Part shown: piece by piece, positions 1 to 64,000 of the stretch
Numbering within the stretch: position 1 is the first letter of the stretch
How the letters are laid out: each line of letters begins with the position of its first letter
Assembly (NCBI GenBank): GCA_020444065.1
Contig: JAHLLQ010000010.1
Span: 11,677-75,676, forward strand
DNA: 64,000 bases
Source of the DNA: a bacterium
GTDB lineage: Bacteria > Sumerlaeota > Sumerlaeia > SLMS01 > JAHLLQ01
Reading direction: 5' to 3'
Notes under the pieces: generated by a model
What the model saw: only the letters and a program-made list of their open reading frames with translations
Told to the model about the DNA's origin: nothing
Database searches by the model: none
Position numbers and translations under genes: made by a program

Positions 1-134
1 ATCAGCCGCGGGGTGGGAACGAGCGCTTTGTACTTCCGCTGGAACTGCCGGCCGGAGATTGTGCTGGCGACGTTGCACGTGCCGAGGTAGGGGGGCTGGA
101 CTTTCCTTGGGCAAGGAGTAGGGACATTGTTACG

Positions 135-1175
135 TTGAGAGATTCTGAAGCCTGTCGAAGCCCCTCTCGCAAACGTCTTTTAGGGCTTGAAGCTCCTCGG
201 CGGCAGAAGCGATTGTTGAATTGTGGATGTACCATGAGACGCAATTATGACTGGGATGTTTGTGCGATGCTGGTTGACCAGTCACAAGGCATTGACAAGA
301 CACGGCTTGCAGCGATTTCCGCGCTATTCAGCGCGGGAGTTTTGCGCAGATTGATGCAGCCCAGCCCAAATGAAGGCCTTTGTCGGCTCGTCCAGCAATC
401 AGGCCTTTCCTCAGCGCTTGGACCCGATGCGCCTCTGGCCGATTTCCTCGAGGCGGCTCATAGAGTTCTTGAGAGGCCCGCCTATCGAAATGAATACACC
501 TACAAATCCGCTATCACACAGAAGCTGCTTCTGGGTCGCCACTCCTTGAAAACGGCTACTCTGTTGAGCGAGTTTCGAGTCCGAAATTCCGTGGCAGACC
601 TAGTAATATTGAATGGTACATCGACGGTCTACGAGATAAAATCTGAACGTGATTCCTTAGACAGATTGTCGGGACAGTTGAGAGATTACCAGGAGGTCTT
701 CGCCAACACCTACGTTGTCACCGGCCCCTCACGAAGAAATCAAGTGTTGGAATTGCTCCCCTGTGGCGTCGGACTCCTAATACTCACTGAAAGAGGCACC
801 CTCTCACGAGCGCGCGCTGCGATCTGCGGAGCAGCCAGCATCAATCCAAGGACTATCTTCGATTCCATCCGAACGCAAGAAGCAATGGAAGTGCTTCGAA
901 TGTGCGGGAGGCCGGTGCCTGATTTGCCAAATACGAGAATACGATCGGCGCTTGCAGAGGCCTTTACGGACATAGAGCCTATCGAATTGCATCGGGCTGT
1001 TGTTTCCGTTATGCGCAAGACGCGAAGTTCGGAGTCTCTGAGAGAGGTCCTCTCCCGCCTGCCTCGTTCCTTACATGCTTTCGCGCTTTCCGTGAGAATG
1101 CGTAGACAGGACAAGACGCGGCTACTCCAGGCAATGAAATTGCCGCTGAAGGAATATCTGAAGAGGAGACTGTAA
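135..1175 (+). CDS. PD-(D/E)xK nuclease-fold protein, sce7726-like; first gene of a 3-gene operon. True start may be ATG at 234 (gives ~314 aa)
   Basis: 346-aa ORF. Core motif VADLVILNGTSTVYEIKSERD fits D-x(n)-E-x-K of restriction-endonuclease-like fold. Stop overlaps next start (TAATG at 1173-1177). Region GC visibly lower than rest of window. Confidence 0.55.
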   Translation: MRDSEACRSPSRKRLLGLEAPRRQKRLLNCGCTMRRNYDWDVCAMLVDQSQGIDKTRLAAISALFSAGVLRRLMQPSPNEGLCRLVQQSGLSSALGPDAPLADFLEAAHRVLERPAYRNEYTYKSAITQKLLLGRHSLKTATLLSEFRVRNSVADLVILNGTSTVYEIKSERDSLDRLSGQLRDYQEVFANTYVVTGPSRRNQVLELLPCGVGLLILTERGTLSRARAAICGAASINPRTIFDSIRTQEAMEVLRMCGRPVPDLPNTRIRSALAEAFTDIEPIELHRAVVSVMRKTRSSESLREVLSRLPRSLHAFALSVRMRRQDKTRLLQAMKLPLKEYLKRRL

Positions 1176-2140
1176 TGGGTATCTACTACCCGTACTACCG
1201 AGGGAAGCAGTTCGAACTGAGCTCAATCCGCGAATGCGCCGAGATTATGGCCACCTGTGGATTCGTTCCCATTATCGAGCCCGTACGAGAATCCACCAGG
1301 GCGCTAGAGCGGACACTGCGAGCCGTTGCCGATTTTGGGGGACAAGCGATCGTTATCTTGAATCCAGTGCATGGGGAGCGAATGGATGATCAGGAATCCA
1401 CTCTTCGCCTCCTGCGTTCAATAGATACCAGAAGCGGTGGACTCGTGGTTTGTGGATTCCTGCTCACTGGCGACACGGCACTGGATCACATAGAGGAACT
1501 CGTTCGATCTGCACGTGATTTGCCAATCGCGTTTATTCACTATGGTTTTGGGTCTCCCATGGAGTTGTCAGGACTAATAAACAGAATCGCACCAGGCTCT
1601 ATTCAGATCTTCGAGGATCAGCATTGTGGAATGCTGTATCGGAGACATTTCCGAGACAAGGAAATCAGAGTTCTTCTGCATGATGGCTTCGTGAGGCGCC
1701 AGCGAAATAGCGATTATCCTCCAAGAGACTTCTTTTCAGAACTGCATCTTACATATCCCGACCAAGGAGCCACGGGCTTTGGGGACTTCTTGATCGTCGG
1801 AGATGAATACTCGGATGGCGGCGGGCCAGCCTATGCGGTGACAATTCACATTTCATACATTGACCGGACTCAGGAAGACCAGATGTATGTATCCCACTTC
1901 ATGTCTCATCGTCGGGATGACCCGACAGATCCGGCAGGGAAATTCGCCGAGGCCTTGCATGAGTTGATGTCTGAATTGGATAGACCCAATTGCCAAATCT
2001 ACGACACAGAAGCCATGAGAGAATTTCGAGACCTACACACAAGGGGCCACTTCCCCGGACTTGGTTATGTCAAGAAGCTCTCAATGAACCACCATGTCCA
2101 GACACTTGCCGGATTCTTTAGAGGGGGCACCACGCGATGA
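1175..2140 (+). CDS. T4 Beta_protein-family protein (sce7725-like), function unknown; second gene of operon
   Basis: 321-aa ORF. N-terminus MGIYYPYYRGKQFELSSIRE matches the characteristic Y-x-P-x-L/Y-K/R-x-K-x-G-E-x-x-A/S-L start of the Beta_protein/sce7725 family. ATGA overlap with downstream gene at 2137-2140. Confidence 0.6.
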   Translation: MGIYYPYYRGKQFELSSIRECAEIMATCGFVPIIEPVRESTRALERTLRAVADFGGQAIVILNPVHGERMDDQESTLRLLRSIDTRSGGLVVCGFLLTGDTALDHIEELVRSARDLPIAFIHYGFGSPMELSGLINRIAPGSIQIFEDQHCGMLYRRHFRDKEIRVLLHDGFVRRQRNSDYPPRDFFSELHLTYPDQGATGFGDFLIVGDEYSDGGGPAYAVTIHISYIDRTQEDQMYVSHFMSHRRDDPTDPAGKFAEALHELMSELDRPNCQIYDTEAMREFRDLHTRGHFPGLGYVKKLSMNHHVQTLAGFFRGGTTR

Positions 2141-3168
2141 AGTGCTGCCCAAATTGCATCGGGGACACTTGGATTGAGGAGGAGATGTCGTACATCTGGT
2201 CGGAGCAAATGGACAAATGCGACTACTGCGATAGAGAGAATGTCCGGGTTTTTGATCCCATTCTGATGCGGAATTGCTTTGAGTTGGTTCTTTCGGCCTA
2301 CCGGAAAGACAATGGCGGAAGACCGATTCTCGAACTGCTCATGGATGACTGGGCTCTGTTTCCCCAACTCCCACCCGATAGAGCGACGGCATTGCTCACC
2401 GAAGTCCTGGATGATCAAGCGATTGGGGTTGATACGTACATACCGCGGGATTCGTTCTCATCGAATAAGATTGAGGCGTGGGAAGAATTGAAGGTCGAAC
2501 TCAAACATAGAAATCGCTTCTTTCCAGCCTCTCGTATGGACCACGATAGGCTCCGGAATTTACTAGACTTTCTAATTCTGCAAGACAGTCATCCGTCACG
2601 AACATGGTTTCGCGCGCGGCTGCAGGCTGGTACTGCTGCCTACTCCGAGTCAGAGATGGGTGCACCACCAGAGGATACAGCATCGCATGGCCGTGCCAAT
2701 CCGGCGGGAATTCCATACCTTTATCTGGCTTCAGAACCCGAGACTGCGCTTTCTGAGATTCGTCCCCATGTGGGAGACTTGGCAACGGTTGCCAATGTGG
2801 CACTGAGAAAGAGACTCAAGATAGTCGATCTTCGTCATCCTCGGAAGACGGTTTCTCCACTCTCGGTGACAGATGAATCGGAGGTCGCGCAGTTGAGAGT
2901 GGATATCGGCTTTTTGGAGAAACTCGGAGAGGAATTATCACGGCCTGTCCTCCCGAATGTGGCTGCTATCGACTACATTCCTACGCAGTATCTCTGCGAG
3001 TTGATCAAGACGTTCCATTTCGATGGCGTGATGTATGCCAGTTCTGTTGGAGAAGGTGACAACTTAGCCCTTTTTGAGCCTGAAGCTGCTGTCTCGGAGA
3101 TCAACAATCCAAAGACATACCAAGTAATCCGCGTGTCCGTTGATGCATCGCCAGTCTCATCTTTGTAG
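2137..3168 (+). CDS. Zn-ribbon N-terminal domain (HEPN/RES-NTD1-like) fused to RES-domain toxin-like protein; third gene of operon
   Basis: 343 aa. N-terminal CPNC...CDYC zinc ribbon. RES hallmarks: HGRANPAGIPYLYLASEPETALSE (R..E), and YIPTQYL...FDGVMYASSVGEGDNLALFEP C-terminal block typical of RES (PF08808). Confidence 0.72.
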   Translation: MKCCPNCIGDTWIEEEMSYIWSEQMDKCDYCDRENVRVFDPILMRNCFELVLSAYRKDNGGRPILELLMDDWALFPQLPPDRATALLTEVLDDQAIGVDTYIPRDSFSSNKIEAWEELKVELKHRNRFFPASRMDHDRLRNLLDFLILQDSHPSRTWFRARLQAGTAAYSESEMGAPPEDTASHGRANPAGIPYLYLASEPETALSEIRPHVGDLATVANVALRKRLKIVDLRHPRKTVSPLSVTDESEVAQLRVDIGFLEKLGEELSRPVLPNVAAIDYIPTQYLCELIKTFHFDGVMYASSVGEGDNLALFEPEAAVSEINNPKTYQVIRVSVDASPVSSL

Positions 3169-3260
3169 GGGGACTCCTTCAATAAGGCAGATGACCAGAC
3201 AGGCAGATATGTGCTCCAACATCTATCGGCATCTCCAGTGGCAGTGAATTAATCCAGCTG

Positions 3261-4172
3261 TTACCGGCATGTTCCAGCCGATTCGGACAGATTCTCAATC
3301 AGTCCAATCAATTCCAAAGTTGAACACAGAACTCCAATGGCGGCATCAGGGGGGGCGCCTTGTTTGTCCCATTGTTTGAGGGGGGCGGTTTCGGTGGCGG
3401 TGAGGAGTTGGAGGGCCTCGGCGCGGGTTTCTGGATTTATCATTTCCGGCGGGGCGGTTTCGAGGACCTGGCGCGTGAGGCGGGTGAGGCGGATCATGCG
3501 GTGGAGTGGGAATTTGGTGCGGCGGGTGGCGTTGTCGACGTCGATGCGCATCCAGTCGCCGGCGGGTTGAATGACGATGTTCTCGAGATCGAGGTTGCGT
3601 GTGTAGAAGCCTTCGCGTTCGAGCATGGTGACGGTGCCGAGGACTCGGACGAGTTCGGTGAGGCAGTTGTCGCCGGGGCCGGTTTTGTTAATGACGTTGG
3701 CGAGGCCGGTGCCGGGTAGGAAGGGCATGATCTCAATGACCCAGTCGTGCGATCGGTCGGGGAGCAGTCCGAGCGCAAGGAACGGGCAAAGCGGAAAGTC
3801 GGGATTGGCGGCGCGCTCGCGGTCGATGGCTTTGGCCAGGTCGGTGAGGACTTCGACGCGGTCTTTGGGGTCGCGGAATTGCGCGAGCTTGAGTGCGACT
3901 TTGCCGGTGATATCGGAGTCGGTCTGCCAGGTGATGCCGAGAGCTTTTTTCCAATCGCCGCGGAGTTCGGTTTCGTAGACGGCGCCGACATTGCCGACGG
4001 CGATCATGTTCGGGGCGTGGAGGATGTCGCCGAGTTCGCCAACCATGGCGGTGACTTCGTTTGCGAGGCGACGTTTTTTGGCGCTGCGCGAGTTGTTGTA
4101 ACGCACGGTGGCGTAGGCGGCCCCGACGAGGATGATAACGACGACGGCGAAGAGCAGCGGAAGGGGTGGCAA
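3261..4172 (-). CDS. N-terminally membrane-anchored protein-kinase-like protein with degenerate catalytic loop (possible pseudokinase)
   Basis: 303 aa. N-terminal TM helix PLPLLFAVVVIILVGAAY. Gly-rich-loop-like VGNVGAVYE. TRNLDLENIV where canonical kinases have HRDLKPENIL. RIDVDNA in DFG position. Confidence 0.45.
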   Translation of the reverse strand: MPPLPLLFAVVVIILVGAAYATVRYNNSRSAKKRRLANEVTAMVGELGDILHAPNMIAVGNVGAVYETELRGDWKKALGITWQTDSDITGKVALKLAQFRDPKDRVEVLTDLAKAIDRERAANPDFPLCPFLALGLLPDRSHDWVIEIMPFLPGTGLANVINKTGPGDNCLTELVRVLGTVTMLEREGFYTRNLDLENIVIQPAGDWMRIDVDNATRRTKFPLHRMIRLTRLTRQVLETAPPEMINPETRAEALQLLTATETAPLKQWDKQGAPPDAAIGVLCSTLELIGLIENLSESAGTCR

Positions 4173-4289
4173 GGCCGGGCTCCGTTTGTTGGAATGGGGT
4201 GAGCATCCACCACGGACCGGAAGGCGCGCAAGCCTTCATGAATGGCGAGGGCCCGCGGGGAGACCAATGGGATCGACATGGGTTTTTGT

Positions 4290-4301
4290 GGGGGGGGGGG
4301 G
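4290..4301. repeat. G12 homopolymer tract in divergent promoter region between kinase-like gene and lpxD
   Basis: Sequence tgtgGGGGGGGGGGGGaggg read directly at 4290-4301. Confidence 0.9.
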
Positions 4302-4312
4302 AGGGAAAGTTA

Positions 4313-4351
4313 TTAGTGGCTAGTGATTAGTGACTAGTGGCTGGTGGCGAG
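4313..4351. repeat. Heptanucleotide tandem repeat (GTGGCTA/GTGATTA/GTGACTA...), ~5 units
   Basis: ttaGTGGCTAGTGATTAGTGACTAGTGGCTGGTGGCGAg. Same repeat family recurs at 5905, 53524 and 53698. Confidence 0.85.
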
Positions 4352-4449
4352 CGCGGGGGAGCTGGGGTTGTACGCTTCTGTTGACGGTCACCGGCGGGGG
4401 GCGGTTCTTTGGGGGCGCTGGATTTGAACTCTTCGCAGGTACGGATTCG

Positions 4450-5487
4450 ATGCGCAAAAACGACAAGCCGATATTGCTCTCCGAGCTGTGTAGCCGGGTG
4501 AATGTTCCGATGCCGGAGGGCCGGCCGGATCGAGAGATTACGGGAATTACGACGTTGGATCTGGCGGGGCCGACGGAGGCCTCGTTTGTGATCCGGAGGA
4601 AGCTGGTGCCGCGGGCGCTGGAGTCGGAGGCGGGGGTGATTCTGGTGCCGCCGAGCCTGCGGATAGATGATGAGCGGGCGGTGACGGTGCCGGAGGTATG
4701 GGCCGGGGTGCTGGTGCTGCTGGAGCATTTCTATCCGGCGCTGCCGCCGGAGGCCGTCGTTCATCCGACGGCGATCGTGCCGGAGTCGACGACGCTGGGC
4801 GACCAGGTGAGCATCGGGCCGTATTGTGTGCTGGAGGAGAACGTGACGATCGGCGCTCGGACGCGGATCGGGGCGTTCAATTCGATCGGCCGCGATGTGT
4901 CGATCGGGGCGGATTGCCGTCTGCACGATCGGGTGACGCTGGCGATCGATACGCAAGTCGGCGATCGGGTGATTTTGCATTCGGGCGTAGTGATCGGCGC
5001 TGATGGCTTCAAGTACGAGGTGATCGGCGGCCGGTTGCTGAAGGTGCCGCAGGTCGGTAACGTGGTTATCGAGGATGATGTGGAGATCGGGGCGAACTCG
5101 ACGGTGGATCGGGCGAGTTTTGCGACAACGCGGATCGGCGCCCGGACGAAGATCGACAACATGGCTCACATCGGTCACAATGTGGAGGTCGGGTCGGATT
5201 GCCTGATCGTGGCGCAGGTTGGCGTGGGCGGTTCGTCGAAGATCGGTCGCGGCGTGATCATTGGCGGACACGCGGGGATCGCTGACAATACGGAGATCGG
5301 CGACGGTTCGAAGATCGCGGCGATGGCGGGGCTTCACGGCAAGATCCCACCGCGGTCGGTTCTGGCGGGTGCGCCAGCGATGGACGCGAATGTGTGGCGG
5401 AAGATGGCAGCGATTAATCGCAAGTTGCCGGAGGTGTGGCCGAAGCTGCGTCGCATCGCGGACGATCTGAACGAAAACCACGACTAG
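4450..5487 (+). CDS. lpxD: UDP-3-O-(3-hydroxyacyl)glucosamine N-acyltransferase
   Basis: Left-handed beta-helix hexapeptide repeats (IGARTRIGAFNSIGRDVSIGADCRLHDRVTL..., VEIGANSTVDRA). N-terminal LpxD-type domain. Start chosen at ATG 4450 (MRKNDKPILLSEL); upstream part of the track ORF is probably not coding. Confidence 0.85.
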   Translation: MRKNDKPILLSELCSRVNVPMPEGRPDREITGITTLDLAGPTEASFVIRRKLVPRALESEAGVILVPPSLRIDDERAVTVPEVWAGVLVLLEHFYPALPPEAVVHPTAIVPESTTLGDQVSIGPYCVLEENVTIGARTRIGAFNSIGRDVSIGADCRLHDRVTLAIDTQVGDRVILHSGVVIGADGFKYEVIGGRLLKVPQVGNVVIEDDVEIGANSTVDRASFATTRIGARTKIDNMAHIGHNVEVGSDCLIVAQVGVGGSSKIGRGVIIGGHAGIADNTEIGDGSKIAAMAGLHGKIPPRSVLAGAPAMDANVWRKMAAINRKLPEVWPKLRRIADDLNENHD

Positions 5488-5494
5488 AGGCTGT

Positions 5495-5920
5495 ATGGAA
5501 GACTTTGTCGCGATTACGACGGGGACGCTGAGTCTGGATGCGGTGGTGGAAGCCATCGGGCACCAGGCGCTGGCGGAGGCTCCGCCTGGCTCGGACCGGG
5601 AGGCGGGTGCGCTGGTGACGTTTTCGGGCATCGTGCGCGAGACCGAAGGCGATCGGAAGATTCCAAGCCTGCAGTATGAGCACTATCCGCGCATGGCAGA
5701 GAAGGAAATGGGCCGTTTGGTGGAACGCGCGCGCGAGAAGTGGGAGCTGCGTCGCGTGGCGATGGTTCATCGCGTGGGAGAGGTCCCGGTGGGCGAGTCG
5801 TCGATTGTTGTGGCGGTGAGCGCCGGCCATCGTCCGGAAGCGTTCGAGGCTGCACGGTTCCTGATCGATGAGTTGAAGAAGAGTGTGCCGATTTGGAAGA
5901 AAGCACTGGCGAGTGATTAG
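5495..5920 (+). CDS. moaE: Molybdopterin synthase catalytic subunit
   Basis: 141 aa. Motifs TFSGIVRE..., MVHRVGEVPVGESSIVVAVSAGHRPEAFEAARFLIDELKKSVPIWKK typical of MoaE. Confidence 0.8.
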   Translation: MEDFVAITTGTLSLDAVVEAIGHQALAEAPPGSDREAGALVTFSGIVRETEGDRKIPSLQYEHYPRMAEKEMGRLVERAREKWELRRVAMVHRVGEVPVGESSIVVAVSAGHRPEAFEAARFLIDELKKSVPIWKKALASD

Positions 5921-5931
5921 TGGCTAGTGGC
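5905..5931. repeat. Heptanucleotide tandem repeat (GTGATTA GTGGCTA GTGGCGA) overlapping moaE stop
   Basis: ggcgaGTGATTAGTGGCTAGTGGCGAGTaagag; stop codon of moaE lies inside the repeat. Confidence 0.8.
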
Positions 5932-5966
5932 GAGTAAGAGCAGAAGAGTGCTGGTGGTGTTCTCTG

Positions 5967-6599
5967 ATGATTCGTTGGGTTTACGGTGTTCTGGTGGCTG
6001 GGCTGCTGGCGGGGTGTGGTCCGCTGGTGAGCGATCCGGATGCGCTTCCGGAGCGGTCGGGGCCGCCTGTGGTGGGGGTGGATGCGCGGAATTTGCGGAC
6101 GGAGTTGCGACGCACGCCGGTGGCGGTGGGCGATGAGGTTCCGTTTCTTATACTAACGGATCAGCTTGGAAATGATGTGTCGACGGTGGAACTGACGACG
6201 AGTCAGGATACGGTGATGATTTTCCTACCGCCGATGGATTCGCCGGCAGTGCGTCCGGCGGTGCAGTGGGTTCGCCAGAATCGCGATCTGGTTAAGACGC
6301 GTGGGGCGGAGGTTGTGCTGGTGACACCGACGCCGCCGGAGGTGAACGGGCCGCTGGCGAAGGCAGAGGATTTGCACGTTGCGGTGCTGTCGGATCCGAG
6401 CGGTTGGGGGGCGCGTGCTTTCGGGTTGGCGCATCGCAGTTCGACGTCGGGCGTGAATCGTCCGTGGACGGTGATCGCGGGGCGCGAAGGGCGCGTGTAC
6501 GCGGCGCAATCGGGATTGATGGAGGTGACGGAGGTCATCCAGACGCTGGCCGTTCGCCCGACGGGCGAAGACGGCGGCGTGTTCGACTTGATCAAATGA
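5967..6599 (+). CDS. Thioredoxin-fold (AhpC/TSA-like) lipoprotein lacking the peroxidatic Cys
   Basis: Lipobox LLAGCGP. Redoxin-like order of hydrophobic blocks (VPFLILTDQLGNDVS...VMIFLPP...GAEVVLVTPT...LSDPSGWGARAFG...WTVIAGREGRVYA) but no CxxC or peroxidatic Cys. Confidence 0.4.
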   Translation: MIRWVYGVLVAGLLAGCGPLVSDPDALPERSGPPVVGVDARNLRTELRRTPVAVGDEVPFLILTDQLGNDVSTVELTTSQDTVMIFLPPMDSPAVRPAVQWVRQNRDLVKTRGAEVVLVTPTPPEVNGPLAKAEDLHVAVLSDPSGWGARAFGLAHRSSTSGVNRPWTVIAGREGRVYAAQSGLMEVTEVIQTLAVRPTGEDGGVFDLIK

Positions 6600-6615
6600 A
6601 CCCGAGAAACGATCG

Positions 6616-8910
6616 ATGACTGCGACGGGCGACGGGCAGGTCCCGCAAGAGGGATCGGGCGCAGAGTCGACAGCGCGTGTGTCGACGGAAGCGACCGGCC
6701 CGACGGGCAAGCGACGTCGCGGTCCGAGCGGAACGGGTCGGCGCAACTTGTGGGTGACGTTGCTGCTCGGATTGTTTCCCGCGGTGTTCTTGTCTCTTGT
6801 TCCGATTCCAATTCTCGAGCAGGCGGAGTGGGCAACGTATGATGTGCGCCTTCGGCTGCGAGACGCGATTCAACCACAACCGATTTCAGAGAAGCTGGTG
6901 CTTGTCGGGCTAAATGAGAAAGACAGCGCCGACATGGGCGATGAGATTGCGTCGCGCGAGGCGTACATTCGGCTGCTTGGGAACCTGCACGAATGGGGCG
7001 CGGAGATGGTTGTGTTCGATATCTTCTTCGAACGCACAAAGGATCACGACGATATTCTCTCCTGGCGCATGAATGAACTGCCGACGGTGTTGGCTTACCG
7101 GATCGATACGAATTTCGCTCCGGGGCTGCCACCGGGCGAGCCGCCGGAAGAGTTGGCGGAGTTGTTGCCGCTGGCAGAGAAGGGGACGGACGCTGCGGAG
7201 TTGGAGGCTTTGTTTGTCCATTCGCTGGCGGAGTACGAGGGGCAGTTGGCGCAGTATCGTCAGCAGGCGATGCAGTCGGCGGAGCCAATGTCTCCGGAAG
7301 AAGAGGAGGCTCTGGCGTTGCGGCTGACGTGGACGCGCGCGATTCGCCGGTTGCTGGCGGAGCGTTGGATGGAGCTGTCGATCGGGCGTCCGTTTGAGTC
7401 GCAGCCGGGTGCGAATCCGATTGAGGCCGCGTCGCCGATCATGGTGTCGCCGACATTGCTGACGACGCCAAACGGAATGGGCATCGCAAATATCGAGAAG
7501 AGCGAAGGCGCCGTGGTGCGTTCGATTCCGCTCGTGTTCGCGTTCCGCAATATGTTGTACCCGAATCTGGATCTGGCGGCGTTGTGCGAGCATTACGGTA
7601 CCCGGTTTCGCGATGTGGAGATCGATTGGGGCGAGGCGATTACGATTCATCCGACGCGCAACGCAGAAGAGCCGGTGCGGATCCCGATCGATGATCGCGG
7701 ATATTATCTGGTGAACTACCGCCAGGGTGAGGACTTTCTGCAGCGGCCATCGAACCCGAGTCTGTTGCTGGGGATGGGGTACTTTCCGGAGGAAGCGGCG
7801 AACCGCCACATTCGGGAACGGATGAAGAACGCGATTGTCTTCGTTGGCGAGTTGGTTGCCGGTGGGCGCGAGACGGACGTGGAGCCGATTCCGTTGCAGC
7901 CGGCGTTTCCGATGGTGGGTGTGCACGTGAATGTCGTGGACAATGTGCTGCGCGGAGATTACGTGCGGCGAACGCCGGTGTGGTTCGACTGGTTGTTACT
8001 GATGGTTCTGGGTGCGGGGGCAGGCGTGTTGTTCTTCCGTTCGCCATTCCGTGTGGCGGTGCGCGTGACAGTATTGGGCGTTGTGTTCTACCTTGCGGCG
8101 GCGGTGCTTCTGTTCGGTACGGCCGGGTGGGTTCTGCCGATTGCACGTCCCGTGTTGGCAGCAATGTTCTGGACGGTTTTCCTGTTCGCTTACATCGTCG
8201 GTGTGGCGGAACGAGATCGTCGGTTGGTGCGCGACGTGTTCCTGCGGTCGGTTTCGCCGCGCATCGGCGAGGAAATCCTGAAGAACTACGACAACGAGGC
8301 GATCTGGGGCTCGAATCGAGAGCTGACGGTCTTGTTTGTCGATATTCGTGGCTACACGACGTTGAGCGAGCGGCACGATCCGGAGGTTGTGCTGGGGATT
8401 CTCGACGGGTTTTACGACACGGTATCGGAAATTGTCTTTCGCCACGAGGGCCAAGTGAACAAGTTCATAGGCGACGCGGTGATGGCGCTGTTCGGAGCGA
8501 TTCCCGAGGAACCGCCGAATCACGCAGAGCGGGCTTTGCGCGCGGCGATCGAGATTCAGAAGGCAATGAGCGCGTTCGGCGAGAGGGATGATTTGCGGGC
8601 GCAAGGAATCGAGTTGGCGACGGGCGCCGGCATCAATACGGGGGAAGCGGTTGCGGGTCTGGTCGGTCGGCGCAAGATTCGCATCGAGTTCACAGCAATC
8701 GGCGACGTTGTGAATCTGTCTTCCCGGTTGCAGGGACTTGCCACGACGAACGAGATCGTTGCGGGCTCGCAAACAATGGAGATTCTGGGCGGGCCGGATG
8801 CGGCGATTTTTGGCGATCTGAATTGCCAGGTTGAACAGACTGAAGGCGTATACGTGAAGGGGAAGTCGGAAGAGCAGGTTGTGTATAAGATTCGAGTGAT
8901 GAGTTCCTGA
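6616..8910 (+). CDS. CHASE2 sensor domain - class III adenylate/guanylate cyclase
   Basis: 764 aa. N-terminal TM plus CHASE2-like region, 3 C-terminal TM helices. Cyclase core LTVLFVDIRGYTTLSE...KFIGDAVMALFG...GINTGEAVAGLVG...FTAIGDVVNLSSRLQ. Confidence 0.85.
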   Translation: MTATGDGQVPQEGSGAESTARVSTEATGPTGKRRRGPSGTGRRNLWVTLLLGLFPAVFLSLVPIPILEQAEWATYDVRLRLRDAIQPQPISEKLVLVGLNEKDSADMGDEIASREAYIRLLGNLHEWGAEMVVFDIFFERTKDHDDILSWRMNELPTVLAYRIDTNFAPGLPPGEPPEELAELLPLAEKGTDAAELEALFVHSLAEYEGQLAQYRQQAMQSAEPMSPEEEEALALRLTWTRAIRRLLAERWMELSIGRPFESQPGANPIEAASPIMVSPTLLTTPNGMGIANIEKSEGAVVRSIPLVFAFRNMLYPNLDLAALCEHYGTRFRDVEIDWGEAITIHPTRNAEEPVRIPIDDRGYYLVNYRQGEDFLQRPSNPSLLLGMGYFPEEAANRHIRERMKNAIVFVGELVAGGRETDVEPIPLQPAFPMVGVHVNVVDNVLRGDYVRRTPVWFDWLLLMVLGAGAGVLFFRSPFRVAVRVTVLGVVFYLAAAVLLFGTAGWVLPIARPVLAAMFWTVFLFAYIVGVAERDRRLVRDVFLRSVSPRIGEEILKNYDNEAIWGSNRELTVLFVDIRGYTTLSERHDPEVVLGILDGFYDTVSEIVFRHEGQVNKFIGDAVMALFGAIPEEPPNHAERALRAAIEIQKAMSAFGERDDLRAQGIELATGAGINTGEAVAGLVGRRKIRIEFTAIGDVVNLSSRLQGLATTNEIVAGSQTMEILGGPDAAIFGDLNCQVEQTEGVYVKGKSEEQVVYKIRVMSS

Positions 8911-8924
8911 AAGGACCAATTCCG

Positions 8925-9629
8925 ATGAAGTACTCTCGGGCGTTTTTACTGATGATCCTGGTGGCGGCGATGTTCGCGACAACGGGATGCAAGCACGCCG
9001 TGACGTTCGAGCGTCATGTGCCTTACCAGGCGCCAGATTACTACGATGCGCCACTGATCGTGGTCGTTCCGAACGACATCGACGAGGTGCAGTATTCGGC
9101 GCGGCTTGGGCTGTTTCCAGAGCCGAAGTCGTTTAAGATTTTCTACGGCCAGGCTCTGAAGGAAGAGACGGCGGCGCGGTTTGCGCGCATGTACAATCGC
9201 ATCGTCATCATCGACGAGATGATGTACGAAGAGGCGACGGACCCGGTCACGGCTTCCATCCAGGGAACCGAATTGAACATGGGCACGTACGACTACGAGT
9301 TCGACAGCGCGTCGGAAATCGATGCCGATCTGCTGAAGATTCTACAGAGTCCGGACGGGTATCTGCTGCGGTATCGATCGATCGATTTCTATATGGAGGA
9401 CAAGAAGACGATCCTGTCCGTGAATGCGGAATTCACGGATCGGTTCACGGGCCAGACGCTGTTCGAGGGGCGGATCTCGGGCGCAGGCGATTCGATTATC
9501 GAATATAACGCGATCGGAAATCTGAAGCAGGAACTGAAGCGTTCGACGATCGGGGCCTGCACGGCAGTGCTGGTGCGATTAAGTCGAACGATGGTCGACG
9601 GTATCGAGGGTCCGCAGTACCGCGGATAG
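8925..9629 (+). CDS. Hypothetical lipoprotein
   Basis: Signal peptide plus lipobox (ATTGCKH). AAAGGA RBS upstream. No recognisable domain. Confidence 0.5.
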   Translation: MKYSRAFLLMILVAAMFATTGCKHAVTFERHVPYQAPDYYDAPLIVVVPNDIDEVQYSARLGLFPEPKSFKIFYGQALKEETAARFARMYNRIVIIDEMMYEEATDPVTASIQGTELNMGTYDYEFDSASEIDADLLKILQSPDGYLLRYRSIDFYMEDKKTILSVNAEFTDRFTGQTLFEGRISGAGDSIIEYNAIGNLKQELKRSTIGACTAVLVRLSRTMVDGIEGPQYRG

Positions 9630-9705
9630 GGCTCGGCAATCCTGGCATTTGAATGGCTTTACAGACCCTTGCGGGGCACGCGCACCGGCGCATTGCCCCG
9701 CGACG

Positions 9706-10743
9706 ATGATGATTATGACCGATGAGAATGGTACCAACCAGGAAACATTTACCGCCCCGCCGGAATCGGCGGGCGTTCGGCTCGATACGTGGCTGGGCCG
9801 GCGGCAGGAGGTTCACAGCCGGACGTTCTTTCAGCAATTGATCAAGGACGGCCGAGTTCTGGTGAACGGCGAACCGGCGAAGCGCAGCATGACCCTGGAG
9901 GGCGGCGAGGAGGTGACGATTGACTTCCCGCCGGCGGAAGATCCGTGGCCGCATCCTCAAGATATCCCGATCGATGTGTTGCACGAGGATGACGATATCA
10001 TCGTCGTGAACAAGGCGTCGGGGATGGTGGTGCATCCGGCAGCAGGTAATCCGGACGGGACGCTGGTGAATGCGTTGTTGCATCGCTTCCCGGATCTGCC
10101 GGGGATCAACGGTGTGAAGCGCCCGGGGCTCGTGCATCGGTTGGACCGTGAGACGAGCGGTGTGCTGGTGATCGCGAAGAACGACCAGGCGATGAAGATT
10201 CTCTCGGGCCAGATTCGCGAGCGGATCATGAAGCGGCGCTACCTGGCGCTGGTGATCGGCGAGCCGGATTGGGATGTTCACACGGTGGAGGCGGCGATCG
10301 GTCGTCACGAGCATTATCGCATCAAGCGTTCGGTGGATGGCGCGGGTGCGAAGAACGCGATCACGCACTTGCATTTGCTGGGGCGGTTGCGCGGGTTTTC
10401 GTTGCTGGAGTGTCGGCTCGATACGGGACGGACGCACCAGATTCGCGTGCATTGCACGCACATCGGTCTGCCTATTGTGGGCGATGAATTGTATGGTGGG
10501 ACGCAACACCGTGCGCTTGAGAAGGTTCGTAACGAGGAATCGGAAATCCGGACGGCGTTCCTGCGTTTCGGTCGGCCGTTTCTGCACGCGCGGTTGCTTC
10601 GATTCCGTCATCCGGCGGATGGCCGTTGGGTGGAATTCTGTGCACCGATTCCGGATGATATGAAGACTTTGTTGGAAGTGCTGGTTCCACGAATCGACGT
10701 GGAGCGTTTGATGCCGGAAACCGGCGATGAGGATGGTTCATGA
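9706..10743 (+). CDS. rluD: 23S rRNA pseudouridine synthase, RluA/RluD family with S4 domain
   Basis: S4 domain (RLDTWLGRRQEVHSRTFFQQLIKDGRVLVNGEP). Catalytic motif HRLDRETSGVLVIAKN. Start set at ATGATGATTATG 9706; the track ORF starts at TTG 9649. Confidence 0.85.
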   Translation: MMIMTDENGTNQETFTAPPESAGVRLDTWLGRRQEVHSRTFFQQLIKDGRVLVNGEPAKRSMTLEGGEEVTIDFPPAEDPWPHPQDIPIDVLHEDDDIIVVNKASGMVVHPAAGNPDGTLVNALLHRFPDLPGINGVKRPGLVHRLDRETSGVLVIAKNDQAMKILSGQIRERIMKRRYLALVIGEPDWDVHTVEAAIGRHEHYRIKRSVDGAGAKNAITHLHLLGRLRGFSLLECRLDTGRTHQIRVHCTHIGLPIVGDELYGGTQHRALEKVRNEESEIRTAFLRFGRPFLHARLLRFRHPADGRWVEFCAPIPDDMKTLLEVLVPRIDVERLMPETGDEDGS

Positions 10744-11783
10744 GTGACGCGCGATGGAAGCACCTGGGGCTTGGGTATCTCGTTGCAGCGGTCTTCGTGA
10801 TGGTCGCGTCTGTGGGTTTTGCGCAGGCGCCGCCGATGAAGGGGGTGGCGCTGGGGTTGTATGCGTCGGATCCGGATTATGACTACGGGTATGCGATCAA
10901 GGAGATCGCCGACACGGGCGCGAATACGGTCAGTCTGCTGGTGGTGTTGATGCAGGAGAACGGGACGTCGTCGCGGATGTATGCGCGGCCGGGACGGACG
11001 GTGCCGGATGCGACGTTGCGGCGGACGATGGCTGAGGCACGCGAGGCGGGGCTGGATGTGATGTTGTTTCCGATCGTGCTGCTGGAAGACCCGGGCGAGG
11101 ACGAGTGGCGCGGCAACATGCAGCCGGAATCGATCACGACGTGGTACGATACGTATCAGCGTTGGATGGTTCACTATGCGCGGATCGCCGCGGAAGGCGA
11201 TGCGGCATGGTTCAGCATCGGAAGCGAGTTGTCTTCGCTGGAATCGGACGATGGTTACTGGCGCGAAACGATCGCAGCGGTGCGACAGGAGTTCCCCGGC
11301 AAGTTGTTGTACTCGTGCAACTGGGACCACCTGACGGGGCCGTCGTGGTGGGATGCGCTGGATGCGATCGGGCTGTCATCGTACTACGAACTGGCGGATG
11401 ACCTGGATGCGTCGCAGGAAGACCTGAATGAATCGTGGATTGAGTGGCGAGACTGGATTCTGGCGTGGAGGTTGCGGACGACTCCGGACAAGCCGCTGAT
11501 TCTGACGGAGGTGGGTTATCCTTCGCTGGACGGCGGCGCAGTCTATCCGTGGAACTACACGCTGGAGTCGGAGGTCGATCTGGAGGAACAGCGTCGCGCG
11601 TACGAGGCTTTCATCAATGCGTGGGACGGGCGCCCGGAACTGGATGGCGTGTTCTTCTATGAGTGGCTGGATTTCAAGGGCGGTTCGCAGCGGGGATATT
11701 CTCCGCGCGGGAAGCCGGCGGAAGTACACTTGCGGACCTGGTACGAGGGCAGCCAGTCTCCGGCGACCAGCGAGGGGCAGTAA
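10740..11783 (+). CDS. Secreted clan GH-A (TIM-barrel) glycoside hydrolase, GH113/GH26-like
   Basis: Signal peptide. IGSELSS (acid/base Glu in the G-x-E position) and LTEVGYPS (nucleophile Glu) spacing typical of clan GH-A. ATGA overlap with rluD stop. Confidence 0.5.
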   Translation: MSDARWKHLGLGYLVAAVFVMVASVGFAQAPPMKGVALGLYASDPDYDYGYAIKEIADTGANTVSLLVVLMQENGTSSRMYARPGRTVPDATLRRTMAEAREAGLDVMLFPIVLLEDPGEDEWRGNMQPESITTWYDTYQRWMVHYARIAAEGDAAWFSIGSELSSLESDDGYWRETIAAVRQEFPGKLLYSCNWDHLTGPSWWDALDAIGLSSYYELADDLDASQEDLNESWIEWRDWILAWRLRTTPDKPLILTEVGYPSLDGGAVYPWNYTLESEVDLEEQRRAYEAFINAWDGRPELDGVFFYEWLDFKGGSQRGYSPRGKPAEVHLRTWYEGSQSPATSEGQ

Positions 11784-11811
11784 CGGATCATCAACCTGGA
11801 GGACGATACCG

Positions 11812-12159
11812 ATGCCGATGACTTTTCCGGCGAACACGCGGCTGATCAACACGCCGCTGCCTTACATGGATGAATTCAATGAGCACATCGGGGAGGCGCT
11901 GAAGGCGGCGCCGGCAATTCCGCCCGAGACGATGGCGCGGCTGTACGCGGCGGCGCTCGTGCCGTATTACCATTTCTGTCAGGAGCGCGGGGAGCAGTTG
12001 TGGCCGCCGCCGGATCAGACGCGGGAGCGGCTGACGTTCGAGTGGGGTCGGCTGTTCAAGCCGGATTTCGGTCGTGCGGATATCGTGGCGGTGATCAAGT
12101 GCCTGGCCGAGCGCGGTTCGAGCGGGGAGACGTTGATCAAGTATGTGTTGGGCGGCTGA
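11812..12159 (+). CDS. Hypothetical protein (115 aa)
   Basis: GGAGGA RBS 10 nt upstream of ATG 11812. No known domain recognised. Confidence 0.45.
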   Translation: MPMTFPANTRLINTPLPYMDEFNEHIGEALKAAPAIPPETMARLYAAALVPYYHFCQERGEQLWPPPDQTRERLTFEWGRLFKPDFGRADIVAVIKCLAERGSSGETLIKYVLGG

Positions 12160-12196
12160 ACCAAGGCGTTCTCATCAAACTGCGTGATATGAAATC

Positions 12197-12235
12197 GCCC
12201 CATCGAGTTTGAAGCTCGATGGGGCGTTGAATTTG
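12197..12235. terminator. Bidirectional rho-independent terminator hairpin
   Basis: CGCCCCATCGAG-tttgaag-CTCGATGGGGCG perfect 12-bp stem followed by ttgaatttgtg. Sits between convergent genes. Confidence 0.7.
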
Positions 12236-12256
12236 TGATCTGCAGTCGCCAGTGTC

Positions 12257-12442
12257 TTACATCCAGTGTCTGGCCCAGACGTGGGCGGAGCCGCACCATC
12301 GCCATTCGATCGGGATTGAGAGGCTGACGGTCCACACGATCATCGTGATGAACATCGAACAGCCGGTGAGGAATGCCCGCGTGGCGTGATATGCGCGGCG
12401 GGTTTTTTCGAATGTTCCTGTGCCTTCCGATTCCTCGTTCAT
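12257..12442 (-). CDS. Small hypothetical membrane protein (61 aa)
   Basis: One predicted TM helix (SMFITMIVWTVSLSIPI). Weak evidence only. Confidence 0.25.
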   Translation of the reverse strand: MNEESEGTGTFEKTRRAYHATRAFLTGCSMFITMIVWTVSLSIPIEWRWCGSAHVWARHWM

Positions 12443-12491
12443 GGCGGCGTCTCCTTGTCGGGATCTGACCAACTGGGTGGGAGAGACCGGG

Positions 12492-13184
12492 TTACTTCGC
12501 AGGGATGAAGAGGCGCTGTCCCTTGAGGGGGCGCGCGCCAGGCGGAAGGTGGTTCGCCTTCTTCAGCGCGTCGAGGCTGACGCCGTTCTTCGCGGCGATG
12601 GACTCGAGGGAGTCACCGGATTCGATCGTGTAGTAGTGGCCGCGCGGGGTGGTCGGCTTGGGAGCCGGCTTCGGTGCGGTCGAGACGGCCACGGTCTTCA
12701 CGGCGGGCTTGGTCTGGGTCTTGGTTTCGTGAACGACGGGTTTGGGCTCGGTCCTGGTTTCCTGGGCAGCACTGCGAATGGTCTCGCGGATGATGTCCTT
12801 GTCCGAGGAAGCACCGGCCAGCGGGGGAGAGCCGTGGGTGCTGGTGGCGGGCTTGCTGGCCGAGGCGATGACGGTCTGGCCGGTCTCGAGCTTGGAAAGG
12901 CGAGCTTCGAGCTGCTCGATGCGGTTCACCACGTCGATTTCGCCGGAGGCATCGGGGGACAGCGCACGCAGATTGGAGACCTGATCCTTCAGGACGGTCA
13001 CATCACCCATGAGGGTACGGACTTCTTTGACGAGTTCCTGATTCTCGGTCTTCATCTCGTCGACTTCCGCGAATTTCTTGCGAATGACGGGCGAGTTTTC
13101 GGGTTTGGCGGAACAGGCCGCCATCGACAGTACAACGATGGAAATTGCGAGAAACTTGAACAACCAGAGCGTGCGCCGGAACAT
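12492..13184 (-). CDS. LysM-domain lipoprotein with coiled-coil region
   Basis: N-terminal lipoprotein signal MFRRTLWLFKFLAISIVVLSMAAC. Coiled-coil segment. C-terminal LysM (YYTIESGDSLESIAAKNGVSLDALKKANHLPPGARPLKGQRLFIP). Confidence 0.65.
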   Translation of the reverse strand: MFRRTLWLFKFLAISIVVLSMAACSAKPENSPVIRKKFAEVDEMKTENQELVKEVRTLMGDVTVLKDQVSNLRALSPDASGEIDVVNRIEQLEARLSKLETGQTVIASASKPATSTHGSPPLAGASSDKDIIRETIRSAAQETRTEPKPVVHETKTQTKPAVKTVAVSTAPKPAPKPTTPRGHYYTIESGDSLESIAAKNGVSLDALKKANHLPPGARPLKGQRLFIPAK

Positions 13185-13340
13185 GGAAGGGACTCCTTTT
13201 GGGACGGGGCGAAGTGCAGAATTGCGGGCGGTGCTGTGCGCAATGAGCCCGCTGCATCCGTACCGATCACCGGAACCGAGCAAATCGAACAACGACAAGA
13301 AAAAAATCAGGCGCGTTGGAAGTTTTTTGAGGTCAGACGT

Positions 13341-14174
13341 CTAGCCCTGGCCAAGTTCCTTCGACCGGTTGGTTGCGGCTTCGATAGCAGCGACCATGGT
13401 TTCGAGGAATTTGCCTTCTTCGAGGACTTCCATTCCGGCCTGGGTCGTGCCGTTGGGGCTGGTAACCTGGCGGCGGAGTTCCTCGGGGGTGAGGCGGTGT
13501 TGCTTGGCCATGAGAGCGGAGCCGTAGACCATCTGGAGGACGAGACGATGGGCGTCTTCCTCGGGGATGCCAAGCTTCCGACCGGCCTTGTAGAGGATTT
13601 CGATGAGGTAGAAGACGTAGGCGGGCCCGGAGCCGGTGAGGCCGGTGATGGCGTCCATGAGATCGGGTTCGACGACGGCAGTGACGCCGACGCTGGCGAA
13701 GAGGGCCTGGGTGAGGAGGACGTCCTCGTCGGTGGCGTGCTCGCCGGGGGAAACAGCCGTGGCGCCGGCCTGGATCAGGGCCGGGGTATTGGGCATGGTG
13801 CGAACGACGCGCGGCTTCGGGTTCAGGTCGTTGCGGATCTCGTTCTCGATCGTCTCGGTGCGTGTGCCGGCGATGATGGAGATGAAGAGGTGCTCCGAGC
13901 GTGTGAAGGGGGCGATCTCGGTGAGGACGCGGCGCTGGTCCTGGGGCTTCACGGCAAGGAGGACGATGTCGCATTCCTCGACGATAGCCTGGTTGTTTTC
14001 CTTTGGGACGACGCCGAGGGAATCGGCCAACTGGGCCAGGCGGTCCTTGCGGACGTCGGACATCATGATGCGGCTGGGCGAAACGAGGGTGGCCGCGGTG
14101 ATGCCGCGGGCGAGGGCCTCGGCCATGTTGCCGGCGCCGATGAATCCGATTTGTACGTGATGCAGTCTCTTCAT
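13341..14174 (-). CDS. proC: Pyrroline-5-carboxylate reductase
   Basis: 277 aa. NAD(P)-binding IGFIGAGNMAEAL; P5CR C-terminal dimerisation motifs (SPNGTTQAGMEVLEEG). Confidence 0.9.
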   Translation of the reverse strand: MKRLHHVQIGFIGAGNMAEALARGITAATLVSPSRIMMSDVRKDRLAQLADSLGVVPKENNQAIVEECDIVLLAVKPQDQRRVLTEIAPFTRSEHLFISIIAGTRTETIENEIRNDLNPKPRVVRTMPNTPALIQAGATAVSPGEHATDEDVLLTQALFASVGVTAVVEPDLMDAITGLTGSGPAYVFYLIEILYKAGRKLGIPEEDAHRLVLQMVYGSALMAKQHRLTPEELRRQVTSPNGTTQAGMEVLEEGKFLETMVAAIEAATNRSKELGQG

Positions 14175-14192
14175 TGTACCGTCTCCGTGATC

Positions 14193-15659
14193 TTACTTCA
14201 CTCTCCAGAAGTTCCTCGAGAACAGAACGAGAATGGCGAACAGTTCCAATCGACCCAGGACCATGAAGAGCGAGAGGAGCCATTTCGCCGGGAGCGATTG
14301 ATGCGCGAAATTCGCAGTGGGCCCGATGGCGTCGAGGCCGGGCCCGATGTTGTTCAGCGTTGCGACGACGGAACTGATCGATGTGAGAACCGATTGGTGC
14401 GGCATTGCAAACGCAATGGCTACACTGCCCAGGATCGCGATGCCCATGTAAAGGAAGAAGAACGCGAGAACTTCGCGAACTATGTCATCCCCGATGGGAC
14501 GACCACCGAGTTTCAGGCGACGCACACGGCGCGGGGAGATTTTGCTTTGGATTTCGTGGTAACCAGCTTTGAAGAGAATGATCCAACGAATGACCTTCAG
14601 TCCGCCGCCGGTCGAACCGGCGCAGCCACCGAAGAACATCAGAATCAGCAACATGATGCGCGCGGCGTTCGGCCATTGCTGGAAATCGACTGTTCCAAAA
14701 CCGGTTGTTGTTTTCAATGCGACGACGGTGAAGAAGGCGTCGCGAAAATTGAAGGAACCGGGTTTCGAAACGGCGGGCGTTTCGTGCACGTAGAGGAGGA
14801 CGGCAATGACAACCGCGGAACCTATGATGATCGAAATGTAACTTAGGAATTCCGGATCGCGGAAGTAGTCAAATCGGCCCTGGACGGCGCGTAGGTGGAG
14901 ACTGAAGTTCGTGCCGGCAATGACCATGAAGATGATAATACACCATTCGATCATGGGGCTGGCGAAGGCAAGAACGCTGGTGTTCTTTGTGGAGAAACCG
15001 CCGGTCGCCATGGTGGCCATCGCATGGTTGATCGCGTCGTAAAATGACATTCCAAGTATCATCAAAGCGATGGCTTCGATGACGTTAAAGGCAATGTAGA
15101 TTTTCCACAGCGCAACGGCTGTGTCTTTGATGCGTGGGGTGAGGCCTTCGGGAACGGGGCCGGGGACCTCCTGCTTAAACAATGCGCGACCACCGACACC
15201 GAGCATTGGAAGAATCGCGACAAACAAAACAATAATCCCCAGGCCACCGAGGAAGTGTAAGAAGGAACGCCAGAGCAAGATCGATTTCGGATGATCTTCT
15301 ATGGTTGTGAGAATTGTCGATCCTGTGGTGGTGAGGCCGGACATGCTTTCGAAGTAGGCGTCGGTGTAGGTCGGGGCGACTCCGGTAAGGAAGAGCGGGA
15401 GTGCGGCAACGCCAGCGGCGAGAATCCACCCGAGGCCGACGATGGCGAGCGCTTCGCGCCGAAAGACATCCCCGGTCGCATCCCGACCGATCAAATAGAG
15501 AATGACGGCAAAGAGGAATCCGCCGGCCATGGCTTCTGCGATGCGGCCGAGAGCGTGCCATTCGTTATAGTAAATCGCGAAGGGTACAATGAGGACTTCG
15601 AGAAGGGTGAGAAACCCGAGCAGAATTCCGAGATAGCGACAGAGGAGTCGAATATTCAT
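14193..15659 (-). CDS. trkH: Trk/Ktr family potassium uptake transporter, membrane subunit
   Basis: 488 aa polytopic. Selectivity-filter-like MSGLTTTGSTIL and KTTTGFGTVDF motifs. Confidence 0.85.
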   Translation of the reverse strand: MNIRLLCRYLGILLGFLTLLEVLIVPFAIYYNEWHALGRIAEAMAGGFLFAVILYLIGRDATGDVFRREALAIVGLGWILAAGVAALPLFLTGVAPTYTDAYFESMSGLTTTGSTILTTIEDHPKSILLWRSFLHFLGGLGIIVLFVAILPMLGVGGRALFKQEVPGPVPEGLTPRIKDTAVALWKIYIAFNVIEAIALMILGMSFYDAINHAMATMATGGFSTKNTSVLAFASPMIEWCIIIFMVIAGTNFSLHLRAVQGRFDYFRDPEFLSYISIIIGSAVVIAVLLYVHETPAVSKPGSFNFRDAFFTVVALKTTTGFGTVDFQQWPNAARIMLLILMFFGGCAGSTGGGLKVIRWIILFKAGYHEIQSKISPRRVRRLKLGGRPIGDDIVREVLAFFFLYMGIAILGSVAIAFAMPHQSVLTSISSVVATLNNIGPGLDAIGPTANFAHQSLPAKWLLSLFMVLGRLELFAILVLFSRNFWRVK

Positions 15660-15677
15660 AATATCGCGGCGGCGCCC

Positions 15678-17048
15678 CTAGCGTTCCGGAATCGATCCGG
15701 GTTGGAACAGGCGATCGAGTTCATCGGCCGCGGCGGCTTCGGCGATGGCGATGACGATGTCGCCGGGGCGAATGATACTGTCACCGCGCGGAATGGTGAC
15801 ATCGAGGCCGTGCACGACGGCGCCGACGAGTGTGCCCTTTGGAAGTTCAATGTCCTTCAACGGCTGGCCGACGATCGCGGATTTGGAAACCGCCTGGTAT
15901 TCGTTGACCTCGATCTGGCCTTCTTCCAGCAGCGTAACGGAGCGAATCTTTCCCTGCTTCACGAGAGTCATGATTCGATTCGCTGCGACGATGCGCGGAG
16001 AGATGGCGACATCGATACCGACCTTCTCCACAACGCGAACGTAGTCGGGTCGATCGATCAAGCATGCGGTGCGATCGACTTTGAGTTCCTTTGCCAGGAG
16101 TGCGGACATGACGTTTGATTCATCGTCTCCGGTGGCTGCGATGAAGGCGTCCATCTTGTGGATTTGTTCTTCGCGAAGGAATTGAATATTCGTGCAATCG
16201 CCATGCAGCATGACGGCGCGGTGAAGGCGCTCGCCGGCAAGTTCGCAACGGGCGCGATCGGTATCGATCAGATAGACCTGGTGATTGCGTTCTTCCAATT
16301 GCTCGGCAAGGTACAATCCCGTTTCGCCGGCCCCTGCGATTGCCACACGAAGACGTTTCGGGGGACGAATTTCCTGCTCGGTATCGAATTCGGGATGAAT
16401 GCGATCGAGGACTTCGGGAAGTCCGATCAATGTCACGCGATCTCCGGTTTCTAACATGGTATCGCCGGACGGAGTAAATGTTTTTCCTCCGCGGCGAATG
16501 TTGGCGATGAGCATTCCGGAGGGGAACTTGAGGTCCTTCAGTTGGCTCATCGAGAAGGGGCTGAAGGGCGACATAAGAACAGTTCGCAGTTCGAGTCGGC
16601 CGCGGGCGAGCGACCGGACTGCAAGGGCCGCGGGGTTTTCTACAAAACCAACCAGCTCGAGTGCCGAGAGAATCTCCGGCGAAAGCAACAAGTCGATGCC
16701 GAGCGGATCGCGGAAGTTAACATCGGCCATATCAAGGTAGAATCGCGAATGGACGCGCGCGACGACTCGTGGGACGCCGATTCGCTTCGCCACGTAGGCC
16801 GCGATCAGGTTGGTATTGTCCTGGTCGGTGACGGCGAGAAGCAAGTAGGGCTGCTCGCCGGCGAGGGCTTGCTTCAAAACATCCGGATCGCATCCGTTTC
16901 CGGAAAGAGTCTGGATGTCGAGGTGGTCTTCGAGATCGCCGAGTCTTCGCGAATCGGAATCGACGACGATGACGTCGTGCCGATCGCGCGTCAGATGGCT
17001 GGCAATGTTCGAGCCGACGGTTCCGGCTCCTACGATTACGATGCGCAT
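15678..17048 (-). CDS. trkA: Trk system potassium uptake protein, NAD-binding (tandem RCK domains)
   Basis: 456 aa. Two Rossmann motifs (IVIVGAGTVGSNIA; VAIAGAGETGLYLA) plus RCK_C domains. Confidence 0.9.
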   Translation of the reverse strand: MRIVIVGAGTVGSNIASHLTRDRHDVIVVDSDSRRLGDLEDHLDIQTLSGNGCDPDVLKQALAGEQPYLLLAVTDQDNTNLIAAYVAKRIGVPRVVARVHSRFYLDMADVNFRDPLGIDLLLSPEILSALELVGFVENPAALAVRSLARGRLELRTVLMSPFSPFSMSQLKDLKFPSGMLIANIRRGGKTFTPSGDTMLETGDRVTLIGLPEVLDRIHPEFDTEQEIRPPKRLRVAIAGAGETGLYLAEQLEERNHQVYLIDTDRARCELAGERLHRAVMLHGDCTNIQFLREEQIHKMDAFIAATGDDESNVMSALLAKELKVDRTACLIDRPDYVRVVEKVGIDVAISPRIVAANRIMTLVKQGKIRSVTLLEEGQIEVNEYQAVSKSAIVGQPLKDIELPKGTLVGAVVHGLDVTIPRGDSIIRPGDIVIAIAEAAAADELDRLFQPGSIPER

Positions 17049-17060
17049 AGACGGACTCTC

Positions 17061-18482
17061 TTAGAAGGCGCCCTTGCCTTTCAAGACGGCGGGCACGGTG
17101 CGAATCAGAATCTCTGTGTCGAGCAAGAGCGACTGATTCTTAATATAATAGAAGTCGTACTCCATATTCAAATGCAGCGGCAGGTTTTTTCGCCCGACAA
17201 CTTGCCAGAGGCCGGTGACGCCGGGTTTCACGTCGAGGCGGCGCTTCTGCCATTCTTCATATTGCTCGACGATGAAGGGCATTTCGGGACGCGGCCCGAC
17301 CATGGACATATCGCCCTTCAGAACGTTCCACAGTTGCGGCAGTTCGTCGAGGCTCGTCTTGCGGAGCCAGCGTCCGACGCGGGTGATGCGCGGGTCTTCC
17401 TGGCTGGTCGGCGCGACAGCATAGGCCTCCGCATTCGTGTGCATGGTGCGGTATTTGTAGAGACGGAATTTGCGTCCATCGCGTCCAACGCGTTCCTGCG
17501 CGAAGATTGCCGTGCCGGGCGAGTCCTTTCGAATCCAAAGGACGATCCACCAATGGAAGAGCAGGATCCAGGTGGCGACTCCGATCAGGGAGACGCTGAG
17601 ATCGAAGGCGCGCTTTGCGACGGCCTGGTGAATCGGCAGGTGGCCGTCGCGCAGCGTGACGACGGGGAACTGCGCAATTTCATCGACCTTCGCGCGCGAT
17701 GTGATAACGCCAAACAGGTTGGAGACGAGTTGAATGCGGAGGCCTCGGAGTTCGCTGAGGCTGATCAGGTTGAGTTGCTCGTCGGGCGAAAGGTGCGGAA
17801 CGGCGAGGAAGACTTCTTCGATTTGATGGCGATGGGTGATTTCTTCGAGTTCGAAGGCATCGCCGAGCATGGGAATGTCTTTGGGGAGATCCGCGGAGTC
17901 CTGGTCGTTCGGATGGCGGACAAAACCAACCATCTCGAACCCAACGTCAGCGTGCCGGAGAAGGGACTCGTGGACCTCGGCGGCGAGTTCGCCGGTGCCG
18001 ACGATGGCAGCTCGGACGAGGCCGCGGCCGCGTTGGAAGGCGCTCCATTTGAGGCGACGGACGGCGGTCCGGCTGGCGTAGAGGTAGATAAACCCATACA
18101 GGCCGGCGAGCAGGATAACGGCGCGGCCGAGATCGAGTTCCTTCAGGAAGTAGCCGATCACCATCATGTAGAGCAGGTAGTGGTAGCTAGCCTTGATAAG
18201 GGCGCCCCACGCGTTAAGCGACGAAAGGCGCCGGCGAACGACGTACAGGCCAAACAGCGAGCAGTTAATCAGGCCCGTGAGGACGACGAGAGCGAAGGCG
18301 TGCTTGTAGGGTTCAAACTCGTTGATGGGACCCATCCAGCGACCGAGGGCGGCGCGCGATTCGTAGGCGATCCACCAGGACGCGCTGAAGCCGAGAATGT
18401 CGGCAACGACGAGAAGCACCGTGGGCCACGGTGTCTTCCAGATCGAACCGTTGTTCTTTGAATCGCGCATCATGGCGACCAT
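17061..18482 (-). CDS. Polyprenyl-phosphate sugar phosphotransferase (bacterial sugar transferase, WbaP/WcaJ-like, exopolysaccharide/LPS initiation)
   Basis: C-terminal conserved block [13 protein letters not shown]...[17 protein letters not shown]...[23 protein letters not shown]-terminal TM region. Start set at Met 135 of the track ORF (MVAMMRD); upstream Pro/Arg-rich translation judged non-coding. Confidence 0.8.
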
Positions 18483-18592
18483 TGCCCACCAGGACTGCCC
18501 ACGGGCGCAACCGAATCGATGCAGCAGGGGGTTCTCATTGTCCCATCTCGGAAGCGCTTGCGCTTCAGCGGGGAAGGCCGCACATTGCCGGT

Positions 18593-18922
18593 ATGGAGGC
18601 GCCCATGGCGAAGTCGACCCCTGAATCGGAACATCGTCTGCCTTACCAGGAGGCTCTTGGTTTGCTGGAGACGCGTGGGCTGGTGCCGGCGCTTGAGGCG
18701 GCGGATGCGATGCTGAAGGCGGCCCAGGTCGAGTTGCTGGGGCATGAGCGTATCGGCGGCGGCGTGGTGACGGTGATGATCCGCGGGGATGTGGGCGCGG
18801 TGCGGTCGGCGATCGATGCGGGAACAGAGGCAGCGCGCCGCGTGGGTGAGTTGCTGGGCGTTCATGTGATTCCGCGTCCCGCACGCGAGGTGGATGGCAT
18901 TCTGCCGGGGGATGGCGAGTAG
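18593..18922 (+). CDS. Bacterial microcompartment shell protein, BMC-H (PduA/EutM/CcmK-type)
   Basis: [77 protein letters not shown] is near-canonical BMC-H (PF00936). Confidence 0.8.
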
Positions 18923-18925
18923 GTC

Positions 18926-19786
18926 ATGTCGCTTTTCCGCAAAACCGCAACTTTCCTTGAAATGATCAAGTTTTCTCACTCGGTGTTCGCGCTGCCGTTT
19001 GCGCTGATCGCGATGCTGGTCGCGGCCCAGGGCTGGCCGAGTTTCGGGACGTTTGTGTTGATTATCATCGCTGCGGTGTCTGCGCGGACCGCGGCGATGT
19101 GCTTCAATCGAATCGTCGACCGTGAGATCGACTCGCGAAATCCGCGGACGCGCGGGCGCGCGCTGGTCACGGGCGAATTGAGCATGGCGTTCGCCTGGAC
19201 GGCGCTGATCGTGGCAATTGTGGTTTTCTATGCGGCGGCCGCGGCGTTGAACTGGTTGTGCCTGGCGCTGGCGACGCCGTGCCTGGCGGTGCTGCTGGGG
19301 TACAGCCTGACGAAGCGATGGACGCAGTATGCGCACTTCGTGCTGGGGGCAGCGCTCGGGTTGGCGCCATTGGGGGCATGGATCGCCGTGCGTGGGTCGA
19401 TCGGGCTGTTTCCGATTCTGCTGGGGATCGCGGTGCTACTATGGGTTGCGGGCTTCGACATTCTGTACGCGTGCCAGGACTTCGAGACGGACAAGCGCGA
19501 GGGCGGGTTGCACTCGATTCCGAAGCGCTACGGCCTGGCCGGAGCAATGGCGTACGCGCGGCGCGTACATGTGGGAGCGGTGGTGATGTTTCTTCTGGCG
19601 TGGCTGGCGGGCAGCCCACCGCTAGGGGTGCTGTTCCTGCTGGGAATTCTGGGTGTGACGCTACTGATCCGGCATCAGCACAGCATCGTGAGTCCGCGGG
19701 ATCTGTCGCGAATCAACGCGGCGTTCTTCACGGCGAACGGGTTGATCAGTATCGGGCTGTTTCTGGTGGCGTGGCTGGATGTTTGA
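18926..19786 (+). CDS. UbiA-family aromatic prenyltransferase (4-hydroxybenzoate polyprenyltransferase-like)
   Basis: 286 aa polytopic. Asp-rich motif NRIVDREIDSRNPRT and second motif YACQDFETDKREG. Starts 4 nt after BMC-H stop. Confidence 0.8.
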   Translation: MSLFRKTATFLEMIKFSHSVFALPFALIAMLVAAQGWPSFGTFVLIIIAAVSARTAAMCFNRIVDREIDSRNPRTRGRALVTGELSMAFAWTALIVAIVVFYAAAAALNWLCLALATPCLAVLLGYSLTKRWTQYAHFVLGAALGLAPLGAWIAVRGSIGLFPILLGIAVLLWVAGFDILYACQDFETDKREGGLHSIPKRYGLAGAMAYARRVHVGAVVMFLLAWLAGSPPLGVLFLLGILGVTLLIRHQHSIVSPRDLSRINAAFFTANGLISIGLFLVAWLDV

Positions 19787-19974
19787 GTTCGCCCCCTTCG
19801 GGGACGATTCAGAGCCAGCCAGTCTACCCCGAGTTCCCTGTCGGTCACTCGGGGTCATTCAGCTTGGCCGCCCTTCGGGCGACCGCATCCTGCGGGAGAT
19901 AGCCACGGATCTGTTTGGCAATCAAGCCGACGGGTTTCTGCGGGGGTTCAGGGCGCGAACGTTTCTTGGATAAA

Positions 19975-20215
19975 TCAAAGACTCTGGAGCTTGGGCAAGG
20001 ATCAGCCTTTGCCAAGGCTCCGGCGGACAAGGTGGAGCCGACGAGGCGCTCGCGAGGTGCTCGCTTGCCCTGGGCTGGTATGCTGAATCCCCCTTGGGGA
20101 TTCTTGGTCGCGCGTGGGCCAGGTTGATGGGTGGATGGAAGGAACGGAGAGGCGGCGTCACTGGGACTTGAGCAAGGATGCTCAGGTCACCTCAGTTCAC
20201 AAGCTCGCTTGCTGG
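19975..20215. repeat. Solo copy of the ~213-bp structured repeat family (see 24329-24912)
   Basis: ...gccctgggctggtatgctgaatcccccttggggattcttggtcgcg...cttgagcaaggatgctcaggtcacctc... aligns to the tandem unit at 24357-24569. Confidence 0.85.
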
Positions 20216-20221
20216 GTTACG

Positions 20222-21571
20222 TCATGGTTCGCGGTGGAGTTTGGCGAAGGGGGCGAGGGTGTAGAGGGTGCCTGTTGCCAGGGTGGTTTGGCCGTGGGCG
20301 CGGGCAGTGGCGAATGCGGTGTCGGCGGTGGGGGCTGTCTCGGCATTGAAGCCGGCCTCGCGGGCGATTTGGGCGAGGGTTTCGGGATCGGCTCCGCGGC
20401 CGCCGGGGACTTCGTAAGCGACGACGCGTGCGATCTGATCCGCCAGGCCGTGTGCGGTGAGTTCGGCGAGGAAACGGGCGGCGTCTTTGTCGCGCTGCAT
20501 GCCCCAGAGCAGTGTGAAGGGGCCGAGGGAGAGCTGGGTCAGCGCGGTGCCAAGGGCGGAGGCGCTGAGCGGGCAGTGGGCTCCGTCCAGGACAAGCGCC
20601 GGCGCGCCGGGCAGGACCTCGAGACGGCCGGGCCAGGAGACCTGTGCGGCTCCTTCGATCAAGTGATCTTCTTTCAATGTGATGTCTTGTGCACTGGCGA
20701 AGGCCTCCGCCGCGGCGATGGCCATGGAGAGGTTTCGTGCCTGGTGGTCGCCGAGAAGCGCCAGGCGAAGCCGGATTGTGCGGCCGCGCCATTGTACTTC
20801 GAGGATCTGGCCATCGATGCGGCGTTCGATGATTCGGACGGGGACGGGTTGGAGAATCCGCGCGCCAAGTTCCTGGGCACGGGCTATGGCGACTTCGCGG
20901 GCGCGCTGCTGGGGCTCCGTCTGAGGCTCGAAGATCACCACAGGGCGATGTGGCTTGATGATGCCGGCTTTTTCGGCGGCTATCAGCTCGATGGTAGAGC
21001 CGAGGAGGCGGGTGTGCTCCATGCCGATGGGCGTGATGACGGATACGATGGGGTCGATGATGTTGGTGCAGTCGAGACGGCCGCCGAGGCCGACTTCGAG
21101 GATCCCAGCAGTCGTGCAGCGGTGGGCAAATTCAATGAATGCAAGAGCCGTAAGTACTTCAAATACAGTGCGCAACGAATGCGTGTTGTCAAGCTGTTTT
21201 GCTTGTCGCTCTGTCAGATCGGGTCGGAGGCGTTCCAGGGCTGCTCCGAACTCGTCAAGCGGCCAGGGAGTGCCGTCGAAACGGAAGCGCTGGCCGTAGT
21301 GCTCAAGATGCGGAGAAGTGAAGAGGCCCGTGCGGGCGCCGGCAGCGCGGAGGATCGATTCGGTGAGGGCGGCGGTGGAGCCTTTGCCTTTGGTTCCGGC
21401 GATGTGGATCCAGGGTGTACGGCGGTGGGCGTTTCCGAGGCGCGAAACCCAGCCGCGAAAGCCGTCGAGGTTGTATTCCTGCTCGCCGTAGCGACGTGCC
21501 GCGGGTGTGCGTTCGAGGTCGGTCAGACGCTGAAGGAGTGGGAACTGAGTGGCGGCGGGATTGTCGGCCAT
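20222..21571 (-). CDS. folC: Folylpolyglutamate synthase / dihydrofolate synthase
   Basis: 449 aa. P-loop HIAGTKGKGST, Mur-ligase middle and C-terminal domains. Confidence 0.85.
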   Translation of the reverse strand: MADNPAATQFPLLQRLTDLERTPAARRYGEQEYNLDGFRGWVSRLGNAHRRTPWIHIAGTKGKGSTAALTESILRAAGARTGLFTSPHLEHYGQRFRFDGTPWPLDEFGAALERLRPDLTERQAKQLDNTHSLRTVFEVLTALAFIEFAHRCTTAGILEVGLGGRLDCTNIIDPIVSVITPIGMEHTRLLGSTIELIAAEKAGIIKPHRPVVIFEPQTEPQQRAREVAIARAQELGARILQPVPVRIIERRIDGQILEVQWRGRTIRLRLALLGDHQARNLSMAIAAAEAFASAQDITLKEDHLIEGAAQVSWPGRLEVLPGAPALVLDGAHCPLSASALGTALTQLSLGPFTLLWGMQRDKDAARFLAELTAHGLADQIARVVAYEVPGGRGADPETLAQIAREAGFNAETAPTADTAFATARAHGQTTLATGTLYTLAPFAKLHREP

Positions 21572-21572
21572 G

Positions 21573-22670
21573 TTACTCGGTCCGCTGACGGGACTGGCCG
21601 GCGAGCTGGCCGCAGGCGCCGCTGACGTCGAGGGCCTTGGACCAGCGGATGCTGGCGGTCAGGTTTGCATCGAGAAGAATCTGCTGAAAGTTCGCTATAG
21701 CTTCGTCTTCGGGGCGTTCGTATGGGAGCGCGGGATCGGGATTGAACGGGATGACGTTGACCTTGCACGGGACGCGTTTGACGAGTTTCGCGACTTGGCG
21801 CGCATGGGCAGCGGAGTCGTTGACATTGCCGAGAAGGACGTACTCGAAGGTGACGCGTTCGCGAGTCCGCAGGGGGAAGCGCGCGACCGTATCGAGCAGA
21901 TCCTCCAGAGGGTACTTGCGGGTGATCGGCATGATGTCCTGGCGCTCGGCGTTGGTCGGCGAGTTGAGACTGATCGCGAGGCCGACGCCAAGGTCGGCGG
22001 CGGCCAGCTTCTCCAGGCCGGGAATGATGCCGCTGGTGGAGACGGTAAGGCGGCGGTTCGAGATGTTGACGCCTTCCTGGTCGGTCAGGATCCGGACGGA
22101 GGCGATCACGTTCTCGGGGTTGAGCATCGGCTCGCCCATGCCCATGTACACGATGTTACGAAGGAAGCGGCCGTCGTCGAGCTGCTCGAGGTGGGCGCGG
22201 GTGATGAGGACCTGGTCGACGATCTCGTCGGGGGTCATGTTTCGGTAGAAGCCATTCATGCCGGTGACGCAGAATTTGCAGTCGACGGCGCAGCCAACCT
22301 GGGAACTGACGCAAAGGGTCATCTTGTCGGCGTTGTTGCCGCTGCCGGGCATGAGGACGGCTTCGACCTTGAGGCCGTCGCGGAGGCGAAGGAGAAACTT
22401 GATGCTGCCATCGGTTGAGACGAGGGCACGCTCGATGCCGTCGACTCCGCCGAGGCGCGTGTTCTCGATCAGCCACTGGCGCAGGTCGGCGGGCAGGTTC
22501 TTCATGGCGGCGATGTCGCGAACGCCTTTGCGATGCAGCCAATGGAAGACTTGCTTCCCGCGGAATGCGGGGAATCCGGCGTCCTCGATGAATTGAATGA
22601 GGTCCTCGCGCGGAAAGGCGCGAAGGGCGGGCCGGGGATCGGCGGCGTTTGTGGGGTTCGCGGTCGTCAT
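21573..22670 (-). CDS. rlmN: 23S rRNA (adenine2503-C2)-methyltransferase, radical SAM
   Basis: CxxxCxxC radical-SAM cluster (CAVDCKFC). Conserved MGMGEP and C-terminal Cys (GACGQL). Start set at internal ATG (MTTANPT). Confidence 0.9.
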   Translation of the reverse strand: MTTANPTNAADPRPALRAFPREDLIQFIEDAGFPAFRGKQVFHWLHRKGVRDIAAMKNLPADLRQWLIENTRLGGVDGIERALVSTDGSIKFLLRLRDGLKVEAVLMPGSGNNADKMTLCVSSQVGCAVDCKFCVTGMNGFYRNMTPDEIVDQVLITRAHLEQLDDGRFLRNIVYMGMGEPMLNPENVIASVRILTDQEGVNISNRRLTVSTSGIIPGLEKLAAADLGVGLAISLNSPTNAERQDIMPITRKYPLEDLLDTVARFPLRTRERVTFEYVLLGNVNDSAAHARQVAKLVKRVPCKVNVIPFNPDPALPYERPEDEAIANFQQILLDANLTASIRWSKALDVSGACGQLAGQSRQRTE

Positions 22671-22743
22671 GGGCGGCAGCTTCGTGATGAGTTCCGGGCC
22701 GAGCAAGGGCGATTATTCTTTCGGGTGAGGATCGAAGCAAGAT

Positions 22744-23736
22744 ATGAGCGCGATGGTCGTGTTCGTCTCGGTGGTGGCATCGGTGGTTCCGCTGACGGCG
22801 GTGCTGCTGGTGGTGTGGTGGCTGGATCGGTACGAGCGCGAGCCATTGTGGACGCTGGCGCTGGCGTTTGCGTGGGGGGCTTTCGGGGCGACGATGTTCT
22901 CGGCTCTGCTGGAGGTGATCCTGCAGGTGCCGGTGGCGTTCGTATTGGATGCGGAGCATCAGCAGTATTTTCTCGCGATTGTGGCGGCGCCGCCGATTGA
23001 GGAGTTCTTCAAGGGCCTGTTCATCGTCGGGCTGCTGTTCCTGGGGCGCTGGCTGGATAACCTGACGGACGGCGTGATCTACGGGGTTGCGGTGGGGCTG
23101 GGGTTCGCAATGGCGGAGAACTTCGCGTATTTCTTGCAGAGCTATGCAAGCGGCGGCGTGAGTGCATGGGTGACGGTGATCGTGTTTCGGACGCTGTTCA
23201 CGTCGGCGATGCACGCGGCGGCCACGGCGACTTTGGGTGCGTGCCTGGGGTTCGGCTGGCAACGGGCGATGCGGCCGGCTGGGATGGTCCTGCTGGCGCT
23301 GGGGGGCTATTCAGCGGCCGTCGTGATGCATTTCATCTGGAACAGCCTGGCAGTGTTGAGTGCGATGACGGAACACCTGGGGTTCAGTCTGATCGGCGCG
23401 ATGTTGATTGTGGGGGCGATTATCTTGTACCTGATCGTTCTGCAGGTGGCGTTGCATCACGAGCACAAGTTGCTGCTGCGGGAGTTGGAAGGCGAGGCGG
23501 CGCAAGGGTACTTCCCGGCGGAGCACGCGGCGGCCGTGGCGAGTTCGATCCGCCGGCGGCAGGACGATTGGCTGGATCCGCGAGTGGATCAGCATGCTTA
23601 TGTTGCGGTGGCGGTTCGGTTGGCCATGGCAAGAAGTCGGTGGAGATTCAGCCAGGGCCAGACTCGTGAGGAGTTAGCCTGGAGGATCAATGACTTGAGG
23701 AAGGAGCTGGCTAAGCTGCGCTACGACGTACTATAA
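22744..23736 (+). CDS. prsW: PrsW-family intramembrane metalloprotease (anti-sigma-factor protease-like)
   Basis: Polytopic. Signature EEFFKG, ENxxY (MAENFAYF) and HxxxN-like motifs. Confidence 0.75.
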   Translation: MSAMVVFVSVVASVVPLTAVLLVVWWLDRYEREPLWTLALAFAWGAFGATMFSALLEVILQVPVAFVLDAEHQQYFLAIVAAPPIEEFFKGLFIVGLLFLGRWLDNLTDGVIYGVAVGLGFAMAENFAYFLQSYASGGVSAWVTVIVFRTLFTSAMHAAATATLGACLGFGWQRAMRPAGMVLLALGGYSAAVVMHFIWNSLAVLSAMTEHLGFSLIGAMLIVGAIILYLIVLQVALHHEHKLLLRELEGEAAQGYFPAEHAAAVASSIRRRQDDWLDPRVDQHAYVAVAVRLAMARSRWRFSQGQTREELAWRINDLRKELAKLRYDVL

Positions 23737-23739
23737 GGT

Positions 23740-24260
23740 TTTTTAATGTTCTTCTTAAGAGAAAGCAGCAGTAGTACTAGGGCCTGTGAGAACAGGGGAG
23801 AACGCTTCAAGCGGCTGGATTTCTTCGAGTTAGATGGGGTTGCAGGTCTGGAAGAGCTGGGGACGGATTTGTGGGCGATTGTGAAAAGATAGTCGATGGC
23901 GCGCGCGTGTCCGAATTCACAGCCTTGTAGCAGTGGAAAGCCTGTGAAAAGTCCATCTGGGAAGAAAATCGAATATTAAGATTTGATTAACCTGGGGTTA
24001 CGGAATATTTGGGGGTGGGTTTCAACGGTACTCCGCGGATGAGCTTTTCCACAGAACTTATCCACAGGTGGGACAGTGCGAATCCGCGATTCATGATTTC
24101 ATGTAAGATCAATTTTTTCAATATTCTAAAGTGTTGTAACGTTATTTATATCCGTTCATAAATCGCGAGTAATTCACAGGGCCTGTGGATAACTTTTGTG
24201 CGAAAAAGTTTACGTTAATTGAGTCACTTTGGCGCGGCGATCTTTCGAGTAGTCTCATAA
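23740..24260. other. AT-rich intergenic island with DnaA-box cluster and DUE-like stretch: putative oriC (or strongly DnaA-regulated region)
   Basis: Perfect DnaA boxes TTTTCCACA 24045-24053, TTATCCACA 24058-24066, TGTGGATAA (rc) 24184-24192. 1-mismatch boxes near 23881, 23941, 24172. AT-rich run caattttttcaatattctaaagtgttgtaacgttatttatatccgttcataaatcg 24110-24165. Confidence 0.55.
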
Positions 24261-24328
24261 TTCGTGGGGGGTTGGGAGATGGGGGTGTTGCACGCCTTCA
24301 GCGTGCGGGGTCTGGGGACCTATGGACC

Positions 24329-24912
24329 CAGGGCGGCGCTCGCGAGGTGCTCGCTTGCCCTGGGCTGGTATGTTGAATCCCCGTTGGGGATTCTTGGTCG
24401 CGGGTGGGCGAGGTCGGCGGGTGGGTGGAAGGGACGGAGGGGCGGCGTCACTGGGGCTTGAGCAAGGATGCTCAAGTCACCTCAAGAAGACGTTGTTGCA
24501 GCCTTCCACTTTCGCCAAGGCTGCGGCGGACAAGGTGGAGCCGACGAGGCGCTCGCCAAGGGCTCGCCTGCCCTGGGCTGGTATGTTGAATCCCCGTTGG
24601 GGATTCTTGGTCGCGGGTGGGCGAGGTCGGCGGGTGGGTGGAAGGGACGGAGGGGCGGCGTCACTGGGGCTTGAGCAAGGATGCTCAAGTCACCTCAAGA
24701 AGACGTTGTTGCAGCCTTCCACTTTCGCCAAGGCTGCGGCGGACAAGGTGGAGCCGACGAGGCGCTCGCCAAGGGCTCGCCTGCCCTGGGCTGGTATGTT
24801 GAATCCCCGTTGGGGATTCTTGGTCGCGGGTGGGCGAGGTCGGCGGGTGGGTGGAAGGGATGGGGTGGGCGACGTCACTGGGGCTTGAGCAAGGATGCTC
24901 AAGTCACCTCAA
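24329..24912. repeat. Tandem array (~2.7 copies) of a 213-bp structured repeat; unit starts at 24357, 24570, 24783
   Basis: Exact 213-nt periodicity read directly. Each unit has hairpin A GAATCCCC-gtt-GGGGATTC and hairpin B TTGAGCA-agga-TGCTCAA followed by GTCACCTCAAG. Confidence 0.9.
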
Positions 24913-24935
24913 GAAGCTAGTTCGCGGGGCCTCAA

Positions 24936-27182
24936 TCAGGAGTCGATCTTCTTGAGGCGGGAGAAGTTGAGGGTGATTTCCTGGCTTCGGCCGTCGTCGA
25001 ATTCGACGTAGACTTTGGAGGCGCTGAAGCCGGCGGAGACTTCGGTGATGGTGCCGGGGCCGAGGACTGGATCTTCGACGCGATCGCCGACGTTGAAGCC
25101 GGCACGGCGGGTCTGCTTCGCGCGGCGCATGCCGGAGAGGGGCGAGACGGAGCTGCTGGCGGGGGAGCGGCGCGCCCAGGAGGAAGCGCTCGGGCGGCTG
25201 GAGTAGCCGCTGTATCGGCTGCGTCCGGAGAGGCCGAGGGTTTCCTGGCCGAGCTGGTCGAGGACTTCCTGCGGGAGCTCGCGCAGGAAGACGGATGGTT
25301 CGGTGTAATCCCATTGGCCGTAGGTCATGCGGCGTTCGGCGCGGGAGAGGTAAACGCGCCGGCGCGCGCGGGTGAGCGCGACGTAAAAGAGGCGGCGTTC
25401 TTCTTCGAATTGTTCCGGGTTATCGACGGTGCGGCTGTTGGGAAAGACGCCCTGGTCGAGGGCAACGATGAAGACGTAGTCGAACTCGAGGCCCTTTGCG
25501 TTGTGGACGGTCATGAGACTGACTTTGGGCGAGTCGTCGCGTTCTTCGCGTTGGGAATCGAGCGCCATGGTCTCGAGGAAGAACGCGAGGGAGTGGTCGG
25601 CGTATTCGGCCTCGAATTCGGAAACGACCGTTTCGAGTTCGTCGATGTTCTCGAGTCGCGCTGCGCCATCGAGGGATTCCGGATCGCCGACGCCCTGCTT
25701 TCGATAGTCCGTGTCTTCGAGGATCGCCTTCAAGATCTTCGATGTCGGTTCCTCGGCTGCCATGACGTGCCACTTCTTTACATCGGCAAGGAATTTCTCG
25801 AGCCCTTTACGGGCTTTACCTTTAAAGGCGTCTTCGGCGAGAAGTTGACGGGCGGCTTCGAATTGGCTGCAGCTCCGGAAAACGGCGCGCGAGGCGATAT
25901 CGGAGAAGGACTTTGCACCAATTCCACGCGTCGGAACGTTGACAATGCGTTGGAATGCAAGGTCGTTGGTTGGTTGATCGGCCAGGCGAAGGAAAGAGAG
26001 GAGATCCTTGATTTCGCGCCGTTCATAAAACCGCATTCCGCCGATGATGCGATAAGGAACCTTGGCGCGGATGAAGGCATCTTCAAATGGGCGCGAGATG
26101 CGATGGCTGCGATAGAAGATGGCGACATCCTCGGGGTTCGCATCCTGGGCGTAGAGGAGGGTTGAGATGCTCTTCGCAACCTGCTCGGCCTCTTCGCGAT
26201 CGTCCGTACCGCTGATTGTGTAGAATGGATCGCCAAGTTCCTTTTCGGTCCAGAGTTTCTTACCGATGCGCATCGAGTTGTTTTCGATGACGGCGCCGGC
26301 GCCTTTCAGAATGTTTCCAGCAGACCGATAATTCTGTTCCAGGCGGATGAGTTTTGTATCTGGGAATTCCTTCTGGAATCCAAGGAGATTGGAAACATCC
26401 GCGCCACGCCAGGAGTAGATCGACTGATCTTCGTCGCCCACGACGCAGATGTGATGATGGTCCTGGACGAGGAGTTTTACCAATTCGAACTGGCTGTAGT
26501 TAGTATCCTGGAATTCATCGATCAGGACATAGCGGTACTTGTCGGCCCAGCGTTTCCGAACTTCTTCGTGTTCGCGGAACAGGCGCACGCAACGGAAGAT
26601 GAGATCTTCGAAATCGAGCGCGTTATTATCATTCAACACGCGGTCGTAGTGTTCGTAGATTTCGGCGTAGGGAATCTCCGACGAGTCGAACTCCTCGCGG
26701 CACTCGGTCGGGGTCAGGAGTTTCATTTTGGCGAGTGTGATAAAGTGGAGCGCCTGGCCCGGTTTGACGCGCTTTGGGTCGATGTCGCAGGCCTCCATGG
26801 CTTTCTTCACGGCGGTCTGCTGGTCGTGCTCGTCGAGAATTGCAAAGTTCCGTTCGAGGCCTGCCGATGCGGCTTCGCGGCGCAGGATGGCAGCACAGCG
26901 GCTATGGAATGTCGAAATAGCCAGGGAGGGGTCGTCCGGGACACTCAGCAAATAGCAAATCCGCGAACGCATTTCTCGCGCGGCCTTGTTCGTGAATGTG
27001 ACGGCGAGAATTTGCCACAGCGGAATACCCACCACATGCGAAAGGTACGCAATGCGGTGGGTAATGACGCGGGTCTTTCCGCTGCCTGCGCCGGCGATGA
27101 CCATGAGCGGGGTGCCATGGTGCGTGACGGCTTCCTGCTGCTGCGGGTTCAGGTTTGCAAGGATTTGCTGTTCCAGATCCAT
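24936..27182 (-). CDS. uvrD: ATP-dependent DNA helicase UvrD/PcrA (superfamily 1A)
   Basis: 748 aa. Walker A GAGSGKT, helicase motifs, C-terminal Tudor-like tail. Start ATG overlaps upstream stop (ATGA). Confidence 0.9.
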   Translation of the reverse strand: MDLEQQILANLNPQQQEAVTHHGTPLMVIAGAGSGKTRVITHRIAYLSHVVGIPLWQILAVTFTNKAAREMRSRICYLLSVPDDPSLAISTFHSRCAAILRREAASAGLERNFAILDEHDQQTAVKKAMEACDIDPKRVKPGQALHFITLAKMKLLTPTECREEFDSSEIPYAEIYEHYDRVLNDNNALDFEDLIFRCVRLFREHEEVRKRWADKYRYVLIDEFQDTNYSQFELVKLLVQDHHHICVVGDEDQSIYSWRGADVSNLLGFQKEFPDTKLIRLEQNYRSAGNILKGAGAVIENNSMRIGKKLWTEKELGDPFYTISGTDDREEAEQVAKSISTLLYAQDANPEDVAIFYRSHRISRPFEDAFIRAKVPYRIIGGMRFYERREIKDLLSFLRLADQPTNDLAFQRIVNVPTRGIGAKSFSDIASRAVFRSCSQFEAARQLLAEDAFKGKARKGLEKFLADVKKWHVMAAEEPTSKILKAILEDTDYRKQGVGDPESLDGAARLENIDELETVVSEFEAEYADHSLAFFLETMALDSQREERDDSPKVSLMTVHNAKGLEFDYVFIVALDQGVFPNSRTVDNPEQFEEERRLFYVALTRARRRVYLSRAERRMTYGQWDYTEPSVFLRELPQEVLDQLGQETLGLSGRSRYSGYSSRPSASSWARRSPASSSVSPLSGMRRAKQTRRAGFNVGDRVEDPVLGPGTITEVSAGFSASKVYVEFDDGRSQEITLNFSRLKKIDS

Positions 27183-30100
27183 CAGGGTTTATCCAACCAC
27201 TCCTTGGACTTCTGGCGGAAGCGTTCGTGCGTATCGAGCGAGGGCGGACGCTTGGGTTCCTTGGGCGGGTTCTTTGCCAGTTCGTCGAGAACGACTTCGA
27301 TGCCCTTTTCAAGTTGGCGGTCGCGGCCGGCAATATCGTCTTCGGGCAAATTGTCGATGACGATATCGGGCGTCACGCCTTCATTTTCCATATTCCATCC
27401 GCGGCGATCGTCAAACCAACCGAACTCCGGAATCGTCATTAGGCCGCCGTCGACAAAGGGCTTGTCGGAACGAATGCCGATGATTCCACCCCACGAACGC
27501 GTGCCAATGATCGGGCCGAGATCAAAGATGCGGAAGGTCTCGGTGACGATGTCGCCATCGCTGCCGGCTCGTTCATTCACGAGGCAAACCATCGGGCCGG
27601 TGAAGACGGCATCGGGGTATGTCGAGACGTCGAAGTTGCGCACGTTCGAGTAGGCGTACAGCACACGGCGCAGACGATGGATGACGAGCTGGGATACGAA
27701 GCCGCCGCCGTTGTAGCGAACGTCGACGATCATGGCTTGCTTATCGCGCTGCGGGAACCAGGAGCGGAAGAACTCGATCATTCCCCAGCCGCTCATGTTC
27801 GGCAGGTGAATGTAGCCGACCTTTCCGTCGGTTTTGTCGGAAACGAATTCGCGATTCTCGTTAACCCACTGCTGGTAGCGAATCATGCGATCGTTTGTCC
27901 GCGGAACGATGCGAATCTCGCGGGCGCCTTCCATCTTGGGTTCGCTGTTTACTGTGAGGAGAACTTCGATGTTCGCCTGGTTCCAGAAGTAGCTTTCTGG
28001 GTCGCGGTCGGCGCTGACGCGTTCGCCGTTGATGGCCAGTAGGTAGTCGCCTTCGTTGACATTCAGGCCAGGGCGGCCGAGAGGGGCACGGAGATCGGGA
28101 TCCCAGTTGTAGCCTTTGAAGATTCTCTTAAACCGATAGGCGTTGTTCTCTGAATCGATTTCCAGATCGGCGCCGAGAATTCCCATGGCAACACCCGGGC
28201 CGGATTCCTGGTCCCCACCCCAAACGTAAGTGTGGCCGGTTCCGAGCTCGCCGATCACGTTACCGATCAAGTCGTTTAGTTCTGCGCGCGTAGAGAGACG
28301 ATCAACGAGCGGGCGGTACTTCTCAACTTCGGACTTCCAATCGGTGCCGGCCATGTCGGGCACGTAGTAGAAATCGCGCATGAGGCGATAAAGTTCATTC
28401 CAGATCTGGTGCCACTCTTCGGCGGGATCGACACGGAGGCGAAGGTCGCCGAAGTCGACGGCTTCGGTTTCGCCGGGGATGTCGTCGGTGCGGCTCTTGA
28501 CGACGTAGACGTTCCCGTTCGTTTCGACTGCGAGGTGTTTGCGGTCGCGGCTGACCATATATTGTGAAACTTCGGTGGCGAGGACGGTTTCTTCCGGATC
28601 GTCGTCTTTGTAATTGTAGGCCTTCAGCTGAGTGCCGAGGGATGTCTCTTCGAAGAGTTCTTCGTCCCCGAGTCCATTGTAACTTCCCGAGAGATAGATG
28701 ACGCGATCTTTGACGGCGGTCAGGCCATAAAGTTCCTGTGGGCGGATGTTTTCGAGAACGATCTGGCGATCTTTGATTCCTTCCCAGTCGATGACGACTT
28801 CTTCTGCGCTTTCGCTGTCGTCGTCTTCCCAATCCTCGTCAGCGTCTTCATCTTTCTCCTTCTTGTCCTTCTCGTCGTCTTCCTTGTCTTTGTCTTTTTC
28901 TAGATCTTCGTAATAGTCATTGGGGAAGAAAGGATTCTCCGACTCCTCGGAGAGGAGAACCATGTAGGGCTTTGTCATTGGGGCCAGGATGGTTTCGAAA
29001 TCGACCTGGCCGAGAAGCGGATCGAAGGTTCGGTTGGAAAGATAGAAGAGGTATTCGCCCTTCGGATCCCACGTGGGGCTGAAGGAATTATAGAATGCGT
29101 CGGTGATCGGGCCGGTTACGTCTTCCTTTGAATCATAAATGAAAATCTGCTGGTTGCGGGTTTCGACGTACTTCGCATAGGCGAGATAGCGGCTGTCGGG
29201 GGACCATTCGTATTCGTCGGTTTCCCAGATGTCGCTGTCGTCGACGGTATGAAGGGTGCGCGTTGTGAGATCGGTCCAGTAGAGCGTGCCGACTTGGTCG
29301 GCCCATGCCACGCTGGCGCCGTTCGGAGCGACGACGGGCGGGAAATGCCACTCGCCGTGATTTTCCATTTCTTCAGTAACGATGCCGAGTACTTCGCCCG
29401 TCTTGGCGTCTGCAATGTAAAGCTCTTCTTCGCCGCTGCGGTCGGACCAGAAGACGACTTTCTCGCCATCCTTGCCGGCGAAGACAGCGTCTTTTTCGCG
29501 CGATGAAGAAAGACCGTTTGTCAGCGAGAAGGGGCGGCCTTCTTTGGCGGGAAGGTTGAAGAGCTCGCCGCGTGTCGTGGCAACAAGGCGATCGCCTTCG
29601 GGCGAGAGGTCGAAGCTCTCCAGATAGCGGGAGGGGCTTGCGAAGCGTTCGCGGCGGCGTTGGCGTTCGGAAGGAATCAGAATTTCGACGCGCTCAGCGG
29701 AATCCGAGTCTGTGCTATAAAGATAGATGTCGGCGCCGTGCTGGAAGACGATTCGACTGTCGCCATCGGTTCCGGGGAAGCGTACATCGAAGTCGGTGAA
29801 GTTGGTGTGCTGGCGCAGATCGTTGCCATCTTCATCGAGCGACCAGAGATTGTCGCGGCCGCTGCGTTCGGAAACGAAGTAAATGCGGTCGCCAACCCAC
29901 ATCGGATCGGTATCGTGGCCGGGGAACTGGGTGAGTTCGCGGAACTTCCCGGTCTGAAGGTCGCCGATCCAGACGTCGTCGCTGGTGCCGCCCATGTAGC
30001 GCTTCCAGGTCGCCCAGGCGGTGGCGAGACGATTGAAGACGACGCGGCGGCCGTCGGGATTGACGGAGTTGAAACTGGCCTGGCCGAGGGGGAAGAGCTC

Positions 30101-30550
30101 GGATGGGCCGCCTTCGCGCGGCACGGTGTAGACGTGCGCGACGTAGAACGGATCATTGCGGGAACTGAAGAAGAGGATGGACTTGCCATCGGGGGTCCAG
30201 CCGGTGACGCGGTCGGTATAGCTGTTCCAGGTCAGCCGCGTGGGGGAGCCACCTTCGACGGGTATCGTGTAGACATCGTAGCTGCCATCGTAGTCGCCGG
30301 TGAAGGCGATCGTCTTCCCATCGGGCGAGAAGGCGGGCATCATTTCGTTGCCCGGGACGGTGGTCAGGTGTTCTGCGACGCCTCCGGAAACGGGGACTTT
30401 CCACAGATCGCCATCTGCGGCGAAGACGATTGTATCGCCGTGAATGTCTGGATAGTTATAGTAGCCTTCGTGTGCGGCGGTTGCGATGCTCGCCAGGAAG
30501 GCGAGGGCGGTGAACGCCAAAAGGGAGACGCGTGTGGCACGTCGTTCCAT
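27182..30550 (-). CDS. Tricorn protease homolog (beta-propellers + PDZ + S41 peptidase)
   Basis: Signal peptide. PD40/TolB-like propeller repeats (SPDGKTIAF...). S41 motifs DVRYNGGG and LVNERAGSDGD. Start set at MERRATRV (30550). Confidence 0.8.
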   Translation of the reverse strand: MERRATRVSLLAFTALAFLASIATAAHEGYYNYPDIHGDTIVFAADGDLWKVPVSGGVAEHLTTVPGNEMMPAFSPDGKTIAFTGDYDGSYDVYTIPVEGGSPTRLTWNSYTDRVTGWTPDGKSILFFSSRNDPFYVAHVYTVPREGGPSELFPLGQASFNSVNPDGRRVVFNRLATAWATWKRYMGGTSDDVWIGDLQTGKFRELTQFPGHDTDPMWVGDRIYFVSERSGRDNLWSLDEDGNDLRQHTNFTDFDVRFPGTDGDSRIVFQHGADIYLYSTDSDSAERVEILIPSERQRRRERFASPSRYLESFDLSPEGDRLVATTRGELFNLPAKEGRPFSLTNGLSSSREKDAVFAGKDGEKVVFWSDRSGEEELYIADAKTGEVLGIVTEEMENHGEWHFPPVVAPNGASVAWADQVGTLYWTDLTTRTLHTVDDSDIWETDEYEWSPDSRYLAYAKYVETRNQQIFIYDSKEDVTGPITDAFYNSFSPTWDPKGEYLFYLSNRTFDPLLGQVDFETILAPMTKPYMVLLSEESENPFFPNDYYEDLEKDKDKEDDEKDKKEKDEDADEDWEDDDSESAEEVVIDWEGIKDRQIVLENIRPQELYGLTAVKDRVIYLSGSYNGLGDEELFEETSLGTQLKAYNYKDDDPEETVLATEVSQYMVSRDRKHLAVETNGNVYVVKSRTDDIPGETEAVDFGDLRLRVDPAEEWHQIWNELYRLMRDFYYVPDMAGTDWKSEVEKYRPLVDRLSTRAELNDLIGNVIGELGTGHTYVWGGDQESGPGVAMGILGADLEIDSENNAYRFKRIFKGYNWDPDLRAPLGRPGLNVNEGDYLLAINGERVSADRDPESYFWNQANIEVLLTVNSEPKMEGAREIRIVPRTNDRMIRYQQWVNENREFVSDKTDGKVGYIHLPNMSGWGMIEFFRSWFPQRDKQAMIVDVRYNGGGFVSQLVIHRLRRVLYAYSNVRNFDVSTYPDAVFTGPMVCLVNERAGSDGDIVTETFRIFDLGPIIGTRSWGGIIGIRSDKPFVDGGLMTIPEFGWFDDRRGWNMENEGVTPDIVIDNLPEDDIAGRDRQLEKGIEVVLDELAKNPPKEPKRPPSLDTHERFRQKSKEWLDKP

Positions 30551-30732
30551 GATTCCATTACCTCTATGTGGAAGTCCGCCCTGGCATGGGCACGGGGCAG
30601 TGGACGGATGCAGCCATAGGGCGACGGGATGAGGCAAGGGGCAATCCAAGGCGCGAAGAGGGGTGTTTTGCGTTGAGGATTGGCTTGTTGCGTGGTTCTT
30701 GAGACTGAAGTTCTGTATTCAGGAGGTCACTC

Positions 30733-31599
30733 ATGGTTCGGCAGATCATCTGGTGCTGCGCGTTGGTTCTGGCAATGACGGGCTGTGTACACGTTTCTCA
30801 GGAGAGTAACATGGCAAAATCGAAGGACTATCAGACCGATACGTTTGTTTATCTGATCGAGGGGGTGCGTAAGGATTTTGCCAAAACGGGACCGAATGAA
30901 GAGGAAGGCGTTATCATTGGGAAGCACTTCGACTACCTGTTGTCGGCCACGAATGAAGGAAAGCTGATTCTGGCGGGGCCGTGCACGGACCTGAAGGCGC
31001 CGGGAATTGTAATCTTCAATGCGGCGAATATGGATGAGGCCCGGGCGTTTCTGGAGGGCGATCCGGCGGTGCAGGCGGGCGTGTTCCGCGGCAGTGTTCA
31101 TCCGATGTCGCTGGCGTTGTTGCGATCGCGAGACTATTTCCGTGGGCAGTCTTTGGGGCAGAAGTCGATTCGCAAGTTCGTGACCGTGGATGCTCCGGTC
31201 GAGGAGGTCTGGAAGGCCTGGACGACGGAGGAAGGGATTACGTCGTTCTTTGCACCGGCGGCGAAGATCGATCTGCGCGTTGGGGGGGCGTACGAGTGTT
31301 ACTTTCTGCTGGACGCTCCGGAAGGTTCACGCGGGGGCGAAGGGTGCAAGATCCTGAGCTACGTGCCGAACCGCATGTTGTCGTTCACCTGGAATGCGCC
31401 ACCGAGTTTCCCGAATGTGCGAAAGCAGTATACGCACGTGGTGCTGGAGTTCGCGCCTGCGGGGCCGAACAAGACGTTTGTGGAGTTCACGCAGCTTGGT
31501 TGGGGAGAGGGCGAGGAGTGGAACCAGGTGTATGAGTATTTCCAGAAGGCGTGGGATTCGGTTCTTGGAAATCTGAAGGAACGATTCAGCGAATCATAG
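30733..31599 (+). CDS. Lipoprotein with YciI-like domain fused to SRPBCC (AHSA1/START-like) domain
   Basis: Lipobox AMTGC. YciI-like block GKLILAGPCTDLKAPGIVIFNAANMDEARAFLEGDP. C-terminal AHSA1-like FVTVDAPVEEVWKAWTTEEG... Confidence 0.55.
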   Translation: MVRQIIWCCALVLAMTGCVHVSQESNMAKSKDYQTDTFVYLIEGVRKDFAKTGPNEEEGVIIGKHFDYLLSATNEGKLILAGPCTDLKAPGIVIFNAANMDEARAFLEGDPAVQAGVFRGSVHPMSLALLRSRDYFRGQSLGQKSIRKFVTVDAPVEEVWKAWTTEEGITSFFAPAAKIDLRVGGAYECYFLLDAPEGSRGGEGCKILSYVPNRMLSFTWNAPPSFPNVRKQYTHVVLEFAPAGPNKTFVEFTQLGWGEGEEWNQVYEYFQKAWDSVLGNLKERFSES

Positions 31600-31905
31600 G
31601 ATGTCGCGGTGCTTCTTGAGCCGGCGGTGCATTTCGCGGCGGCATTCGGGGCAGAGATTGAATTCGTGGTTTTCGTAGACCTGGTCGGAGGCCTCTTGGG
31701 CTTCGAGTTCGGACATGTGCTCGAGGCGCTCGATCAGATCGTCCCATTCGTCGGCGAGGTCCTCGCGCGATTTGTCGAAGATGTTGATGTTGGGGACTTC
31801 AGGTTCGGCGAAGACTTCGATGCGAACACGATAGAGGACTTCGTTCTCTTCGACCCATCGGCCGCAGTTTTCGCAGACGCGATCTGTCTTTTGTTCCTCT
31901 GACAT
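31594..31905 (-). CDS. Small zinc-ribbon protein (CxxC...CxxC), hypothetical
   Basis: 103 aa. CENCGRW ... CPECRRE. Acidic middle. Confidence 0.4.
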   Translation of the reverse strand: MSEEQKTDRVCENCGRWVEENEVLYRVRIEVFAEPEVPNINIFDKSREDLADEWDDLIERLEHMSELEAQEASDQVYENHEFNLCPECRREMHRRLKKHRDIL

Positions 31906-31913
31906 CGCGAGCC

Positions 31914-32333
31914 TCAGTCGTAGGTGCCCTTGCCGGGTGGCAGCGGGCGGTAGTTGTGTTTTTCCTTCAGGACCCGATCGATCTCGGCGCAGAGCTTTGT
32001 GATATCAATGGGTTTCTGGAGGAAGCCTTCGGCGTCCGTCCCCATTTTCCAGAATCCGCCGGGGAGCTCTTCGTTCGCCGTTGCGCCGGTCAGGATGATG
32101 ATGGGGATGTCGCGGAGTTGTTCCTCGTTCTTGATTTTCTCGGTCAGATCGAGGCCATTCATGCCCGGCATGCCGAGGTCCATGATGATGACGGCGGGAT
32201 GGTGCTCGTTGACCTTCTTCCACCCATCACTGCCATCGGTGGCTTCGACCACGCGGTAGAGCGGCTGGAGGCCGAGGCGGAGGACCTTGCGGACTTCCGG
32301 ATCGTCGTCGATGAGAAGAACGAGTGCGGGCAT
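31914..32333 (-). CDS. Single-domain response regulator (CheY-like receiver)
   Basis: LLIDDD...IIMDLGMPGMNGLDL...ILTG...KP receiver signature. Confidence 0.8.
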   Translation of the reverse strand: MPALVLLIDDDPEVRKVLRLGLQPLYRVVEATDGSDGWKKVNEHHPAVIIMDLGMPGMNGLDLTEKIKNEEQLRDIPIIILTGATANEELPGGFWKMGTDAEGFLQKPIDITKLCAEIDRVLKEKHNYRPLPPGKGTYD

Positions 32334-32434
32334 AAGCGGTCGCCGAATTCTGACGTTGAGGTGACGTACATCGAACCTGCGGCGGTTCTTATCGAAGGCG
32401 TCGCAACGACTGCAAAAGGAATTTGGGCGCGCGG

Positions 32435-34984
32435 TCAGGGCTGGTACTTGATGATGACAGCGCCGAAGGTGTGAAGGCGTGGGATCAGGAGGCGGACGAA
32501 GCCGTCGGTCTGTTCGAAGTCGACAGGGAAGGGCTGCATCATCGCGGGATCGTCGGGGCTGCCGTAGAGGACCTGCGTGACAGTGGCATTCGCCGGCAGA
32601 TTGATGGCGATTTCTTCGTTTGTGAGCGGTTTGACGTCGGGGCGAGGGGCGTTCCAGGTCATTTGCTCGCCGTTGTTGAGGAGCGTGACGGTGATTTCGC
32701 CGCGGTCGTTCTGGAATCCGCGAACGACCGTTCCCGGCATGTAGGACGTCGTTTCGTAATTGGCGACGTTGCGCCCGTGATTCCGTCCAAACAGCAGGGC
32801 GTCGAACATGTTGTAATCGCGAACGATTTGAACGTTTTGCAGCGGGATAGCCACGTTGTCCGGATAGTAGAGCGAGTTGAGGGCGTGCATCTGGTGGTTC
32901 AATTCATCGGGTTCGCCGACGACCATGAGGGATCCGCCGCCAGTCATGCAGATTCCCATCATGAGGCGCAGGCTGTCCGCGGGCCAGTAGGGGGGATCGG
33001 TGAAGCCGGCGTCGGGCGGGTACATTTTGAGGACGACGCGCTGACCGGCCGGTGCGCGGTGGCGATAGCAGATGTCGACGGTGTCTTCGAGGCCGCCCTT
33101 GCAACCGGCCCAATTTTCGATGAAGATGAAGTCGGTGATGTGGTACATTTTCTCGATTCCGAACTCGCAAACGCAGTTGAAGGAAACCGCCGCGTCGGAC
33201 TTCACGGCGTGAGACATTTCGTAAACGTCTTCGATGAACTCGGCGATGATTTCGGAGAGAAGGCGGCCGCTGTGTTTGCTGCCTTCGGAGTAGTAGCGTT
33301 CGTTTGCGGGATGGCCGTAGCTGTCGACTTCGAAGCCGTCGAAGGAGACAAGATCGTCGGGCGATTTGTCCAGTGTCCGGCGGAGTTCCTTGATGATGTA
33401 ATCGTGCCAAGGCGTGTCGTCGGCGATGGCCATCAGCCAGAACCAGACGGGCTCGCCGGCGGCTTTGGCTTCAGGGACGGTCGTGATGCGACCGTTGAAG
33501 ATGCGCGGTTCGCCGCCTGGCGTTGTCATCGGGTAGGGATGGGCTTCGTAGACGCTCTTCGATGCGGCATAGGCAGCGACATAAGCGATTGAGAGAATGC
33601 CGCGCTGGTGACCGGCGTCGATTTTGCCCTGAATATCTTTCGCGTAGACCTTGTTTCCAAAGAAGGGTTCGAACTCGTAGACTTCTTCGGTGGGCGCATA
33701 GTCTCCGTGAGCTGGGAAGTAATCGTAGAACTCGACGCCGTTGATGAACAACTTCGCGAGCATGTCGGCTTTCTTCGCGTAGTTGTCGGAAATCCGATTC
33801 CAGTTTGCGTAGAAGCCATAGCGCAAATCGTCGGGGATATCTTGCACGACGGGAAGGACGATGTAGTCGCGATCGAGAATCTTGTTGTTCTGGTCGAGGA
33901 GGACTTCCAGGCCCAGAGGCCCCTCGCGATCGGGCGTGGAGAGAGGGACGATCAGTTCGTTCTGAGCGATCGGAATTGTGGTCGAAAGCGTTGTAACAAG
34001 ATCGTTGGAGATGACGAGGCGAGCGTTGCATCCGTCGGACGGGAGTTCCCCAAAGCGAACAAGGAGCTGGTTCTTCTCGCCGGGCTTGATCCAGGTCTTT
34101 TCCAGTTCCACCGAAGAGATTCGCGGGCCGGTCATTGGGCGATCGAAAGCGGGGATTTTCGTTGGGTTGAGTTCGCGACCGGGAACTGTGCGGACGTATC
34201 GATCGGGAAGCAGAGAGCGCAGATCGAGCACCGTATTCTCGTCGACGTCGCGTGTATTGACGCTCGGATCGGCGAACCACTCAGCGTCACCGCTCGAGTC
34301 CTCGGCGACGAACTTGTAGCGGATCACGCCGGGCGAGAGATCGATCTTGCGATACCAAACGTCATTGGGGCCGGGGAACATGCGGAAGGCCGGATCATCA
34401 ACGACTCCATCACGATTGTTCCCCCAGGAGTTAAATGAACCGGCGAGGAAGACTCGTTCTGCATCGGGTTTGTGGTAAGTGAAGAGGAAAGCCTTGCCGT
34501 CATCGATCGGTTGTGGTGCGGCTGCGGTATTGAGGGAGATGTTGTACTTCGTGGCGAACTCCTGCGGCGTCATACCGGCTTCTTCGAGGACCGGGGCAAA
34601 GTAGATGGTCTGCTCGCCGGGCGATTCGATTTTGAAGCTCTTGCCCGGACCCACCCAACCATCGCCTGGATCGGCGTTCGTGTCGCAGGCCCATTCGTAG
34701 AGATGGCCCTTGCCCATGGGCAGGTTGACTGCGATCGACCACACGTGATCGCCGGCCGTCGCATCGCCGTGGGTTCCATCGTCGTACAGGGGATAGCGTT
34801 TGTAGTCATTCCAACCGGAGGCGAACCTGCCGGTCTCGGGATCGAAGTTGGCAGCGTAGTAGACGCGGTCGAGAGGTTGCTCGCGGAATGTGTCGTCGTA
34901 GACAAGCGTCACGGACGCGGCGGAGGCCGCCGTGCCGAGCAGCATGAACAGGCCAAGCGATTGAAGTGCTCCGTTCCTTCTCAT
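32435..34984 (-). CDS. Secreted multidomain carbohydrate-active protein: N-terminal CBM-like domain, CBM48/E-set-like domain, TIM-barrel with GH66-like DGFEVD...ENW motifs (paralog A)
   Basis: Signal peptide. SGWNDYKRYPLYDDGTHGD..AGDHVW block shared with two paralogs. WYRKIDLSPGVIRYKFV (CBM48-like). FDGFEVDSYG and IFIENW ~75 aa later. Start ambiguous (34984 or 35014). Confidence 0.5.
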   Translation of the reverse strand: MRRNGALQSLGLFMLLGTAASAASVTLVYDDTFREQPLDRVYYAANFDPETGRFASGWNDYKRYPLYDDGTHGDATAGDHVWSIAVNLPMGKGHLYEWACDTNADPGDGWVGPGKSFKIESPGEQTIYFAPVLEEAGMTPQEFATKYNISLNTAAAPQPIDDGKAFLFTYHKPDAERVFLAGSFNSWGNNRDGVVDDPAFRMFPGPNDVWYRKIDLSPGVIRYKFVAEDSSGDAEWFADPSVNTRDVDENTVLDLRSLLPDRYVRTVPGRELNPTKIPAFDRPMTGPRISSVELEKTWIKPGEKNQLLVRFGELPSDGCNARLVISNDLVTTLSTTIPIAQNELIVPLSTPDREGPLGLEVLLDQNNKILDRDYIVLPVVQDIPDDLRYGFYANWNRISDNYAKKADMLAKLFINGVEFYDYFPAHGDYAPTEEVYEFEPFFGNKVYAKDIQGKIDAGHQRGILSIAYVAAYAASKSVYEAHPYPMTTPGGEPRIFNGRITTVPEAKAAGEPVWFWLMAIADDTPWHDYIIKELRRTLDKSPDDLVSFDGFEVDSYGHPANERYYSEGSKHSGRLLSEIIAEFIEDVYEMSHAVKSDAAVSFNCVCEFGIEKMYHITDFIFIENWAGCKGGLEDTVDICYRHRAPAGQRVVLKMYPPDAGFTDPPYWPADSLRLMMGICMTGGGSLMVVGEPDELNHQMHALNSLYYPDNVAIPLQNVQIVRDYNMFDALLFGRNHGRNVANYETTSYMPGTVVRGFQNDRGEITVTLLNNGEQMTWNAPRPDVKPLTNEEIAINLPANATVTQVLYGSPDDPAMMQPFPVDFEQTDGFVRLLIPRLHTFGAVIIKYQP

Positions 34985-35020
34985 ATCGTCACCTCTCTGT
35001 TTGTTCCCTACCACTTCATG

Positions 35021-36175
35021 TCATTTGCGCGCCAGAAAATCCCACACGGCAGATGGGGCTGTCGTCTCGTCGAAGTTCAGGGTCTTCCACTCACCCGAGG
35101 AGTCGCAGAAGGCCAGGGTTGGTACACGATAGACTCCCATTTGAGCCAGTTCGGTTTGGAAATCGGGGTCGTCTCCAGACAGGAAGAAGAGCGTCTTTCC
35201 TGCGAGGAGTTTCTTTGCGTCCTCGTGAAGGAGGTACTTGCGTTCGAAGGCCCGGCAGGCAGTGTTTCCGTTCAATCGCACGTAGACGAAGACCGAGCCG
35301 CTGTTCTTGATCGCCTGGGCGACGCCTAGAGGGCTATAGGGCTGCCAGGAGTTGTTGGTCTGTGAGGATGTGTTCGATTGTTCGGCGGCCGGTGTGCGCA
35401 GGCGATCGAGGTTGATGATGGAATTGCCATCGCTGTCGGCTTCACGAACGTTGGGGTCGCCGATCCAGTCGAATTTGCCGTCGGTCTTCTCGAGGACGAA
35501 CTTGTATCTCTGCGGGCCGGTTGGGATATCGATCGCCTGGTACCAAAGACCGTTCGGAAGCGATTCCATCAGGCACGAGATATCTGTGATGACGCCGCTT
35601 TCGTTGTTGGCGAATTCGTTGAAGTCGCCTGCCAAGTAAACGCGGCGGGCCGATGGCGCCCAGACGCGAAAGAGAACCTTGCCCTGGTCGTTGAGGCGAA
35701 CGGGCGGGCCGGTGGTGGTCATATCGACGCCATATTGCTTGCTGAGTTGTTGGGGGGAGAGGTCGCTTTCGGGCATGATGGAATACGCGAGGACTTCGCG
35801 CGGCGTATCGTCGGGTACGCGGAAGGATGGGCATGGCCCGAGCCAGCCGTTAGAAGATTCCGAATCGGCATCGGCAGCCCATTCATATGTCTGTTCGGCG
35901 TTGGGCTGAATATTCAGTTTCCATCCCCAAACGTGGTCGCCGGCTTGCCGATCGCCATGCTGGCCGTCGTCAAAGAGTGGGAAACGTTTGAAATCGTTCC
36001 ATCCGGAATCGTACTCACCGGTACCCGGGTGCACATTCAGAGCACAGAAGATCTGTTCGTGAGGTGTCGGGTTTCTGCTGTCGTCGAAGATCAATGTCAC
36101 CTCGGCAGCGGATGTCGTTCCGGCCAATCCCAGGATGGCCAGAGCGGACAGAATCGATGTGGCTGTCTTTCTCAT
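35021..36175 (-). CDS. Secreted paralog B: same N-terminal CBM-like + CBM48-like domains, C-terminal thioredoxin-like domain, no catalytic barrel
   Basis: Signal peptide MRKTATSILSALAILGLAGTTSA. SGWNDFKRFPLFDDGQHGDRQAGDHVWG; LWYQAIDIPTGPQRYKFV. Start fixed at ATG 36175. Confidence 0.5.
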   Translation of the reverse strand: MRKTATSILSALAILGLAGTTSAAEVTLIFDDSRNPTPHEQIFCALNVHPGTGEYDSGWNDFKRFPLFDDGQHGDRQAGDHVWGWKLNIQPNAEQTYEWAADADSESSNGWLGPCPSFRVPDDTPREVLAYSIMPESDLSPQQLSKQYGVDMTTTGPPVRLNDQGKVLFRVWAPSARRVYLAGDFNEFANNESGVITDISCLMESLPNGLWYQAIDIPTGPQRYKFVLEKTDGKFDWIGDPNVREADSDGNSIINLDRLRTPAAEQSNTSSQTNNSWQPYSPLGVAQAIKNSGSVFVYVRLNGNTACRAFERKYLLHEDAKKLLAGKTLFFLSGDDPDFQTELAQMGVYRVPTLAFCDSSGEWKTLNFDETTAPSAVWDFLARK

Positions 36176-36195
36176 GTTGATACTCCCGGTCGTGA

Positions 36196-37089
36196 TTAAC
36201 CTTTCAATCCCGTCATGGCGATGCCTTCGATGAACGTGCGCTGTGTGAAGAAGAAGAGCACGACAATCGGCATAACCACGAGGGTTGAGGCGGCCATTAG
36301 CAGGTTCATATCGGTGCCGCCGTGTTTGCTTTGGAAGTGTTGCAGGCCAAGTGCGAGCGTGAACTGGTTCTGGTCCGTGAGGTAAATCAACGGGCCCATG
36401 AAGTCGTTCCACACCATCATGAAGGTGAAGAGTGCAACGACGGTGATGGCGGGTTTTGCGAGTGGTGCAACGATCAGGACAAATGTTCTGAACGGTCCGC
36501 AGCCATCGATTTCGGCGGCTTCGGTCAGGTCCTTCGGGATCGTCATGAAGAACTGGCGCAGCAGAAAGATGTTGTAGGCCGAACCGAAGAAGGCGGGCAC
36601 CCAGAGGGGCATGAATGTTCCGACCCAGCCAAGCGAGCGGAAGATGGAGTACATGGGAACCATGAGGACGGGGAAGGGAATCATCATGGTTGCGAGGCTG
36701 GCGGCGAAGATGGGATCGCGTCCGCGCCAGTTCACACGCGAGAACCCATACGCCGCGAGCGCGCAACTGACAACTGTGCCGCCGACACAGAGCACGCAAA
36801 GGTACAGCGTATTCATGGCGTATTTCCAGAAGGGGATCTTCTGGGTGGCTTCGATGTAGTTCTGCCAGCGGAATGGACTTGGGATCCATTGCGGCGGGAT
36901 CTGCATGGCCTGAGTGAGTTCCTTGAAGGACGTGGTCAGCATCCACAGGAATGGAAAGATGAAGAGAACCGAGAAGAGGATGAGCACGGCGTAAAGGGCA
37001 ACGCGATTAGCGATGTGCCCAAAATCAACGTTCTTCTGGCGTGGCGCGGCGGCGGGCGCATTCATGACGAGGCTCTCAGGTTCCGGCAT
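36196..37089 (-). CDS. Carbohydrate ABC transporter permease (MalG/UgpE-like)
   Basis: 6 TM helices. EAA-loop region and C-terminal LVVMPIVVLFFFTQRTFIEG. Confidence 0.85.
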   Translation of the reverse strand: MPEPESLVMNAPAAAPRQKNVDFGHIANRVALYAVLILFSVLFIFPFLWMLTTSFKELTQAMQIPPQWIPSPFRWQNYIEATQKIPFWKYAMNTLYLCVLCVGGTVVSCALAAYGFSRVNWRGRDPIFAASLATMMIPFPVLMVPMYSIFRSLGWVGTFMPLWVPAFFGSAYNIFLLRQFFMTIPKDLTEAAEIDGCGPFRTFVLIVAPLAKPAITVVALFTFMMVWNDFMGPLIYLTDQNQFTLALGLQHFQSKHGGTDMNLLMAASTLVVMPIVVLFFFTQRTFIEGIAMTGLKG

Positions 37090-37957
37090 AGTAGAGGTAC
37101 CTTCTTGAGACGAAATGTGCGACCGTGGTGAGCACCGCGATCATGAGGAAGAGAATCAATGCCATGGCGCAGGCGTAGCCCATGTTGAGGTATTTGAATG
37201 CGTGATCGAAGAGGTACATGGTGTAGAAGAGAGTGGAGCGCGCGGGGCCTCCGCCGGTCATGACGTACGGGACGGCGAAGACCTGGAGGACGCCGATGCA
37301 GCCCATGATGACATTGAAGTAAATGACCGGCGAGATCATCGGCAGCGTGACGTTGGCGGTTTTTTGCCACCAGTTGGCGCCGTCGAGCGTTGCGGCTTCG
37401 TAGAGGGCTTTGGGAACGTCCTGCAAGCCGGCGAGGTAGATGACGACCGCGTTGCCGACTCCCCAAAGACCGGTGAGGACAAGCGCGGGTTTCGACCAGG
37501 AAGTATCGCCGAGCCAATCGGGTCCGTTAATGTGTGCGAGGGAAAGCGCGTAGTTGATGACGCCGAATCGGCCGTTGAACATCCACTGCCAGAGGATCGC
37601 GAGCGCGACAAGCGGGACGAGCGACGGCAGGAAGAAGATGGTACGGAAGACGGAGCGGCCGATGACCTTTGCGTTCAGCAGCAGGGCCAGTCCGATGGAG
37701 AGAACCGTGCCGAGCGGGAGCGCGAGGAGGGCGAAGAAAACCGTGTTCCACAACGATTGCCAGAAGACCGGATCGGTGGAGAGGTCGCGGTAGTTTCCGA
37801 CGCCGATGAAGATCGGGTCCTTGAGCACGGAGTAATCGCAGAAGCTGTAGTAGAGCGCCATGCCGGACGGCAGGAGAATGAAGCAGGAGAGGCCGATCAG
37901 CCATGGCGCAATAAACAGAAGACCGGTGATGAGGCTGTTTCGTTCGCGTTGGGTCAT
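37076..37957 (-). CDS. Carbohydrate ABC transporter permease (MalF/UgpA-like)
   Basis: Polytopic. EAATLDGANWWQKTANVTLP EAA motif. Overlaps downstream permease start. Confidence 0.85.
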   Translation of the reverse strand: MTQRERNSLITGLLFIAPWLIGLSCFILLPSGMALYYSFCDYSVLKDPIFIGVGNYRDLSTDPVFWQSLWNTVFFALLALPLGTVLSIGLALLLNAKVIGRSVFRTIFFLPSLVPLVALAILWQWMFNGRFGVINYALSLAHINGPDWLGDTSWSKPALVLTGLWGVGNAVVIYLAGLQDVPKALYEAATLDGANWWQKTANVTLPMISPVIYFNVIMGCIGVLQVFAVPYVMTGGGPARSTLFYTMYLFDHAFKYLNMGYACAMALILFLMIAVLTTVAHFVSRRYLYYAGT

Positions 37958-39318
37958 TCTTCCGACCTCCACTCTTCTTTGCGTTCCTCGGCGATGCGTT
38001 TCCATTGTTGGAGCGCTCGGTCGAGTTTCGGTTGGATGCGTTCGCGCACGACGGTCAGGGCCTCGTCGGGTTCGGCTTTATCGCGCCAGATGAGGTCGAA
38101 CGCGTTGGTGAATTCATCGCGGAGTTCGTTGAAGATCTGCGTCTTGGGCGTGTAGCGCGCATTCGGCGATTCGGCCAGGTTGCGGAAGACGCGGATATAA
38201 GGATTTGGGTGTTGCTTGTAGAAATCTTCGGAGACTTCGCGCAGGGGTGAGAACTTGCGCTGGCCGAGGCAGAGCATTTCCATATTCTCCTGGCGCTGGA
38301 CGAACTTGATAAAGTCCCACGCTTCCTCTTTGTGGCGCGCGCCGCGTGGAATGACGAGGACGTCGGCTTCGCAGATCGTGACATCTTTCAGTTCCGGGTC
38401 GCTGGACGGGAACGGCGCGACGGCCCAATTGAGGTCGGGATTGTACTTTTCGACGAAGTTCGCCATCCAGACGCCCTGGAGCTCCATCGCGACTTTGCCG
38501 GAGATGAAGAGGTTTTGCGCGGAGCTGAACTGGCCGCCGGCGGACTGGAAGACCTGGAGGGTCTTGAAGCCGTACTTCTCGGGGTAGCTTTGTACCCAAT
38601 CGTAGGCGGCGATGTTCTCGGGCGAGTCCGTGACGATCTTTGTTCCATCTTTGCTGACGAGGCGACCGCCGAACCAATAGCACCAGCGCTCGTTCCACCA
38701 GCCGGGTTCGGTCGGGCTGAAGCCGAGCTGGGTGATCTCGCCGTCTTCGTCGATCTTGGTGAGCTTCGCGGCGTACTCGTCGAGTTCTGCGATCGTGCGC
38801 GGCGGCCGATTGGGATCGAGGCCGGCTTCGCGGAACATGTCTGTGTTGTAGTGCAGCGCGAGTGTGGCGGGTGTGCTCGGCAATCCCCAGATGAAACCGT
38901 GGTGTTCGCATTGCTCGCTGATGACGGGCAAGTAGCGGTCCATGTCGAAGCCGTCGCGTTCGATCAGTCCATCGAGCGGTTCGAGTGCGCCCATATCGGC
39001 GTAGGTGTAGAGTCGCCAGGCCCAGAAGCCGGCGACGTCGGGCGGGTTGCCTCCGGAGGTTGCGAGCAGGAGTTTCTGCTCGATCTGGCCGGTGCTGAGG
39101 AATTTGACGAAGACCTTGTCTTGCGATGCGTTGTACTTGTCGACGACGGCGCGCATCGCGTCCTTCTCGAAGTCCTCCCACTTTTCCCAGTACTCGACGA
39201 TGACGCGGCCATCCTCTGTGCGGTCGGGTTTTTCGCGCACGCAGGAGGTCAATCCAGTCATCGCGGCGACGAGCACCAGGCCGGCCAACAGAACGTTGAT
39301 TCGATTCTTGAGGCGCAT
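37954..39318 (-). CDS. Extracellular solute-binding protein (family 1) of sugar ABC transporter, lipoprotein
   Basis: Signal peptide/lipobox LTSCV. SBP_bac_1-like length and motifs. Start at ATG 39318. Confidence 0.85.
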   Translation of the reverse strand: MRLKNRINVLLAGLVLVAAMTGLTSCVREKPDRTEDGRVIVEYWEKWEDFEKDAMRAVVDKYNASQDKVFVKFLSTGQIEQKLLLATSGGNPPDVAGFWAWRLYTYADMGALEPLDGLIERDGFDMDRYLPVISEQCEHHGFIWGLPSTPATLALHYNTDMFREAGLDPNRPPRTIAELDEYAAKLTKIDEDGEITQLGFSPTEPGWWNERWCYWFGGRLVSKDGTKIVTDSPENIAAYDWVQSYPEKYGFKTLQVFQSAGGQFSSAQNLFISGKVAMELQGVWMANFVEKYNPDLNWAVAPFPSSDPELKDVTICEADVLVIPRGARHKEEAWDFIKFVQRQENMEMLCLGQRKFSPLREVSEDFYKQHPNPYIRVFRNLAESPNARYTPKTQIFNELRDEFTNAFDLIWRDKAEPDEALTVVRERIQPKLDRALQQWKRIAEERKEEWRSEE

Positions 39319-39425
39319 GGAATACGTCTTCCGAAAACGGGATGTGCTAACTTGTTCAAACCTTGATCGTGGTCGATTGTTCGGGAGGTGCAATCCCTGG
39401 TTCGCGATTCCGCGGCATAGTGCGT

Positions 39426-41267
39426 TTATCCGCCGGCGCCGGAGAGCGATTCCTTTTCGGATGTCGCATCGGCCAGGCCGTAGGCGCCGGTTCCGTATGC
39501 GATGGCATGGGCGACGAAGCCTGCGCAGGTTGCGAAGTGCTCGCCGCTTTCGGGAAGGCCGGTTTCGACGTTGATGCTCTCACAGGCAATGCCGTTGTCC
39601 ATCGGCGCACGGCGCAGGAGATCCAGTCCCTGTTCGACGCGGACGCCGCTGAGGATGCTGTTGCAGGCGCTGAGGATCCAGGGGTGCGGATCGCCGTCGG
39701 TGTGGCGATTACCGAGCTCGCTGAACGGTCCCGGCATGCAGTAGGGGTAGGCCTTGGAATAGAGGTGCTCGACCGTGCGGCGGAAGGTCGCGGCGTCTGC
39801 GCTGCACAACCCGTAGTAGGGGAGCAGAAGCAGGCTGCCGGCAGCCTCGTCGTACATCTCGCAGGAGCCCTTCAGGTCGGCGGCCCACTGATAGAGGCCG
39901 TTGCGGACAAGGTGGTGATCGATCGCCTTGGCAATGGCGTCGACTTCCGCGCGCGCCCATTCGGCTTCTGCGGGCTGGGTTTCTTCAAGAATCGGAATCA
40001 GCATGCGGAGGGTCTGGCGCACGAGTGCGTTGTTGTACGTCAGGACGTCGCGTCCGCCGACGATCAAGTCATCGGTCGGCATCAGTTCCGTGCGGTAGAG
40101 GGCTTCGCCGTCGACACGCCAGGACTTGAGTCGGCGAAGGAGTTCGCGAATTCCGGCGGCAATCTGAGGTTCGCGCCAGGCGGGGTCATCGGGATAAAGG
40201 GCGCACCACTGGCCGACGGCGAGGAGAGGGGCGACGAGTTCGTCGAGCTCGAAGCCATACTCGAGAATCTGGCCGTTGATCTGGCGACTGTGAATTCCGG
40301 CGTGCGGCAACTGCGGGCCGAAGGCGTAGCGAAGCAGTTCGCGGGCGTGCTCTCGGTCGTTTCGCAGAAGGAATGGATACAACCACAACAGCGAGTCGCG
40401 ATCCCAGTAGGCCGCGGACACGTAGTAGCGATGGCTGCGGGACGTCATGGAAACGACACGGCTGGTATCGAGAGTGCGCGCCATGGCATAGAACCGTGCG
40501 AAGTGCGCGTTGCGGTTGGCTTTCGCGGCCAGCCGGTTGTCGCCGGGCACCGGGATGGTGCGTTCAGCCAGCCATTCGACGGTCCGGCGCTGCCATTCCT
40601 TGATGGGGACGCGGTGGGTCTCCAGGTCGGCGGCGCGGGCTCCCACGCGAGACAGCCCCAGGCCAACGACGAGGTCCGCACGGCCCTGGCAATCGACCTC
40701 GATCGAGAAAGCGGAGAGCGTTTCGACGGGCCCGGTGCCGGCATTGAGGCTGTGCTCGCGGCCATTGGCGTGCAGCCGGTAGTCGGCGCCGCCCGGGGAG
40801 CGAAGAGAAATCGTAAAAAGGAGCGTTCCCGCGAAGATTTCGATCACGACGCCTGGGGTGTGAGACCAGTTGAAGTGCTGGATCCGGCAGACCCAATCGG
40901 GCAGCTCGTGGCGGACGTTGATCGTCTGGAAGATGCGGCCGATGTTCATGGTGAAGCGCGCCCCGCGGGGGCCTTCGGGGCCGCGATAGACGAAGAAGCG
41001 CTGGCGCGGCGGGGCGAAGACGCACCCGGCGCGGCCGCCATCGGTGTGCTCGAAGCACGGGATCCAGTGCTGGAGGAAGTGCCACTTCCAGGCGTCGGGT
41101 TCGGTCGCCATGGCGTCGCACGCCAGGAAAGGGGCGCCGTCGCCTTCGACGTCGATCAGCCCGTCGGCCTTCTCGAGGACGATGTTCATGCCTTCGATGG
41201 CGCCATCCGACTCACGAACGGTCGGGAGGGCGATGTACTCGTTTCCGGTTGGGTGATAGGTGGTCAT
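39426..41267 (-). CDS. (alpha/alpha)6-barrel glycoside hydrolase, GH125/GH63/GDE-like (family uncertain)
   Basis: 613 aa, no signal peptide. N-terminal beta-rich region then helical barrel with YYVSAAYWDRDSLLWLYPF (W-x-RDS motif as in GH125). Confidence 0.45.
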   Translation of the reverse strand: MTTYHPTGNEYIALPTVRESDGAIEGMNIVLEKADGLIDVEGDGAPFLACDAMATEPDAWKWHFLQHWIPCFEHTDGGRAGCVFAPPRQRFFVYRGPEGPRGARFTMNIGRIFQTINVRHELPDWVCRIQHFNWSHTPGVVIEIFAGTLLFTISLRSPGGADYRLHANGREHSLNAGTGPVETLSAFSIEVDCQGRADLVVGLGLSRVGARAADLETHRVPIKEWQRRTVEWLAERTIPVPGDNRLAAKANRNAHFARFYAMARTLDTSRVVSMTSRSHRYYVSAAYWDRDSLLWLYPFLLRNDREHARELLRYAFGPQLPHAGIHSRQINGQILEYGFELDELVAPLLAVGQWCALYPDDPAWREPQIAAGIRELLRRLKSWRVDGEALYRTELMPTDDLIVGGRDVLTYNNALVRQTLRMLIPILEETQPAEAEWARAEVDAIAKAIDHHLVRNGLYQWAADLKGSCEMYDEAAGSLLLLPYYGLCSADAATFRRTVEHLYSKAYPYCMPGPFSELGNRHTDGDPHPWILSACNSILSGVRVEQGLDLLRRAPMDNGIACESINVETGLPESGEHFATCAGFVAHAIAYGTGAYGLADATSEKESLSGAGG

Positions 41268-41300
41268 GAGATCTCTCGATAGGGTTCAGTTGGGGTTTGC

Positions 41301-41843
41301 TTACGGTCCGTAGCGGTGGATATCGCCGAAGGAGACGGTGCCGTTGGTCGGGTCGTACTGCACGGGATCGGGGCTGGACTGGAGGCTTTCCTCGAGATCG
41401 GGGCCGAGGCTTTGGAGGCGCCACTTGGCGCTTTCTGCGCCCTCGTGACCGGGGAAGGACTGCCAGACCTGTGGCAGGACGGTGGCGGTGTCTTCTTCGC
41501 AGAGGTAGTCGAAGGTCCGCAGGGGATTGTCGTTATTGGACAGATCCGGGAAGGGGTCCTTTGGAATGGAGGTCATGTAGGCGACCGGGGTGGTGAGGCG
41601 GACCAGTCGTTCGGCGAAGGTCAGGAAGTAGCGCGGGGTGCCGTTTTGGGAGGGCGGGTAGTGGTTGTGGTCGACCGCGTAGGATTCGACCGCCGTAGCG
41701 AGCGAGCGCATGTCTGCCTCAGCGCGGCTGACCTTCGAGCGGGTCTGGGCTTCGAGGAAGTTCGGGACGGCGATGGCCGCAAGAATAGCGATGATAGCAA
41801 CAACGATGAGGAGTTCGATCAGAGTGAAAGCTCTGCGATTCAT
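41301..41843 (-). CDS. Prepilin-type N-terminal cleavage/methylation domain protein (type II pseudopilin-like)
   Basis: MNRRAFTLIELLIVVAIIAILAAIAVPNF class III signal. Confidence 0.6.
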   Translation of the reverse strand: MNRRAFTLIELLIVVAIIAILAAIAVPNFLEAQTRSKVSRAEADMRSLATAVESYAVDHNHYPPSQNGTPRYFLTFAERLVRLTTPVAYMTSIPKDPFPDLSNNDNPLRTFDYLCEEDTATVLPQVWQSFPGHEGAESAKWRLQSLGPDLEESLQSSPDPVQYDPTNGTVSFGDIHRYGP

Positions 41844-41884
41844 GGGGCATTCCTCCAGCGGTTTTGTCGAAGCGCTTCAACCCA

Positions 41885-41900
41885 TGGGCGTCGTTTTTGG
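41885..41900. promoter_or_regulatory. Predicted LacI-family operator palindrome (GTCGAAGCGCTTCAAC)
   Basis: Near-perfect 16-bp palindrome around central CG, 40 bp upstream of the pilin/GH/ABC operon start. Confidence 0.55.
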
Positions 41901-41984
41901 AGCGTTTCTGCGAGGGCGGGAAGACCGGGCTTTGGTCGGGAGAATGGGATGTTTGCTTGAGGAGCAGCGCTGACGTTAGGTTTC

Positions 41985-42000
41985 GTGTAAGCGCTTCAAC
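41985..42000. promoter_or_regulatory. Predicted LacI-family operator (GTGTAAGCGCTTCAAC)
   Basis: Second copy of the palindrome, 100 bp further upstream. Confidence 0.5.
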
Positions 42001-42155
42001 TGGGCGCGTCAAGAGAAAGTCGTTGGGGGCGTGCGGAAAGGTCGCGGGGGAGACCGAGGGGGCGGAAGCGGTTGGATTCGCCAGGCGTGAATATGGGGGT
42101 GTCAGGAACGTAGGAGGGGCAGAGATGAGCACACCTGGATGGACGGAGGCGGAGT

Positions 42156-42380
42156 ATGGGTCTTCTGATGCTGGTTTGCGTGGCGATCGTGTACTATCGA
42201 GCCGCGGAACATGATGGGAAGTCGGGGGGACTGGCCGTTCTGGCGTGCCTGGGATTGTGGTGGCTGCTGGGTTGGGCGGGGCTCGGGACGCTGCTGACTT
42301 GCGTGGCGCTGCTGGTGATTCTCTTCCTGGTGTATCCGACGCTGCAGGTCCTGGGAGAGCTGCTCGTAAAGGGCAAGTGA
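42156..42380 (+). CDS. Small hypothetical membrane protein (74 aa)
   Basis: Two predicted TM helices. Weak evidence. Confidence 0.3.
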   Translation: MGLLMLVCVAIVYYRAAEHDGKSGGLAVLACLGLWWLLGWAGLGTLLTCVALLVILFLVYPTLQVLGELLVKGK

Positions 42381-42430
42381 AGCCGAGCGTTTTCTGTTTG
42401 ACAGCCGCGGGGTGTGGGGCTACGGGTACT

Positions 42431-42446
42431 GTTGAAGCGCTTACAT
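42431..42446. promoter_or_regulatory. Predicted LacI-family operator (GTTGAAGCGCTTACAT) upstream of the lacI-family gene (autoregulation)
   Basis: Same palindrome, 49 bp upstream of ATG 42495. Confidence 0.5.
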
Positions 42447-42494
42447 AGAGGGCCACCTTCCGGGGCGGCGACTTGCCCCAGCGAGCAGACTCCG

Positions 42495-43514
42495 ATGAAC
42501 AAGAAGAGATCGACGATCTACGACATTGCCAAAATGGCGGGCGTTTCCATTGGAACGGTCTCACGCGTGATGAACGGCAAGGACCGTGTCCATCCAGACA
42601 CGCGGGCGCGGATTCTGGCGCTGGCGGAGAAGTACAATTTCCGGCCCAGCGCCGCGGCCCGGGGTCTCGCTCTGAACAAGACCAAGACTCTTATGATGCT
42701 CGTCTCGGACGTGGCCAATGTTTATTTTGCGGAGTTGGCGAAGGAGATCAGCAAGGCGTCTCGCCAGGAGGGATACAAGATCTACCTGGGCGATTCGGAC
42801 GAGACGGTGGAGATCGAAGCGGGGTACTTGCGGGCGCTGCAGGATCGGAGCGTCGATGGACTGCTGATCGCGCCGCTGTCGACGGATGCGAATGTGCCGC
42901 TGTACGGTGACCTGGCGCGGCGCCATTTCCCGATGGTGTTCATCGATACGCACATCGAGGGCGTGGCGGCGACTTGTGTGAAGGTGGATAACGAGCGCGG
43001 TGCGGACCTGGCGGTGGAGTATCTGCAGTCGAAGGGCCGCGACCGGATTGGCTTCGTCAGCGGCGACATCGATTTCCAGACGAACAAGCTGCGGTTCCAG
43101 GGGTTCACGAAGAGCCTGCGAGCGCGGGGGCTGGCGGTGCGGGATGAGTATTTCGTACTGAACCAGCAGTTCCTTGCGACGGAGGGGTTCAGCGGCGTGG
43201 ATCACTTGCTTTCGCTGAGAGAGCCGCCGAATGCGATCTTCGCTTCGAGCGACTTGACAGCCATGGCGTGCGTTCGGGCCGTGTTGGAGCATGGGCTGCG
43301 CGTGCCGGACGATATCGCCGTGGTGGGCTTCGACAATCTGTCGATCAGTGCGCACATGGAGATTCCGCTGACGACCGTTGCGCAGCCGAAGGATCGGATT
43401 GGCGGCACGGCCGTGAAGGAATTGCTGGAGATGATCAACAACTCCGATCATCAGTCGTCGGAGGCGAAGCAGATATTGATCGAACCGAGTCTGGTGGTGC
43501 GCGAGTCCGCGTAG
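42495..43514 (+). CDS. LacI-family transcriptional regulator
   Basis: HTH TIYDIAKMAGVSIGTVSRVMNG. Periplasmic-binding-fold C-terminus. Confidence 0.85.
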   Translation: MNKKRSTIYDIAKMAGVSIGTVSRVMNGKDRVHPDTRARILALAEKYNFRPSAAARGLALNKTKTLMMLVSDVANVYFAELAKEISKASRQEGYKIYLGDSDETVEIEAGYLRALQDRSVDGLLIAPLSTDANVPLYGDLARRHFPMVFIDTHIEGVAATCVKVDNERGADLAVEYLQSKGRDRIGFVSGDIDFQTNKLRFQGFTKSLRARGLAVRDEYFVLNQQFLATEGFSGVDHLLSLREPPNAIFASSDLTAMACVRAVLEHGLRVPDDIAVVGFDNLSISAHMEIPLTTVAQPKDRIGGTAVKELLEMINNSDHQSSEAKQILIEPSLVVRESA

Positions 43515-43542
43515 AGTCCCCGTGTGATTTTCGAATGGTCAG

Positions 43543-43580
43543 ACAGAAACAAGAAGAGCCGAGGACAGGATGTTGTCCCC
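43543..43580. terminator. Bidirectional terminator-like nested hairpin
   Basis: AGAAGAGCCG-aGGACAggatgtTGTCCc-CGGCTCTTCT between convergent genes. Inner hairpin resembles the repeat-family hairpin B. Confidence 0.55.
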
Positions 43581-43615
43581 GGCTCTTCTGATTTCTTGCG
43601 AGGTTTCTGTCGTTC

Positions 43616-46240
43616 TCAGTGGGTCATCCAACCTTCGGCGCCGTGTACGGTGACGACGGGTTCGCAGGGAGAGGCGCCGTTGACAACGACATCGTCGATC
43701 TCCCACGGGCCGTCAGATTCGACGGAGGAGTCAGAGCCCCAACGCCAGGCGAGATGGATCGTCTCGTCGGCGTAGGAGCTCAGGTCGACGGCGACCTTGC
43801 TCATTGATGCATGCGTTCCGGTCCATGCGGACATGCCGCCGATCGGGCTGCCATATTCGGACGGGATCGTGGCGTCGTAGCCGCCGCTCGTGATTTCGGA
43901 TGTGAGCTGGCTCCAACTTGTCCCGCCATTCGTGGAGATCTCGAGAACGCCGCCGTCAAAGCCCTCTTCGAAGTAGTAGCGATGGTAGAATTCGAGCTGT
44001 GTTGCACTGGTAAACGGTCCGGCGACGAGACGAACATCTTCGATTTCAGGTTGCGGGGGATCGAAGCTGACGACGTGTGTGCCGCTGACGGCGGCGGTGC
44101 TTGTGCGAATCGCCCAACGATTCGTGCCTTGCTGCGCACTGGTCGTCCAGGCGTCGAACGTGCCTTCGAAGTCATCTGAGAAGATGCCGGAGCTTGGGTG
44201 TTTGAGAGCAAGCGACTCGACGTTCGAACCGCCGGTGTAGGTGAGGTTCAGGGAGAAGTCGATTTGGTCGCCGCAGGGGCGGTCGGCGCTGACGAAGAAT
44301 TCGAATGGTATAGAGCCATTGGCGGTCGCGCCGTTTGCGAGATCGGGATAGGTGGCGGTGTTTGTTTGCACAGTGATGTTTGGATCGGTCGTGGAGAGAA
44401 CGGCGGTGATATTCTGGGCGGTGGCCTCGGTGCTGAGCAGTTGGATGTTCATGAAGATTTGTTCGCCGGGTTCGATGACGCCGTTGTTGTTTCCTGCGCC
44501 GTCGCTGAAAGCCCAATCGTTAATGACAGGGAGCGGAAGAACATCGCAGTTCGGTCCGGTCGGGATGGTGTAGGTAAGAGTGGCGGTTTCCGAGGCTGAA
44601 ACGATTGCAAGTTGGAGCTTGATGTCGTTGCCGCAGGGGACGGTGCTGTCGACGGAAATGGCGTAGGCCGTGGTGTTTGTGCCATTTGCGCCGGATGCCA
44701 GATCGGGGAACTGGGAACTGGCCTGGTCGACCGTGACCCCAGAAGTCTGCGATGACAGTGTTCCGGAAATCCCCGTGATGGCGGAGGTGCCGGTGTTCTT
44801 GATCGACATGGTCAGGAGGATTCCGCTTTCGCCGCGTTCGATGATGCCATCGCCATCGCCGGCGGAGTCGTCGACGACGGGATCGCCGTTCTTGGCGAAT
44901 GCTCCGGTCCCGAGGCCATCAATGGCCGTCGCGCCGGTGTTTCCGGGATCGAGCCAGTCCTTCAGACGGCTGGTGGAAGAACCGCCGCCTTCCCAAGACT
45001 TGTAAAGGCGTCCATACCAGTCGGAACTGTCATTTCCGCAGGCCGCATATCCGCCGGTGAGGACGGCGACGATGCGGTGGTCGGGATTGAAGAGGGGAGA
45101 TCCGGAGGAGCCGCCTTCGGTGGTGCCAAGATCCCAATCGGTAATGCGAATGTGCGTGCTGTTGGCGTTGACCGTAGTATCGAGATAGTCGGTGATGGTC
45201 GTTTGATCGTTTTCGAAGCTGATGCGCTTCTCTTCAACGCTCGGGTGGTGAATGCCGACGACGGAGGGGGGGGCGACGTCGGTGACATCCCAGCCGGAGC
45301 GGAAGATGTCGTAGGCTTCCGGGATGGGATCATCGAGTTCGAAGAGGCAGAAGTCGGAGGATTCGTAGGAGGCGCGGTAGATGGCGCCGGTGTTGTATTG
45401 CGAGCGGGAGCCGTCGCCGTTGCTGCCGCTGGCCGCGCTGCCGACGGGGCGACAGGTGGAGTTCTCGTAGTTCCAATACACCACGATCGAGGGGGCGTTG
45501 CTGGAATTGATGCCGCAGTGATTTGCCGTCAGGAAGTAGGGAGTGAAATCGTTGGCGGTGTTGTTGACGGCTGCGCCGGAGCAGGTATCGATGCCCTGGA
45601 TGGTGTAGGCGCCGACGGAGCTGATCTGGTCGCGCCAGCCGTCGCCTTCGGGGCAGATGACGTCGACGTTACAGGATCCGGAGCGAAGCCCAAGTGCATC
45701 GGCCGGCGTGCGGAAGCCGTGACTGACTTGGGCGACTTCGAGTTGGAGAGCCTTCTCGGCCTTTGCAGGGAGGTTGACTTCGATGACGAGTTCTTCGCCG
45801 TCGACGATCGGGGTCCAGAGCTGCCTGTGCTTCTCGTTATCGGCGGCGGTGAAGGGGCCGTAGATTTCTTTGCCGTCGGGCGAGTAGATGTAGAGCTCGC
45901 CGCCTGCGGGCATGAAGTACGGGATGAATCCAATGTTCAGGTTTTGTGCGTCGGTGGAAAAGATGCGGGCACGCCAGAGACGCGACCCATCGCCGAGCGT
46001 TTCCCAGGTTCCGTCGGACTTGGCGTCGATCGCTGTGCCGATGGGTTCGGCAAAACGAAACGGCCCCATGCCGGTGTCAGGGGCCGCTTTGAGCAATGCG
46101 GCGTTGTTCTGTGTTGGCATGACGAAGGTCTCGACGGTGTCGAGGGGCGCTGCGCCTTTGATTTGCGAAGGCAGAGATGCTGCCGATGCCGAGGATGCCA
46201 GTATAAGAATGACGGCGAGGAATCGTAGTACGTTCTTCAT
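43616..46240 (-). CDS. Secreted trypsin-like serine protease (S1, lysyl-endopeptidase-like) with C-terminal repeated beta-sandwich domains
   Basis: Signal peptide MKNVLRFLAVILILASSASA. His motif TANHC and Ser motif GGSSGSPLF. C-terminal repeats. Start at ATG 46240. Confidence 0.6.
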   Translation of the reverse strand: MKNVLRFLAVILILASSASAASLPSQIKGAAPLDTVETFVMPTQNNAALLKAAPDTGMGPFRFAEPIGTAIDAKSDGTWETLGDGSRLWRARIFSTDAQNLNIGFIPYFMPAGGELYIYSPDGKEIYGPFTAADNEKHRQLWTPIVDGEELVIEVNLPAKAEKALQLEVAQVSHGFRTPADALGLRSGSCNVDVICPEGDGWRDQISSVGAYTIQGIDTCSGAAVNNTANDFTPYFLTANHCGINSSNAPSIVVYWNYENSTCRPVGSAASGSNGDGSRSQYNTGAIYRASYESSDFCLFELDDPIPEAYDIFRSGWDVTDVAPPSVVGIHHPSVEEKRISFENDQTTITDYLDTTVNANSTHIRITDWDLGTTEGGSSGSPLFNPDHRIVAVLTGGYAACGNDSSDWYGRLYKSWEGGGSSTSRLKDWLDPGNTGATAIDGLGTGAFAKNGDPVVDDSAGDGDGIIERGESGILLTMSIKNTGTSAITGISGTLSSQTSGVTVDQASSQFPDLASGANGTNTTAYAISVDSTVPCGNDIKLQLAIVSASETATLTYTIPTGPNCDVLPLPVINDWAFSDGAGNNNGVIEPGEQIFMNIQLLSTEATAQNITAVLSTTDPNITVQTNTATYPDLANGATANGSIPFEFFVSADRPCGDQIDFSLNLTYTGGSNVESLALKHPSSGIFSDDFEGTFDAWTTSAQQGTNRWAIRTSTAAVSGTHVVSFDPPQPEIEDVRLVAGPFTSATQLEFYHRYYFEEGFDGGVLEISTNGGTSWSQLTSEITSGGYDATIPSEYGSPIGGMSAWTGTHASMSKVAVDLSSYADETIHLAWRWGSDSSVESDGPWEIDDVVVNGASPCEPVVTVHGAEGWMTH

Positions 46241-46460
46241 TTCCCACTCCCGATAGTGAATAGCCAGCCTGCAATAGGACACAGTCTTCGTGTGTCGGAC
46301 GGCGGTCAATAACGAAGATGGACGACGGGAAATGTTCTTGTCGGGCCAAGAAGGTAACGATAGCACTCTGTGGAAAGACCGATTCAAATTGGACCGATAA
46401 CAGTTGACGCGCACAAATGGTAACGATAACTCTCGGGGCAACATTTTGTGAGAGATTCCC

Positions 46461-49400
46461 ATGACGCTATTTCGACTTGTTTCATCCGCTTTCCTGGCGT
46501 TGGCGCTCGCAGCCTCGGCCCAGGCAGAATCCATCAATGTGAATTTCACAGGAAACGGAGGAGCGACGGTTTCGGGAACAGCGGGGGTAATCCCGGCGGC
46601 GAATTGGAACAACGTGGGCGGCACGACCGGGACGCAGTCGGGGTTGCTGGATAGCGCTGGCGCGACGACCGGCGCCGCTGTGGATTGGCAGGCTCAAGCA
46701 TCGTGGTTCAGTGGCCACGGCGATCCATCGGAGAATGGGAAGCTGCTCGACGGGTATTTGGCAGTGCAGACGGATGCCTACGATTACGATGTGACCGTGA
46801 CGGGTATTCCTTATTCTTCTTATGATGTGTACGCGTACTTCGGGAATAACTCGGCGGGTGCGGACGGTGTTGTTCGCATCAATGGGAGCGGGACGCAGTT
46901 CTTCTATCAGACGGTGGGCGCTTCGTTTCCCGGGTTTGTGGAAGTGACGGAACGCACGAGCGATTCGCCGCAGACGGGGAACTTTGTGCTGTTCGAAAAT
47001 GTTGTGGGAGCGACGCTGACGATTCAGCAGGCGAACTACAACCTCGGACAGGACAGTGGCTTGATGGGTTTCCAGGTTGTCGATTCGGGCGCACCGGATC
47101 CGACGCTGACAGTGGACGCGTCCAGCTTTCTCACCAACGAAACATTGAATGTGCATTTCGCGTACGGGCCGGGCGGTGCGGACAATAACGTGGTGGCGGT
47201 TCCGCACGGCAGTGCGGCTTCGGCGACGCCGAACTTCCGTTACTACGTTGGGGGCGGGACATCGCCTTCAACGGGCGAGGTGTCGGGGACGTTGCCGTTG
47301 GCGAATGCCGGCGGATTGGGGCTTGGGTGGTATGATCTGTATTTTCTGAGCGATGCTGCGGGGTCTTCGATTCTGGCGGGGCCGGTGACGATCTTCGTGT
47401 CACCGCCAGACCCCGTCGTTGTGTCTGTGGGTCCGGCGGGTTCGTATGCGAGCACGGTGCCGAGCCATGAAGGAAGCGGGCCGATGGAGATGCTGTACGA
47501 GCGCGAGATCTACGTGACGCCCGATCGGCTGGGGGATCCGATTCCGACGAACGATTGGTGGACCGATCTGATTGGTTCCCAGTACGCCGGCCAGATGTGG
47601 GCGTATCCCCTCGTCGTGTCTGCCGACGCGGGCGGGGTGAATGTCTATTCGCCGCGCACATGGGACGGCGGCGGCGCGTGGATGAACGTCGACAGCCCGA
47701 TCCAGATCCATGGCGAGGTGGTCCCGGATCCGGATCCCTCGTTTGTACTCATCGCAGACTTCGAGGATGCAACGTATCCCATAGATTGGACGACGACCGG
47801 AACGGCTTTTGGAAGCGGCCCGGCAACAGGAGCGTTGGCGGGGCAATCGGCGGTCAGCGGTTGGACAGGGAACGGTTTCGTGAACAGCTTCAACGGCGGC
47901 GATGTGTCTATGGGCGCGTTGATTTCGCCGGATTTCACGATTCAGAGCGATTACATTCACTTCCAGATCGGCGGCGGGAATCATCCGGACTTGGCGGCCG
48001 TGCAATTGGTCGTTGGCGGTTCGGTAGTGCGTTCGAGTACCGGTGCGGATTCAGAGAACCTGACGTGGGATTATTGGGACGTGTCTGCGCTGGCGGGTCA
48101 GACGGCTCATATCGAGATCATCGATTTTGTCAGTGGCGGTTGGGGGCACATCCTGGCCGATACGATTTTCCAGAGCGACGATCTGAATGCGCCGACATCG
48201 ACGGGGACGACTTTCACGGCGGCGGATGCGCGAGCGGCGGATTGGGGCGACTGGACGGTGACGGCGCGTGTAGCGCAGACGGAGACGAAGTACATCGATG
48301 TGACGTTCGGTCACGGGCTGCCATACACATGGCTGGAGTTTGAAGACGTCGATCCGATTCTCGTGGTGGACAACGCGACGACGTTCTTCGACCTCGGTGG
48401 CTCGACGGTTTCGATGCCCACGACGACGGATTACGTCGGGATCGATTTCAATGGTAAGCCGTGGGGCTTGTTCCTGCCGGACAATACGATGATCGATTAT
48501 AGCGGGACGGAGATAACGCTGACATTCGCCGGTGCAGAAACGTGGGCGGTGCTGGCGGCGTTGCCCGTGGCAGCGGACCTCGCGGCCTTCTATGCAACGG
48601 CATTTGCGAAGCCGGTCGATAGCGTCTACTCGTGGACGTACGATCCGACGCAGGGAACGGTGACGACGAATTGGGAGTTAATGACGTCGCCGCTGAAGGG
48701 TTCTGGGACGGACCTGATCCAGGGCTGGATTCCGCATCACTATCGCGTGACGACGCGGGACTTCGCCTTCAACGGGCTGGAGTACGATACGCCGCGCGGA
48801 CGAATGCAGTGCGCGACGGGTCGGCAGTTCGAGATCGTTTACCCGTTCAATGGCATTCTGCCACACATTCCGCAGCCACAAATCAGTGGCCTGGCGAACG
48901 ACTACCTTGCGTCGCGAATGAACAACTATATCAGCGACTATGCGGGCGTGACAAACTACGGTGCGGAGACGTATTTTGGGGGGAAGGACATGCTGCGGTT
49001 TGCGCGTTATCTGTCGATGGCGCACTCGACAGGGCACGCGGCCGAGTCGACGTTGGAGGCCACTCTGCGAGGTGCGCTGGAGGATTGGCTGACTTACACT
49101 CCTGGCGAAACCGAGCACTACTACGCGTATTACCCGAATTGGAAAGCGCTGGTCGGGTTCAACGAGAGCTTCGGTTCTTCGGCCTTCACGGATCATCATT
49201 TCCACTATGGATACCTGACGCATTCGGCGGCGATTCTCGGGCTGTTGGATCCATCGTTCCTGACGGACTACGGCGAGATGGCGTCCCTTGTGGCGAAGGA
49301 GTATGCGAATTGGGATCGAGCGGATACGCGTTTCCCGTTCCTGCGTACGTACGATATCTGGGCGGGGCATTCATACGCGGGCGGATTGTCCGGGCCGACG

Positions 49401-50204
49401 GGGAACAATCAGGAGTCGAGTTCCGAAGCGATCAACTCGTGGGTGGGTGTTTTCCTGCTTGGCGAAGCGATGGGCGATGCGGATATGGCGGCTGCCGGGG
49501 CGATGGGATTCGCGATCGAGAGCCGCGCTGTGCAGGAGTATTGGCTCGACATGTACGGGACGAACTGGCCGGCGGCTTACGACAAGTCGGTGGTGGGGAT
49601 TCTCTTCGATGGCGGAAACGCGTTCGCGACGTACTTCAGCGGCGATCCTGCTTGGATTCACGGCATCCAGTGGATTCCGAGCTCGCCGACGTTCCTGGCG
49701 TACCTGGTGGAAGATCCGACATACGCAGCGCAGCACTACACGGACATGATGGCGGAGCGTGTGGACTTTGGTGAGTCGGCGACGATTGCCGGCATGGGTT
49801 CGAGCTTGGGGAACCTGGTGCTTGGTTACCTGCTGATGTTCGATGCGGACCAAGCCGCGGCGGAGTTGGATAGCTTGTATGCCGCGAACGATCCGGTGGC
49901 GACGGATGTGTTCACCGGTGGGCGTTCGTACTACTACACGCACTCTATGCGCACATTGGGTGCGTATCAGTTCGACTATCACATGAGTCTGCCGATGGGC
50001 GCGGTGTTCCACAACGATACGACGGCCACAACGACGTACTTGGCGTGGAATCCGACTGGGACAACCCAACAGGTTGAGGTCTTCCAAAGTGGGTCCAGTG
50101 TGGGGTGCTTCACCGCCGGTCCGGGGGAACTGACCGCGGTGACATCGCTCGATCCGACCTGCACAGGCGCCCAGGTGGGAGAGTGGCGGGTGCTGAACGA
50201 CTAG
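46461..50204 (+). CDS. Secreted GH81-family endo-beta-1,3-glucanase with N-terminal accessory domains (incl. LamG/ConA-like)
   Basis: Signal peptide. DHHFHYGYLTHSAAIL and NQESSSEAINSW blocks characteristic of GH81. Confidence 0.7.
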   Translation: MTLFRLVSSAFLALALAASAQAESINVNFTGNGGATVSGTAGVIPAANWNNVGGTTGTQSGLLDSAGATTGAAVDWQAQASWFSGHGDPSENGKLLDGYLAVQTDAYDYDVTVTGIPYSSYDVYAYFGNNSAGADGVVRINGSGTQFFYQTVGASFPGFVEVTERTSDSPQTGNFVLFENVVGATLTIQQANYNLGQDSGLMGFQVVDSGAPDPTLTVDASSFLTNETLNVHFAYGPGGADNNVVAVPHGSAASATPNFRYYVGGGTSPSTGEVSGTLPLANAGGLGLGWYDLYFLSDAAGSSILAGPVTIFVSPPDPVVVSVGPAGSYASTVPSHEGSGPMEMLYEREIYVTPDRLGDPIPTNDWWTDLIGSQYAGQMWAYPLVVSADAGGVNVYSPRTWDGGGAWMNVDSPIQIHGEVVPDPDPSFVLIADFEDATYPIDWTTTGTAFGSGPATGALAGQSAVSGWTGNGFVNSFNGGDVSMGALISPDFTIQSDYIHFQIGGGNHPDLAAVQLVVGGSVVRSSTGADSENLTWDYWDVSALAGQTAHIEIIDFVSGGWGHILADTIFQSDDLNAPTSTGTTFTAADARAADWGDWTVTARVAQTETKYIDVTFGHGLPYTWLEFEDVDPILVVDNATTFFDLGGSTVSMPTTTDYVGIDFNGKPWGLFLPDNTMIDYSGTEITLTFAGAETWAVLAALPVAADLAAFYATAFAKPVDSVYSWTYDPTQGTVTTNWELMTSPLKGSGTDLIQGWIPHHYRVTTRDFAFNGLEYDTPRGRMQCATGRQFEIVYPFNGILPHIPQPQISGLANDYLASRMNNYISDYAGVTNYGAETYFGGKDMLRFARYLSMAHSTGHAAESTLEATLRGALEDWLTYTPGETEHYYAYYPNWKALVGFNESFGSSAFTDHHFHYGYLTHSAAILGLLDPSFLTDYGEMASLVAKEYANWDRADTRFPFLRTYDIWAGHSYAGGLSGPTGNNQESSSEAINSWVGVFLLGEAMGDADMAAAGAMGFAIESRAVQEYWLDMYGTNWPAAYDKSVVGILFDGGNAFATYFSGDPAWIHGIQWIPSSPTFLAYLVEDPTYAAQHYTDMMAERVDFGESATIAGMGSSLGNLVLGYLLMFDADQAAAELDSLYAANDPVATDVFTGGRSYYYTHSMRTLGAYQFDYHMSLPMGAVFHNDTTATTTYLAWNPTGTTQQVEVFQSGSSVGCFTAGPGELTAVTSLDPTCTGAQVGEWRVLND

Positions 50205-50391
50205 GCACCCGCCACGCTTATCTTTCTTTTACAGTCTTACACGACAGCGCACCTTTGGGTGCAATGATGACAGATTTTCGCGTGCCGATGCCATAGGTTC
50301 GGGCGAAAACGCTTTGCGCCGTGGGTCCGGGGCGGCAGGGTACCGGGTATCGGCATCCTGTGCCGGCAGTCCTTGCAATGAGGCAGGTACC

Positions 50392-53300
50392 TATGAAGTT
50401 CCGCGCAATCACCACACTGATTCTGGGAGTTCTGGCGATGGCAGCTGGTACGGGTTGGGCACAAGACGTTCCGAAACCGAACTGGATCGAGCCGGGGAAG
50501 ATCGTGATCGGGAATGCACGATTCACGGCGATCACTCCGGAGTGCGTTCGGATGGAGTACGCGCCGGATGGTGGGTTCATCGATGCGCCTTCGCTGTTCG
50601 CGGTGAATCGCAATGCCATCTACAAGAACATGCAGAAGGAATCCGTGAGTCCGGATGGCGAGGTGGTGCTGGCGCTTGGGAAGATGCGGATCTTCTATCG
50701 CCCGGCAGGGGAGGGGTTCACGGCGGAGAACCTGCGCATCGAGATGAAGCGCGGCGACGATGTTGTTGTGTGGAAGCCGGGCGATAAGCAGCGGCTGAAC
50801 CTGGGTGGGACGATTCATACGCTCGACCAGGTGAAGGGGCCGGTTGATCTGGGCGAAGGCCTGTTGTCGCGCGATGGATGGTACCTGATCGACGATTCGA
50901 GGACGCAGCTCTTCACGAAGACGTGGGTGGAGTCGCGCCCGAAAGACGCGGGCACGGACTGGTATTTCTTCGGATACGGCGAAGACTACAAGGGGGCGTT
51001 CGAGGCCTTTACGGCGATCGGGGGCCGTGTGCCGATGCCGCGCAAGTATGTGCTGGGGAGCTGGTATTCGCGCTGGTGGGAATACAGCAGCGACGATTAC
51101 AAGCAGATCGTCCGTGAGTACGATAAGCATGATTTCCCGCTCGATATCATGGTGATGGATATGGAGTGGCACAAGGACGGGTGGACGGGCTGGTCGTGGA
51201 ACCGTGAGCTGATTCCGGATCCGGCAGGTCTGCTGAATTGGTTCCACGACGAGGGGCTGGCGGTGACGTTGAATGTTCATCCGCACGATGGCGTGAAGCC
51301 GCATGAGGATATGTACGAGGACTTCATGCGCGACATGGGGGCGGACCCGGAGACCGATGAGCCGATCCCGTTCGATGCCTCGAATGAGAAGTACATGCGG
51401 ACGCTGTTCAAACACACGCACGATCCGCACGAGAAGATCGGCGTAGATTTCTGGTGGTTGGATTGGCAGCAGGACGAGTACACGCGCGGAATGCCGGATC
51501 TGCTGAATTTGACGTGGCTGAATCTGATTTACTTCCAGCAGTCGAAGAAGGACGGCGAGCGCGGTTTGCAGTTCAGCCGTTGGGGCACGTGGGGCGATCA
51601 TCGGCATCCAATTCACTTCAGCGGCGATGCGGACACGGGATTCCTGATGCTGGGGTTCGAGGTTCCGTTTACGTCGACGGCGGGGAACGTGGGGTGTTTC
51701 TTCTGGTCGCACGACATCGGCGGGCACTTCGGCGAGCGTAACGAGGAGCCGTACACGCGCTGGGTGCAGTTTGCGGCGACGTCCGCGGCGATGCGGTTGC
51801 ATTCGGGAATTATTGAGTACTTGGATCGGCGTCCTTGGAAGTGGGAACCGCAATCGACGGAATCGATGCGGCGCGCGTTCCATCTGCGTTCGGAGCTGAT
51901 GCCGTACATCTATAGCAGCGTCTGGGAGTGCTATAAGGAGTCGTTGCCGCTGACGCGGCCCATGTACATCGAGTATCCGGACCTGGAGATCGCATACCGC
52001 AGCCCTCAGGAGTTCCTGCTGGGCGATGCGTTGCTGGCGGCGCCGATTGCATCGTACGGTTCGGGGCCGGGCAAGGTCGCAAGCCAGTTGGTGTGGTTCC
52101 CGAAAGGCACGTGGTACAACGTTTTCACGAACGAGAAATTCGACGGGAATTCGCAGCGCCTGGTGTGCGCGGATATCGACGAGTTTCCGCTGTATGCGCG
52201 CGGGGGCGTGCCGATTCCGATGCAGCCGTACACCCCGCGGATGGCGACGACTCCGTTAGACGAGTTGGTCGTGCGCGCGTGGCCGGGTGAGAAGGGCACG
52301 TTTATTCTGTACGAGGACGACGGCGTATCGCAGGGCTACGAGAAGGGCGAGTATGCGCTGACGGAGCTTTCGTACGCACGGACCGGCAAGTCGACAACCG
52401 TGACGATCGCGCCGGCGGCAGGGAGTTTCAAGGATCAGCCGGAGAAGCGTTCGTATCGCATCGAGTTGCCCGGTCTGCAGAAGCCGACCAAAGTGATGGT
52501 GGGCGATACGGCGGTGAAGGCGGATTACAATGCGACTTCCGGTACCGTGGTGGTTTCTGTGCCGGAGCATCCGATTCGGGAGCGTGTCGTGGTTTCGGTC
52601 GAGGCGGACTTGCTGGATCCGGCCGTTTATGCGAAGCGGGCATTGGATCGGCGCGTGGAAGGTGTGCTGGGCAAGCCCGGCGATTTGAAGACGGCGCTGT
52701 TGGAAACGAAAGACCCGCAGCTTGTGCGCGGGTTGATGGCGCTGGCGGGCGTCGGCATTGTGGAGAATCCGACGGCGTATCCGAAGCCGGAAGTGATCGA
52801 GCGACTCGTGAAGAACGACGACGCCTTGATTGATGCGGAGAAGTTCGTGGTCTCCTACGAGACGCACATCGCCGGCACCGACGATGTCGTGCAGGAGAAG
52901 CGCCGCACGGTTCGGCCGATCGGCGCGGTGACGGAGTTCAATCCGCCGTCGCTGGATGCGATGCAGCCGCCGCTATTCAAGAAGACAGTGGATTCGCGGA
53001 TGCTGAAATGTGAATTCGAGGGCAAGGAAATCGCCGGAGCACTGACGCTCGGCAGCCGCGAGAGTCTGATTCGCGAGTGGCATTACCTGGCGCCGCTGCC
53101 GTACGACGAGGACAAGGCGCTGGAGGATCAGGTTTATCCTCCGGAGGAGAAGCCGTTCCTGACAGATCCGACGGCGACGCACGAGGAGTACTCGATCGAG
53201 TGGAAGCCGATCGTTGCGAACGATCGCGGCATGGTGGAACTGCACGTGGCGATGCCGAAGGTCGAGGACAAGATCGCCTATGCGTACACGACGATCGAGA

Positions 53301-53542
53301 TGGATGAGGCGTCGACGGGTGTGCTCGGGTTCCGCAGCGACGATGGGATCGAGGCGTGGCTGAACGGCGAGCGGATTCACTATCACGACGTCCATCGCGG
53401 CGCGGGTCACGAGTGGGAACTGGTGCCGGTGACGCTGAAGGAAGGCGCGAATGTGCTGCTGCTGAAGATCAGCCAGGGGAATGGGAATTGGGAGTTCAGT
53501 GTGCTGACGAAGGGAAGTGAAGAGAGAGTGGCTAGTGATTAG
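50392..53542 (+). CDS. Secreted GH31-family alpha-glycosidase (alpha-glucosidase/alpha-xylosidase-like) with C-terminal beta-sandwich domains
   Basis: Signal peptide. GVDFWWLDWQQ (nucleophile region) and FWSHDIGGH (acid/base region). Confidence 0.8.
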
Positions 53543-53577
53543 TGGCTAGTGGTGAGTGGCGAGTGATTAGTGGCGAT
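53524..53577. repeat. Heptanucleotide tandem repeat (GTGGCTA GTGATTA GTGGCTA GTGGTGA GTGGCGA GTGATTA GTGGCGA) overlapping GH31 stop
   Basis: Read directly; 7 units. Confidence 0.85.
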
Positions 53578-53619
53578 CCGCCTTCGCCAAGGCTTCGGCG
53601 GACTTGCGGTGGCCAGTTG

Positions 53620-53690
53620 GTGTGTTGGGCGCAGGACGAGGTTTGTGGGAACGCTCTTGGACAAGGATGTCCAAGTCACCTCGAGGGAGA
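53620..53690. repeat. Partial copy of structured repeat family: hairpin TTGGACA-agga-TGTCCAA + GTCACCTCGAGG
   Basis: cgctcTTGGACAaggaTGTCCAAgtcacctcgaggg; stem differs from other copies by compensatory changes. Confidence 0.75.
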
Positions 53691-53697
53691 GAAAGAA

Positions 53698-53733
53698 GTG
53701 GCGAGTGGCGAGTGGCTAGTGGCGAGTAGGGAG
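53698..53733. repeat. Heptanucleotide tandem repeat (GTGGCGA x2, GTGGCTA, GTGGCGA)
   Basis: aaGTGGCGAGTGGCGAGTGGCTAGTGGCGAGtaggg. Confidence 0.85.
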
Positions 53734-53781
53734 AGGGCCTGTCGTCGCGCTATCTTTTGGTCCCGTTTGTCCTCTTGAGTC

Positions 53782-54168
53782 CTAGACAACGCCGCCGCCG
53801 GGGGAGTCTTCGTCTCGGATGAGGAGGAGGATGGCGGACTGGGAGACGACGAGGAAGTCTTCATCCTGGTAGCGGACTTCGACGGCTTCTTTGCGGAGGA
53901 AGAGGGCGTAGTCGCCGACTTCAGCCTGGACGGGGATGTAGCGAACGGGTGAGTCGCGGCGTTCCTGCCAGGGCTCTGAGGATTCGCTGGAGAAGTTGGG
54001 CATGGCGATGCCGGGACCAGTTTCAACGATGCGGCCGGACTGGACGGGCTCTTTGTCGATGACGCTCTGGGGCAGGTAGAGACCGACCTTGGTGCGTTCG
54101 GTGCCGGTGTCGGGTTTGATGAGCAGGCGGTCGCCAACCATCAGGATGTGTTTGTTTCCGATTTGCAT
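53782..54168 (-). CDS. GroES/Cpn10-family co-chaperonin-like protein with internal insertion (orphan, no groEL adjacent)
   Basis: HILMVGDRLLIKPDTGTERTKVGLYLPQSVIDKEPVQSGRIVETGPG matches the Cpn10 core. Extra ~30 aa before the C-terminal strand. Confidence 0.55.
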   Translation of the reverse strand: MQIGNKHILMVGDRLLIKPDTGTERTKVGLYLPQSVIDKEPVQSGRIVETGPGIAMPNFSSESSEPWQERRDSPVRYIPVQAEVGDYALFLRKEAVEVRYQDEDFLVVSQSAILLLIRDEDSPGGGVV

Positions 54169-54263
54169 GATCCCCGCAGATTCCATTCAAGCTGGCAGGA
54201 TGTAGCCCTGAGGGCGCGGGTGCCGTCAAGAGGGACGCGCGTGGATGCCGTGCGGGATAGACG

Positions 54264-54334
54264 CGCAAGCGCTTGAATAGAGATGCTCAATAGAGCGTGA
54301 ATGCGGTTGACAATTGCAATCAAAGCGCTTACGC
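54264..54334. promoter_or_regulatory. Two weaker LacI-type operator-like palindromes (cgCAAGCGCTTGaat; atCAAAGCGCTTACgc) upstream of or overlapping the annotated 5' end of paralog C
   Basis: Both share the AAGCGCTT core of the 41885/41985/42431 sites. Confidence 0.4.
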
Positions 54335-56611
54335 AGACAATCGGACAGTGGTGCGGATGATGGGAGAATTGCGGTGGCGCAGACAACTTTGAGACGGCTT
54401 CGATCGGCAATCGTGGGACTGGCGCTTGTGGCGCTTGCACCGGTGGCCATGGCGCGGACAGCGACGGTGTATTTGCGCTACGACAATTCGGATTCGAAGG
54501 CGCCGTATCCCCAGATGTTTGCGGCGGGTTCGTGGGACGAATCGGGGGCGTTCGACGATACCTGGAGCGGGTTCGAGCGGTTTGCGCTGTCCGACGATGG
54601 GCTGCACGGCGACGAGGCGGCAGGGGATGGAATCTGGGGCGGCGTGGCCGAGGTGCAGGCCGGAACAGGCGCGACGTTCATGTTTGCAGCGGACTGCGAC
54701 CAGTGCGGCGATAACGGGTGGATCGGGATCGGCCAGACGTTCGAGGTTCCGGACGATGTGGCGGCGATGGCCGTGGATTTCCACCTCGGCATTCTGTGGA
54801 TGCGGACGATGGGGTCGGTGGGCTGGATGATGGTGGGGTCGCCGTCGAAGGATGCGGTGCGCGGTGAATACGATCGGCCATTGCATCCTGTTTGCATTCC
54901 CTGCGCGGGAACGCACCCGACGGGGTTGGCGATCGCGCGCCTGATTCCGTGGCAGACGAAGGTGTCGCAATCGGAAACGGGGCGCATGCAGGTGGAGTTG
55001 AACAGCGCGGCTCGAATCAATCCCGGCGACGAGGTTCGGCTGGAGTTGTACTCGGTGGAGGGTGCGCTGCAGCGGCAGTATCAGAAGACGGCGGCGGCGC
55101 TGGTGACATTCGACATCGAGCCCTGTCTGCTGGAAGGCGGGTATCACTGCATCGCGACGATTGTGAACGGCGACAACGAGTACGATCGCGCGGATCGGGT
55201 GTACTCGGTCGTGAACGACATGTGGAACGATGTGCGGTATGGGTTCTACACGAACTTCGGCAGCGTCGGCGGAGACTATGTAAAGAAGACGGATATTCTC
55301 GTCGATTTGTATATTAACGCGATCGAGTACTACGACTACTTCCCGGCGCACGGAGTCTATGCGCCGACCGAGTTGATCTATAACGCGGAACCGTTCGGGG
55401 GGACGATCTATCTGCAGGACGTACTCAATAAGATGTCGGAGGCGAGGGAGAAGAACATTCTCAACATCGCGTACATCGCGGCCTACGCCGGTGCGCCGGA
55501 TCTGGTGAATTCGATTTCAAATTCCCATCTAACGAACTCGGCGGGGAACTGGCTGGCGTTCTACGGCGGCGAGGTTGGGATCGATTTCGAGTTGGACGGT
55601 CTTTGGTACTACCTGACGGCGTTTGCGCCGGATACTCCGTGGCGGACGTATTTGTGGGAGGAGTTGACGAGGACGCTGCAGGACAACGAAGGCGACTATG
55701 TTGCTTTCGATGGGTTTGAAATCGATACGTATGGATACACCGGAGATTACTATTCGGCGGGGAGTGCGTATAATGGGACGCCGATGAATACGATGCTGCC
55801 GCAGTTCGCGGCGGACGTGCGGGACCTGGTTCATTCGGTTAAGTCGTACGGCATGACGACGATGAATAACCTGGCGGAGCAGAATATCCTGCAGATGTTT
55901 GACAAGGTGGATTTTCTGTTTGTCGAAAACTGGAAATGGCACAAACCGAACTACCACCAGGTTGTCGAAATGGTGTACTACAACAGTAAGGAAAGCCGGC
56001 AACGGTTTGTTTCGAAGTCCTATCCCGCAGATACCGAAATGAATGTTACGGCGTGGCCCGCGGAGAACTTGCGCTATCTGATGGGCTCGCACCTGGCGGG
56101 AGGTGGAAGTTTCATGGTTGCCGGCGAGCCGCGGGAGTCGACCGGTCAGATCGGCGGGCTGAATTCTCTCTACTATCCGGACAACCAGCCGCAGAGCGAA
56201 GAGAATTACAGCATCATTCGGAATTACAATAAACACGACGCGGCACTGTATCGATACACGCATGGGAAGAACGTCGCGCGGCCGGGGAACGACCTGGCAA
56301 TTCCGGATTGCATGATCTATAAGACTCGGCCGGAGGACAGCAATTCGTACGTGTGGAACATCCTGCACAATAAGGACAATTGGCTGTGGGCGGTGCAGAA
56401 TAGCGATCCGGGCGTGATCGAGATTTATGAAATCACTTACGCGATGCCGGCGGGAGAGGCTCCCGAGGCGGTCTATTGGGGGACGCCGGATAACGACTGG
56501 ATGGTGTATCCGGTGGCGCTTGATTGGGAGTTTGAAAATGGGAATCTGCGGTTTGCGATTCCGGAGTTGCATTACTACGGGACGCTGATTGTGAAGTTCA
56601 GCCGACTGTAA
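54314..56611 (+). CDS. Secreted multidomain carbohydrate-active protein, paralog C of 32435-34984 (CBM-like N-domain + GH66-like TIM barrel)
   Basis: Signal peptide (LVALAPVAMA). SGFERFALSDDGLHGDEAAGDGIWGG. NDVRYGFYTNFG...YINAIEYYDYFPAHGVYAPTE aligns with paralog A. AFDGFEIDTYG and LFVENW. Track start is TTG 54314; GTG at ~54371 is more plausible. Confidence 0.5.
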   Translation: MQSKRLRRQSDSGADDGRIAVAQTTLRRLRSAIVGLALVALAPVAMARTATVYLRYDNSDSKAPYPQMFAAGSWDESGAFDDTWSGFERFALSDDGLHGDEAAGDGIWGGVAEVQAGTGATFMFAADCDQCGDNGWIGIGQTFEVPDDVAAMAVDFHLGILWMRTMGSVGWMMVGSPSKDAVRGEYDRPLHPVCIPCAGTHPTGLAIARLIPWQTKVSQSETGRMQVELNSAARINPGDEVRLELYSVEGALQRQYQKTAAALVTFDIEPCLLEGGYHCIATIVNGDNEYDRADRVYSVVNDMWNDVRYGFYTNFGSVGGDYVKKTDILVDLYINAIEYYDYFPAHGVYAPTELIYNAEPFGGTIYLQDVLNKMSEAREKNILNIAYIAAYAGAPDLVNSISNSHLTNSAGNWLAFYGGEVGIDFELDGLWYYLTAFAPDTPWRTYLWEELTRTLQDNEGDYVAFDGFEIDTYGYTGDYYSAGSAYNGTPMNTMLPQFAADVRDLVHSVKSYGMTTMNNLAEQNILQMFDKVDFLFVENWKWHKPNYHQVVEMVYYNSKESRQRFVSKSYPADTEMNVTAWPAENLRYLMGSHLAGGGSFMVAGEPRESTGQIGGLNSLYYPDNQPQSEENYSIIRNYNKHDAALYRYTHGKNVARPGNDLAIPDCMIYKTRPEDSNSYVWNILHNKDNWLWAVQNSDPGVIEIYEITYAMPAGEAPEAVYWGTPDNDWMVYPVALDWEFENGNLRFAIPELHYYGTLIVKFSRL

Positions 56612-56622
56612 ATCGAAAGAAT

Positions 56623-56663
56623 CCGGCTCGGGGAGGACGGCCCTTTGGGGAACCCCGAGCCGG
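56623..56663. terminator. Bidirectional terminator hairpin
   Basis: CCGGCTCGGGG-(19 nt loop)-CCCCGAGCCGG perfect 11-bp stem between convergent genes. Confidence 0.65.
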
Positions 56664-56725
56664 ATCTCCAGCGTCCGGCATCGATTGGGGAAAACGGGAA
56701 CCTCCCCCAGAGATGCCGGACTCTT

Positions 56726-57832
56726 TTATGCAGCGGCCTCAAATTCGTTTGTGAACCAGCGGCGGCGCAGCCAGAAGGATACGCTGACGAGCATGATCAG
56801 AACGGGGACCTCGACAAGCGGGCCGATGACGGCGGCGAAGGCGGCTCCTGACCCAATTCCAAAGACGGCGATGGCCACGGCAATCGCCAATTCAAAGTTG
56901 TTGCTGGCGGCGGTGAAGGAGAGCGTCGCGCTGCGCGAGTAATCGGCGCCCATCTTCCAGCCGAGGAAAAAGCTGACCAGAAACATGACGACGAAGTAGA
57001 TCAAAAGCGGAATGGCAATTCGCAAGACGTCGATTGGCAATTCCACGATCTGGTTTCCCTTCAGGCTGAACATAACAACGATCGTGAAGAGAAGCGCGAT
57101 GAGCGTGAGCGGGCTGATAAGGGGGATGAATTTGTGTTCGTACCAATCGCGGCCTTTTGCCTTGAGCATCAGGAATCGTGCGGCGATGCCGGCGAAGAAT
57201 GGAATGCCGAGGTAGATCAGTACGCTGGTCGCGATCTGGGCGATTGTAATTTCAACGACCGCGCCTTCGAGGCCGAACTGCGGCAGAAGCCACGTGATGA
57301 AGAACCACGCGTAGAGGCTGTAGAAGAGGACCTGGAAGACGCTGTTGAATGCAACCAGCCCGGCGCAGTATTCGGTGTTTCCTTTCGCGAGGTCGTTCCA
57401 GACGATGACCATCGCGATGCAACGGGCCAGTCCGATCATGATCAGTCCGACCATGTACTCCGGATAGCCGCGCAGGAAGATGACGGCGAGGGCGAACATC
57501 AGGATCGGCCCGATGACCCAATTCTGCAGAAGAGAAAGCCCGAGTATTTTCCAATCGCGAAAGACTTCACCGAGTTCTTCGTAACGCACCTTCGCCAGCG
57601 GCGGGTACATCATCAGGATCAGGCCGATTGCGATCGGGATGTTCGTTGTTCCGACGCTGACGGAATCGAGAAGTTTCTCGATCCGTGGGACGAAGTGCCC
57701 AAGCGCGACGCCCGCGGCCATCGCAATGAAGATCCACAACGTGAGGAATCGATCGAGGAAGGCAAGCCGCCCCCGGGCGTTCGTCGGCGAACACCCGGCG
57801 GCGCACGAGGAACCGTCTTCGATAGGACTCAT
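56726..57832 (-). CDS. acr3: Arsenite efflux transporter, ACR3 family
   Basis: 369 aa polytopic. Close match to the Acr3 family along full length ([16 protein letters not shown]...MYPPLAKV...). Start at ATG 57832. Confidence 0.85.
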
Positions 57833-57834
57833 TT

Positions 57835-58713
57835 TCAGCAATCTCCGCCACAGCAGCAAGGCTTGGGTTTCACGGCGCTGATGTTCATGCTCGCGATATA
57901 GTCGGCGAGGGTTTCGCCTTCGGCAATGAGGGAGTTCACGCGCGATGCGATGTGGTCTTTGGTTTCTTCCATTGCCTGGATGTAGCCGGGCTTCTCTTCG
58001 AGTTGTAAATCGACGAGTCCGGCTTCGGAAATGACGGCTTTGAGTTCGTCGACTAGGAGCGCGCCCGCGACGCAACCGACGAGTGCCTGCGCGTCGTTTC
58101 GGATGGCCTCGGGGAGCGGCTTCTTCAGCACGATGTCGCTAACAGCGATGCGACCGCCGGGACGGAGGACACGCGCGATTTCGCGATACACGCTGTGTTT
58201 GTCGGGCGAGAGGTTGATCACGCAATTGCTGATGACGACGTCGGCCGTGTTGTCGGGAAGGGGAAGGGCTTCGATTTCGCCGAGACGGAATTCGACATTA
58301 TTCAGGCCGGAGCGTTCGCGATACTTGGCGACGTTCGCGCGGGCCTTGGAGAGCATCTCGGGCGTCATGTCGATGCCGATGGCGCGGCCGGCTGCGCCGA
58401 CTTTGCGACCGGCAATGAAGATGTCGAATCCGCCACCAGAGCCGAGGTCGACGACGACTTCGCCTTCGCTCAGGCTGGCGAGCGCGACGGGATTGCCACA
58501 GGACAGACCCATGTTGGCGCCTTCGGGCAGGTTCGCGAGTTCTTCCTGGCTGTAGCCGACCGTGGCGGCGAGCTGCTCGGCCGTGTCGACCTGGCCGCCG
58601 CAGCAGGTGGGGCCGCAGCAACTGTCGGAGTCTGCGGTGGCGACTTTCGCGTAGCCGGCGCGAACGGTGTTTCGGATTTCTTCCTGGCGAGCCAGGTCAT
58701 CGTGGTTGGTCAT
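57835..58713 (-). CDS. arsM: Arsenite S-adenosylmethionine methyltransferase
   Basis: SAM motif [11 protein letters not shown]. Conserved Cys pairs (CCGPTCC, C-terminal CCCGGDC). Confidence 0.85.
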
Positions 58714-59177
58714 GTTGGCGTTCCTTTCAATTCAAGCAGTTCGCTCGGGAGTGTTTCGATGAATGTCCGTATTTGATCGCGCACGGTGCGATAGCATTCG
58801 AGCGCGGCGTCTTCGGTTTCAGCGGCGGCGGCGAGTTTCGGCGGATCGTCGAAGCCGCGGTGCACGACGCGGGTGCGTCCCGGGAATCGGGGGCAGTTTT
58901 CGTCGGCGTGTCCGCAAACGGTGACGACGACGTCGAACTCGACGCCGCGATCAAGGAGGGACTGGAGCGTCTTCGATTCCTGGCCGGTGATGTCGATGCC
59001 CGCCTCGGCCATGACGCGGATCGCGCTGGGGTTCTGGCCGTGGGCGACGATGCCGGCGCTGAAGGGCTCGACGGTGTCGCCGATCAGATGGCGCGCCCAG
59101 CCTTCGGCCATTTGGCTTCGGCAGGAGTTTCCGGTGCACAGGAACAGCACCTTTGGCCTTGAGCTTGTCGTGCGCAT
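58710..59177 (-). CDS. arsC: Arsenate reductase, low-molecular-weight phosphatase family
   Basis: P-loop KVLFLCTGNSCRSQMAEG. C-terminal half of a long spurious track ORF; start at ATG 59177. Confidence 0.85.
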   Translation of the reverse strand: MRTTSSRPKVLFLCTGNSCRSQMAEGWARHLIGDTVEPFSAGIVAHGQNPSAIRVMAEAGIDITGQESKTLQSLLDRGVEFDVVVTVCGHADENCPRFPGRTRVVHRGFDDPPKLAAAAETEDAALECYRTVRDQIRTFIETLPSELLELKGTPT

Positions 59178-59515
59178 AATTCCTCCGGTGAGAGGGCGAG
59201 GATTTGGGCCAGCGCCTGGCTGTCCTGGTCGATTTCGGGCTGGTCGGCCATGGCGGCCAGGGCCCATTCGAGCGCGCCGCGGGCGGCGGCGTCGGTGGCG
59301 GCGATGCGATAGTACGCCCAGCGGCCGTCCTTGCGGACGTCGACCAGACCGGCGGCGGCAAGCTGGGAGAGGTGCTTGGAAGTGGTGGACGGGGCGAGCT
59401 GGAGGAGCTCGTAAAGCTGGCAGACGCAGAGTTCGCCGCGCTCGGCCAGGGCATGGACGATGCGGAGGCGATTGCGGTCGGCGAGTGCTTTCGTGATGGC
59501 GAGGACTTGTCGCAT
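59084..59515 (-). CDS. arsR: ArsR/SmtB-family metalloregulator
   Basis: wHTH LADRNRLRIVHALAERGELCVCQLYELLQLAPSTTSKHLSQLAAAGLV. 3' end overlaps arsC start by ~94 nt in another frame. Confidence 0.75.
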   Translation of the reverse strand: MRQVLAITKALADRNRLRIVHALAERGELCVCQLYELLQLAPSTTSKHLSQLAAAGLVDVRKDGRWAYYRIAATDAAARGALEWALAAMADQPEIDQDSQALAQILALSPEELCARQAQGQRCCSCAPETPAEAKWPKAGRAI

Positions 59516-59531
59516 GGCTTGCCTTTCGTTG

Positions 59532-59549
59532 TTTCGCCAAATAGCGAAA
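59532..59549. promoter_or_regulatory. Imperfect inverted repeat TTTCGCcaaatagCGAAA, candidate ArsR operator
   Basis: Located 17-34 nt upstream of arsR start codon. Confidence 0.4.
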
Positions 59550-59599
59550 TGGAAGGTGGGGGGGAATGCAAGGGGAAAATGGGGGGGGCGAACTCGTAC

Positions 59600-60060
59600 T
59601 CAGCGGAGCGGCACTCGATCTCGTACTCGGCTTTGCGGGTGTTCGAGTACGAGAGCGAGTACGAGTACGTGTACGACGTGAAGCCGGCGGTCCCCGGTGT
59701 TGGAGTGCTCTTGAGGTGGCTTGAGCATCCTTGCTCAAGCGCCAGGGGTGGTGGTGGGTGCGCGGTGGTTGCGGGCGCCCCATCCGGGACGTGGGGGAGA
59801 AGGGGATCGGTGGGTCGCGCCGATAGCGCTCGGCAACGGGGCGCGGGAACCCAGGGCTTGCGCCCTGGGCTGGTATAGGGCGGGGCGTTGCCCCTTTGCG
59901 GGGGGAGTGAAGTGTTGGTGGGGTGGCGGGCTGCGCGGGGGCTTGGCCAGGGATGGCCAAGTCACCTCGAGGTGCTGGCGTTCCCGTACTCGGCTTTGGG
60001 GAGAGATCGAGTGTGAGTGCGAGTGCGAGTGCGAGTACGAGTACGAGGTGAAGCTGGGGC
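59600..60060. repeat. Composite repeat region: hexamer microsatellites (CGAGTA/GAGTGC)n at 59625-59678 and 59991-60046 flanking two copies of the structured hairpin element (one in reverse orientation)
   Basis: 59705-59745 gaggtggCTTGAGCAtcctTGCTCAAG (rc of hairpin B). 59860-59900 gccctgggctggtat + GGGGC-gtt-GCCCC. 59925-59965 TTGGCCA-ggga-TGGCCAA gtcacctcgagg. 59991-60046 gagtgtgagtgcgagtgcgagtgcgagtacgagtacgag. Confidence 0.8.
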
Positions 60061-60194
60061 GGCGGGTGTGATGCCGGCCGGAAGCCGGCGGTCCCATCCG
60101 CCTTCGCTCTGCGAGCTTCGGCGGACAAGGGAGCGCGGGTGGCCCGGATTTTGAGTGCCACGCAGACAACTGGTGCCTTGAGGAGGCTCTGCGC

Positions 60195-60446
60195 GTGATT
60201 TGGATTGTTCTGCTGATGATTGCGACGACGGCGATGCTGGCGGGGTTGGCGATGGTGGCGCTGAAGATTGGGCGGGATTCGGATGAGGAGTACGGGGCGT
60301 TGACGAAGAATCAGTTGCGCGCGCTGGCGTATGTGGTGGCGTTCTTCATCTGCCTGATCGCGGTGTATGTGGAATGGAAGGTTGTGATCGTGGAGCCGGA
60401 GGCCGAACGGGCCGAGCAGGCTCGGCAGGTGGAGATGACGGAGTAG
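60195..60446 (+). CDS. Small hypothetical membrane protein (83 aa, GTG start)
   Basis: Two TM helices, acidic C-terminus. Confidence 0.4.
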   Translation: MIWIVLLMIATTAMLAGLAMVALKIGRDSDEEYGALTKNQLRALAYVVAFFICLIAVYVEWKVVIVEPEAERAEQARQVEMTE

Positions 60447-60557
60447 GCGAGCAGCGACCGGCGATGAGAATCGCCGGTTTTTTCGTTCCCGGTTGCCCGC
60501 GGCGAGTTTCTGGTGTGATATCTGGGTTGGCTTTTGGATTTGTGAGAAGGGAGCGCC

Positions 60558-61031
60558 GTGGTGGGGAAATTCCCGAAGATCATCATGCTCATAGGTTGTC
60601 TGGCAGCGCTTTGTGTGGCATGCCATGTGAGTCCTCTTCTTCCTCCATGGAAGAAGAAGGTCACAGAGAAGGACATCGTGGGTGTCTGGAAACTCTCCGG
60701 CGAGAAGGAAAGAACAGGCTGCGACATTGATTTTATCGCGTATGCTCCGGTCGGTGCTGTCGTTTGGGCTGGGAAGTTGGAGGATATGCCCGATGAGTTT
60801 CCAGCGACATGGGAGTTTAGCTTTGCAGAGGTGGGATCCGCGAACTACACGGCAATCATGCTGCACCAGCCACCCCCGAGGCATGTCGGCTGGCCAATCC
60901 TCGATATGTACTGCGTCGATCGGTCGGGTAAACTGACGCTGCAATCTGCCGATCCGGATTCACTGATTCTGTTCACCAGGGTCAGAAGATCGGCTCCCAT
61001 GGTTATGAAGAAACTCGAGCGGGAAGAGTAG
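60558..61031 (+). CDS. Hypothetical lipoprotein
   Basis: Signal/lipobox LIGCLAALCVAC. Region GC visibly lower than the window average. Confidence 0.45.
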   Translation: MVGKFPKIIMLIGCLAALCVACHVSPLLPPWKKKVTEKDIVGVWKLSGEKERTGCDIDFIAYAPVGAVVWAGKLEDMPDEFPATWEFSFAEVGSANYTAIMLHQPPPRHVGWPILDMYCVDRSGKLTLQSADPDSLILFTRVRRSAPMVMKKLEREE

Positions 61032-61041
61032 AGGTCTCGAT

Positions 61042-61551
61042 ATGTCGGGCGATTGGCTGGGACTTGGGGTTTGTATGAAGAAGAAGATTCTGGTCATCGC
61101 ATTGTTGGCCGCTGCTATTGCAATGTGCATGGTCGCCATGTTGTTCGTGGCAAGACGCGTGCATAAGAAGGGCGGGCTGAGCAGCCTCCTGGACCCTCTG
61201 GATGTGTTGGTGGATTGGGTGTATAGCCTGGAGGATGTGCACATAGAGGACGATGAACTTCGAGGGGACAACTTGCTGGCGCCGCTGGCTGAGCTCGAAG
61301 GCGAGGCGATAGTTGTTCTCAATCTTGATTCAGGCCGCCACCGAATCGAACTGAATGGCGATTCGGCGGGCGATGTTCTCGAGAACGTGAAGGCGGCGTA
61401 TACCAACAGTGGGTGGGATTGTGCGTTCGCCGACGACCGTGTGGTTGAGATGCGGCAGCCGGAGGAATCTGTGAGATTCACGGCCTGGGAGACGTGCATC
61501 ACAATCAGTGGGAAGAATGGCGGGCGAGATACGGGTTCATTTGGTAGTTGA
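61042..61551 (+). CDS. Hypothetical membrane-anchored protein
   Basis: N-terminal TM ILVIALLAAAIAMCMVAMLFV. No recognised domain. Confidence 0.4.
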   Translation: MSGDWLGLGVCMKKKILVIALLAAAIAMCMVAMLFVARRVHKKGGLSSLLDPLDVLVDWVYSLEDVHIEDDELRGDNLLAPLAELEGEAIVVLNLDSGRHRIELNGDSAGDVLENVKAAYTNSGWDCAFADDRVVEMRQPEESVRFTAWETCITISGKNGGRDTGSFGS

Positions 61552-61713
61552 AGGGAGTGCATGGCTGCACCCCATCATGGGAGGAAGGAATGATCACCGC
61601 TTTGTTTGCCGCGCACGCTTTGCTGTTCTTTGCTATTCGGCGGGAGTGACGGCGCGGCGAACCAATGAACGTCAATCAAGGCTGAATCCCTCAAGAACTC
61701 TCTGTGAGCAAAG

Positions 61714-62388
61714 ATGATGGTTCTCGGAATTACGACTCAGAGGTATCTAGTGCTTTGTCGCAGTTGTTCGGTCACTTATCCAGGTGAGCTCGGCCCCGAT
61801 GCATACGAGGGGTTCCTCCTGCTTGATCAGCACTATGCCCCCGTTGGGTGCTGGCAAGTAGATGATTGGCTGTGGGAGGATCTGCGTATCCGTGTAATGG
61901 AATACGATCAGATGCATCCAGAGCGAAATCTGCAAATAGAGTCGATGCAGGCGACAAAGCGTCAAGTCCAGCGCGATCTTCTGCTAGGTATGGTATTAGC
62001 CGCGGAATCGAATCGTCCGGCATATCGCCTGCATTGTCTTCCGCCCTGTCCGAACTGTGGAGCACCCCCCTCCCCATACGCGCGGATTGGACACGCCAAG
62101 AGAAACTTGGAGCGTCTCACTGCGGTGAAATGGCGAACGCGCCATGAGAGCGATAGGACGACGTCCGCAATTGAGTTCCTCGACCATTTGCACGAGCATC
62201 CCCCGCTCGATCATGTCAGTGTCTGCACAGTCCCGTACGTGACCACATTCGAGCAGTCGATTGGCGACATGATGGCCGTCGATCGAGAAGTGGCAAGAGA
62301 GAGGATTAGAGAGTACTACACGCAGTTCGGCATGGAGCCTCCCGACATCACCGATGATGATTTCGAAGTGCCTGACTACAGGTTCTAG
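61714..62388 (+). CDS. Hypothetical protein (224 aa)
   Basis: ORF only. CxxC...CxxC-like Cys pairs (CRSC...CPNC). Confidence 0.4.
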   Translation: MMVLGITTQRYLVLCRSCSVTYPGELGPDAYEGFLLLDQHYAPVGCWQVDDWLWEDLRIRVMEYDQMHPERNLQIESMQATKRQVQRDLLLGMVLAAESNRPAYRLHCLPPCPNCGAPPSPYARIGHAKRNLERLTAVKWRTRHESDRTTSAIEFLDHLHEHPPLDHVSVCTVPYVTTFEQSIGDMMAVDREVARERIREYYTQFGMEPPDITDDDFEVPDYRF

Positions 62389-62515
62389 GCCTCGCTCCAT
62401 TCGGCTGGATCGCACGTTTCCGTTGATCCTGGGGGCGGTTGTGGCGTCCCAATGGGTGGTTCGATTGGTTTGAGATTCGCTCGCGGAGCCTGGGTTGGCC
62501 CGAGGGAGTTGTGGT

Positions 62516-64000
62516 TTGACGAATCAAGACACCAGTTCCGAATCGCCCGTGGAGGCGGCCGCGCCGTCGGTCGATGGGGGCGGTGTGCTTGCCGACGAGG
62601 GCTTGAAGCTGTCGGGCAGGAGCCGGACGTTTCTGCTGGTGGCGGTTGCGTTGGTGATCGCGGCGCAGGTAATTATCCGCAATGCCTGGCTGAGCGACGA
62701 TGCGTTTATCACGTGCCGGACGATCGACAATTTCCTGCACGGCTGGGGGCTGCGTTGGAATGTCGGCGAGCGCGTGCAGTCGTACACGCATCCGTTGTGG
62801 ATGTTCGTGAATCTGTGCGCGGTATGGGTGACGAGCGAGTATTTCTATACGCTGCTGGCGACGTGCCTGGTTTGTTCGTTGGGGGGGGTGACGATTCTGT
62901 TTCGCGACGCGGCACGTTCGGTGTCGGCGCTTGTGTTTGCTTTGATGGCGGTCGTGATGTCGAAGGCGTTCGTGGATTATTCCACGAGCGGTCTGGAGAA
63001 TCCGCTATCGCACTTGCTGTTGGTTGTGCTTCTTCATTTCCATCTAAAGAAGTCGGTTTCGACGCGGCAGTTCGCCGTGGCGTGCCTGGTGGGTTGTTTG
63101 ATTGTGTTGAACCGGATGGATCTGGCAGTGATCGTCGGTCCGATCATTCTGGCGATGTTCTGGCCGGGGCGTTCGTGGCGTTGGGTGGGGATTGCGTTGC
63201 TGGCGGGGTTGCCGTTTCTGGCGTGGGAGATTTTTTCGATTGTCTACTATGGGTTTCCTTTTCCGAACACGGCGTACGCGAAGATCGGATCGGGTTTTCC
63301 GAAGTCGTGGGTGGCGTTTCAGTCGCTTTTCTATTTCGTGAATTCGATCGAGGTCGATCCGGTGACGTTGTGCGTGACGATCGCGGCGCTGGTGGCAGCC
63401 GCGACGGTGCGGACGCGACAGAATATTGCGATGGCGATCGGGATTCTGCTGTACTTGTTGTACGTGGTGCGGATCGGCGGCGGTTTCATGTCTGGCCGGT
63501 TCTTTGCCGCGCCGTTCCTGGTGGCGGTTGTGATGATCACGTACCTGATTCGCGATCACTGGAAGTCTTGGATTCCGGCGGCCGCGGTGCTGGGGTTGGG
63601 GCTGTGCGCGCCGGTGCCGCCTCCGATGTTGAATTCGGAAAACGCAGATTGGAAGCATGAGTTCGAAAACGGCATCGCGGACGAGCAAGGCGTTTATCTG
63701 CCGACGCAGGGGCTGGTGACGGCGCAGCGATCGCGCGAGATGCCCGCGACGTTGCGGAGGGAGTTAGGGCTTGTGAAGCGGGATGAAGGACCGGCCATTC
63801 TCTATCATCCAAGTGTTGGGATCCTGGGGCTGTATGCCGGCCCCGAGGTTCATATCGTCGATCGCTATGCCTTGTGCGATCCGCTGCTTGCGCGTCTGCC
63901 CGCGGAGTATGAGGCCGATTGGCGCCCCGGTCACATGATTCGCGAAATGCCGTGGGGGTACTACGACAGTATCCGAACCGGGAAGAATGTGATTCAGGAC
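62516..64000 (+). CDS. Polytopic membrane protein, GT-C-fold glycosyltransferase-like (ArnT/PMT-like), 3' truncated by window end
   Basis: Open frame from 62474 to window end, absent from the track because it has no stop. >10 hydrophobic helices (RTFLLVAVALVIAAQVII..., LAVIVGPIILAMF..., IGILLYLLYVV...). Start codon uncertain (TTG 62495/62516 or downstream GTG). Confidence 0.5.
   Translation, partial: MTNQDTSSESPVEAAAPSVDGGGVLADEGLKLSGRSRTFLLVAVALVIAAQVIIRNAWLSDDAFITCRTIDNFLHGWGLRWNVGERVQSYTHPLWMFVNLCAVWVTSEYFYTLLATCLVCSLGGVTILFRDAARSVSALVFALMAVVMSKAFVDYSTSGLENPLSHLLLVVLLHFHLKKSVSTRQFAVACLVGCLIVLNRMDLAVIVGPIILAMFWPGRSWRWVGIALLAGLPFLAWEIFSIVYYGFPFPNTAYAKIGSGFPKSWVAFQSLFYFVNSIEVDPVTLCVTIAALVAAATVRTRQNIAMAIGILLYLLYVVRIGGGFMSGRFFAAPFLVAVVMITYLIRDHWKSWIPAAAVLGLGLCAPVPPPMLNSENADWKHEFENGIADEQGVYLPTQGLVTAQRSREMPATLRRELGLVKRDEGPAILYHPSVGILGLYAGPEVHIVDRYALCDPLLARLPAEYEADWRPGHMIREMPWGYYDSIRTGKNVIQD

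Follow-up and report, generated by a model that had tools for sequence, protein, structure and literature searches.

A conserved cII-sce7725-RES gene trio as a candidate NAD+-depleting anti-phage module

Two described anti-phage systems, so far treated separately, are linked by the locus analysed here. The validated gop-beta-cII system of phage P4, in which cII is a sce7726-family protein, protects against the phages lambda and P1; when Beta is missing, Gop is toxic, and the gop/beta pair was described as toxin-antitoxin (TA)-like (Rousset et al. 2022, PMC9122126; for the genes see also Ghisotti et al. 1990). A phage gene sets off cell death via this system. The second system, aRES, comprises stand-alone antiphage RES-domain proteins, defined by a RES domain together with PF18870 HEPN/RES-NTD1 (HHsearch probability > 80%) and a length of 300–600 aa. 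They protect E. coli by NAD+ depletion, yielding ADPR-1''-P, act alone and are described as not operonic (Osterman et al., bioRxiv 10.64898/2026.01.28.702374). RES domains are also the toxins of classical type II TA systems such as RES-Xre, MbcT-MbcA and NatT-NatR.

The analysed window, a 64-kb stretch of bacterial DNA, contains a low-GC insert of about 3.1 kb whose contents are three genes alone. These genes join parts of the two anti-phage systems in a combination that the literature searched does not describe. With moderate confidence, and by analogy, we read the trio as a self-contained, horizontally mobile conflict module, most likely an NAD+-depleting abortive-infection system directed against phages. 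The features of the locus are as follows.

87–97, forward strand: left copy of a direct repeat, GTAGGGGGGCT, 11 nt, at the stop codon of the upstream host ORF
91–3260, no strand: horizontally acquired insert with three genes only (composition against the flanks)
135–1175, forward strand: gene 1, sce7726 / phage P4 cII family, putative RecB-type PD-(D/E)xK nuclease (profile, BLASTP, motifs)
1163–1177, forward strand: gene 1/gene 2 junction, Shine-Dalgarno GAGGAG at 1163–1168, then TAATG at 1173–1177 (read from the sequence)
1175–2140, forward strand: gene 2, sce7725 family, predicted TIM barrel (NCBIfam sce7725_fam; predicted fold)
2121–2140, forward strand: gene 2/gene 3 junction, Shine-Dalgarno-like GAGGGGG at 2121–2127, then ATGA at 2137–2140 (read from the sequence)
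2137–3168, forward strand: gene 3, aRES-type putative effector of 343 aa, zinc ribbon + HEPN/RES-NTD1 + RES (Pfam, AF2 model)
2143–2229, forward strand: CCxxC...CxxC zinc-ribbon motif of gene 3 (C3, C4, C7, C28, C31)
2659–3102, forward strand: RES catalytic domain of gene 3, residues 175–322 (Pfam coordinates), with R186, E207 and S302
3165–3175, forward strand: second (right) copy of this repeat, GTAGGGGGACT, which overlaps the stop codon of gene 3 (repeat search)

Within the insert the GC content is 0.50–0.53 (0.51–0.53 for the trio itself), GC3 0.53–0.56 and the GC skew about 0, compared to a GC content of 0.60–0.64, GC3 of 0.73–0.79 and a skew of +0.2 to +0.3 in the host genes on either side. 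Both edges, at about 91–135 and 3170–3330, lie inside the window: bases 1–134 are already host-like in composition, and an upstream ORF that runs off the left window edge has its stop codon at 88–90. By this composition the DNA of the trio is of foreign origin and was acquired horizontally, as a first-pass annotation of the sequence had suggested; the lower-GC island noted there is even sharper than stated, with a step in GC, GC3 and skew at both edges. Two copies of the direct repeat, 3078 nt apart and identical in 10 of 11 bases, are suggestive because they sit at both compositional edges, but the repeat is short and could be due to chance. The three ORFs are co-oriented and overlapping (135/267–1175, 1175–2140 and 2137–3168). 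In TAATG the gene 1 stop and the gene 2 start overlap by 1 nt, in ATGA the gene 3 start and the gene 2 stop by 4 nt; ORF positions and both junctions of the proposed translational coupling were verified. The motifs quoted for the three proteins are likewise present, and invariant or nearly so across homologues.

The ORF of gene 1 is open from a TTG at 135. Translation probably begins at the ATG at 267 (302 aa), since the homologues are 295–300 aa long and align from there (the alignments begin at about residue 45–57). The proposed sce7726 assignment was confirmed with NCBIfam NF033832 sce7726_fam (E = 4.6e-47, 160.3 bits against a curated cut-off of 70 bits, residues 118–297), a model that P4 cII also passes with 151.4 bits. 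Direct comparison to P4 cII by BLASTP gave 36% identity over 86 aa (E = 2e-12), and the PADLOC model PDLC02989 'cll' matched with E = 2e-19. Homologues of gene 1 carry Pfam PF26915. Among 27 sequences including P4 cII, five positions (E146, D155, E167, K169, Q181) are invariant, and a sixth, Y185, is kept in at least 90%, so that gene 1 and P4 cII have the pattern E...D...ExK...QxxxY in common, which corresponds to the E...D...(D/E)xK motif plus the QxxxY of RecB-type PD-(D/E)xK nucleases. Of the nuclease core claimed for gene 1, the invariant D...ExK motifs thus hold, while profiles do not back the fold: one of the 27 family members gave a weak match to Pfam PDDEXK_3 (E = 0.1), and a PDB profile search with gene 1 returned no real match. 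We therefore regard the protein as a putative PD-(D/E)xK nuclease on the grounds of its conserved motifs. Of the three proteins it evolves fastest.

Gene 2 belongs to the sce7725 family, as had been suggested, with a match to NCBIfam NF033831 sce7725_fam over the full model length (E = 4.6e-89, 299.2 bits; curated cut-off 60 bits). Many polar residues are invariant in the family, and these enzyme-like positions on a predicted TIM barrel indicate that gene 2 probably encodes an enzyme. Its simultaneous assignment to the Beta_protein family (PF14350) was rejected, since no significant test supports it. Pfam gave no PF14350 match at E <= 1, and the domain is absent from all gene 2 homologues among the matches listed. 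BLASTP against P4 Beta found no match, hhalign against Beta yielded a probability of 0.2–1.8% (P = 0.28–0.027), P4 Beta did not match sce7725_fam at E <= 10, and the PADLOC beta model did not match gene 2, for which the only PADLOC v2 result was a spurious JetA match (E = 0.05). The Beta prototype, ascribed to phage T4 in the first-pass annotation, is actually from the satellite phage P4.

The assignment of gene 3 to a zinc ribbon, NTD1 and RES domain proved sound. Pfam PF08808 RES matches with E = 2.5e-18 and 67 bits (gathering cut-off 23.2), and RES was detected in 40/40 family members. PF18870 HEPN_RES_NTD1 is matched over positions 3–127 of 131 (E = 0.0021), but its 18.8 bits fall short of the gathering score, 27.4; in the family, 15 of the 40 members match at E < 0.01 (best E = 9e-6). 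All five zinc-ribbon cysteines are invariant in the 40 homologues, and so are R186, E207, S302 and Y300, leaving the R/E/S triad intact. Among PDB structures the AF2 model (pLDDT 89.4) matches MbcT (6fkg) and the P. putida RES protein (6gw6/9r35) best, and PARP, tankyrase and cholera-toxin ADP-ribosyltransferases weakly. MbcT, to which the modelled fold comes nearest, is an NAD+ phosphorylase, and by this analogy gene 3 would be a toxic NADase.

Close relatives of the sce7725 gene are encoded in at least 336 species-representative genomes. The comparison of loci covered the closest 80 of 336, and sce7725 genes further away may be partnered differently. In 81 of 86 related loci cII, sce7725 and RES are co-oriented and abutting in invariant order, and RES lies next to sce7725 in all 82 loci uncut by contig ends, the four RES-less loci being cut by a contig end in every case. 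Viewed from the RES orthologues, sce7725 is immediately upstream in all RES-keeping loci and cII precedes it in all but one. The loci span many phyla, plasmids and integrative and conjugative elements (ICEs), and the three genes are kept together even at 27–33% sce7725 identity. Pairwise-identity matrices of the three proteins correlate with r = 0.88–0.92 (Mantel p = 0.001). A search of the flanks for a fourth conserved gene found none, the largest flanking cluster occurring in 4/80 loci. In related loci the three genes are strictly conserved as a unit and evolve together, which also bears out the pairing of sce7725 and sce7726 proposed in the first-pass annotation. In three of the 82 RES-bearing loci RES is split by frameshifts into pseudogenes, which fits a costly toxin.

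Similar to gop-beta-cII, the trio is a three-gene module on mobile elements. Both contain a cII-family protein, as judged by the sce7726_fam, BLASTP and PADLOC 'cll' matches given above, and in both a toxic effector (toxicity being predicted for the trio) is coupled in translation to a partner of about 310–360 aa. sce7725 and Beta display an N-terminal YYP..R..E, a central [FY]GD and a Y..GG..Y in the same order. The effectors differ: the 343-aa RES protein is predicted to be of NAD+ phosphorylase type, whereas Gop, unrelated to gene 3, is 109–161 aa long and contains a coiled coil and two TM helices. The middle genes differ as well, with no cross-match between sce7725 and P4 Beta_protein in Pfam, PADLOC, BLASTP or NCBIfam. 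Further, cII, sce7725 and RES are co-directional, in contrast to gop and beta facing a convergent cII in the P4 type, and the cII protein is longer (about 300 aa compared to 223–264 aa). Of the components that PADLOC and DefenseFinder define for gop-beta-cII, the trio contains cll (gene 1); Gop and Beta were not found by PADLOC among its genes, and no small two-TM Gop-type ORF occurs among the ORFs of the window. Since homology of sce7725 and Beta is not established (best hhalign P = 0.027), the analogy to Beta neutralising its toxin may not carry over.

Gene 3 agrees with aRES in its RES domain with intact triad, in its length within 300–600 aa and, with an NTD1 match below the gathering score, in its HEPN/RES-NTD1 + RES architecture. 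Stand-alone enterobacterial plasmid RES proteins align to it over the full length with 23–27% identity (E = 1e-16 to 1e-17), and CxxC...CxxC is found at their N-termini as well. Four of six trio-bearing strains looked up in aRES Table S2 were present, matched by strain name only. In contrast to the single-gene aRES, the subfamily of gene 3 is operonic, with sce7725 immediately upstream and cII beyond it in all loci but one; gene 3 co-evolves with both partners, and its start overlaps the gene 2 stop, so it is not stand-alone. As the published aRES work alone, RES-based defence does not in general require such partners, and the role of genes 1 and 2 beside the effector is conjecture. With RES-Xre, MbcT-MbcA and NatT-NatR, which include its best solved structural matches, gene 3 has the RES fold and triad and the predicted NAD+ phosphorolysis in common. 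It is, however, twice as long as RES-Xre toxins (about 150–190 aa) owing to its zinc-ribbon/NTD1 half, and instead of an Xre/COG5654 antitoxin the trio has two proteins of about 300 aa from unrelated families. Neither gene 1 nor gene 2 matched an Xre or HTH model in the Pfam and NCBIfam profiles, and gene 3 reached 13 bits with NF049844 Res_ParT_toxin (cut-off 110); membership in the RES-Xre type II TA systems was therefore rejected.

In the mechanism we propose, gene 3 would be the aRES-type killing component, its RES domain converting NAD+ by phosphorolysis to nicotinamide and ADP-ribose-1''-phosphate, and the loss of NAD+ would starve the infected cell and the phage. Genes 1 and 2 would be obligate partners, kept in fixed proportion through translational coupling, gene 1 as the counterpart of P4 cII and gene 2 probably as that of P4 beta. 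Together they may hold the NADase silent and release it upon infection. As a putative nuclease-fold protein that keeps its active site and evolves faster than the other two, gene 1 would probably sense phage DNA or a phage protein. Gene 2 may be a neutraliser, as Beta is for Gop, or the maker or destroyer of a small molecule. Phage protection itself, and which partner senses and which restrains, we infer from these comparisons. A more far-reaching version has perhaps a modest chance of being right: cII nuclease and Beta/sce7725-type TIM barrel would form a portable sensor/regulator chassis that captured both Gop and aRES-type effectors, the barrel being an enzyme for a small-molecule signal or an NAD+-derived product and not a simple antitoxin. 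If true, this would constitute a new abortive-infection signalling logic and explain the mechanism of gop-beta-cII.

The surroundings of related trios are compatible with defence or mobile elements. Carriers are conjugative and mobilizable plasmids, a megaplasmid and ICEs, and many copies are chromosomal. Neighbours include Thoeris, SEFIR/TIR, HEPN_Toprim_N, Kiwa, MADS, AbiD, SoFic, PD-T4-6 and type I RM as well as integrases, resolvases, transposases and T4SS/ICE genes; many others are ordinary metabolic genes, and the defence neighbours are counted as occurrences with no background rate. 

The same mobile carriers would suit a tripartite TA or addiction module that stabilises plasmids, ICEs and islands by RES-mediated post-segregational killing, with one or both partner proteins as antitoxin and no dedicated anti-phage role. 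RES toxins of classical type II systems, including the structural matches MbcT-MbcA and RES-Xre, the tight gene coupling typical of TA operons, the RES pseudogenes and the TA-like description of gop/beta by Rousset et al. all point in this direction. However, no Xre/HTH antitoxin gene accompanies gene 3, its Res_ParT_toxin score is far below the cut-off, and the two partners, large at about 300 aa each and with conserved sites like those of enzymes, do not resemble small labile antitoxins. NTD1 + RES proteins also defend against phages without any antitoxin, and many copies are chromosomal and adjoin defence genes. We consider this explanation unlikely; it is compatible with abortive infection. 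An improbable alternative is that RES uses NAD+ to modify one particular target, such as a nucleic acid or protein that it would ADP-ribosylate, and the partners process this target, as in a DNA/RNA-modification or repair-like conflict system that does not deplete NAD+. The weak fold matches to ADP-ribosyltransferases and the resemblance of both partners to enzymes instead of passive inhibitors would agree with it. Against it, NAD+ is degraded by all RES proteins characterised so far (MbcT, Xre-RES, NatT, aRES) and by the nearest fold matches, and the R/E/S triad is intact.

It is very improbable that a stand-alone aRES and a separate cII/sce7725 pair are merely independent neighbours without functional coupling. 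aRES is sufficient alone, defence genes cluster in islands, Enterococcus/Listeria records hold a sce7725 gene without RES, and cII has different partners in gop-beta-cII. Nevertheless, order and orientation are invariant in 81/86 loci from many phyla, the linkage holds down to 27% identity, the gene 2 stop and gene 3 start overlap, the proteins co-evolve (r about 0.9), and the insert consists of exactly three genes. Genes that are simply neighbours in an island are normally reshuffled, as happens in the variable flanks of the trio loci.

The locus had been put forward as a candidate undescribed system. This applies in part: cII is known from gop-beta-cII and the architecture of gene 3 from aRES, whereas the obligate cII-sce7725-RES operon is undescribed in the literature searched. 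aRES have been presented as single-gene systems, yet a large subfamily spanning many phyla is locked to two partners. Since PADLOC v2 matches the cII component only, with no model matching gene 3, such tools would miss the trio or label it partly, and an aRES census by domain content would probably count the RES gene and overlook the operon. As NADase activity is easily measured, the trio could offer a tractable model for the control of an effector by cII and a Beta/sce7725 barrel. Copies were found in Pseudomonas and in enterobacteria (a Salmonella houtenae ICE, Cedecea, Kluyvera and Pantoea), which makes a direct test in E. coli realistic.

The three genes at the left end of the window combine parts of two known defence systems and form a unit that is widespread, compact and mobile. 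The ORFs that the first-pass annotation had proposed as a candidate defence or abortive-infection operon are all present with the coordinates it assigned, and they are set in DNA of different composition:

1-134: host-like bases with the 3' end of an ORF leaving the window at its left edge; GC 0.62, GC skew +0.28
135 (or 267)-1175, + strand: gene 1, cII/sce7726 family
1175-2140, + strand: gene 2, sce7725 family
2137-3168, + strand: gene 3, zinc-ribbon RES protein
Genes 1-3 (the trio): GC 0.51-0.53, GC3 0.53-0.56, GC skew about 0
Right of the insert: ordinary host genes (lpxD, moaE, peroxiredoxin, CHASE2 cyclase); GC 0.60-0.64, GC3 0.73-0.79, GC skew +0.2 to +0.3

The reading frame of gene 1 extends back to a TTG at 135, but its likely start is the ATG at 267 (302 aa), since homologues measure 295-300 aa and their alignments begin near residue 45-57 of the longer frame. 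The junctions described earlier were found as well, TAATG at 1173-1177 being preceded by GAGGAG at 1163-1168 and ATGA at 2137-2140 by GAGGGGG at 2121-2127. Promoter and terminator scans gave no signal above chance.

The low-GC island is real and more sharply bounded than had been seen by eye. The host-like bases at 1-134 and a low-GC stretch holding the trio only put the length of the insert at about 3.1-3.2 kb, with just these three genes in it. A repeat search revealed an 11-nt direct repeat, GTAGGGGG(G/A)CT, flanking the trio at both compositional edges. Each copy lies at a stop codon, the one at 87-97 at that of the host ORF upstream and the one at 3165-3175 at that of gene 3. The repeat may be a scar of insertion or a coincidence; the position is suggestive, and repeats so short often arise by chance. 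An exact search of metagenome contigs with the predicted empty-site and left-flank sequences returned no matches, and no tRNA gene was found near the insert. The ORF end at 1-90 reads ISRGVGTSALYFRWNCRPEIVLATLHVPR* and by eye looks like a TetR-type helix-turn-helix with an early stop after it; the insert might therefore have truncated a regulator gene. Between the insert and lpxD, a 303-aa ORF of host-like GC (3261-4172, - strand) gave weak kinase-like matches alone (Kdo kinase, E = 0.011; PHROG 'kinase', E = 0.3). This ORF is coded against the + strand GC skew of the region, which is unusually strong and sustained from 3300 to 64000 (+0.17 to +0.3 over tens of kb) and is not seen inside the insert.

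Gene 1 passes the NCBIfam model sce7726_fam (160 bits, cut-off 70), as does cII of satellite phage P4, and it matches the PADLOC model 'cll', which represents that P4 gene, with E = 2e-19. Aligned directly, the cores of gene 1 and P4 cII are 36% identical (E = 2e-12). Across 27 aligned sequences including P4 cII, E146, D155, E167, K169 and Q181 never vary and Y185 hardly does, a pattern that corresponds to the motif series of RecB/Cas4-type nucleases among the PD-(D/E)xK enzymes. The earlier assignment of gene 1 to this nuclease class is supported by its conserved motifs but not by fold recognition, as Pfam and PDB profile searches yielded no usable PD-(D/E)xK match. For neither gene 1 nor gene 2 did a sequence-profile search of the PDB find a relative of solved structure; a match to CagY was rejected as a helical-repeat artefact.

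Gene 2 belongs to the sce7725 family (NCBIfam sce7725_fam, E = 4.6e-89), in which about 70 positions are invariant, many of them polar, a conservation pattern that would fit an enzyme. The proposal that it is a Pfam Beta_protein found no support: the gene has no Pfam match at E <= 1, shows no similarity to P4 Beta by BLASTP, and no cross-matches between sce7725 and Beta occur in NCBIfam or PADLOC. Profile comparison of the two families with hhalign was likewise not significant (P = 0.28; best P = 0.027 with broader alignments, two alignment sets). Under relaxed settings, hhalign aligned the two families collinearly from end to end and matched the motifs that each conserves best (the N-terminal YYP..R..E, the central [FY]GD and Y..GG..Y), so a distant homology of sce7725 and Beta is possible. 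Among the 50 best viral structural matches in BFVD to the gene 2 model, one was strong, the uncharacterised 379-aa protein A0A5J6TRS2 of Gordonia phage Powerball (E = 1.8e-9, TM 0.65 to the sce7725 barrel), and nothing named P4 Beta appeared. A tblastn search with P4 Beta did not reach Gordonia phage Powerball.

The zinc ribbon and RES domain suggested for gene 3 could be substantiated by a Pfam RES match (E = 2.5e-18) and by residues invariant among its homologues, namely five N-terminal cysteines (CCxxC...CxxC) and R186, E207 and S302 of the RES domain. HEPN/RES-NTD1 was matched below threshold over nearly the whole profile; in 40 homologues scanned, RES was matched in all and NTD1 in 15. 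The predicted structure (pLDDT 89.4) is closest to a RES toxin of P. putida and to MbcT, the NAD+ phosphorylase toxin of M. tuberculosis. Membership of gene 3 in a RES-Xre toxin-antitoxin family was rejected on an NCBIfam profile scan.

In Pseudomonas, Halioglobus and one metagenomic genome, every homologue of gene 3 is preceded by a Phage_P4_cII gene and by one for a protein of about 313 aa. A profile scan of one genome per species revealed sce7725 relatives in 336 species; for HMM annotation we used the 80 best of these 336 loci together with six further ones. In 81 of the 86 loci cII, sce7725 and RES are co-oriented and abutting. RES is absent from four loci, every one cut by a contig end, the cII ORF is absent from one, and RES is frameshifted in three. 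The hosts comprise Alpha-, Beta- and Gammaproteobacteria, Actinomycetota, Acidobacteriota, Planctomycetota, Thermodesulfobacteriota, Hydrogenedentota and Nitrospinales, and the linkage is kept at sce7725 identities of 33% (Moraxella plasmid) and 27% (faecal phage-like contig). The pairwise-identity matrices of the three proteins are strongly correlated (r = 0.88-0.92, Mantel p = 0.001); therefore, the proteins are inherited together. Mean pairwise identity is 0.53 for cII, the most divergent, 0.585 for RES and 0.61 for sce7725. A fourth conserved gene was looked for in the flanks and rejected.

Three loci with RES split into two ORFs (L023, L035, L085) and one with a truncated sce7725 (L049) look like decaying copies. 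An sce7725 gene (E = 3e-101) without a RES partner was observed on Enterococcus faecium plasmid p114-2 (L089, 4309-6516) and in a record labelled 'Listeria phage LM 4-14-1' (L091), in both cases with a GNAT acetyltransferase downstream and, upstream, a 229-aa protein that is not identified as sce7726. These may represent a different Firmicutes variant.

The first of the two related systems, gop-beta-cII of phage P4, defends E. coli from lambda and P1; when Beta is missing, its Gop protein is toxic (PMC9122126). Cell death via this system is set off by an accessory gene of a phage (bioRxiv 10.1101/2023.04.06.535777). The architecture of gop-beta-cII is conserved outside P4: a small ORF for a Gop-like protein, which has a coiled coil and two TM helices, overlaps that of Beta (PF14350), and cII (PF26915) is convergent on both. 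The trio resembles it in the cII family and in having a partner the size of Beta, but differs in effector and gene order. In Pseudomonas aeruginosa (L096-L098), canonical gop-beta-cII adjoins Pf-type filamentous prophage genes (Phage_Coat_B, DUF5447) and a HigB/HTH pair.

The second comprises the aRES proteins, defined by a length of 300-600 aa and the domains RES and PF18870, which protect E. coli, deplete NAD+ to yield ADPR-1''-P and, according to the authors, are not operonically associated (bioRxiv 10.64898/2026.01.28.702374). Gene 3 agrees with this definition in its length (343 aa) and RES domain, its NTD1 match lying below threshold, but it is not a stand-alone gene. Stand-alone RES proteins of enterobacterial plasmids (457 aa) share 23-27% identity over about 90% of gene 3 and have the zinc ribbon in common. 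On IncF plasmids of E. coli and K. pneumoniae (L094 and L095, both 3986-5359), this protein, which matches no NCBIfam model, occupies a fixed site between a parA/parB-like pair and umuDC. Relatives of gene 3 were present in 327 plasmid records, mostly conjugative. Four of six queried trio-bearing strains, matched by strain name only, appear in the aRES catalogue; the RES proteins of the trio have therefore probably been counted there already, with the operon unnoticed. The trio is thus less novel than its description as undescribed implied: its cII and aRES-type parts are known, whereas the literature searched on sce7725/sce7726, PF14350/PF26915, gop-beta-cII and RES defence does not describe the three-gene unit.

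We consider an abortive-infection module the best reading of the trio and a reasonably probable one; the earlier observation is confirmed and its interpretation supported in part. Gene 3 would act as an aRES-type NAD+ phosphorylase kept in check until triggered, a chemistry proposed on the basis of established knowledge of RES proteins and the aRES preprint (bioRxiv 10.64898/2026.01.28.702374). The putative cII-type nuclease-fold sensor (gene 1) and the predicted TIM-barrel partner (gene 2) would restrain and trigger it. We infer these roles from what is known of Gop and Beta, from the translational coupling and co-evolution of the genes, and from cII diverging faster than the others. That the trio is a tripartite addiction module, a role compatible with defence, appears rather unlikely. 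It is quite improbable that RES modifies a target instead of depleting NAD+, and two systems lying side by side by chance are scarcely credible, being contradicted by synteny and co-evolution.

Defence and mobile-element genes occur around related loci. Copies of the trio are carried by plasmids, both conjugative and mobilizable, by a Ralstonia megaplasmid and by a Salmonella houtenae ICE, and single loci adjoin Thoeris ThsA/ThsB, a SEFIR/TIR protein, T4SS and relaxase genes, HEPN_Toprim_N, a Tn3 transposase or a GIY-YIG nuclease. Among the 150 nearest flanking ORFs, some of them spurious, phage integrase (5) and resolvase (4) were the commonest Pfam matches, besides TrbI and transposases; PADLOC recognised type I RM methylase, KwaB, MADS, AbiD, SoFic, PD-T4-6 and PDC-S21/S32/S35. 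This support for a defence and mobile-element context is qualitative and not a measured enrichment. In the ICE of Salmonella enterica subsp. houtenae (L093), a caspase-like gene with an 'ICE-like protease p20 domain' (3876-4841) precedes the trio at a distance of about 2 kb upstream.

Follow-up and report, generated by a model that had tools for sequence, protein, structure and literature searches.

Is a dense array of DnaA boxes beside unstable, AT-rich DNA a place where replication begins, or does it gather DnaA for another purpose? The question is raised by a locus in a 64,000-nucleotide stretch of bacterial DNA (the window), which the homologues of its UvrD assign to the candidate phylum Sumerlaeota (BRC1). 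A first-pass annotation had proposed a putative chromosomal oriC in a non-canonical setting, with a DnaA-regulated promoter or AT-rich acquired DNA as fallbacks. The literature on Sumerlaeota (PMC8092238) is silent on oriC, dnaA and skew.

The locus lies in a 1199-bp gap between prsW (22744-23736, plus strand) and uvrD (24936-27182, minus strand). The two sides had been taken for divergent units, prsW-like and uvrD/tricorn, which is false: the genes converge from both sides, and each ends at the gap. The description of the locus as an AT-rich island holds for 23737-24240, where GC content is 45% against 59% for the window, but the right half of the gap is G+C-rich, so the gap is not one island. 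That right half contains a G+C-rich 213-bp tandem repeat (24323-24916) that is unrelated to the DnaA boxes, belongs to a dispersed repeat family and is missing from the homologous locus of the relative described below. As members of a dispersed, G+C-rich family that this relative lacks, the 213-bp repeats were rejected as candidate iterons. An exact-match look-up found two short metagenome contigs that span the box region without a difference from the window; these short (Logan) contigs end at the 213-bp repeat.

The wider surroundings are those of an ordinary chromosome. Gene order around the locus is BMC-ubiA-folC-rlmN-prsW-cluster-uvrD-tricorn, and the scanned ORFs encode ordinary chromosomal functions (lpxD, moaE, rluD, trkAH, ubiA, folC, rlmN, uvrD and a tricorn protease), with several glycoside hydrolase loci also among them. 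Pfam scans of 40 ORFs across the 64-kb window returned no dnaA, dnaN, gyrB, recF, parAB or mnmG, in keeping with the earlier remark that the locus is not next to dnaA. Origins commonly, though not always, lie near dnaA, dnaN or other origin-proximal genes. A search for parS gave no match within 3 mismatches, and a plasmid collection searched in distant mode gave no match to the element.

Three 9-mers in the gap had been called perfect DnaA boxes. All three are present, namely TTTTCCACA (box E, 24045-24053, plus strand), TTATCCACA (box F, 24058-24066, plus strand) and TGTGGATAA (box H, 24184-24192, minus strand), but only the last two are perfect. No other perfect TTATCCACA box occurs in the 64-kb window, and with box E the two are packed within 150 bp. 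The relaxed consensus TTWTNCACA is matched five times in the window, three times within the cluster, where 1.5 matches are expected for the window as a whole. Taking at least three relaxed or at least two perfect boxes as the criterion, a first-order Markov null reproduced the cluster in 0 of 2000 trials at window composition and in 0 of 20000 at the composition of the local AT-rich gap. Boxes thus defined exist here, in a cluster that goes far beyond chance.

Besides the three consensus-grade boxes (E, F and H), 23785-24192 holds at least five weaker, conserved boxes. Those at 23880, 23943 and 24170 (B, D and G) had been counted as one-mismatch boxes, which is correct only against relaxed TTWTNCACA; they carry 3, 3 and 2 mismatches, respectively, to TTATCCACA. 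The inventory is completed on the left by box A, TGTGAGAAC (23785-23793, minus strand), a weak site with 4 mismatches, and on the right by box I, TGTGCGAAA (24197-24205, minus strand), which is also weak. Boxes E and F stand in tandem with a 4-bp gap, whereas boxes G and H are head-to-head with 5 bp between them. A 24-nt inverted repeat (24045-24068 and 24182-24205, 83% complementary) flanks 113 bp; its arms are the DnaA boxes themselves, box I mirroring box E.

Conservation could be followed in one relative that has the locus, L139, a 19-kb contig from an ENA MAG labelled Sumerlaeia_SLMS01, and the footprint described here is therefore a single pairwise comparison. The relative shares the arrangement of the window (tricorn-uvrD-[552 bp]-prsW-rlmN-folC-ubiA), and its UvrD and PrsW are 81% and 74% identical to those of the window. 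At 4-fold sites in four flanking genes, identity is about 0.48 (range 0.46-0.55), a level at which neutral sites appear close to saturation. Against this background, the two gaps align with only 2 gap columns in 524. Fifteen runs of at least 6 nt are identical; 8 of them contain a box core (TGTG or CACA), and 5 of the remaining 7 fall in two conserved blocks that are not boxes, one built on TTAA-N7-TTAA and the other an AT-rich TCATGATTTCATG block.

The sites can be compared box by box. Box A is TGTGGAAAC there and is followed directly by TGTGAACAT. Boxes B (23880-23888) and D (23943-23951) are both TGTGAAAAG on the minus strand in the window; the relative has TGTGAAGAG for B, with the core TTGTGAA kept, and TGTGGAAAG for D, with AGCCTGTG kept. 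Between them, box C, GAATTCACA (23913-23921, plus strand), corresponds to AATTTCACA and keeps the core TTCACAG. Box E is TTATCCACA in the relative and box F is TTATTCACA, while box G, TAATTCACA (24170-24178, plus strand), and box H are the same in both genomes; only box I is not kept. In the 19 kb of L139, TTWTNCACA is matched three times, each time in the homologous gap.

Spacing is conserved as well. Across 400 bp, none of the eight box-like sites A to H has shifted by more than 1 nt: successive distances between elements (these boxes and both non-box blocks) are 95, 33, 30, 33, 69, 13, 33, 79 and 14 in the window and 95, 32, 30, 32, 69, 13, 33, 79 and 14 in L139. As judged from this alignment, the boxes and their spacing are evidently under purifying selection, and the pattern is what several proteins would leave when they assemble on DNA in a complex that depends on its geometry. 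The earlier claim of a functional-looking box array beside unstable AT-rich DNA is thus supported, with boxes and spacing kept in the relative.

The search for the array beyond this relative was negative within its scope. In more distant Sumerlaeota (L140-L146, UvrD 60-63% identical), synteny is lost, uvrD lies elsewhere and the cluster is absent. Scans of GTDB genomes and JGI metagenomes that used PrsW as the anchor found no box cluster 3' of prsW, the matches being at most 40% identical and from other phyla, and 16 of the closest of these PrsW-anchored loci contain zero relaxed boxes.

The first of the two conserved non-DnaA blocks, TTAA-N7-TTAA (23976-23990), overlaps a palindrome, TAACC-TGG-GGTTA (23988-24000). 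It occurs once in 64 kb, where 0.07 occurrences are expected, and the relative keeps both half-sites while its N7 differs at 2 positions; the site probably binds an accessory protein. The second block, TCATGATTTCATGTAAG...TTTTCAA (24091-24121), contains the palindrome CATGA-TT-TCATG. Inspection by eye found no perfect IHF consensus in the element; AATCAAATCTTAA (minus strand, 23975-23987) is one base off WATCAANNNNTTR. We also considered GGTGGGACAGTGCGAATCC, 3' of box F, which resembles the E. coli R1-DUE, GGGCAGTGCGATCC; it is not kept in L139 and was treated as coincidence.

Two tracts of the array stand out for duplex instability. At scales of 40, 80 and 120 bp alike, no duplex in the 64-kb window is less stable than 24093-24212, and the AT-rich tract at 24110-24165 that had been suggested as an unwinding element does lie within this segment, at 25% GC. 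The central spacer (24094-24168, GC 0.27) has inward-pointing boxes E/F and H on its sides. In the relative, the matching 103-bp interval has a GC content of 50%, which makes the strong central AT-richness lineage-specific. A second tract on the left (23737-23762, GC 0.27) abuts the prsW stop codon, and 23725-23764 ranks third for instability among the 40-mers of the window. In L139, clear AT-richness is left only in this left tract and in the 24091-24121 block, and the homologue of the left tract (9655-9734) is the least stable 40-mer and 80-mer of the 19-kb locus.

This left tract is a candidate unwinding tract for a module that resembles the basal unwinding system (BUS) of oriC, which combines DnaA boxes, DnaA-trios and an AT-rich DUE (PMC8287927, PMC6669920). 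The published rule calls for a box with at most 2 mismatches, a spacer of at most 16 bp and at least 3 NAN DnaA-trios in the correct orientation; the spacer is described as about 4 bp and was earlier called GC-rich, and about 85% of oriCs are predicted to contain a BUS element (PMC8287927). At the left edge of the array, the AT-rich tract is followed by six trio-like NAN triplets, AAG CAG CAG TAG TAC TAG (23763-23780, plus strand), then by a 4-bp G+C spacer, GGCC (23781-23784), which lies between trios and box A inside the conserved run ACTAGGGCCTGTG (23776-23788), and then by box A. The orientation is canonical, with the trios 5' of a box read as TGTGGATAA, here as TGTGNANAA. The relative has the module in the same register, TAG TAA CAG CAC TAG-GGCC-TGTGGAAAC-TGTGAACAT; the middle A is kept in all five shared trios, whereas 5 of the 10 flanking bases differ.

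With GTTTCCACA, a 4-bp spacer and five trios, L139 conforms to the BUS rule, whereas the window departs from it at the left edge because box A has 4 mismatches. Boxes E/F and H point into the central spacer, where the first three NTN triplets are 23 nt away against the limit of 16. Loosely defined, the trio pattern recurs by chance about 8 times in 128 kb of the window, for the most part in coding sequence, and the trio evidence is modest. So far as we know, reports of DnaA-trios are confined to origins.

Does replication nevertheless start here? The test can be made inside 64 kb because strand asymmetry is extraordinarily strong in this organism. On the plus strand, 4-fold GC skew is +0.55 in the 15 genes to the left of the cluster and +0.48 in the 14 genes to the right, with G outnumbering C about 3.4:1 at 4-fold sites. 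It is positive in all 29 genes, whichever way they are oriented, and this indifference to gene orientation marks it as asymmetry of the replication-strand kind. The plus strand is therefore leading throughout, and forks traverse the cluster from left to right. The skew keeps one sign across at least 20 kb on the left and at least 40 kb on the right, and bulk cumulative GC skew rises monotonically over all 64 kb. A recent inversion cannot mask a switch, since gene order is shared with L139 and neutral sites have turned over. The cluster is thus not at a switch of replication polarity, and the check on which the proposal of an oriC had been made to depend went against it within the window.

The relative is consistent with this result, with one local complication. 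In L139, prsW, rlmN and folC share polarity with uvrD and tricorn across the cluster, and the 4-fold skew flips in the origin sense at the 70-bp folC|ubiA junction, 3.6 kb from the cluster. We give this flip little weight because a second contig of the same MAG has several skew sign changes in 12 kb and the bias seen in other Sumerlaeota loci is chiefly one of C3>G3 on the coding strand. Judged by these data, forks do not diverge at the cluster in the window organism.

We therefore favour, at about an even chance, a DnaA-box cluster that is not an origin and on which, inside one replichore, a DnaA oligomer would be assembled. There are precedents: in B. subtilis, DnaA binds box clusters that lie between genes outside oriC, and these clusters hold initiation back (PMC3245932), and in E. 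coli datA and DARS are non-origin DnaA loci (PMC5742627, PMC6868365, PMC10950094) whose boxes and geometry are constrained among strains (PMC4585315). Here, DnaA domain IV would bind the consensus-grade boxes E, F and H, from which DnaA would cooperatively fill the five or six weaker, position-fixed boxes until a higher-order complex spanned about 420 bp. The TTAA-N7-TTAA site and the AT-rich block would probably bring one or more accessory proteins into this complex, which would titrate DnaA or alter its activity state. The copy number of the locus would double at the passage of the rightward fork, which makes feedback on the timing of initiation possible, as at the B. subtilis clusters and at datA and DARS. 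The presence, significance, conservation and non-origin position of the site are shown by the sequence; DnaA occupancy, oligomer formation and an effect on initiation at this locus are inferred. One origin-type feature, the BUS-like module at the left edge, remains without an explanation in this favoured reading.

Among the alternatives, a transcription element controlled by DnaA is unlikely but fares best. The boxes would be operators of a promoter for a non-coding RNA, or would form a roadblock or terminator between the converging transcripts of prsW and uvrD. Between the inward-facing boxes lies a promoter-like TTGAAA-17-AATCAT with an upstream TG (minus strand, 24121-24093), both hexamers of which are kept in L139, and boxes G and H form a hairpin followed by a T-run that gives a terminator-like score in both genomes; moreover, DnaA acts as a transcription factor at several of the B. 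subtilis clusters (PMC3245932). In the form of a DnaA-regulated promoter, as first suggested, the idea is hard to fit here: prsW and uvrD both present 3' ends, so that neither neighbour has a promoter in the gap to be regulated. No conserved ORF lies 3' of the promoter-like site, and no minus-strand terminator was found for it. None of the small ORFs in the gap is conserved in the relative, in which a 48-aa ORF (23746-23892, present in the Logan contigs) is interrupted. Rfam, at gathering and at E<=1 thresholds, returned nothing relevant in the gap, and RNA folding z-scores of -1.8 and -2.2 are weak and attributable to the inverted repeat of the boxes. Further, the conserved segments are short and box-sized, not a continuous transcript-like stretch, and eight boxes at fixed spacing over 400 bp exceed the needs of an operator.

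Somewhat more doubtful still is a relic, dormant or conditionally used origin that has retained its unwinding module and is normally replicated passively. Such a history would reconcile the origin-type anatomy with the uniform skew, and the position of the cluster at a synteny breakpoint relative to the distant Sumerlaeota is compatible with a past rearrangement around an origin. An origin out of use should decay, yet the boxes and their spacing are strongly constrained, and some current function is therefore needed. We are aware of no natural bacterial chromosome that has a second origin dependent on DnaA. The trio evidence is modest, given how often the loose pattern recurs (the 8 or so loci per 128 kb noted above).

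A further reading, in which an origin-competent DnaA/BUS module inside the replichore serves as a second, dormant or conditional origin or as a unidirectional one, strikes us as highly improbable. In the unidirectional case, replication in one direction would give uniform, extreme asymmetry on both sides of the cluster. If true, this would be a much bigger result than the one we favour.

Least probable of the origin readings, with only a very slight chance, is the one first proposed, an active bidirectional chromosomal oriC without linkage to dnaA. Its anatomy speaks for it: eight or nine boxes that keep their positions, of which three are of consensus grade; box pairs facing inwards around the least stable duplex of the window; the conserved left-edge module of trios, GC spacer and box; the conserved accessory site at TTAA-N7-TTAA; and, in the relative, the origin-sense skew flip at folC|ubiA, 3.6 kb away. 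The replication evidence speaks against it, in that extreme asymmetry of one sign extends to both sides of the cluster in the window, where an inversion cannot hide a switch, and in that genes on either side of the cluster in the relative have one polarity, with little weight on the nearby flip. The scanned ORFs include no dnaA, dnaN, gyrB, parAB or similar gene, and the window departs from the BUS rule both at box A (4 mismatches) and at boxes E/F (23 nt against 16).

Finally, a chance cluster in acquired AT-rich DNA, or a mobile-element remnant ending in the 24-nt inverted repeat, could invoke the AT-richness of the region relative to the genome, the 83%-complementary arms around 113 bp and the dispersed repeat family directly to the right, but is effectively refuted by the Markov null (0 of 20000), by arms that are the boxes themselves, by the absence of a match in the plasmid collection, and by the relative, in which the array holds the same syntenic position with the same spacing and the 213-bp repeats are missing. 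The element occurs as a single copy both in the window and in all loci compared, and being single-copy and syntenic it is no mobile element. Since it is syntenic and conserved, the fallback of AT-rich acquired DNA was wrong.

A non-origin DnaA-box cluster, the reading we prefer, would matter in several ways. To our knowledge, secondary DnaA loci that tune initiation have been characterised only in a few model bacteria, as datA and DARS in E. coli, the DBCs of B. subtilis and a cluster in Streptomyces. The known loci share no sequence. A candidate in the uncultured phylum Sumerlaeota extends the idea of secondary DnaA loci phylogenetically; it would be the first candidate of its type in that phylum, one whose box positions are kept unusually cleanly and whose features are unusually close to those of an origin. 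Additionally, 23737-24205 offers a compact 460-bp substrate for in-vitro work with recombinant DnaA. Because it carries origin-like features, very unstable DNA and a trio-like module, yet evidently is not used as the main origin, the locus is a natural test case for what separates DnaA assemblies that fire from those that merely bind.

How, then, does the cluster compare with known systems? Like the DBCs, datA and DARS, it has several boxes in non-coding DNA away from the origin, and the likeness appears to be one of function and architecture without sequence homology. The six DBCs of B. subtilis (Okumura et al. 2012, PMC3245932) are, as here, intergenic, non-coding, multi-box clusters away from the origin. 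DnaA is stably bound at them, their deletion leads to early initiation, and they seem to act through DnaA binding itself and not through one regulated gene (PMC3245932). They come from a different phylum and have no sequence relationship to the present cluster, at which DnaA binding is predicted. Several of them lie upstream of regulated genes, whereas this cluster lies between two 3' ends, and it includes very unstable AT-rich DNA and a trio-like module, neither of which has been described for DBCs.

The two E. coli systems offer different likenesses. The datA locus, which promotes hydrolysis of DnaA-ATP (PMC5742627, PMC10950094), is also non-coding, also has a few high-affinity boxes and also lies within a replichore. 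It has a site for an accessory DNA-bending protein where the present cluster has a candidate accessory site, and geometry matters in both; but datA depends on IHF, which has a site between the essential boxes, whereas the conserved accessory site here is the TTAA-N7-TTAA direct repeat. The biochemical outcome at datA is ATP hydrolysis. DARS1 and DARS2 (PMC6868365) likewise have a compact core of opposed boxes in non-coding DNA inside a replichore. The opposed pair here would be boxes G and H, head-to-head, 5 bp apart and identical in both genomes. The DARS core packs three boxes into about 60 bp, with IHF and Fis sites added at DARS2, whereas here at least 8 boxes span 420 bp. DARS act by nucleotide exchange.

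With origins that contain a BUS (PMC8287927, PMC6669920), the cluster shares multiple boxes, an array edge marked by a tract of unstable, AT-rich DNA, and 5-6 NAN triplets rich in 5'-TAG-3', a 4-bp G+C spacer and a correctly oriented box, all with their spacing kept. It departs from them in lying off the asymmetry switch, in being unlinked to dnaA and dnaN and in the weakness of the box on the trio side, and its strongest boxes (E, F and H) have no trios within the 16-bp limit.

The accessory site invites one more comparison. The Caulobacter crescentus origin, Cori, carries five CtrA sites of the form TTAA-N7-TTAA, CtrA being an alphaproteobacterial protein. There, as in the present cluster, the same half-site layout sits within an array of DnaA boxes, with half-sites kept and spacer variable, although Cori has five such sites and the cluster one. 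The resemblance would be formal only, and it suggests a winged-helix response regulator as the binder. Set beside the secondary DnaA-box clusters described so far, the array is more origin-like in anatomy, with the least stable duplex of the window and a BUS-like module.

The strand asymmetry of the window is extreme and follows replication rather than transcription. At fourfold-degenerate codon sites read on the + strand, G outnumbers C by about 3.4:1 (a skew of about +0.5) in all genes between 3261 and 58075, independently of gene orientation. In the close SLMS01 relative, by contrast, the fourfold skew is weak and patchy, and in the remaining Sumerlaeota loci a coding-strand bias of C3 over G3 predominates. 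Together, these differences suggest that the mutational or repair regime changed specifically in the lineage of the window.

The patchiness of the relative bears on how its skew is read near the DnaA-box cluster, the conserved array in the gap between prsW and uvrD. On L139, the contig of the relative's metagenome-assembled genome that carries the same prsW-gap-uvrD locus, fourfold GC skew flips sign in the origin sense at the folC|ubiA junction (13274-13345 of that contig), 3.6 kb away from the DnaA-box cluster. The orthologous genes of the window show no sign change at the equivalent position (19787-20221), and a second contig of the same genome, L147, changes the sign of its fourfold skew multiple times within 12 kb, so the flip on L139 carries little weight.

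The two loci also differ in gene content. L139 lacks about 11 kb of the window (32400-43600) with the genes for GH66, a CBM48 protein, an ABC sugar transporter, GH125 and a LacI regulator; the missing stretch would fall between its counterparts of the response regulator/hyp102 genes on one side and of a 646-aa protein on the other. This is a polysaccharide-utilisation insertion or deletion that separates close relatives. An aldolase gene lies between BMC and ubiA in L139 and is missing from the window. The BMC-domain (microcompartment shell) gene itself (18614-18907, +) shares 89% identity with the L139 orthologue and was masked by an over-long sugar transferase ORF (17061-18884, -), the real start of which must lie further downstream than called. 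Apart from this comparison, positions 1-3200 at the left edge of the window have a lowered GC content (0.52), a skew close to zero and three ORFs in the same orientation, one of them a RES-domain protein (2137-3168); this stretch was probably acquired recently, as a toxin-antitoxin or defence island.

Downstream of uvrD lies a G+C-rich tandem array of a 213-bp repeat (24323-24916, 2.7 units), each unit of which holds two hairpins, GAATCCCCGTTGGGGATTC and CTTGAGCAAGGATGCTCAAG. Further copies or fragments occur at 20045-20194, 20008-20032, 53577-53603, 59709-59745 and 59938-59971, and the ubiA-folC intergenic copy shows 92% identity. L139 does not have the repeat, and independent metagenome assemblies are broken at it. 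A 188-aa ORF spanning the repeat (24322-24888) shows a flat GC content across codon positions and does not represent a gene. Separately, fragments of the family lie on either side of a match to the Rfam Acido-Lenti-1 RNA (RF01687) at 59850-59895 (+); with 44.7 bits, this match exceeds the gathering score of 37.

One further element, at 23976-24000, is kept in L139: a TTAA-N7-TTAA site that overlaps the palindrome TAACC-TGG-GGTTA and occurs only once in the 64-kb window. Its half-sites are arranged in the same way as those of the CtrA sites in the Caulobacter origin.

Follow-up and report, generated by a model that had tools for sequence, protein, structure and literature searches.

A 213-nt tandem array in Candidatus Sumerlaeota, its Acido-Lenti-1-type core and its likeness to modular extragenic hairpin repeats

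We analysed a 64-kb stretch of Candidatus Sumerlaeota DNA (the window), and our preferred reading, to which we give a probability of about one half, is that its 213-nt tandem array and the relatives of that array are lineage-specific, non-coding, modular extragenic hairpin repeats, a REP/BIME/BOX-like mosaic in 3' intergenic zones. The family is not one fixed two-hairpin element but is put together from parts that can be separated, and these modules, H0 (GCCAAGGCTNCGGCGGAC), an Acido-Lenti-1-type core, a G-rich spacer and hairpin B with its tail, occur alone or in various combinations (Table 1). The core is a member or a derivative of the Rfam family Acido-Lenti-1, and the element is a variant of a catalogued motif and not a new class.

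Table 1. Modules, copies and related hairpins of the repeat family in the window
Feature	Position	Strand	Basis
P2-like hairpin CGCCCC-CTTC-GGGGACG, 3 nt past the UbiA stop codon	19790-19806	+	R1 match at 19793-19803; sequence
Dispersed full-length copy: H0, degenerate P1, linker, hairpin A (20085-20103), G-rich spacer, hairpin B (20165-20188)	19986-20199	+	nhmmer, E = 2e-43
P2-like half-motif GCACGC-CTTCA-GCGTGC, 20 nt before P1 of unit 1	24288-24306	+	Seed-only model R1, cmsearch
Acido-Lenti-1-like core, unit 1: P1 CCCAGGGC/GCCCTGGG with 22-nt loop insert (GCGAG-GTG-CTCGC), linker CTGGTATGTT, hairpin A GAATCCCC-GTT-GGGGATTC (24375-24393)	24327-24393	+	R1, 13.3 bits, rank 3 in window; fold
213-nt tandem array, 2.7 units	24335-24916	+	TRF, repeat search, identities
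Hairpin B GGCTTGAGCA-AGGA-TGCTCAAGTC, tail GTCACCTCAAG	24455-24486	+	Pattern search, pairing analysis; fold -17.8 kcal/mol, z = -4.1
H0 module GCAGCCTT...AAGGCTGCGGCGGACAAGG between array cores	24496-24545	+	DNA pattern search, reading of sequence
Acido-Lenti-1-like core, unit 2: P1 CCAAGGGC-TCGCCT-GCCCTGGG (7/8 pairs), linker, hairpin A (24588-24606)	24556-24606	+	R1, 12.2 bits
Acido-Lenti-1-like core, unit 3 (as unit 2)	24769-24819	+	R1, 12.2 bits
Hairpin B recurrences in the array	24668-24699, 24882-24913	+	Pattern search
Further H0 copies	24709-24758, 20000-20035, 53578-53610, 60098-60133		Pattern search, reading of sequence
Partial element: H0, G-rich spacer, hairpin B (53656-53675) and tail, without the Acido-Lenti core	53578-53686	+	Pattern searches, sequence
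Solo inverted hairpin B GCTTGAGCA-AGGA-TGCTCAAGC (59719-59740), tail CACCTCAAG, upstream of arsR (start 59515, minus strand)	59709-59745	-	Inverted-repeat and pattern search
Canonical Acido-Lenti-1 motif: P1 CCCAGGGC-TTGC-GCCCTGGG, linker CTGGTATAGGGC, P2 GGGGC-GTT-GCCCC	59850-59895	+	Rfam RF01687
Hairpin B variant GGCTTGGCCA-GGGA-TGGCCAAGTC, tail GTCACCTCGAG, 45 nt past the end of the Acido-Lenti-1 motif	59940-59971	+	Pattern search, pairing analysis, fold

Results

The tandem array

The preliminary description of this DNA had reported an exact 213-nt periodicity with boundaries at 24357, 24570 and 24783, and this was borne out: TRF gave a period of 213, 2.7 copies and 97% matches, the units at 24357-24569 and 24570-24782 are identical at 213/213 positions, and the third unit is 98% identical to the first two. 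The array is a very recent tandem duplication. Its copy number is uncertain given 100%-identical 213-nt units in a short-read MAG, and a Logan contig from the same organism breaks inside the array. Upstream of unit 1, cmsearch with R1 (a covariance model built from only 47 published Acido-Lenti-1 seeds and run with filters off) matched model positions 29-45 at 24288-24304 with 8 bits, and the published Lentisphaera and metagenome arrays likewise have a half-motif ahead of P1. A G-quadruplex motif was seen by eye in the G-rich spacer of the array unit, but it is absent from the 20-kb copy and the idea was dropped.

A unit length of 213 (3 x 71) keeps the reading frame across units, and the array could on that account be taken to encode a repetitive protein, through the plus-strand ORF 24322-24888, open for 188 codons, or through a 70-codon ORF per unit on the minus strand, where each unit reads GAGGTGAC-TTG...TGA, by eye resembling a ribosome-binding site, start and stop. 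We regard this as barely credible, since a search of 5.8 billion proteins gave no homologue of the array ORF, the translation is low-complexity and rich in Arg, Gly and Pro, and indels set the related copies apart, whose conservation is in the hairpins and not in codons. Long spurious ORFs are common in this G-skewed DNA (e.g., 58710-60944). The repetitive ORF had been set down as a probable artefact from the start, and the array would, as we read it, encode no protein.

The array had also been placed next to a putative oriC. A cluster of DnaA boxes, two exact TTATCCACA and one near-exact, does lie at 24045-24192, some 140 nt upstream of the array, and is conserved in a relative, but the GC skew runs from +0.1 to +0.29 across all 64 kb without a change of sign, and no dnaA or dnaN gene was found nearby. 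That the array itself is part of a replication origin, as iterons or an accessory element by the DnaA boxes, is highly improbable, as the relative keeps the DnaA boxes without the array and copies of the element also lie at three other loci (four in all).

The Acido-Lenti-1 core

The only gathering-level Rfam match in the window is Acido-Lenti-1 (RF01687), and only the copy at 59850-59895 passes the gathering cut-off of 37, with 44.7 bits (E = 7e-7) and 45.9 bits against R1. This copy fits exactly the architecture of the family, which consists of an 8-bp P1 with a small loop, a linker of ~12 nt (GGCU..UAU), a 5-bp P2 with a 3-nt loop and a trailing U. Rfam covariance models for self-cleaving ribozymes, riboswitches and group II introns had no gathering-level match in the window.

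In the array units, P1 persists with a loop of 22 or 6 nt and, in units 2 and 3, one mismatch; the linker is CUGGUAUGUU (CTGGTAT in our description of the core module), and P2 reads UCCCC-GUU-GGGGA followed by U. R1 ranks the three units 3rd to 5th in the whole window and in the correct register, while no Rfam match was found at E <= 10 in 19900-25000, either in the array units or in the 20-kb copy. The latter, in which P1 is mostly gone, was also missed by the seed-only R1 model with filters off. The array units thus appear as degenerate derivatives of Acido-Lenti-1 and are not members by score (12-13 bits).

An Rfam search had been proposed at the outset, together with the possibility of a known family, and this turned out to apply in part: GCCCTGGGCTGGTAT with hairpin A corresponds to Acido-Lenti-1 from the 3' half of P1 across the linker and through P2. 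The sequence GCCCTGGGCTGGTAT occurs exactly at 20067, 24357, 24570, 24783 and 59862, and with up to three mismatches it has 6 matches against 1.1 expected, a number reached in 0 of 100 shuffles. The two forms of hairpin A are as first described, but the covariation ascribed to them is not upheld, since two lineages differ in the entire stem, which was exchanged as a whole and does not covary column by column; MAFFT could not align the two forms.

Hairpin B

Hairpin B has a stem of 8-10 bp, an RGGA loop and a GTCACCTC tail, and the pattern of hairpin plus tail has 7 matches in 64 kb against 1.1 expected. The stems TTGAGCA, TTGGACA and TTGGCCA and the (A/G)GGA loop were confirmed as first reported. 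Across seven distinct sequences, 3 of the 10 pairs change on both sides and pairing holds in 92.9% of cells; none of 500 shuffles attains the covariation score, and pairing falls to 20-39% when the partner columns are slid, although the statistics are thin, with only ~7 hairpin B and 5 core copies, several of them recent duplicates. The loop context C-A-(A/G)-G-G-A-U-G is invariant in 7/7 window copies while the stem covaries. The predicted hairpins are thus kept through compensatory change, and the selected secondary structure that had been proposed is supported by hairpin B, which covaries also at an orthologous site in another genome. In folding, the local hairpins are stable (z = -3 to -6). 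The tail is less uniform than had been claimed, that of the 20-kb copy being GTCACCTCAGT.

Dispersed copies and mosaic structure

Related copies had been listed at about 20.0, 53.6 and 59.7-60.0 kb, and the matches to GCCCTGGGCTGGTAT and to the hairpin-B pattern, both above expectation, agree with this, as do the 4 matches of the H0 pattern against 0.31 expected. The full layout that had been ascribed to all copies is found in the 20-kb copy, which has 82% identity to the array unit, but not at 53.6 kb, where only the 5' module and hairpin B are present and GCCCTGGGCTGGTAT and hairpin A are missing. Similarly, the copy described as inverted does lie on the minus strand at 59719-59740 but consists of hairpin B alone. 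All full copies are in the plus-strand (lagging-strand-template) orientation, and copies are mostly direct.

The 53.6-kb copy splits an (AGTGRYN)n heptamer array (53521-53577 and 53697-53741) and looks like an insertion. The MITE/REP-like reading put forward in the preliminary description fits best, although the hallmarks of a MITE were not found: in alignments and folds, the ends of the array unit are not inverted repeats of each other, no target-site duplications are visible flanking the 20-kb copy, and the 53.6-kb and 59.8-kb copies are flanked by simple-repeat blocks and not by short duplications.

Genomic setting

The copies are intergenic: at two loci they adjoin the stop codons of a convergent gene pair, and at three they follow a gene that runs in the same direction. 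The tail-to-tail junctions are UbiA(+)/Mur ligase(-), where the 20-kb copy sits between the two stops (19786, plus, and 20222, minus), and PrsW(+)/uvrD(-), where 22 nt separate the end of the last hairpin B of the array from the uvrD stop codon (24936-24938, minus strand). The 53.6-kb copy begins ~35 nt past the GH31 stop. The canonical 59.8-kb copy lies in a divergent promoter region (arsR minus, small gene plus) and not at gene 3' ends.

In a relative with 81% identity, three of the four orthologous sites are without any module. Its uvrD-PrsW gap (locus L010) is 553 nt long against 1200 nt in the window and holds no array, and the regions after GH31 and upstream of arsR (locus L020) contain no module. 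At the fourth site, also in L010, the UbiA-Mur ligase gap of 71 nt (436 nt in the window) contains hairpin B and no other module, and an A-T pair has there changed to G-C in a compensatory way. That two genomes both retain hairpin B next to the Mur ligase gene speaks for some function there, though not for a particular one. The intergenic DNA of the relative is too diverged for insertion boundaries to be aligned.

Neither the ~32 kb covered in the closest relative nor the ~78 kb from other Sumerlaeia loci contained an Acido-Lenti-type core, and an Rfam search of the latter gave no Acido-Lenti-1 and only a TPP riboswitch. The window was also without a transposase, a RAYT (REP-associated tyrosine transposase) or a reverse transcriptase, and tblastn with a RAYT from another Sumerlaeia genome (locus L016) found nothing in it. 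None of the hairpins is followed by a U-run. Canonical T-tailed terminators are not enriched in the window (6 found, 10.4 expected), which makes plain stem-loops plausible as 3'-end signals in this genome.

Wider searches

Outside the window, exact-pattern scans of GTDB and JGI data gave chance matches only to set beside the 7 copies of hairpin B in 64 kb. The pattern CCTGGGCTGGTAT-N80-110-GTCACCTC had 8 matches in 185,579 GTDB species genomes, which is the number expected by chance; none had an Rfam match, and the one inspected (L006) was coding. In JGI metagenomes the hairpin-B pattern gave two matches, both in the same coding sequence and with non-complementary arms, and in viral contigs it gave 0. 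A blastn search with the array against phage and plasmid collections returned nothing.

Discussion

Acido-Lenti-1 was described in Acidobacteria and Lentisphaerae and has been listed as an sRNA since 2010 (Weinberg et al. 2010, PMC2864571; Rfam RF01687), and its function was still unknown in a 2026 preprint. The seed alignment also has single copies from Rhodopirellula and Geobacter, and the phylum Sumerlaeota is new for the family. The copy at 59.8 kb passes the cut-off, and the array units keep P1, the GGCU...UAU linker, the 3-nt loop of P2 and the trailing U, but they differ in their low scores, in the insert in the P1 loop or the P1 mismatch and in a P2 extended to 8 bp. The setting is also shared with Lentisphaera, where copies are likewise multiple and in tandem, preceded by a half-motif, located between gene ends and accompanied by 6-7-nt microsatellites and G-runs. 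The published copies from Lentisphaera araneosa are arranged in plain tandem, with periods of 74, 110, 115 and ~200 nt, and lie between a stop codon and a convergent stop codon with half-motifs ahead; one Lentisphaera array has a G9 run, and heptamer repeats are present in one Lentisphaera array and one metagenome copy. In contrast, the motif is here fused to hairpin B and H0, neither of which is in the Rfam model or in the Lentisphaera flanks examined.

The likeness to REP/BIME elements and to the REPIN-RAYT systems of enterobacteria and Pseudomonas consists of extragenic palindromes of 20-40 nt, mosaic modules, a preference for 3' intergenic positions, stems kept by compensatory change and a presence that varies between relatives. 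Compared with these elements, the window copies are mostly direct and not in inverted pairs, and the units are longer (~130-213 nt). Another Sumerlaeia genome has a RAYT flanked by its own REPs, with an 8-bp stem and a CGGA loop (locus L016), but the L016 REP hairpin is unrelated in sequence to those in the window, which has no RAYT, and we therefore rejected a RAYT link. The BOX elements of Streptococcus pneumoniae have the structure boxA-boxB(n)-boxC with terminal inverted similarity and have no transposase of their own. We take the shared features to be a modular non-coding make-up, an internal module in tandem and in variable number, predicted stable stem-loops and the missing transposase, and the differences to be that there is presumably no sequence relation and that the window family is without terminal inverted similarity.

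If the array and its relatives are repeats of this REP/BIME/BOX-like kind, their modules would have spread by insertion and by slippage or unequal recombination, processes that the formation of hairpins in single-stranded DNA may favour. They would be tolerated or retained where they are transcribed into the 3' ends of flanking genes, with their stable stem-loops acting as 3'-end hairpins that could terminate transcription or provide insulation where genes meet tail to tail, or could shield against 3' exonucleases. We infer this role of the hairpins at the RNA level. Against this reading stand the missing U-runs, the divergent promoter setting of the canonical 59.8-kb copy and the lack in the window of a transposase, RAYT or reverse transcriptase.

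A small-RNA reading is possible, but we consider it unlikely. Here, the units would be genes for trans-acting small RNAs, with the array as three tandem copies, and the tail (G)UCACCUC behind hairpin B, which resembles an anti-Shine-Dalgarno sequence, could be the seed for pairing with ribosome-binding sites; UCACCUC presumably matches 7 nt of the usual 16S rRNA 3' end. The Rfam type of Acido-Lenti-1 ("Gene; sRNA") is in line with this, as are the covariation of hairpin B with its conserved loop and tail and the fold of the array unit, which is more stable on the plus strand (-114.9 kcal/mol, z = -5.2) than on the minus strand (z = -3.0). However, the unit-wide rod fold, with z = -5.2 in array unit 2, is not conserved in the 20-kb copy (z = -1.6) or the 59-kb copy (z = -1.0) and was rejected as a family feature. 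We found no promoter-like site upstream of or inside the units and no terminator after them. The modules are also found separately and in varying order, and the stretches covered in the closest relative and in other Sumerlaeia are without the core, with no module at three other orthologous sites. In hairpin B, each of the five wobble pairs is G.T when read on the plus strand, which would favour transcription of that strand, but a composition with G>C and T>A would by itself favour such a bias (an estimated ~1.7:1, p ~0.1 for 5:0), and the published Acido-Lenti-1 seeds have the opposite bias on their annotated strand, with 23 A.C and 6 G.U. Since the strong G/T strand bias confounds the wobble pairs as a guide to the strand, and the published seeds contradict them, we abandoned strand assignment on this basis.

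It is very unlikely that hairpin B is a site for a CsrA/RsmA-type protein that binds GGA in hairpin loops, which would make the array a sponge RNA like CsrB or RsmZ. As in those RNAs, hairpin B shows (A/G)GGA in a loop closed by C-A...U-G, this context is constant in the seven window copies while the stem covaries, and the unit has more AAGG than expected (5 against 1.7, p = 0.008). We take the loop to match the CANGGANG core of the CsrA/RsmE consensus. In contrast to CsrB and RsmZ, there is only a single loop-presented GGA per 213 nt, and GGA shows no enrichment in the unit (7 observed, 5.7 expected, p = 0.3). The hairpin B copy of the relative reads CGAGGACG, a search of ~200 kb of Sumerlaeia DNA gave no csrA, a negative of little weight, and a literature search found no paper tying CsrA to Sumerlaeota.

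The combination of half-motifs, tandem arrays, 6-7-nt microsatellites and G-runs recurs in Lentisphaera, in two metagenome seed contigs (prefix ABEF) and in this Sumerlaeota genome. Acido-Lenti-1-type cassettes might share one undescribed mechanism, a conjecture that we hold to be a long shot: either a mobile element driven by single-stranded DNA or a reverse transcriptase, or a termination or insulation system for tail-to-tail genes. The proximity of the motif to group II introns in the published description and the plus-strand orientation of the full copies would fit the mobile element. As part of the same conjecture, hairpin B and the UCACCUC tail might also mimic the 16S rRNA 3' end or be a protein decoy.

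In conclusion, our findings extend the Acido-Lenti-1 motif to a further phylum and present it as one module of a mosaic, fast-turning-over extragenic repeat and not as a conserved gene. Arrays of this kind break short-read assemblies and create spurious ORFs in MAGs. The recurring companions of the motif, namely half-motifs, tandem arrays, microsatellites, G-runs and a position between convergent stop codons, combined with the surplus of A.C pairs in the published seeds, suggest that the annotation of Acido-Lenti-1 as an sRNA and the strand assigned to it deserve re-examination.

RESULTS

The tandem array is a recent duplication. Tandem Repeats Finder returned a period of 213 with 97% matches over 24335-24916, bearing out the 213-nt periodicity of the preliminary description, and 2.7 copies, a number that is not reliable as assembled in this short-read MAG; a Logan contig from the same organism breaks off within the array. 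In the register starting at 24357, units 1 and 2 are identical at 213/213 positions, indicating that the duplication is very recent, and unit 3 and the 20-kb copy share 98% and 82% identity with the array unit. The dispersed copies that had been proposed were also recovered. Exact matches to the 15-mer GCCCTGGGCTGGTAT lie at 20067, 24357, 24570, 24783 and 59862; with up to three mismatches the 15-mer has six matches in the window (1.1 expected; no shuffle as high), and the hairpin-B-plus-tail pattern GGATGNNCARGTCACCTC has seven (1.1 expected).

The repeat family is a mosaic of separable modules, with no single fixed element. The full layout once held to be common to all copies is therefore wrong, as module combinations vary by locus and the 53.6-kb copy consists of H0, spacer and hairpin B only. 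Direct repeats of ~80 to 100 nt (59589-59695 and 59979-60097), each with a hairpin, built from (CGAGTR)n and its complement, ahead of GAAGCCGGCGGTCCC, bracket the composite at 59.7 to 59.97 kb; possible origins are segmental duplication and insertion into a block of repeats.

Modules, loci and DnaA-box-like sequences, with positions in the window
Feature	Position	Composition or order	Genomic context
H0	~20000-20035, 24496-24545, 24709-24758, 53578-53610	...GCCAAGGCTNCGGCGGACAAGG, in every copy pairable with the adjoining segment	
H0 variant	60098-60133		
Core		P1, linker CTGGTAT..., hairpin A	
G-rich spacer		~45-63 nt	
Hairpin B		stem 8-10 bp, loop (A/G)GGA, tail G(T/C)CACCTC	
20-kb locus	20 kb	H0, core with degenerate P1, spacer, B	between stops of UbiA (+) and Mur ligase (-)
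Array locus	24335-24916	half-motif, core, spacer, B, then 2x (H0, core, spacer, B)	between PrsW (22744-23736, +), followed by the DnaA-box region, and uvrD stop codon (24936, -)
53.6-kb locus	53.6 kb	H0, spacer, B; nothing else	begins ~35 nt past GH31 stop
Composite	59.7-60.1 kb	inverted B, G-rich stretch, canonical core, spacer, B, hexamer block, H0	between arsR (-) and small gene (+)
DnaA-box-like sequences	24045; 24058 and 24184 (-)	TTTTCCACA; TTATCCACA; also several xTTCACAGG variants	

The family is related to Acido-Lenti-1. The Rfam search proposed in the preliminary description matched the core at 59850-59895 to this catalogued motif (RF01687) at 44.7 bits, above the gathering cut-off of 37, with GCCCTGGGCTGGTAT and hairpin A corresponding to the 3' half of P1, the linker and P2. 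The array units had no Rfam match at E <= 10, and to avoid circularity they were tested with a covariance model built solely from 47 published seed sequences, with which the window was searched with filters off. This model ranked the canonical copy first (45.9 bits), then its palindromic reverse, and the three array units, all in the correct register, at ranks 3 to 5 window-wide (13.3, 12.2 and 12.2 bits). P1 of unit 1 is formed by CCCAGGGC (24327-24334) paired with GCCCTGGG across a 22-nt loop insert, and that of units 2 and 3 reads CCAAGGGC-TCGCCT-GCCCTGGG. The model also placed a half-motif (linker and P2) at 24288-24304, 22 nt 5' of P1, and a P2-like hairpin 3 nt past the UbiA stop codon, and did not see the 20-kb copy. 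From these scores, the copy at 59850-59895 is an Acido-Lenti-1 member and the array units are degenerate derivatives.

Weinberg et al. listed 89 Acido-Lenti-1 sequences, mainly from Lentisphaera araneosa and Koribacter, and on their context remarked only that some copies sit near group II introns (PMC2864571); according to a 2026 preprint, the function is still little known. The following features were read from the supplementary alignments and are absent from the paper's discussion (PMC2864571). In Lentisphaera the copies are arranged in plain tandem arrays whose spacers are nearly identical and whose periods are 74, 110, 115 and ~192 to 200 nt. The arrays have a half-motif in front, an upstream stop codon on one side and a convergent downstream stop codon on the other. 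A G9 run precedes one such array and (AACUCAA)n follows another, and a metagenome copy with a P1 close to ours continues into (GGGGUCA)2 and a G6 run. The window has the same combination of half-motif (24288-24306), G-runs, heptamers and hexamer blocks: heptamers (4308-4364) come after a G12 run (4290-4301), hexamer blocks after a G8 run (59581-59588), and the 53.6-kb copy has heptamers on either side.

Both G-runs may be prone to slippage or phase variation; two Logan contigs (L018 and L019) stop at or just short of the G12 run. The plus-strand heptamer microsatellites, (AGTGGCG / AGTGATT / AGTGGCT)n at 4308-4364, 5898-5940, 53521-53578 and 53697-53741, lie at gene boundaries, carry TAG and TGA stop codons and are similar to the STRR (short tandemly repeated repetitive) heptamers of cyanobacteria. 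Among the published sequences, one Lentisphaera array and one metagenome copy likewise have heptamer repeats beside them.

Base-pair-preserving change in hairpin B was confirmed: across seven distinct sequences, both partners change in 3 of 10 pairs, pairing holds in 92.9% of cells, the covariation score exceeds that of every shuffle, and pairing falls to 20 to 39% when partner columns are slid. Hairpin A also changes in a structure-preserving way, but through complete replacement of the stem between two lineages, a single event. The local hairpins are stable on either strand (hairpin B, -17.8 kcal/mol plus and -14.1 minus; P1 with hairpin A, ~-37 on either), and they may form at the DNA level. 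An entire array unit adopts a long rod on the plus strand (-114.9 kcal/mol, z = -5.2), a fold that is not conserved in the 20-kb (z = -1.6) or 59.8-kb (z = -1.0) copy. Read on the plus strand, each of the five wobble pairs of hairpin B is G.T; that strand is so strongly G- and T-rich that its composition alone favors such wobbles, and the published seed alignment has 23 A.C against 6 G.U non-canonical cells on its annotated strand, so the acting strand is not assignable from wobble pairs. Together with the convergent downstream genes, the A.C excess suggests that Rfam may have assigned the wrong strand, or else that the structure functions as DNA. Across all 2-kb bins GC skew lies between +0.05 and +0.29, an unusually strong and uniform bias given that genes lie on both strands, and it gives rise to many long spurious ORFs, e.g., 58710-60944 and 62452-63660.

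The repeats are non-coding. The 188-codon ORF through the array, already suspected of being an artefact, has no protein homologue and a low-complexity translation. A 61-codon ORF (19845-20030, -) starts within H0 of the 20-kb copy and heads to UbiA, and its C-terminal half does not look low-complexity. As to the putative oriC next to the array, the DnaA-box cluster (23760-24200, between PrsW and uvrD) is real and conserved in an 81%-identity relative (L010, 9240-9720), but GC skew is positive on both sides and throughout the window, the relative lacks the array and the copies are dispersed, which argues against an oriC role for the array; the cluster may instead be a DnaA-titrating or regulatory site. 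The loop context of hairpin B, C-A-R-G-G-A-U-G, resembles the CsrA/RsmE site. A CsrA sponge was rejected because GGA shows no enrichment in the array unit (p = 0.3) and the ~200 kb of Sumerlaeia DNA searched yielded no csrA; nor did the literature record one for Sumerlaeota. The suggested MITE option failed, as neither terminal inverted repeats nor target-site duplications were found. Another Sumerlaeia genome (L016, 1-910) encodes a RAYT-type Y1 transposase (motifs HVHVL and YIHNNP) next to uvrD, with REPs of its own on both sides; these read CGACGAAT-CGGA-GTTCGTCG-CCCCCAGGG and include an inverted, REPIN-like pair (L016, 1-910; L017, 25-44). The RAYT/REP mechanism is thus present in the phylum, but its hairpin is unrelated to the window repeats and the window has no RAYT.

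The repeats are intergenic, usually at gene 3' ends, and canonical hairpin-plus-T-run terminators are not enriched near them (6 against 10.4 expected). By its UvrD and GH31 homologues the window belongs to Candidatus Sumerlaeota, once called BRC1. Comparison with the closest available relative, a syntenic ENA MAG (SLMS01; UvrD 81% identical), reveals quick turnover. Its uvrD-PrsW gap (553 nt against 1200 in the window) keeps the DnaA boxes and has no array; its UbiA-Mur ligase gap (71 against 436 nt) holds only a solo hairpin B, CTTGAGCG-AGGA-CGTTCAAG, abutting the Mur ligase stop codon; and none of the modules occur past GH31 or upstream of arsR. From this distribution, the family expanded in the window's lineage, and one hairpin B site is older and was retained with a compensatory A-T to G-C change. 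No Acido-Lenti-1 was found in ~78 kb of other Sumerlaeia, and nothing related turned up when GTDB genomes, JGI metagenomes and viral contigs were scanned for exact patterns or when plasmids and phages were searched with blastn.

In the relative (L020, 5672-8675) the ars operon (ACR3, ArsM, ArsC, ArsR) comes immediately after GH31. Within 53543-62400 of the window a GH66 gene (54314-56611) lies between them and small genes of lower GC content occupy a block (60195-62388) past arsR; both look like lineage-specific insertions. Elsewhere, a RES-domain gene (2137-3168) and its upstream partner (1175-3168 together) look like a toxin-antitoxin pair, and a second sample (SRR14069923, L019) has different genes downstream, which indicates strain-level variation.

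DISCUSSION

We give a probability of about 0.5 to the reading that these hairpin-based repeats are a REP/BIME/BOX-like extragenic mosaic, spread by insertion and by slippage or recombination, with stem-loops acting at gene 3' ends. Modules would spread by insertion, as the 53.6-kb copy, which splits a heptamer array, looks like one; a second route, slippage or unequal recombination promoted by the hairpins, would account for the arrays and the adjoining microsatellites. Once transcribed as part of the 3' ends of the neighboring genes, which are often arranged tail to tail, the stem-loops could serve as termination, insulation or exonuclease-blocking hairpins. The main rival, a family of trans-acting sRNA genes, appears rather unlikely to us.

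The repeats are not a new class, and their function is putative. They do provide a bona fide Acido-Lenti-1 copy from a phylum beyond those first named for the motif, and derivative copies to which two additional modules are fused. The cross-phylum context calls the sRNA label of Acido-Lenti-1 into question.
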